Positions 1 to 16,122 of a stretch of 16,122 bases of DNA are shown here, one piece after another; positions within the stretch are counted from its first letter, which is position 1; the number at the start of each line of letters is the position of its first letter. A model generated the notes under the pieces. The model was not told the origin of the DNA. It saw only the letters and a list, made by a program, of their open reading frames with translations, and made no database searches. Location: positions 1 through 16,122 of the forward strand of contig JAIOPU010000181.1 in NCBI GenBank assembly GCA_021413725.1, given 5' to 3'. A program made the translations under genes and the position numbers. The stretch is from Armatimonadota bacterium (GTDB lineage Bacteria; Armatimonadota; Fimbriimonadia; Fimbriimonadales; Fimbriimonadaceae).

Positions 1-987
1 GATTTTCACCATGAGATCACCCTTTCCGCCCTTCATTTTGTGAATTCCCTGCGCGCCCAATCGGAACTTTTGCCCTGGCTGACTGAGCGGTTTGAGCGTC
101 ATCGTGATCGCCCCAGTTAGAGTCGGCACCCGTATCTCACCTCCCAAAACCGCAGTGGAATAAGGCACCGCAATCTCCGTCACCAAGCTCTCGCCATCGC
201 GCACAAACTGCGGATGCGGAAGCTCTTTGATAATCACGTAAAGATCGCCCGCGCGCCCATTGCTGCCAAGCCCGCCGCGCCCGGGAACTCGCAACTTCTT
301 ACCGTTGCTAATCCCCGCCGGGATCGTGACCTCGACTTTCTTAGTCGTCGGTAGCGCCCCGGTACCCGCACAGCTCGGACAATTCTCGGTATTGAGCTGC
401 CCCGAACCACCACACTCATCGCAAATCTGAGCAAACCCCAACATGCTCCGAACCTGCCCCTGCCCCCGACAAGTCGGGCAAGTGCGACCGGTGCGAACCC
501 GCACCTGACCGCTACCGTCACAACTCTTGCAAACATCGGGGACCTGATAAGTCAAGGTGCGCTTGGTCCCGGTGTCAATTTCATTGAGCGTTATCTCAAC
601 AACTTTTTCCACGTCCCGAGGGGGGACCTGGGGCTTCCGCTGTGGCTGCTGCGAAACACCGGGTCCCCCGCCGCCGAAGTTGTGGAAAATGTGGCTGAAC
701 ATGTCACCGATATCCGGCCCACCAACCCCACCTCCACCAAAATCCTGGTCGCCCATTCGCTGAGCGTTTTCCCAGTTCGAGCCATAGGAATCGTAGAGCT
801 TTCGCTTTTCTGCGTCACCCAGAACCTCATACGCTTCGTTGATTTCCTTGAACCGCGCCTCTGCCGTCTTATCGTTCGGGTTCAAATCGGGGTGGAATTT
901 ACGCGCAAGGCGACGAAACGACGTCTTGATCGCCTTATCGTCGACCTTTTTGTCAAGTTCCAAAATCTTATAATAGTCTTTACTCAT
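1..987 (-). CDS. dnaJ: Molecular chaperone DnaJ (Hsp40). The N-terminus is complete and the C-terminus runs off the window edge.
   Basis: Minus-strand translation from ATG (cat at 985-987) gives MSKDYYKILELDKKVDDKAIKTSFRRLARKFHPDLNPNDK (J domain with the HPD motif), then a G/F-rich stretch (FGGGGVGGPDIGDMFSHIFHNFGGGGPG), then four CxxCxGxG zinc-finger repeats (CKSCDGSG, CPTCRGQG, CDECGGSG, CPSCAGTG) and the C-terminal GRAGDLYV...GDLMVKI. The reading frame is open to position 1, so it is absent from the supplied ORF track only because it is partial. Confidence 0.9.
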   Translation of the reverse strand, partial: MSKDYYKILELDKKVDDKAIKTSFRRLARKFHPDLNPNDKTAEARFKEINEAYEVLGDAEKRKLYDSYGSNWENAQRMGDQDFGGGGVGGPDIGDMFSHIFHNFGGGGPGVSQQPQRKPQVPPRDVEKVVEITLNEIDTGTKRTLTYQVPDVCKSCDGSGQVRVRTGRTCPTCRGQGQVRSMLGFAQICDECGGSGQLNTENCPSCAGTGALPTTKKVEVTIPAGISNGKKLRVPGRGGLGSNGRAGDLYVIIKELPHPQFVRDGESLVTEIAVPYSTAVLGGEIRVPTLTGAITMTLKPLSQPGQKFRLGAQGIHKMKGGKGDLMVKI

Positions 988-994
988 CTGCGTG

Positions 995-1021
995 TAGGAC
1001 ACTCAAGTCTATGAGTGTTAG
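995..1021. promoter_or_regulatory. CIRCE-like inverted repeat, a possible HrcA operator, lying 9-35 nt upstream of the dnaJ start codon.
   Basis: TAGGACACTCA-agtcta-TGAGTGTTAG. The arms ACACTCA/TGAGTGT form a perfect 7-bp inverted repeat and the flanks resemble TTAGCACTC/GAGTGCTAA of the CIRCE consensus TTAGCACTC-N9-GAGTGCTAA. Spacing between the GCACTC-type arms is 8 nt rather than 9, so it is not canonical. Confidence 0.3.
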
Positions 1022-1057
1022 ACGCTTAGGTGAGGGCAAATGGTTCCCGAGACCCAG

Positions 1058-1089
1058 TTGACAAATAGGCCTTCGTTGGGGTTTAATAT
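1058..1089 (+). promoter_or_regulatory. Sigma70-like promoter for the tRNA-fMet gene.
   Basis: TTGACA (1058-1063), an 18-bp spacer, then TTTAAT/TAATAT (1082-1089). The predicted transcription start falls at about 1095-1098, which coincides with the mature tRNA 5' end at 1098. Confidence 0.4.
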
Positions 1090-1097
1090 TGTCATAT

Positions 1098-1174
<77 letters not shown>

Positions 1175-1188
1175 AATTTCAGAAGATT

Positions 1189-1213
1189 AGGCCACCGTTT
1201 CGGTGGCTTTTTT
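1189..1213. terminator. Rho-independent terminator that probably works in both directions, for the tRNA on the plus strand and surE on the minus strand.
   Basis: GCCACCG-ttt-CGGTGGC hairpin followed by TTTTTT on the plus strand. The surE stop codon (1215-1217) abuts it on the other strand, and the plus-strand flank upstream is A-rich, giving a U-tract for the minus-strand transcript. Confidence 0.6.
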
Positions 1214-1214
1214 G

Positions 1215-2006
1215 TTACCTTTCCAGTCCCGCCCGAATCGCACTCGCCAAGGCGTGATCCGTCCAATCCAAGCTCACCGGAGTCACGCTCACAAACCCTT
1301 CCGATACCGCCTTCACGTCGGTGTCCTCCTCATTAGGGTCCATGACAACAACTCCCCCCTGCCAATAATATTTCCGTCCCCAAGGATCAGACCGCTCCTC
1401 AACTCGGTCCTCATAAACCCGCTTCCCCATCCCCACAACCCGCGTCCCGCGAATCTCAACAAACGACACCGCCGGGATGTTCACATTCAAGAAAGTCAGC
1501 GGCTTCATCGGCGTCTCGATCAGCCGACCCAGGTTCTCCGAAAGCCACTGCGCCCCAGAATCGAAGTGCAACGGCGCGCCCGAAACAAAGAGCGCCATCG
1601 AGACCGAAATCGAGCGAACGTGATTGATCGCCCCTTCCATCGCCCCCGCGACTGTCCCGCTATAGGTAACGTCAAACCCCAAATTCGGGCCGTTGTTAAT
1701 GCCGCTCAAGATCAAATCGCAACCATCCGGCCAACCCACCGTGAGCCCAACGTTCACACAATCTACCGGCAGGCCGTTCACCTCAAACGCATCCGCGACC
1801 GAGGGTCGGTCCCACGAGTCCGAAATCCTCGCCCAGTCCACCGGCTTCACCCGAAGCGGATCGTGCAAGGTCATTCCGTGGCCGCAAGCACTTTTCTCCC
1901 GATCTGGAGCGACGATTTTCACCTCTCCGAACTTCTGCGCCACAGCGGCAAGCACTGAAATGCCCTCGGCGCGCACGCCGTCGTCGTTGGTAATTAAGAT
2001 TCGCAC
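1215..2006 (-). CDS. surE: 5'/3'-nucleotidase SurE.
   Basis: 263 aa beginning MRILITNDDGVRAEGISVL...KIVAPDREKSACGHGMTLHDPLRV...GINNGPNLG...YSGTVAGAMEG, the canonical SurE N-terminal DDG/NDDG metal-binding signature and overall collinearity. Confidence 0.9.
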   Translation of the reverse strand: MRILITNDDGVRAEGISVLAAVAQKFGEVKIVAPDREKSACGHGMTLHDPLRVKPVDWARISDSWDRPSVADAFEVNGLPVDCVNVGLTVGWPDGCDLILSGINNGPNLGFDVTYSGTVAGAMEGAINHVRSISVSMALFVSGAPLHFDSGAQWLSENLGRLIETPMKPLTFLNVNIPAVSFVEIRGTRVVGMGKRVYEDRVEERSDPWGRKYYWQGGVVVMDPNEEDTDVKAVSEGFVSVTPVSLDWTDHALASAIRAGLER

Positions 2007-2027
2007 CCAATTAGGACGGAAGACGCC

Positions 2028-2735
2028 TTACTTGTGCATCGAAACAAGTTCCATTTGCGCCAGAGTCGCCGGAATATCCTTGCTCGACATGAGCGGTCGC
2101 CCAATCACGAGATAATTTGCGCCATCGGCAAGAGCTTGGGTGGCGGTGCCAACCCTTACCTGATCGTGGTTATTCCCACCTTCCAACCTAATCCCGGGGG
2201 TGGCGATGATGCCCCCATGCCCGATCGCGGCACGGATTGACTTCACTTCCATCGGTGAAGAAATCACCCCGTCAAGGCCGCATTGAAGTCCAAGTTTACT
2301 AAGCTCCACCATTTGCTCGGTAATTGAGCGGCACACGCCTAGGTGGTCAGTGAGAACGTGCTGGTCAAGCGATGTCAAAACACTGACCCCCATGAGTAAG
2401 GGCGCGACCTCTTCGCCATAGTAATGCGCTTCCTCCGAAGCGGCAGTCATCATCGCAGGACCGCCAGAAATGTGAACAGTGAGCATCCAAACCTGAAGCC
2501 TCGCCGCTTCGCGTACCGCAAGCGCGACCGTATTGGGAATGTCGTGGAATTTCAGGTCGAGAAAAACCCGGTCAATCCCCGCGTCCTGAATTCGAGAAAC
2601 CACCTCAAGACCATGACCCAGCGTCAGCGAGTGTCCGACTTTCACGCCGCCAACGTGGCCCCGGAGCTTTTTAACAACATCGAGAGCTTCGTTCAGATCG
2701 GTCGTGTCGAGTGCGCAAATTACTTTTCGATTCAT
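2028..2735 (-). CDS. pyrF: Orotidine 5'-phosphate decarboxylase.
   Basis: 235 aa starting MNRKVICALDTTDLNEAL and carrying the catalytic DLKFHDIPNT motif (DxKxxDIP). It lies 21 nt upstream of surE on the same strand, so the two are probably an operon. Confidence 0.9.
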   Translation of the reverse strand: MNRKVICALDTTDLNEALDVVKKLRGHVGGVKVGHSLTLGHGLEVVSRIQDAGIDRVFLDLKFHDIPNTVALAVREAARLQVWMLTVHISGGPAMMTAASEEAHYYGEEVAPLLMGVSVLTSLDQHVLTDHLGVCRSITEQMVELSKLGLQCGLDGVISSPMEVKSIRAAIGHGGIIATPGIRLEGGNNHDQVRVGTATQALADGANYLVIGRPLMSSKDIPATLAQMELVSMHK

Positions 2736-2827
2736 TGTTTTCTCACCGACCTTATTCTACACGGAAAATTCTAAAAACGCGAACTTTTTTGCGAATTATT
2801 CCCTCTCACTGGTTTTGTTCAAGTTAG

Positions 2828-3322
2828 TCACCCTTTCATAATTTTCCCTTCAGCGGTTACCACCCAGTTTCCAGCCTTCAATTCTACTTGCAGGGTGATG
2901 GATAGGCCGCCCCATCCGACGGATCGCAAGGAGCAGTTTACTTTTGCATTCGTTCCAGCTTGCAGCTCCCAAAGGTTTAGGTCGTATAGGCGAGCGGCCT
3001 TTCCCGAGGATTTTTCAAAAACTCCTTTGAAAGTCCTGTTACACTTGCTAACCGGCAAGAAATTGCTTCCCTGACTCAAAATTCGAGTTATAAGCTCGGG
3101 CGACGGGTCTTGCCCATCCACTGAAAGAAATTGAGCGGACGTCGCGTTTCCCCAGTAATTGGACCAGGGAGGCTTAGTAGTTAGATAATCGGTGCATGAG
3201 GCGAAAATCTCCTCTCTCTCACTCAGTGTAGGCCGAGTCTGCGACCGTTCCACCGGGTGTCGCGGAGGTGCCTTGCATCCAATCGTGACTGTGGCCAACG
3301 TTCCCAGCACAAGGGTCTTCAT
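2828..3322 (-). CDS. Hypothetical lipoprotein.
   Basis: The ORF 2828..3355 contains MKTLVLGTLATVTIGC, a signal peptide plus lipobox, beginning at the ATG at 3320-3322. It has no recognisable catalytic motif. It sits immediately downstream of the DinB-like gene on the same strand. Confidence 0.5.
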   Translation of the reverse strand: MKTLVLGTLATVTIGCKAPPRHPVERSQTRPTLSEREEIFASCTDYLTTKPPWSNYWGNATSAQFLSVDGQDPSPELITRILSQGSNFLPVSKCNRTFKGVFEKSSGKAARLYDLNLWELQAGTNAKVNCSLRSVGWGGLSITLQVELKAGNWVVTAEGKIMKG

Positions 3323-3365
3323 AGAGTTTGATCTGCAATTCATTTGGAAGCTCACTTAGAAGGAT

Positions 3366-3800
3366 TCACTCCCTCTCCCGAATCCAGCGCACAAAGTCAG
3401 TTTCCGGAAAGCCCACAATTTCCTGCGCCATGCAAAGCCCCCGAAGCTCTCCCCGGTGATAAGTCCCGTGGTTGATGACATGCCGGGCGATGTCGCAAAT
3501 CGCGATGTAGTAAACCTTCCCTTCCCTCTCCACCGAGGCAAAAGCCTCGATGTCGCACCGACTCAGAAGGTTTTTCCAAGCCTCCGCCATTTTCTCCAAA
3601 GTCGCCATCAGAGTGGGTTCGCGACCAGGGATTTCCTCTTCGCTAAAGCAAGTCTCAATCCAATGGGAGTAGCAGCGGACGTGGTGCTCAAGAATCGCAA
3701 GAGCGTCCTCGCGAAGAGCACTCGTCTCCGCCCAATCAAGCCAAGCCCGGTTCGCCCAAATATCGTAATCGAACCCTTCTTTCAGGCTGTCCAAAATCAT
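3366..3800 (-). CDS. DinB/YfiT-like (DinB_2 superfamily) putative metal-dependent protein.
   Basis: 144 aa with a His triad in the positions typical of DinB_2 (LEHHVRCYSHW near the N-terminus, ARHVINHGTYHRGEL near the C-terminus). The start ATG directly follows the TAG of the upstream ORF (TAGATG). Confidence 0.55.
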   Translation of the reverse strand: MILDSLKEGFDYDIWANRAWLDWAETSALREDALAILEHHVRCYSHWIETCFSEEEIPGREPTLMATLEKMAEAWKNLLSRCDIEAFASVEREGKVYYIAICDIARHVINHGTYHRGELRGLCMAQEIVGFPETDFVRWIRERE

Positions 3801-4124
3801 CTAAGCCTGCCCCGTAGCGCGCATCACGCCCCAAACCAAGCTCATCGCCATCCCCATCCGACACGCCATGAGCGTGTAATAAAGCTTCGATCCCCGCGTG
3901 TAACCATAAGTCGCCGAGGCGAGAAACGCGCCGGGAAGGTAGAGCGCGGCAAAAACAAGATAAGCCGGATGCAAAGGATTCTCGCGCTGAACGGCAAGAT
4001 AGATCTGCAAACTCACCGCCCCAACCGCCGCGACAATTGCAATGGCAAGCCCGATCTTGCCCATTTTGGGTGGAAGGCGGTGAACACCGGTAGCGCGGTC
4101 CATTCGGCTAGGCTCTGGGGTCAT
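3801..4124 (-). CDS. Small hypothetical membrane protein with 3-4 predicted transmembrane helices.
   Basis: 107 aa made of hydrophobic segments (IGLAIAIVAAVGAVSLQIYLAV, AYLVFAALYLPGAFLASATYGY, MGMAMSLVWGVM). It is tightly packed with the DinB-like gene. Its ATG overlaps the stop of the repeat-encoded ORF (ATGA). Confidence 0.4.
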   Translation of the reverse strand: MTPEPSRMDRATGVHRLPPKMGKIGLAIAIVAAVGAVSLQIYLAVQRENPLHPAYLVFAALYLPGAFLASATYGYTRGSKLYYTLMACRMGMAMSLVWGVMRATGQA

Positions 4125-4251
4125 GAGGAGAGTTTACACAAATCCGGAGGGTTTTCGGAAAGAGTAGAAGCGAGATGGCCAGCTCCCGCATGTGGTCGAC
4201 TGATTTTGGATGCAAGGAAACTCAAATTTTCAAAAATGACCTCGATTCTGA

Positions 4252-4419
4252 ATGGTAAAACCTCGTTCTTCTCATTGAAGATCGAAGTTTTGCCATTGAA
4301 AATCTCGTTCTTCTCATTGAAGATTGAAGTTTTGCCATTGAAAACCTCGTTCTTTTCATTGAAGATCGAAGTTTTGTCATTGAAAACCTTCGTCTTTCCA
4401 TTGGATAGCACAAAATTTC
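4252..4419. repeat. Array of about eight 21-bp units of two alternating types, equivalent to a 42-bp tandem repeat of ~3.5 copies. The two types are approximate reverse complements of each other.
   Basis: Type B is cattgaagatcgaagttttgc and type A is cattgaaaa(c/t)ctcgttctt(c/t)t. They alternate B-A-B-A-B-A from 4273 to 4398, with a partial A before (4252-4272) and a degenerate unit after (4399-4419). Every junction is an imperfect palindrome around a 5-bp (c/t)CATT core, either CGtTCTTC-tcatt-GAAGaTCG or CGAaGTTTTG-ccatt-GAAAACCTCG. The array is AT-rich compared with the flanking DNA. It is non-coding by context: it lies inside a 720-bp region between divergent genes. Confidence 0.85.
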
Positions 4420-4565
4420 CCGCCCATTTATGGAGGGACAATGACTGGAGGGAATTGAGGGGGGAAGTTTAACCTTTGCTCGGAGGGAGTTAGGCCCCGA
4501 GAACCAAATTTCCCCTCCCTGTTCGCTGAAGCGGAAGGCCTTTGTTGCGCGGAGCCTCAATTTGT

Positions 4566-4775
4566 TCAGACCACAATTGCTCCTTTTATAAGGCACATCA
4601 CCCCCAGCGGAAAAAGAAATCGACCTGACCAATAGAGACTATACACAGCTCCGAAAAACAGCTTCGCAACCTTCCCCTTGATCGCATCTCCGGTCGCGAA
4701 AACGAGAATCATGAACGCCACCAGAGGCGTACCGAGGAGCACAAGTCCCAATCTCGTCCATTCGCCCGATTGCAT
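4566..4775 (-). CDS. Hypothetical small membrane protein with two predicted transmembrane helices.
   Basis: 69-aa ORF with an ATG start (cat at 4773-4775). The hydrophobic segments are LGLVLLGTPLVAFMILVFA and FLFPLGVMCLIKGAIVV. There is no homology signal, and it could be a spurious ORF in the long intergenic region. Confidence 0.25.
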   Translation of the reverse strand: MQSGEWTRLGLVLLGTPLVAFMILVFATGDAIKGKVAKLFFGAVYSLYWSGRFLFPLGVMCLIKGAIVV

Positions 4776-4847
4776 TCTCCCATTATCACAGAAGCATGCG
4801 ATGAAGAATCATGTATCAAACCCAAGAGCCCGCTGCACTCTTAGTCC

Positions 4848-5924
4848 ATGGTCAAGCTCACGCTCAAATCCGTTCTCGCCACTTCAGCCCTCGCGGCATG
4901 CGCAATCTCCTCGGCTTCAGTCACCTACAGACTGACCGCCCTCGCCCCGGCTCCAGGCTATACGCAATCGGTTGCGATGGGTTTGAACGATCTGGGACAG
5001 GTCGTGGGTTACAGCGCTCCGAATAACATTGACTTCAACTACCAGGGCACCATTTGGAAAAATGGCCAGCCAACACTTCTCGGCAAGGTTGATCGGGGGA
5101 ATTACAGTTTGGCTTCGTCGATCAACAAAGCGGGAGAAATCACGGGCGAAGGCGATAATGGGAATATTCGCCCCCAAGTCATCATCTTTGCCAAGGGAAA
5201 GGCTTCCATCATTGATTCAGGCGCAAATAACTCGCGCGGCATGTTTATCTCGAAAACCGGAGTGATTGCCGGCAACTATGCTCGCGGCTTTGGCGGAGGT
5301 GGCTGGAATCCTGTCCTTTACACTCCCGATCCTCGAAAGCCGGGTGAGTACAAGCGAACTTCATTGCCACAATTTCCCGATCCTTCGGGCGCACAGAGCT
5401 ATTGCTATTGCTTTGGCGGAAACAACCGAGGCGAGGTGATCGGACAAATCAGTAGTTCACTTTGGAGCGCGCGAGGGGGCCTTTGGAATGCGGACGCAAC
5501 ACACAGCCTCACTTTGCTCGATCCGCTACCAAACGAATGGGATTCCTACGCGATGGGCATCAATGATGGCGGGACCGTGGTCGGCTATAGCGATACCGGC
5601 GTATTTTCCTCAACTCCTGTAATTTGGAGTGCATCGACCCACGAAGTCGCTCCGCTGCCACTGTTACCGGAAGAGATTCATGGCTACGCCTGGGCAATCA
5701 ACGGAGCAGGCACAATCATTGGTGCTCACGGCGAAAACGGCCAAGCATGCGTTTGGGTGAATGGTCAAATTCAGGACCTCCAGGCATCGCTGGACAGCAC
5801 CGGGGCAGGATGGACGATCGAGTTTGCTAGCGGCATCAACAAACTTGGCCAGATCGTCGGATACGGGCAATTGAACGGCAAGACGACCGCGTTCGTCCTC
5901 TCGCCGATTTCGACCGGACCCTAA
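4848..5924 (+). CDS. Secreted HAF-family repeat protein, probably a lipoprotein.
   Basis: 358 aa. The N-terminal signal peptide MVKLTLKSVLATSALAAC contains a possible LAAC lipobox. The body carries about seven copies of the motif A(M)GINDxGqVVGYS (AMGLNDLGQVVGYS, ASSINKAGEITGEG, AMGINDGGTVVGYSD, AWAINGAGTIIGAHGENGQ, ASGINKLGQIVGYGQLNGKTTAFVLSP), which matches my memory of the extracellular HAF repeat (TIGR03803), and ends with the HAF-like TAF. There is no PEP-CTERM tail. Confidence 0.65.
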   Translation: MVKLTLKSVLATSALAACAISSASVTYRLTALAPAPGYTQSVAMGLNDLGQVVGYSAPNNIDFNYQGTIWKNGQPTLLGKVDRGNYSLASSINKAGEITGEGDNGNIRPQVIIFAKGKASIIDSGANNSRGMFISKTGVIAGNYARGFGGGGWNPVLYTPDPRKPGEYKRTSLPQFPDPSGAQSYCYCFGGNNRGEVIGQISSSLWSARGGLWNADATHSLTLLDPLPNEWDSYAMGINDGGTVVGYSDTGVFSSTPVIWSASTHEVAPLPLLPEEIHGYAWAINGAGTIIGAHGENGQACVWVNGQIQDLQASLDSTGAGWTIEFASGINKLGQIVGYGQLNGKTTAFVLSPISTGP

Positions 5925-5956
5925 GTGGTTGCACCCAAGCAGGTACATTCCTAGGA

Positions 5957-6646
5957 TTGGAACAGCTTAGCCACTTTTGTCTCAACCTAGGATTCCCGCT
6001 CACCGACCGCCAGCTCGGGCAGTTTGAGGCCTTTAAGAAAGACCTCTACTTCATCAACCAAACGATGAACCTGACCCGAGTTGCGGTTGAGGATTGTGAG
6101 GTGCGGCACTTTATCGACTCGCTCCTTTTTATGGATCTGATCCCGGATGGGGCAAAAGTTTTAGACATTGGGACCGGGCCCGGCTTCCCGGCTTGGCCTC
6201 TAGCTTGCGCGAGGCCGGATTTGGAGGTTCACGCCGCGGATAGTTCGGGCAAGATGTTGAACTTCCTGCGACGGCACCCTCTGAAAAACTTAATAATCGT
6301 CGAGGGTCGAGCTGAGGAAAGCGGTTTTCGTGAAGAATTCGAGGTCGTAACCGGACGTGCCCTCGCTCCGCTCCCCGCGCAGCTAGAGCTCAGTGCCCAA
6401 GCCGCAAAAATCGGCGGCGCGGTGATCCCTATGAGGACTTCGAAAGACCTAGAAGCAATCCAAGCCTTCCCGGCCGAGGAACTGGGACTTGAGTTGGAAA
6501 GAATTGAAAATAGAATACTGCCCGGAGAGGAAGTAGAACGGGCATTCCCGATATTCAGGAAGACCACTGAAACCCACCCGAGATACCCGCGAACTTGGGG
6601 CGAAATCAAGAAGAAGCCGATAGCGGTAATATCCAACCTGCCTTGA
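5957..6646 (+). CDS. rsmG: 16S rRNA (guanine527-N7)-methyltransferase RsmG (GidB).
   Basis: TTG start preceded by AGGA. It carries the SAM-binding motif VLDIGTGPGFPAWPLA and the N-terminal QTMNLTRV...HFIDSL that are characteristic of RsmG. Confidence 0.8.
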   Translation: MEQLSHFCLNLGFPLTDRQLGQFEAFKKDLYFINQTMNLTRVAVEDCEVRHFIDSLLFMDLIPDGAKVLDIGTGPGFPAWPLACARPDLEVHAADSSGKMLNFLRRHPLKNLIIVEGRAEESGFREEFEVVTGRALAPLPAQLELSAQAAKIGGAVIPMRTSKDLEAIQAFPAEELGLELERIENRILPGEEVERAFPIFRKTTETHPRYPRTWGEIKKKPIAVISNLP

Positions 6647-7593
6647 AGCTATTACGGCCTATCCTTCTCCGCCTCGTCTACGCCCTCGTGAGCTTGCTGT
6701 TCATCTCGGCGATAACGTTCGTCGCGGCAGATCTCGCCCCTGGCGACGCGGCAAGAATCGTCGCCGGAGAAAAAGCTTCCCCCGAAGCCTATCAGATGAT
6801 TCGAAAGCAAATGAAACTGGACCGACCCATGTGGGAGCGCTACGGTTCATTCATTGCAGGAGCGGTGAAGGGCGATTTTGGCAACAGCTATCACGGAATC
6901 AAAGAGCCGGTTGCGGTGCAACTCAAGGCGAACCTGCCGATGACGCTTCGTATATCTCTCTGGGCGATATTATTGGCGGCGTTTGTGGGAATCTCGCTTG
7001 GGTTGCTTGCCGGACTAAAAGAAAATAAACCGCTGGATCGGTTGATTCTGGGCTTCAGCACCTTCGGGGTCACGGTCCCGAACTTCGTCCTCGGGCCTTT
7101 GCTGGTCCTAATCTTCGCGACCAAACTCGACAAACTCCCCACCTCGTGGGCGGTAGAGCGTGTTGCGCCAGATTACTACTATCTGATCCTGCCCGTCATC
7201 ATCCTTTCGCTTCGGCCGATGGCAACCCTGACCCGGCTCATGCGAGCCACGACGATTGACACACTCCAGCAAGAATTCGTCAAGCTCGCGACCGCCAAAG
7301 GCGTCCCCCGCCCTCGCCTGATTCTGCGCCATGTGATGCCGAACGCTATCCTCCCCGTTGTGACCGCTATCGGTACCAGCTTTGGGTTTTTGTTGACTGG
7401 TTCTTTTGTCGTCGAGACCTTTTTTCTTCTTCCGGGAATCGGCCACGAGGCGATTGAGGCGATCCAAAAGCGCGACACGCCGGTGATTCTCGCCACCACC
7501 CTGGTTGCGGGTGCAATGTTCGTCATTGTCAACCTGATCGTGGACATTCTCCAGCCGATCCTTGACCCGCGCATTCGTGAGGCGCAGATTTGA
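6643..7593 (+). CDS. ABC transporter permease of the DppB/OppB type (peptide/nickel family).
   Basis: A 6 transmembrane helix profile with the EAA loop EFVKLATAKGVPRPRLILRHVMPNAILP. I prefer the TTG start at 6643 (MKLLRPILLRLVYALVSLLF, the typical DppB N-terminus), which overlaps the rsmG TGA as TTGA, over the upstream in-frame TTG at 6595 listed in the ORF track. Confidence 0.8.
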   Translation: MKLLRPILLRLVYALVSLLFISAITFVAADLAPGDAARIVAGEKASPEAYQMIRKQMKLDRPMWERYGSFIAGAVKGDFGNSYHGIKEPVAVQLKANLPMTLRISLWAILLAAFVGISLGLLAGLKENKPLDRLILGFSTFGVTVPNFVLGPLLVLIFATKLDKLPTSWAVERVAPDYYYLILPVIILSLRPMATLTRLMRATTIDTLQQEFVKLATAKGVPRPRLILRHVMPNAILPVVTAIGTSFGFLLTGSFVVETFFLLPGIGHEAIEAIQKRDTPVILATTLVAGAMFVIVNLIVDILQPILDPRIREAQI

Positions 7594-8399
7594 AGTTCAA
7601 CTGGCTCGCCCGCCTTGGCGCGATTTACTTGGTCATTCTGACCCTTGCGGCCGTCTTGATCCCCATTTTTCGACCCTACGACCGCAAAGTAGGACCGGTT
7701 CTCGCTTCCCCATCGATGCAATTCTGGCTCGGGACCGACGATAAGGGCTACGACATTCTGGCCCGCCTCGCATACGGAGCTAGGATATCTTTGACAGTCG
7801 GAATTTCCGTCCAGCTCATCGCCCTTGTGATCGGAATTACACTTGGGATTGTCGCAGTCTATGGTCCCAAATGGCTCCGCAACGTCATTCTCAGGTTCAC
7901 CGACGGCATGTTCGCGTTCCCCGATATCCTCCTCGCGATCATGATCATAGGCATCTTCAACGATCGTGGGATGCGTCCCGTCATCATTGCACTCTCCATC
8001 ACAGCTTGGCCCGCCGTAGTCCGACTCGTCAAAACCCAAGCCGCGACGCTCAAAGACCGTGAGTTCGTGGTCTCCTCGCAAGCCCTCGGTGCCTCGACTT
8101 TCTACACCGTCACTCGCCACATGCTGCCCCATCTTGTCGGAATACTGATGGCGGTGCTCATGGTAGAACTCGCCGGAACGATTCTTGCCGAAAGCGCGTT
8201 AAGTTTCATCGGTATCGGCGTTCAGCCTCCAACTCCTAGTTGGGGCAATCTGATCAGCGATGCCAAGAATTTGATGAACTCGAACCCCATGGTTCTTTTC
8301 TGGCCTTGCCTCATCCTGAGTGTGACAATTTTCGCCTTGAACTTTGTCGGAGACGGACTCCGCGCTCACTTTGACCCCAAAGGGAGCGAACCGAATTAG
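7590..8399 (+). CDS. ABC transporter permease of the DppC/OppC type.
   Basis: 269 aa with the motif QALGASTFYTVTRHMLPHLVGILMAV (the DppC EAA-region signature). Its TTG start overlaps the upstream stop (TTGA). Confidence 0.85.
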   Translation: MKFNWLARLGAIYLVILTLAAVLIPIFRPYDRKVGPVLASPSMQFWLGTDDKGYDILARLAYGARISLTVGISVQLIALVIGITLGIVAVYGPKWLRNVILRFTDGMFAFPDILLAIMIIGIFNDRGMRPVIIALSITAWPAVVRLVKTQAATLKDREFVVSSQALGASTFYTVTRHMLPHLVGILMAVLMVELAGTILAESALSFIGIGVQPPTPSWGNLISDAKNLMNSNPMVLFWPCLILSVTIFALNFVGDGLRAHFDPKGSEPN

Positions 8400-8421
8400 C
8401 ATAGATCGCCAGAAGCAGGCC

Positions 8422-8616
8422 ATGGCGATGGCTTCATCATTCGGAATTATGTGCAGAGAGAATCGTCAAGACTGCCTTGTTTGCCCCCATTGTGGGTGGA
8501 GCAAAGCTCAGTTCATGGCAACCCGATATTACGGATGTGCTCTTTGCTACTCAATTTTTGAATACGAAACGGCGTCTTTGGACGTCTATAATCCAGGATC
8601 CAAAGCGCAGACTTAG
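8422..8616 (+). CDS. Possible small zinc-ribbon protein (64 aa).
   Basis: MAMASSFGIMCRENRQDCLVCPHCGWSKAQFMATRYYGCALCYSIF..., in which CxxCxxC is separated from CxxC by 17 residues. It sits in the 240-bp gap between dppC and the lipoprotein gene. There is no clear RBS. Confidence 0.25.
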   Translation: MAMASSFGIMCRENRQDCLVCPHCGWSKAQFMATRYYGCALCYSIFEYETASLDVYNPGSKAQT

Positions 8617-8638
8617 GTATCTTAGCAGTGTGTCGTTA

Positions 8639-9415
8639 ATGAAGAAGACAGTTTTAAGTGTATTAGCCCTCTTGGGAGCCGCAATTTTTGTCACCGGATG
8701 CGGTGGGAGCACGTCGACCAACGTCCTCCCCGATCCCGTGATTCGATTCATTAATGCCTCACCAGATTCAACTCTTGATGCAAAGCTCAATGAAGTCGCT
8801 CACGCGACAGCTGTGCCCTACTTGAGTTCAACTGCCGGTTTTACTACGGTGAAGTTTATCGAGGAAGCCGACGGCGGTTTTGACTGCACGGTCATCGTTC
8901 CAGGAACAGAGAACGAGGTGCGGGACGCGCAGCTTTTCACGCGGGACCTCAGCTATCTGTGGATTGCATTTGGGCTCAATAACAATAATAACGAACAGAC
9001 CAAGCGCCTTGACCAGGTCTTCTTTGCCATTAACCGCGAGGCCCCCATTGGAAGCAAGTCGCATCTCATCATTTTCAATGCGTTGGCCGAGCGCGATGGT
9101 CAGGAGAACTCCCCCATCGACTTCCAATCATACGATCCTGCCAACCCGGCTTCTGCAGATAACCCGCAGTATCAAAAGCAAGCCCTAGTTTTTGGGGCGT
9201 ACGATTCCACCAAGAGTAACCTCGATATCGATAGCGGCACCCGAACTTTCCAGGCTCGCCAAAACGGTTCGGATGCGGCTTTGGTCTACGCGGAGGGCAC
9301 ATTCACGTTCGTTCCGGGCAAGATTTACGTTGCCCTGGTTAGCGGAAAAGTAAACGATGTCGATCCTGCAAAGAGGCCCAAAATCACATTTATTGAGATT
9401 GCTACGAAAGGCTAG
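8639..9415 (+). CDS. Hypothetical lipoprotein.
   Basis: ATG at 8639 gives MKKTVLSVLALLGAAIFVTGCGGSTS, a signal peptide with lipobox VTGC. The upstream 162 nt of the track ORF (8477..) is probably a spurious extension. It contains a poly-Asn stretch (LNNNNNEQ). Confidence 0.6.
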   Translation: MKKTVLSVLALLGAAIFVTGCGGSTSTNVLPDPVIRFINASPDSTLDAKLNEVAHATAVPYLSSTAGFTTVKFIEEADGGFDCTVIVPGTENEVRDAQLFTRDLSYLWIAFGLNNNNNEQTKRLDQVFFAINREAPIGSKSHLIIFNALAERDGQENSPIDFQSYDPANPASADNPQYQKQALVFGAYDSTKSNLDIDSGTRTFQARQNGSDAALVYAEGTFTFVPGKIYVALVSGKVNDVDPAKRPKITFIEIATKG

Positions 9416-9502
9416 TCGGTGGCTTGATCCCGGTACAGTTCGCCGGTTCCGGGTATCTTGTTGGTCTATGTTACTTTTGCGCCCCGAATTCGGAGCCATT
9501 CT

Positions 9503-10102
9503 TTGAAAATTGGAGTGCTTGGCGGGACATTTGACCCGCCCCATCTAACCCATCTCGCCGTAGCTAAGGCAGCCATTGAGCAGCTTGGCTTGGACGAGGT
9601 CATATTCATTCCTACGGCCCAAAACCCGCTCAAAAAGACCCACAGCAAAGTTTCCGCGAAAAGGCGTTTCCAGATGGTCAAGCTGATGATCGCTGACGAA
9701 CCCAACATGTCGATTTCGGACGTCGAACTTTCGCGTCCCGGCCCCAGCTACGCGGTTGATACCTTGCAAGAATTGCAGTTTGCCCGACCTGCCGAATACT
9801 GGTTTATCCTGGGAAGTGATGCGGCGATTACATTGCCCGAATGGAAGCATCCGGAAAAACTTGGCAAACTCGCTAGGCTCGCCGTGGTGCTCAGGCCCCC
9901 GCAAGATGAGGGTTTGACACTTCGGTATATTCCCGAACTTCTTCACCCGTATGTGGACTTTATCAAGTTCCATCCAAGCATGATTTCATCGACCATCGTT
10001 CGGGACAACATAGAACGAGGAAGAGACGAATCCCATCACGTTGACCCTGCCGTCTGGCAGTTCATCCAGACCCACGAACTTTATGCCCGAACCCAAAAAT
10101 AG
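9503..10102 (+). CDS. nadD: Nicotinate-nucleotide adenylyltransferase.
   Basis: TTG at 9503 preceded by GGAG at 7-nt spacing. The product MKIGVLGGTFDPPHLTHL carries the (H/T)xGH nucleotidyltransferase motif. The track ORF starts 45 nt earlier in the same frame. Confidence 0.85.
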   Translation: MKIGVLGGTFDPPHLTHLAVAKAAIEQLGLDEVIFIPTAQNPLKKTHSKVSAKRRFQMVKLMIADEPNMSISDVELSRPGPSYAVDTLQELQFARPAEYWFILGSDAAITLPEWKHPEKLGKLARLAVVLRPPQDEGLTLRYIPELLHPYVDFIKFHPSMISSTIVRDNIERGRDESHHVDPAVWQFIQTHELYARTQK

Positions 10103-10448
10103 CCGTACCTCAACCGAAAAAGCCGAAATGATCATCGCCTTTGCCGATGACATCAAAGCCGAACGAATCGAATCCTTGGATATTCGCAAAAAGACTTCTG
10201 TCGCGGACTACTTTATCGTCTGTTCCGGAACGAGTGACGTCCATGTCAATGCGATTCTTGGACGAGTTGAAGAGAAAATGAAAGAGGCAGGGGTTAGACC
10301 AACCCGGTCCGACACCAACCCAGGCGGATGGGTGCTTTTGGATTTCGGAGACGTTGTTTTCCACGTCATGCGCGAAGAACGTCGGCAGTTTTACGATATT
10401 GAAACGCTCTGGAATACGAAAGAACTTGATCCAACTCTCGAAGATTAA
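10083..10448 (+). CDS. rsfS: Ribosomal silencing factor RsfS (Iojap).
   Basis: ATG at 10083 gives MPEPKNSRTSTEKAEMIIAFADD...DYFIVCSGTSDVHVNAI...GWVLLDFGDVVFHVM...FYDIETLW, a typical RsfS. It overlaps the nadD 3' end by 20 nt, and nadD-rsfS is a conserved pair. Confidence 0.8.
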   Translation: MPEPKNSRTSTEKAEMIIAFADDIKAERIESLDIRKKTSVADYFIVCSGTSDVHVNAILGRVEEKMKEAGVRPTRSDTNPGGWVLLDFGDVVFHVMREERRQFYDIETLWNTKELDPTLED

Positions 10449-10460
10449 CGTCTAGCTTTT

Positions 10461-11159
10461 ATGGAACCGACCGGAGGCAATTTGGAAGAAACTCCTCATC
10501 CGCCAGGAAAACCCTCGCTTGAACTGATTGCCGCGCTCGAAAAGATCGAACGTGATTACCAGATTGCCAAGCGACGTGGCGATAGGAAATCCGCGCGTGA
10601 TGCCATTTCTCGTGCCGAAGAACTCGCACCCGGTTCCCCGCTCGTCATGGAGTTTCGAGGCGATGCTCTTGCCGATGCTGGCAGTATCGACGAGGCCATC
10701 AAGCTCTACAAACAGGCTCTTGAAGTGGGTCCAGAAAACAAATCTTTGGAGACGAAGCACGCGGAGTTGGTATTAAAGAAGGCGATGGCGGGAGATCCCT
10801 TTCAGGTCCGCGATTATGACGCCGCAGCTACGCCCAAGCAAGCCGTCAAGCTCTCCCTGTTCGTCCCCGGCCTTGGACAATATGTGAGTGGGCGCGAAAA
10901 CCAAGGGCTTATCATGTTCGGCGGATGGATCGGTTCAATTCTCATTTCGATGCTCATTCCCAGTGGGTTGGGCGATCTCCTGCGCGCCATTGGTGGCCGA
11001 GGTGGATCTTATAGCCCGTTTGTCATTCTCCCCATCATCAGTGCTTTTTGCTGTCATATGTGGTCCATCATCGAGGCCTCAACTCGCGCAAAGCAGGTCG
11101 AAAAGCCAAAAACCATCGCCCGTCCCGTGCCACCGGTGGATAAAGATTTCGAACTTTGA
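10461..11159 (+). CDS. Hypothetical protein with a TPR-like N-terminal half and two C-terminal transmembrane helices.
   Basis: 232 aa. The N-terminal helical repeats (AISRAEELAPGSPLVMEFRGDALADAGSIDEAIKLYKQALEVGPEN) resemble TPR. The C-terminal hydrophobic segments are LIMFGGWIGSILISMLIPSGL and FVILPIISAFCCHMWSII. Confidence 0.5.
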   Translation: MEPTGGNLEETPHPPGKPSLELIAALEKIERDYQIAKRRGDRKSARDAISRAEELAPGSPLVMEFRGDALADAGSIDEAIKLYKQALEVGPENKSLETKHAELVLKKAMAGDPFQVRDYDAAATPKQAVKLSLFVPGLGQYVSGRENQGLIMFGGWIGSILISMLIPSGLGDLLRAIGGRGGSYSPFVILPIISAFCCHMWSIIEASTRAKQVEKPKTIARPVPPVDKDFEL

Positions 11160-11253
11160 ACTGAATTTACAGTAAACTCCTAAGACCTAGTAATTTATCC
11201 AGGAGGAACGGGCAATTCCGTGCCGATATAGTATTTACTCGGAAATTAAGAAT

Positions 11254-11832
11254 ATGGGAATTCCTTACGTAATCGAAAAGACTCAGCAAGGCGAACGCAG
11301 CTACGACATCTGGAGCCGACTGCTCAAGGACAGAATTATTTATATGGGTACCGGCGTCGACGACTATGTCGCGAACCTGATTGTCGCCCAAATCCTCTTC
11401 TTGGAAAAGGAAGACCCGGACAAGGACATTCAGATGTACGTCAACTCCCCGGGTGGCTCAGTCTCGGCCGGCCTGGCAATCCTCGACACCATGAATCTTG
11501 TGAAGTGTGACGTCAGCACGATCTGTGTGGGCATGGCCGCCTCTATGGGGGCAGTACTCCTCGCCGGCGGCGCGAAAGGCAAGCGATATGTCCTTCCCAA
11601 CGCGAGAGTGATGATTCATCAAGTCAGCGGCGGTACTCAGGGCACGGTTTCTGACATGAAAATTGCTGTAAAAGAGGCTGATCGTTATCAAGAAGTTCTT
11701 TCGAAAATCTTGGCTGAAGCTTGTGAAAAAACGCAAGATCAGGTTAAAAAAGATATGGATCGGGACTATTGGATGTCGGCGGAAGAATCCGTCGCATATG
11801 GAATTGTAGATAAAATCGTTGCTCGGGCATAA
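11254..11832 (+). CDS. clpP: ATP-dependent Clp protease proteolytic subunit.
   Basis: 192 aa. [31 protein letters not shown]...[18 protein letters not shown]...[11 protein letters not shown]...RVMIHQ contains the Ser-His-Asp triad context (GxSxG as MAASMG, and His in MIHQ). Confidence 0.95.
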
Positions 11833-11870
11833 AGAACTGAGTTTGAACGTACGATAATTAGAAGAACCTC

Positions 11871-13163
11871 ATGGCGAGAACAGTAGAAAGACGCGACCAA
11901 TGCTGCCTTTGCGGCAAAACCAAAGATCAGGTGAAGAAACTCATCGTCGGCCTTCATGGCGCGGTGTGTTCCGATTGCATCGATCTTTGCAACGATATCC
12001 TTCAGCACGAAACTGGCGGAACCCCTGCCGAGAAACAGGCTGTGGCGAAGGTTGCAGCAGTTCTTGGCGCAGGCAAGTCCGGCAAGATTCTCAAGCCCAA
12101 GGAAATCGTCAACCACCTCGACCAGTACGTCATCGGTCAGGACCACGCCAAGCGGTCGCTGTCGGTCGCTGTGTACAACCACTATAAGCGAATCAGCCAA
12201 GCTGAAGTCTCTGATGTAGAACTGCAAAAGAGCAATATTTTGCTTGTCGGGCCTACCGGAAGCGGTAAGACTCTTCTCGCCCAAACTCTAGCGCGAATGC
12301 TCGAAGTTCCCTTCGCCATCGCCGACGCAACCGCCCTCACCGAGGCGGGTTATGTGGGTGAAGACGTTGAGAACATCTTGCTCAAGCTCTGGCAGTCCGC
12401 TGAGTCCATGGATCCAAAGCGAGCCAAGGAGCTTTGCGAACGCGGCATTATTTACGTCGATGAAATCGATAAAATCACCCGCAAGAGCGACAACCCTTCG
12501 ATCACGCGAGACGTGAGCGGTGAAGGCGTTCAGCAAGCTTTGCTGAAAATTCTTGAAGGAACAACCGCCAACGTCCCGCCCCAAGGCGGACGCAAGCACC
12601 CGCAACAGGAATACATCCAGATCGACACGCGAAACATCTTGTTCATCTGCGGTGGAGCCTTTGAGGGCATGGAAGACATCATCCGACGTCGCCGTAAGGA
12701 GAACGTCATGGGCTTTCTCAGCAACCCGCAATCCAAGAAGGACGAAAACCTTCTGATTTTGCGAGAAGTGACCCCCGACGACCTTTTGCGCTACGGTCTC
12801 ATTCCCGAGTTCATCGGACGACTCCCTGTCATCACGACCCTTGATCCACTTGACGAAGATGCCTTGCTAAAGATTCTAACCGAGCCTAAGAACTCGATTA
12901 TCAAGCAGTACATGCGCCTTTTCGAGCTGGATGGAGTGAAACTCGAAATCGCAAAAGAGGCATTGCAGGAGATTGCGCACGAGGCGATCAAGCGAAAGAC
13001 CGGGGCCCGCGCGCTACGATCTATCCTCGAAAACCTGATGCTGGAAATCATGTACGAAGTCCCGAGCACAGACATCAAAAAGGTCATGGTTCCCGCTGGA
13101 GCTTTGGCCGGAACGGCTCATCCGACGATGCTGACCGAAGAGGATATGAAGAAGGCCAGCTAA
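11871..13163 (+). CDS. clpX: ATP-dependent Clp protease ATP-binding subunit ClpX.
   Basis: 430 aa. N-terminal C4 zinc-binding domain (CCLCGK...CSDCIDLC), Walker A motif [10 protein letters not shown] and Walker B motif [10 protein letters not shown]. It lies 38 nt downstream of clpP. Confidence 0.95.
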
Positions 13164-13180
13164 GGCAAGTCCCTTTAATC

Positions 13181-13219
13181 AAAATAGGGCGGCTCCAAAA
13201 TGAGCCGCCCTATTTTTTA
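13181..13219. terminator. Bidirectional rho-independent terminator between the convergent clpX and flotillin genes.
   Basis: AAAATAGGGCGGCTC-caaaat-GAGCCGCCCTATTTT is a perfect 15-bp stem, with an A-tract on the 5' side and a T-tract on the 3' side. It is followed by TTTTTAT. Confidence 0.7.
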
Positions 13220-13236
13220 TTCGGTAAGCAACGAGA

Positions 13237-15195
13237 TTACTCAGCCTTCGGCTTTCCTATTGCCTCTGGTTCCGCAGTAGCACCCTGCTTCTCCTGGATC
13301 ATTTGCAGCAACTGCAACCCCATCAGGCCGCTCAGACTACCGTCCGTCCCGCCGCCACTTCCACTGACGATCAAGTCGGGGATGATCTTGACCTTGCCCT
13401 TGGCAATCTCTTCGGTAACCTTCAATCGGGTGAAGTTTGCTTCGCCCATCGCCTTGACCTGCAGTTCATACGCCTCGGCGGTTGATTGACCAATCGCCAT
13501 AATCTTCTCGGCCTCAGCAAGACCCGTTTTAGAAATTCGCTCAGCTTCTGCCGTTGCATTCATCTTTACGAACTCGGCTTGGGCAGCACCCTTTGCTTTG
13601 GTAGCTTCCGCTTCGGCGTTGGCCCTCATCTTGACCGCTTCCGACTCCGCGTTAACGTTGAGCTTGAGACTCGCGGCGTCGCCTTCGGCCTTCTTGATCG
13701 TCGCGTCTGCAGTGCGCTGAGCAATTTCAACACTTTGCGATGCTTTCACGATCTCTCGTTGCATGTCGGCGATAGCCGTTTCCTTTTCCATGCCTTGACG
13801 CTTCTCTTGCGCCATGCGCTGATTCTCATAAGTCTTCTCTTCTTCCTGAGCGATCTTTCTATCCGTAAGAGTCTTCATCAGGGCTTCGGGAGGGACGATA
13901 TCTCCGATCAGGGTGTCAACCGCGTTCACGTTGTACTCGTCAAGAACCTCTCTGATGTGGTCCTTCGCTGCCGTCTGACGCTCCTTTCGAGTGCTCAGGA
14001 AGCTGATAACGTCGCTGTCCTGTGCGCTATTACGGAAGTAGTTTCCAATCGTCGGCTCCAGCACCTGCGAAACTAGGTTGTTCATGCTACCGAATCTCGC
14101 AATAACCTTTGGGGCTTCAGTTGCGGGAATATGAATGATCTGCGCAACGTCGAGGTTGAATGGAAAGCCGTCCTTACTGCGAACAGTGATCGTGCTAAGG
14201 TTTTTGTCTAGGTTGTGGGCCTCACTGCGCGCGTTCGCCCAGTTCAGGACCAGGTTAGTCGTCGGAACAAGTTCCACCTTCATCGTAAAGGTATTGACCG
14301 GGTATTTACCCGGACCCAATGGCTCCATCCAGACACCGCGAAAACCCTTGCCGACAATATTTCCGTGCTTAAACACGTCACCGGTCAGGTCCTGGCCGTC
14401 TTCGCCAATATACGAAATCACAACGCCAACATATCCAATCGGAACGTCCGTCATCGGAATTTCCTCGATCTGGATTCCCCAAGGGTTGATAAAGTAGCTT
14501 CCCGCGAGAATCACCGTCGGCTGAAGTCCTCGGTTACCGCCATTTCTCAGGAACGCGTCCACGTCTTGGAAGTTGTTATGACCCTCAATCTGCTCACCTG
14601 CGATCTGACCCTTCCGAATGGGTTGCCCGTCCAGAGCGGTAATAATTCCGACCATATTCTCGCGAATGATCGTGATGTCGGTCAGCGTAATAGTAAACGC
14701 CATAGTGTTGATTCGGTAGGTACCCGACGGCAATATTTGAGTCTGTCGCCCCTTCTGACCACGCTGTTCTAAGAACCCAACGGCGTCTTGGAAGTTATCG
14801 CATTCCACGCGAGTTGCGAGAATGTGACCGGTCTGCAATTCAAAGCCGTCATTGCTCAATATCAGTCCGATTTTGCCCTGAGGAATAACCGTAAACGGCT
14901 CCATAGTGACTGCATACTGCCAGGGCCACATCATCCAGTAGAGTCCGGGTGCGAGCGTTCGCGCTTGGATTCCTGCTTCACCTTTGGTGGCGAGAATCCT
15001 TCCATCGGGTAGGTTTCGGTTCGAACCGACGAGAACAAACTTCTTCGTGACCAGTCCAATTTTATCTTCGGGAACAATAACCATTCCCAAGAAGAGTCGG
15101 AGGATGGGCTTGAAAAAGATAATGAAAATGAACGGGATAAGTACCCACCAATAGCCAAGAAGTTGGTCGGGAGACATTGATTGTGCAAACAACAT
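13237..15195 (-). CDS. Flotillin-family (SPFH/band 7, YqiK-like) membrane protein with an expanded N-terminal region.
   Basis: 652 aa. N-terminal membrane anchor YWWVLIPFIFIIFFKPIL; an SPFH core (FNLDVAQIIHIPATEAPKVIARFGSMNNLVSQVLEPTIGNYFRNSA); a long Ala/Glu/Lys-rich coiled-coil tail (AEAEATKAKGAAQAEF...). Three tandem ~65-aa modules are described in the findings. Confidence 0.75.
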   Translation of the reverse strand: MLFAQSMSPDQLLGYWWVLIPFIFIIFFKPILRLFLGMVIVPEDKIGLVTKKFVLVGSNRNLPDGRILATKGEAGIQARTLAPGLYWMMWPWQYAVTMEPFTVIPQGKIGLILSNDGFELQTGHILATRVECDNFQDAVGFLEQRGQKGRQTQILPSGTYRINTMAFTITLTDITIIRENMVGIITALDGQPIRKGQIAGEQIEGHNNFQDVDAFLRNGGNRGLQPTVILAGSYFINPWGIQIEEIPMTDVPIGYVGVVISYIGEDGQDLTGDVFKHGNIVGKGFRGVWMEPLGPGKYPVNTFTMKVELVPTTNLVLNWANARSEAHNLDKNLSTITVRSKDGFPFNLDVAQIIHIPATEAPKVIARFGSMNNLVSQVLEPTIGNYFRNSAQDSDVISFLSTRKERQTAAKDHIREVLDEYNVNAVDTLIGDIVPPEALMKTLTDRKIAQEEEKTYENQRMAQEKRQGMEKETAIADMQREIVKASQSVEIAQRTADATIKKAEGDAASLKLNVNAESEAVKMRANAEAEATKAKGAAQAEFVKMNATAEAERISKTGLAEAEKIMAIGQSTAEAYELQVKAMGEANFTRLKVTEEIAKGKVKIIPDLIVSGSGGGTDGSLSGLMGLQLLQMIQEKQGATAEPEAIGKPKAE

Positions 15196-15377
15196 TTGAT
15201 TTTCCGTCAGTCTATCACGAACGACTGTTACGAATGATTACTTCTTGCGGGTTGTTTTGGTTGCAATCAAAGTCCGCGAGAAGCATCGTGGCACGCGGGG
15301 AAGGTGGCTTAGCTGGTGGCAAGCATACCGTACTCCTGACGGCTGGAAATTTGGTCGGAAGTAGGTAAGATCGTTCC

Positions 15378-15941
15378 ATGGCAACTCGACCCGAAGAGCA
15401 ACTGGCAAAGATGATCGCTGACCTTCCCGCAAAAACAGGAAAATCCCTCGATGACTGGCTGGAAATCCTGAAATCCCAAGGGCTCGATAAGCACAAGCAG
15501 ATTCGAGTATTCCTGCAAGAGCAGCATGGAGTCAGCTACGGTTACGCAAATCAAATCGCCCTGCGCGCAGTTCACGGCGGTACCGCCGATTGGAATGGGG
15601 ACCCAGCCGATGAGATTTATGCCGGTGCAAAAGAGGCCCTACGACCCATTCACGATACTCTCATGTCGGAGATTGAGAACTTCGGAGACGACGTTGACGT
15701 CGCTCCCAAAAAGGGTTATGTGAGCATTCGTCGGGCAAAGCAATTTGCCATGATCCAACCTTCCACCGCTACACGGGTTGATCTCGGAATCAATCTCAAG
15801 GGTATTGAACCGGTTGGTCGCCTCGAAGCATCCGGAAGTTGGAACGGCATGTTCACCCACCGCGTCCGATTAGGTGCCCTGTCAGAAGTAGACGCGGAAG
15901 TTTTTGGTTGGTTGCGCCAGGCTTATGAAATGGCTATTTGA
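15378..15941 (+). CDS. Conserved hypothetical protein. My tentative recognition is DUF4287/DUF5655-like.
   Basis: 187-aa ORF with an ATG start. It is soluble, and the N-terminal MATRPEEQLAKMIADLPAKTGKSLDDWLEIL resembles the DUF4287 opening as I remember it. No catalytic motif was identified. Confidence 0.45.
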   Translation: MATRPEEQLAKMIADLPAKTGKSLDDWLEILKSQGLDKHKQIRVFLQEQHGVSYGYANQIALRAVHGGTADWNGDPADEIYAGAKEALRPIHDTLMSEIENFGDDVDVAPKKGYVSIRRAKQFAMIQPSTATRVDLGINLKGIEPVGRLEASGSWNGMFTHRVRLGALSEVDAEVFGWLRQAYEMAI

Positions 15942-16122
15942 TAAACCACACAATGTACTTGCGCGGAACTGCATAGCGGAAGAACGAGCGGCACATCAGA
16001 GCATAACAGTGCGCAACTTCTTGAGGACTGGAGGGATCTTCGTAGTTCATTTTCTGCGCTAAACTCGCCGCCTCGCCCTCCTCTTTTGGTAATTGCCATA
16101 GGTCACAGGCCGCCTCTAACTC
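15934..16122 (-). CDS. Partial hypothetical ORF, C-terminal 62 aa only. It enters from the right window edge.
   Basis: Minus-strand frame open from 16122 down to TAG (cta at 15934-15936): ELEAACDLWQLPKEEGEAASLAQKMNYEDPSSPQEVAHCYALMCRSFFRYAVPRKYIVWFIK*. It overlaps the plus-strand gene end convergently by 8 nt. Translated by eye, with no homology recognised. Confidence 0.25.
   Translation of the reverse strand, partial: ELEAACDLWQLPKEEGEAASLAQKMNYEDPSSPQEVAHCYALMCRSFFRYAVPRKYIVWFIK

Follow-up and report, generated by a model that had tools for sequence, protein, structure and literature searches.

In the genome of an Armatimonadota bacterium, an array of short repeats of alternating orientation occupies the space upstream of a cassette of small genes, and the question raised by this locus is whether the array is a regulatory platform, a mobile element, a gene, an RNA or simply an unstable repeat. 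The locus was analysed within a window of 16,122 nucleotides, which is contig JAIOPU010000181.1 (assembly GCA_021413725.1) from position 1 to 16,122. A preliminary description had presented it as about eight palindromic sites with 21-bp periodicity in a 720-bp divergent intergenic region, and had proposed as roles a phased operator, nucleoid-protein or centromere-like array, a string of hairpins transcribed from the minus strand, or a degenerate mobile element. The best, though tentative, explanation found here is that the array is a non-coding, locus-specific and slippage-prone palindromic minisatellite with a BIME/REPIN-like architecture, probably co-transcribed as hairpins.

The letters at 4252-4419 agree with the preliminary description, and that the array is a genuine tandem repeat was confirmed. 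TRF reported a 42-bp unit present in 3.2 copies with 93% matches, 0 indels and a score of 238, the runner-up repeat in the window scoring no more than 40. A degenerate 21-mer derived from both half-unit types gave seven matches against 0.23 expected, a count reached by 0 of 200 shuffles. Six full 21-bp half-units and one partial one are present. Seven CATTG cores were also found at a pitch of exactly 21 bp (Table 1), in agreement with the spacing originally proposed. The dominant period of the array, however, is 42 bp and not 21 bp, since its autocorrelation peaked at lag 42 (0.80) and reached 0.55 at lag 21, where most of the signal is contributed by the core. A 7-bp sub-periodicity was rejected, the value at lag 7 being 0.33 where 0.28 was expected. 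In repeat family D2, three copies of 63 nt spaced by 42 bp are 87-100% identical, a degree of identity among the 42-bp copies that points to recent amplification.

Each 42-bp unit consists of a 16-nt arm (GAAGATCGAAGTTTTG), a CCATT linker, a near-complementary arm (GAAAACCTCGTTCTTC) and a TCATT linker. The arms alternate in orientation, with the 5-nt YCATT linkers between them, and because successive arms are reversed each junction forms an imperfect dyad. At the six cores from 4273 to 4378, 8-10 of 12 positions around the YCATT centre form Watson-Crick pairs. The alternating units are indeed rough reverse complements, and the array is more than a simple satellite. The inverted repeats of 8-10 bp around a 5-bp core that had been described are likewise present as imperfect dyads at YCATT, although the arms proved to be longer, with the 8-10 pairs spread over 12 positions. 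The end junctions at 4252 and 4399 are degenerate (6/12 and 3/12 Watson-Crick pairs), making the count of about eight sites a generous one. The arm GAAGATCGAAGTTTTG has a GC content of approximately 37% and is not self-complementary, and the AT-richness noted earlier was borne out, with a GC fraction of 0.355 (about 35%) over positions 4200-4399 compared with about 0.50-0.57 (about 53%) elsewhere in the window; the AT-rich tract carries phased T4/A4 runs. GATC had been placed at the dyad, but the sites at 4280-4283 and 4364-4367 were found to lie within the arms of CATTGAAGATCG-type units, 6-9 nt from the dyad centre.

The most invariant element of the array is its non-palindromic core and not the half-sites. 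This element, CATTGAA, is invariant, occurs in direct orientation and is spaced at exactly two helical turns, an arrangement that a pure hairpin model does not call for and that would be well suited to binding by a protein. Two further unit-like sequences were recorded outside the full half-unit run or at its edge. One, AAATGACCTCGATTCTGAATG, is an extra degenerate unit adjoining the promoter-proximal end, where it matches the minus-strand pattern with 3 mismatches. The other, GAGGGTTTTC, stands alone and repeats in inverted form the B-unit word GAAAACCTTC of 4382-4391 (inverted repeat I2, 10 nt, 90% complementary); inverted repeats of 10-11 nt of this kind occur three times in 760 nt, so its significance is uncertain.

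Table 1. Features of the repeat locus and its surroundings (coordinates of the window)
Feature	Position	Strand	Basis or remark
Lipoprotein gene	2828-3355	-	Same cassette as the 107-aa gene
DinB-like gene	3366-3800	-	Same cassette as the 107-aa gene
K8R88_10960 (MCE9559460.1, identical), 107-aa membrane protein	3801-4124	-	NCBI annotation; downstream gene, heads the cassette
106-aa ORF running through the array, judged spurious; heptads FNGKTSI/FNEKNEV	4121-4441	-	TGA overlaps the ATG of the 107-aa gene
Non-coding spacer, 441 bp	4125-4565	-	Consecutive locus tags K8R88_10960, _10965 and _10970, nothing annotated inside
Isolated inverted copy of the B-unit word	4147-4156		Inverted repeat I2
Extra degenerate unit	4234-4254		Minus-strand pattern match
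Full half-unit run	4252-4403		CATTG cores at 21 bp, six dyads
Core tandem array, 42-bp quasi-palindromic unit	4257-4389		TRF and repeat family D2
CATTG cores (n = 7)	4273, 4294, 4315, 4336, 4357, 4378, 4399		
Half-unit B1	4252-4272		Degenerate core GAATG
Half-units A1, B2, A2, B3, A3, B4 (first position)	4273, 4294, 4315, 4336, 4357, 4378		
Terminal core	4399-4403		
K8R88_10965 (MCE9559461.1), 69-aa two-helix membrane protein	4566-4775	-	Exact NCBI annotation match; upstream gene
K8R88_10970, HAF-repeat protein	4848-5924	+	TIGR02913

The genomic setting differs from that first described. As K8R88_10965 is annotated on the minus strand, the array lies within a 441-bp spacer between two co-directional minus-strand genes and not in a 720-bp divergent region, the divergent-promoter framing having resulted from the omission of this 69-aa gene. 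To judge from its annotation, two weak homologues of its product and a substitution pattern of 7 synonymous to 0 non-synonymous changes relative to sister-strain contig L156, K8R88_10965 is a real gene. On the other side of the spacer, K8R88_10960 differs from its counterpart on contig L145 by 12 synonymous and 2 non-synonymous changes, and its 107-aa product was without a homologue outside its own 90% cluster; homologues of the DinB-like protein were found in Fimbriimonadaceae, Chthonomonas and Armatimonadetes MAGs. The distances given earlier were accurate: 128-295 bp separate the array from the ATG at 4124, and 429 bp separate it from the HAF gene, whose identity was confirmed by TIGR02913. 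Besides the array, the spacer contains a cluster of GGAGGGA/CCCTCC motifs at 4430-4520. No terminator-like site was predicted in the spacer, nor was any promoter found there by a sigma-70-like promoter scan. The gene content of the contig is that of chromosomal housekeeping (tRNA-Met, SurE, PyrF, RsmG, two Opp-type permeases, a cytidylyltransferase-like protein matching Pfam CTP_transf_like, TPR, ClpP, ClpX, an SPFH protein and DUFs), and Pfam scans of all large ORFs on the 16-kb contig detected no regulator, ParA/ParB, RHH, Rep, dnaA or transposase genes.

Given that a 106-aa ORF runs through the array with its stop codon overlapping the start codon of the 107-aa gene, it was considered whether the repeat could be a heptad-repeat gene, ATGA-coupled to its downstream neighbour, or a MIRU-like coupling ORF. 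The frame is open in both strains compared, a gene caller selected the ORF on the Logan contig L147, two of the differences between copies are synonymous, and a weak, sub-threshold Pfam match to TAA-Trp-ring was obtained (E = 4e-4). The repeat is, however, open in all three minus-strand frames and in one plus-strand frame, the ORF starts with TTG and is without a Shine-Dalgarno sequence, and it falls short of the stop codon of the upstream gene. No homologue was found at E<=10 among 5.8 billion proteins, the ORF was absent from a 15-billion-protein collection and from the NCBI (PGAP) annotation, there was no NCBIfam match, and the Pfam matches were all sub-threshold. Furthermore, the sister strain carries five substitutions in the 126-nt tail of the ORF, which separates the repeat from the ATGA overlap. 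Read in the frame of the ORF, one of them is synonymous and four are non-synonymous (P>L, H>P, L>P and S>Y), as against 12:2, 23:8, 7:0 and 15:3 (57:13 in sum) in four neighbouring genes of the same strain pairs. A repeat-protein gene was rejected on the basis of the missing homologues, the missing annotation and this non-coding pattern of substitution; the protein-coding pattern that the preliminary description had named as refuting evidence was not seen. The coding reading is thus largely refuted and is now scarcely credible. MIRU-type VNTRs of Mycobacterium tuberculosis are reportedly tandem units of 40-100 bp in co-directional spacers with strain-variable number, and are said to occupy about 40 dispersed loci, to be GC-rich and not to be notably palindromic. 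The array resembles them in its co-directional spacer, its strain-variable unit number and an ORF stop overlapping the downstream start, but its ORF makes no connection with the upstream gene and lacks sequence conservation.

Comparison between strains was confined to species-level relatives, the range over which the locus could be searched. The next DinB-like homologues are at most 48% identical and stand in different gene contexts, which limits any comparison of orthologous spacers to the species. A first sister strain is represented in Logan samples SRR14092350/356/369/395 by contigs L145, L147, L156 and L157. Of these, L145 and L147 begin inside the array and contain the 107-aa gene and the DinB-like gene (whose product is 94% identical). 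The HAF and 69-aa genes are on L156 and L157, which end at window positions 4420 and 4434, falling 1-15 bp short of the array end given in the preliminary description (4419) and missing the last core by 17-31 bp. A practical caution follows from the way in which these unitigs start inside the array or stop just short of it, namely that such arrays break short-read assemblies.

In minus-strand order, the 72 bp of array on L145 read ...TCTTCAATG, B4, A3 (as a GATTG variant) and B3 fused to the end of B1. Over the part of the array present on contigs that end inside it, L145 and L147 were found to lack exactly 84 bp (2 x 42) promoter-proximally, between B3 and B1. L145 also has an extra A-type unit beyond B4, which is the terminal unit in the window. 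The 84-bp difference and the extra unit show that the array changes by whole units between strains. With head-to-tail copies and a unit number that is polymorphic between strains, the array is by definition a VNTR, or minisatellite.

A third strain was represented by contig L155 (ENA ERZ27246991), a single 737-bp assembly that could be chimeric. Its 107-aa gene is about 95-96% identical, and upstream homology ends at window position 4147/4148, 23 nt from the ATG. No array and no repeat was found in the 292 bp upstream of the breakpoint on this single, possibly chimeric contig, and nothing similar to these 292 bp occurs anywhere in the window. The breakpoint coincides with the site of the isolated inverted word GAGGGTTTTC, a coincidence of uncertain meaning. 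As this strain keeps the downstream cassette without the array, the comparison argues that the array is dispensable for the presence of the cassette and evolutionarily young. Taken as a whole, the array has the appearance of a rapidly evolving repeat lying in an operon spacer, and not that of a conserved regulatory switch.

Searches for further copies and for known classes of element were largely negative. No second copy of either dyad exists elsewhere in the 16-kb contig, and no comparable repeat was found in approximately 70 kb of related Fimbriimonadaceae loci. A two-unit degenerate pattern detected no related array in 241 million metagenome records (JGI metagenome contigs); the 24 matches returned by the metagenome and viral scans were unrelated, among them a 21-bp satellite in Ga0126342, and the viral contigs (IMG/VR) gave 0 matches. 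When a genome collection was scanned for three consecutive CATTGAA-N14 units, the matches listed, from at least 120 genomes, were (CATTGAA)n heptanucleotide microsatellites and unrelated, mostly coding 21-bp repeats. BLASTN of the array against 72,556 plasmid and 50,697 phage records revealed no similarity, and with par genes also lacking on the contig, a plasmid or phage centromere or operator was rejected. An origin or iteron array was rejected in the same way, as there is no DnaA-box cluster, no rep or dnaA gene on the contig and no GC-skew switch; DnaA boxes with one mismatch numbered 3 against 2.3 expected, none of them near the array. CRISPR was dismissed, as it had been before, because the units are contiguous and without unique spacers. 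A known RNA family was rejected too, Rfam at gathering thresholds finding tRNA-Met only, and a permissive scan of positions 4000-4900 (E<=10) yielding hairpin-type matches that all scored far below threshold; the array's best match, to a plant miRNA model, reached 30.9 bits where 74 are required. A link to a MITE-like element of another Armatimonadota MAG, with which the 9-mer TTGGATAGC is common, was rejected by BLAST, and homology to the repeats 3' of a 73-aa homologue on contig L160 was discarded, the resemblance amounting to words of 8-9 nt at E about 1.

Folding, which the preliminary description had suggested for the minus-strand transcript, was carried out for both strands, and both folded well below shuffled sequences (-56.3 kcal/mol, z = -3.9, and -54.5 kcal/mol, z = -4.7). 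Individual hairpins of the array are AT-rich and singly weak, ranging from -0.6 to -8.7 kcal/mol, and according to the folding each arm may pair with either neighbour, giving alternative hairpin sets or one long imperfect duplex. On the plus strand three C-to-T variants between copies retain pairing as G-U, and on the minus strand a constant A-C mismatch becomes G-U. This asymmetry points to neither strand, and selection for strand-specific RNA pairing is not demonstrable.

Among the alternatives, it was considered whether the array could be a phased DNA platform, on which a dimeric regulator or a nucleoid- or centromere-like protein would bind the dyads or the direct CATTGAA cores, controlling the minus-strand cassette or structuring the DNA. 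In favour of such a platform, six to seven sites recur every 21 bp exactly, their invariant core facing one side of the helix, and the tract is AT-rich with phased T4/A4 runs. Tandem palindromic operators such as the met-boxes of MetJ or paired ARG boxes, which lie about 21 bp apart from centre to centre, consist of 2-5 sites of 8 or 18 bp that are conserved with the regulated gene and have a known consensus; in the array, as in these, a repeated palindrome generates two alternating dyad types and bound dimers would share a helix face, but no consensus is matched, no regulator is encoded on the contig and the number of units varies between strains. Operators, moreover, normally keep their half-sites conserved and not a non-palindromic centre, the opposite of what is seen here, and the two dyad types differ in their half-sites, so that a single dimer could not read both. 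The F-plasmid centromere sopC has a comparable architecture, with 12 direct 43-bp repeats each containing a 16-bp inverted repeat bound by SopB (PMC3177203). The array shares with sopC the head-to-tail repeats (42 versus 43 bp) and an inverted repeat in each unit; partition ATPase and binding-protein genes, by contrast, were absent, with no sopA/sopB or parA/parB on the contig. Unlike sopC, the array also lies amid chromosomal housekeeping genes, has 3.2 copies where sopC has 12, is palindromic over the whole unit where sopC has a 16-bp motif, and has no sequence similarity to any plasmid record. The rearrangement in one sister strain, the absence of the array upstream of the same cassette in L155, the lack of a regulator, ParA/ParB or Rep gene and of a second site on the contig, and the failure to detect a promoter-like site all weaken the operator, centromere or nucleoid role first proposed, and a phased platform is accordingly considered unlikely. 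A broader version would treat the invariant CATTGAA/YCATT element, presented seven times at two helical turns, as a multivalent platform, either a chromosomal sopC-like loading or nucleoid-structuring site or a multi-hairpin RNA sequestering an RNA-binding protein, with the number of units tuning the adjacent cassette of small membrane protein and DinB-like protein; this is regarded as quite improbable.

A further possibility was that the array belongs, as a single copy or a cluster, to a mobile family of the REPIN/BIME or MITE type whose other members are dispersed through the genome. Its extragenic position, regular spacing and alternating orientation are those of BIMEs (PMC2817692; REP325, PMC4550694). 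Presence and absence between strains, with a sharp breakpoint at 4147 beside an inverted unit-like word, would agree with mobility, and an unrelated MITE-like element, present at no fewer than two loci of another Armatimonadota MAG, shows that such elements exist in the phylum. However, there is no second copy in 16 kb and no match in the 241 million metagenome records or the viral contigs, the arms have neither a GT(A/G)G head nor a GC-rich self-palindrome, no transposase or RAYT gene is present on the contig, and in L155 the upstream sequence is replaced, which is not the precise lack of an insertion. Membership of a dispersed family is for these reasons thought rather improbable. A stand-alone non-coding RNA, in which six or seven hairpins with an invariant loop would serve as a sink for an RNA-binding protein, as in CsrB/RsmZ, would account for the repeated hairpins, a conserved loop with more variable stems, and the strong folding z-scores; the loop would read YCAUU on the plus strand and AAUGR on the minus strand. 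Against such an RNA, no promoter or terminator brackets the array, no Rfam family is matched, the array contains neither GGA nor another known motif for RNA-binding proteins, the sister strain L155 is without the array, and the copies are too recent for conservation of the loop to imply selection. This reading is judged very improbable.

The tentatively preferred reading, a palindromic minisatellite probably transcribed as hairpins, was then set against known intergenic repeats. BIMEs consist of regularly spaced extragenic units in alternating orientation and are often transcribed, each REP unit combining a GT(A/G)G head with an imperfect, GC-rich palindrome (PMC2817692); the REP325 cluster of E. 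coli served as a comparator (PMC4550694). By analogy, the architecture of the array appears closest to BIME-2/REP clusters and REPIN doublets: it is extragenic, two types of short linker separate its regularly alternating units, hairpins or cruciforms can form, copy number varies, and the array, flanked by co-directional genes, is probably transcribed. Unlike REPs, which are dispersed in more than 100 copies per genome, the array is known at one locus, as judged from the 16-kb contig and the metagenome and viral scans. Its 16-nt arms are AT-rich (about 37% GC), not self-palindromic and without a GTAG/GTGG head, no RAYT gene was seen on this contig, and the host phylum is different. The array is not filed as a member of the REP/BIME class, because the structure of its unit fails the definition of a REP.

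Under the minisatellite reading, an imperfectly palindromic 42-bp unit, comprising two 16-nt arms and YCATT linkers, has been amplified head-to-tail approximately 3.5 times, and slipped-strand mispairing or unequal recombination would add, remove and reshuffle 42-bp units, as the strain comparison suggests. Since the flanking genes are co-directional and no terminator was predicted between them, the array is most likely transcribed within a minus-strand polycistronic mRNA. Hairpins of 8-12 bp, in alternative sets, or a single long imperfect duplex can form from either strand. Modelled on enterobacterial REP/BIME clusters, such hairpins may act in cis by protecting the 3' end of the upstream cistron, by providing a processing site for RNase III/E, or by partially uncoupling the downstream cassette. 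Of the roles originally offered, minus-strand hairpins best fit the corrected context, given the co-directional genes, the lack of a predicted terminator and the folding z-scores.

To our knowledge, no REP-type system has been described in the phylum Armatimonadota. Were the hairpins to modulate operon polarity or recruit a protein, the array would represent a BIME-like mechanism built on AT-rich 16-nt arms unrelated to RAYT-associated REPs, a proposal of which the present evidence falls short. What is new here is an orphan case within the known class of bacterial intergenic hairpin-forming tandem repeats. If it is no more than a palindromic minisatellite, the array could still serve as a hypervariable locus for typing strains of this uncultured Fimbriimonadia-like lineage.

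Homology between the strains was found to break sharply at window position 4147/4148, 23 nt upstream of the ATG of the 107-aa membrane protein gene. Beyond this breakpoint, the contig of the third strain (L155, ENA ERZ27246991, a single 737-bp contig and possibly chimeric) continues for 292 bp with an A/C-rich sequence that has no relationship to any part of the window contig, suggesting that the genes neighbouring the cassette on its upstream side differ within the species.

Between the window and the sister strain, the part of the spacer containing a cluster of GGAGGGA motifs (see table) shows about 95% conservation, with 6 of 133 aligned nucleotides differing. As the cluster combines three GGAGGGA motifs with one CCCCTCCC, it holds Shine-Dalgarno-like and anti-Shine-Dalgarno-like words that would be able to pair, and a possible hairpin, GGAGGGA...TCCCCTCC, was recognised there. 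A 15-nt direct repeat was also present (AGCACAAAATTTCCC and AGAACCAAATTTCCC, at window 4407 and 4500).

The 69-aa membrane protein encoded at window 4566-4775 aligned to three successive stretches of P0126, a protein of 237 aa (E = 1.9e-6), indicating that this small two-helix module also occurs in triplicate within a single protein. On contig L160, a 73-aa homologue of the 69-aa gene (46% identity) is followed immediately downstream by about 2.5 copies of a 51-bp direct repeat, TGAGCGGATCGAAG...CAGTCCCCTCA, accompanied by the inverted pair GTCCCCTCAATCG/CGATTGAGGGGAC. This repeat has no homology to the window array, yet it occupies the same type of position.

Coordinates of the sequence features
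Feature	Location	Strand
GGAGGGA motifs (three) and one CCCCTCCC	window 4430-4520	plus
51-bp direct repeat	L160 1191-1325 (ENA sample ERZ27251169)	
(CATTGAA)n-type microsatellite	L006 759-877	
(CATTGAA)n-type microsatellite	L027 7-132	
(CATTGAA)n-type microsatellite	L091 7846-8000	
MITE-like element	L073 7700-7880	
MITE-like element	L028 about 150-330	minus

Among the matches listed from the genome-collection scan (loci L001-L120), (CATTGAA)n heptanucleotide microsatellites, together with CGTTGAA or CATTGAC variants, were seen in more than 100 species-representative genomes, with hosts in the Bacteroidota, Ignavibacteria, Cyanobacteria, Verrucomicrobiota, Armatimonadota, and Gammaproteobacteria; many of those listed lie at contig ends. 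They are reminiscent of the intergenic heptamer direct repeats that one study reportedly described in Beggiatoaceae and cyanobacteria.

At least two loci of the Armatimonadota MAG La4_metabat2.216 carry one MITE-like element of about 200 bp, in which a heptamer-repeat core is located between long terminal inverted repeats (GATTAAAGGATTATCTCTGACC...CTGTTGGATAGC and complement). Kinship of this element with the window was rejected, the 9-mer TTGGATAGC being the only sequence in common. In one JGI sample, Ga0126342, many contigs, L122 and L127 among them, were also seen to carry a 21-bp satellite (CCCATTGAAAATGGTGATTTT, with variants) in long arrays; this satellite is unrelated to the window and is probably eukaryotic or host-derived.
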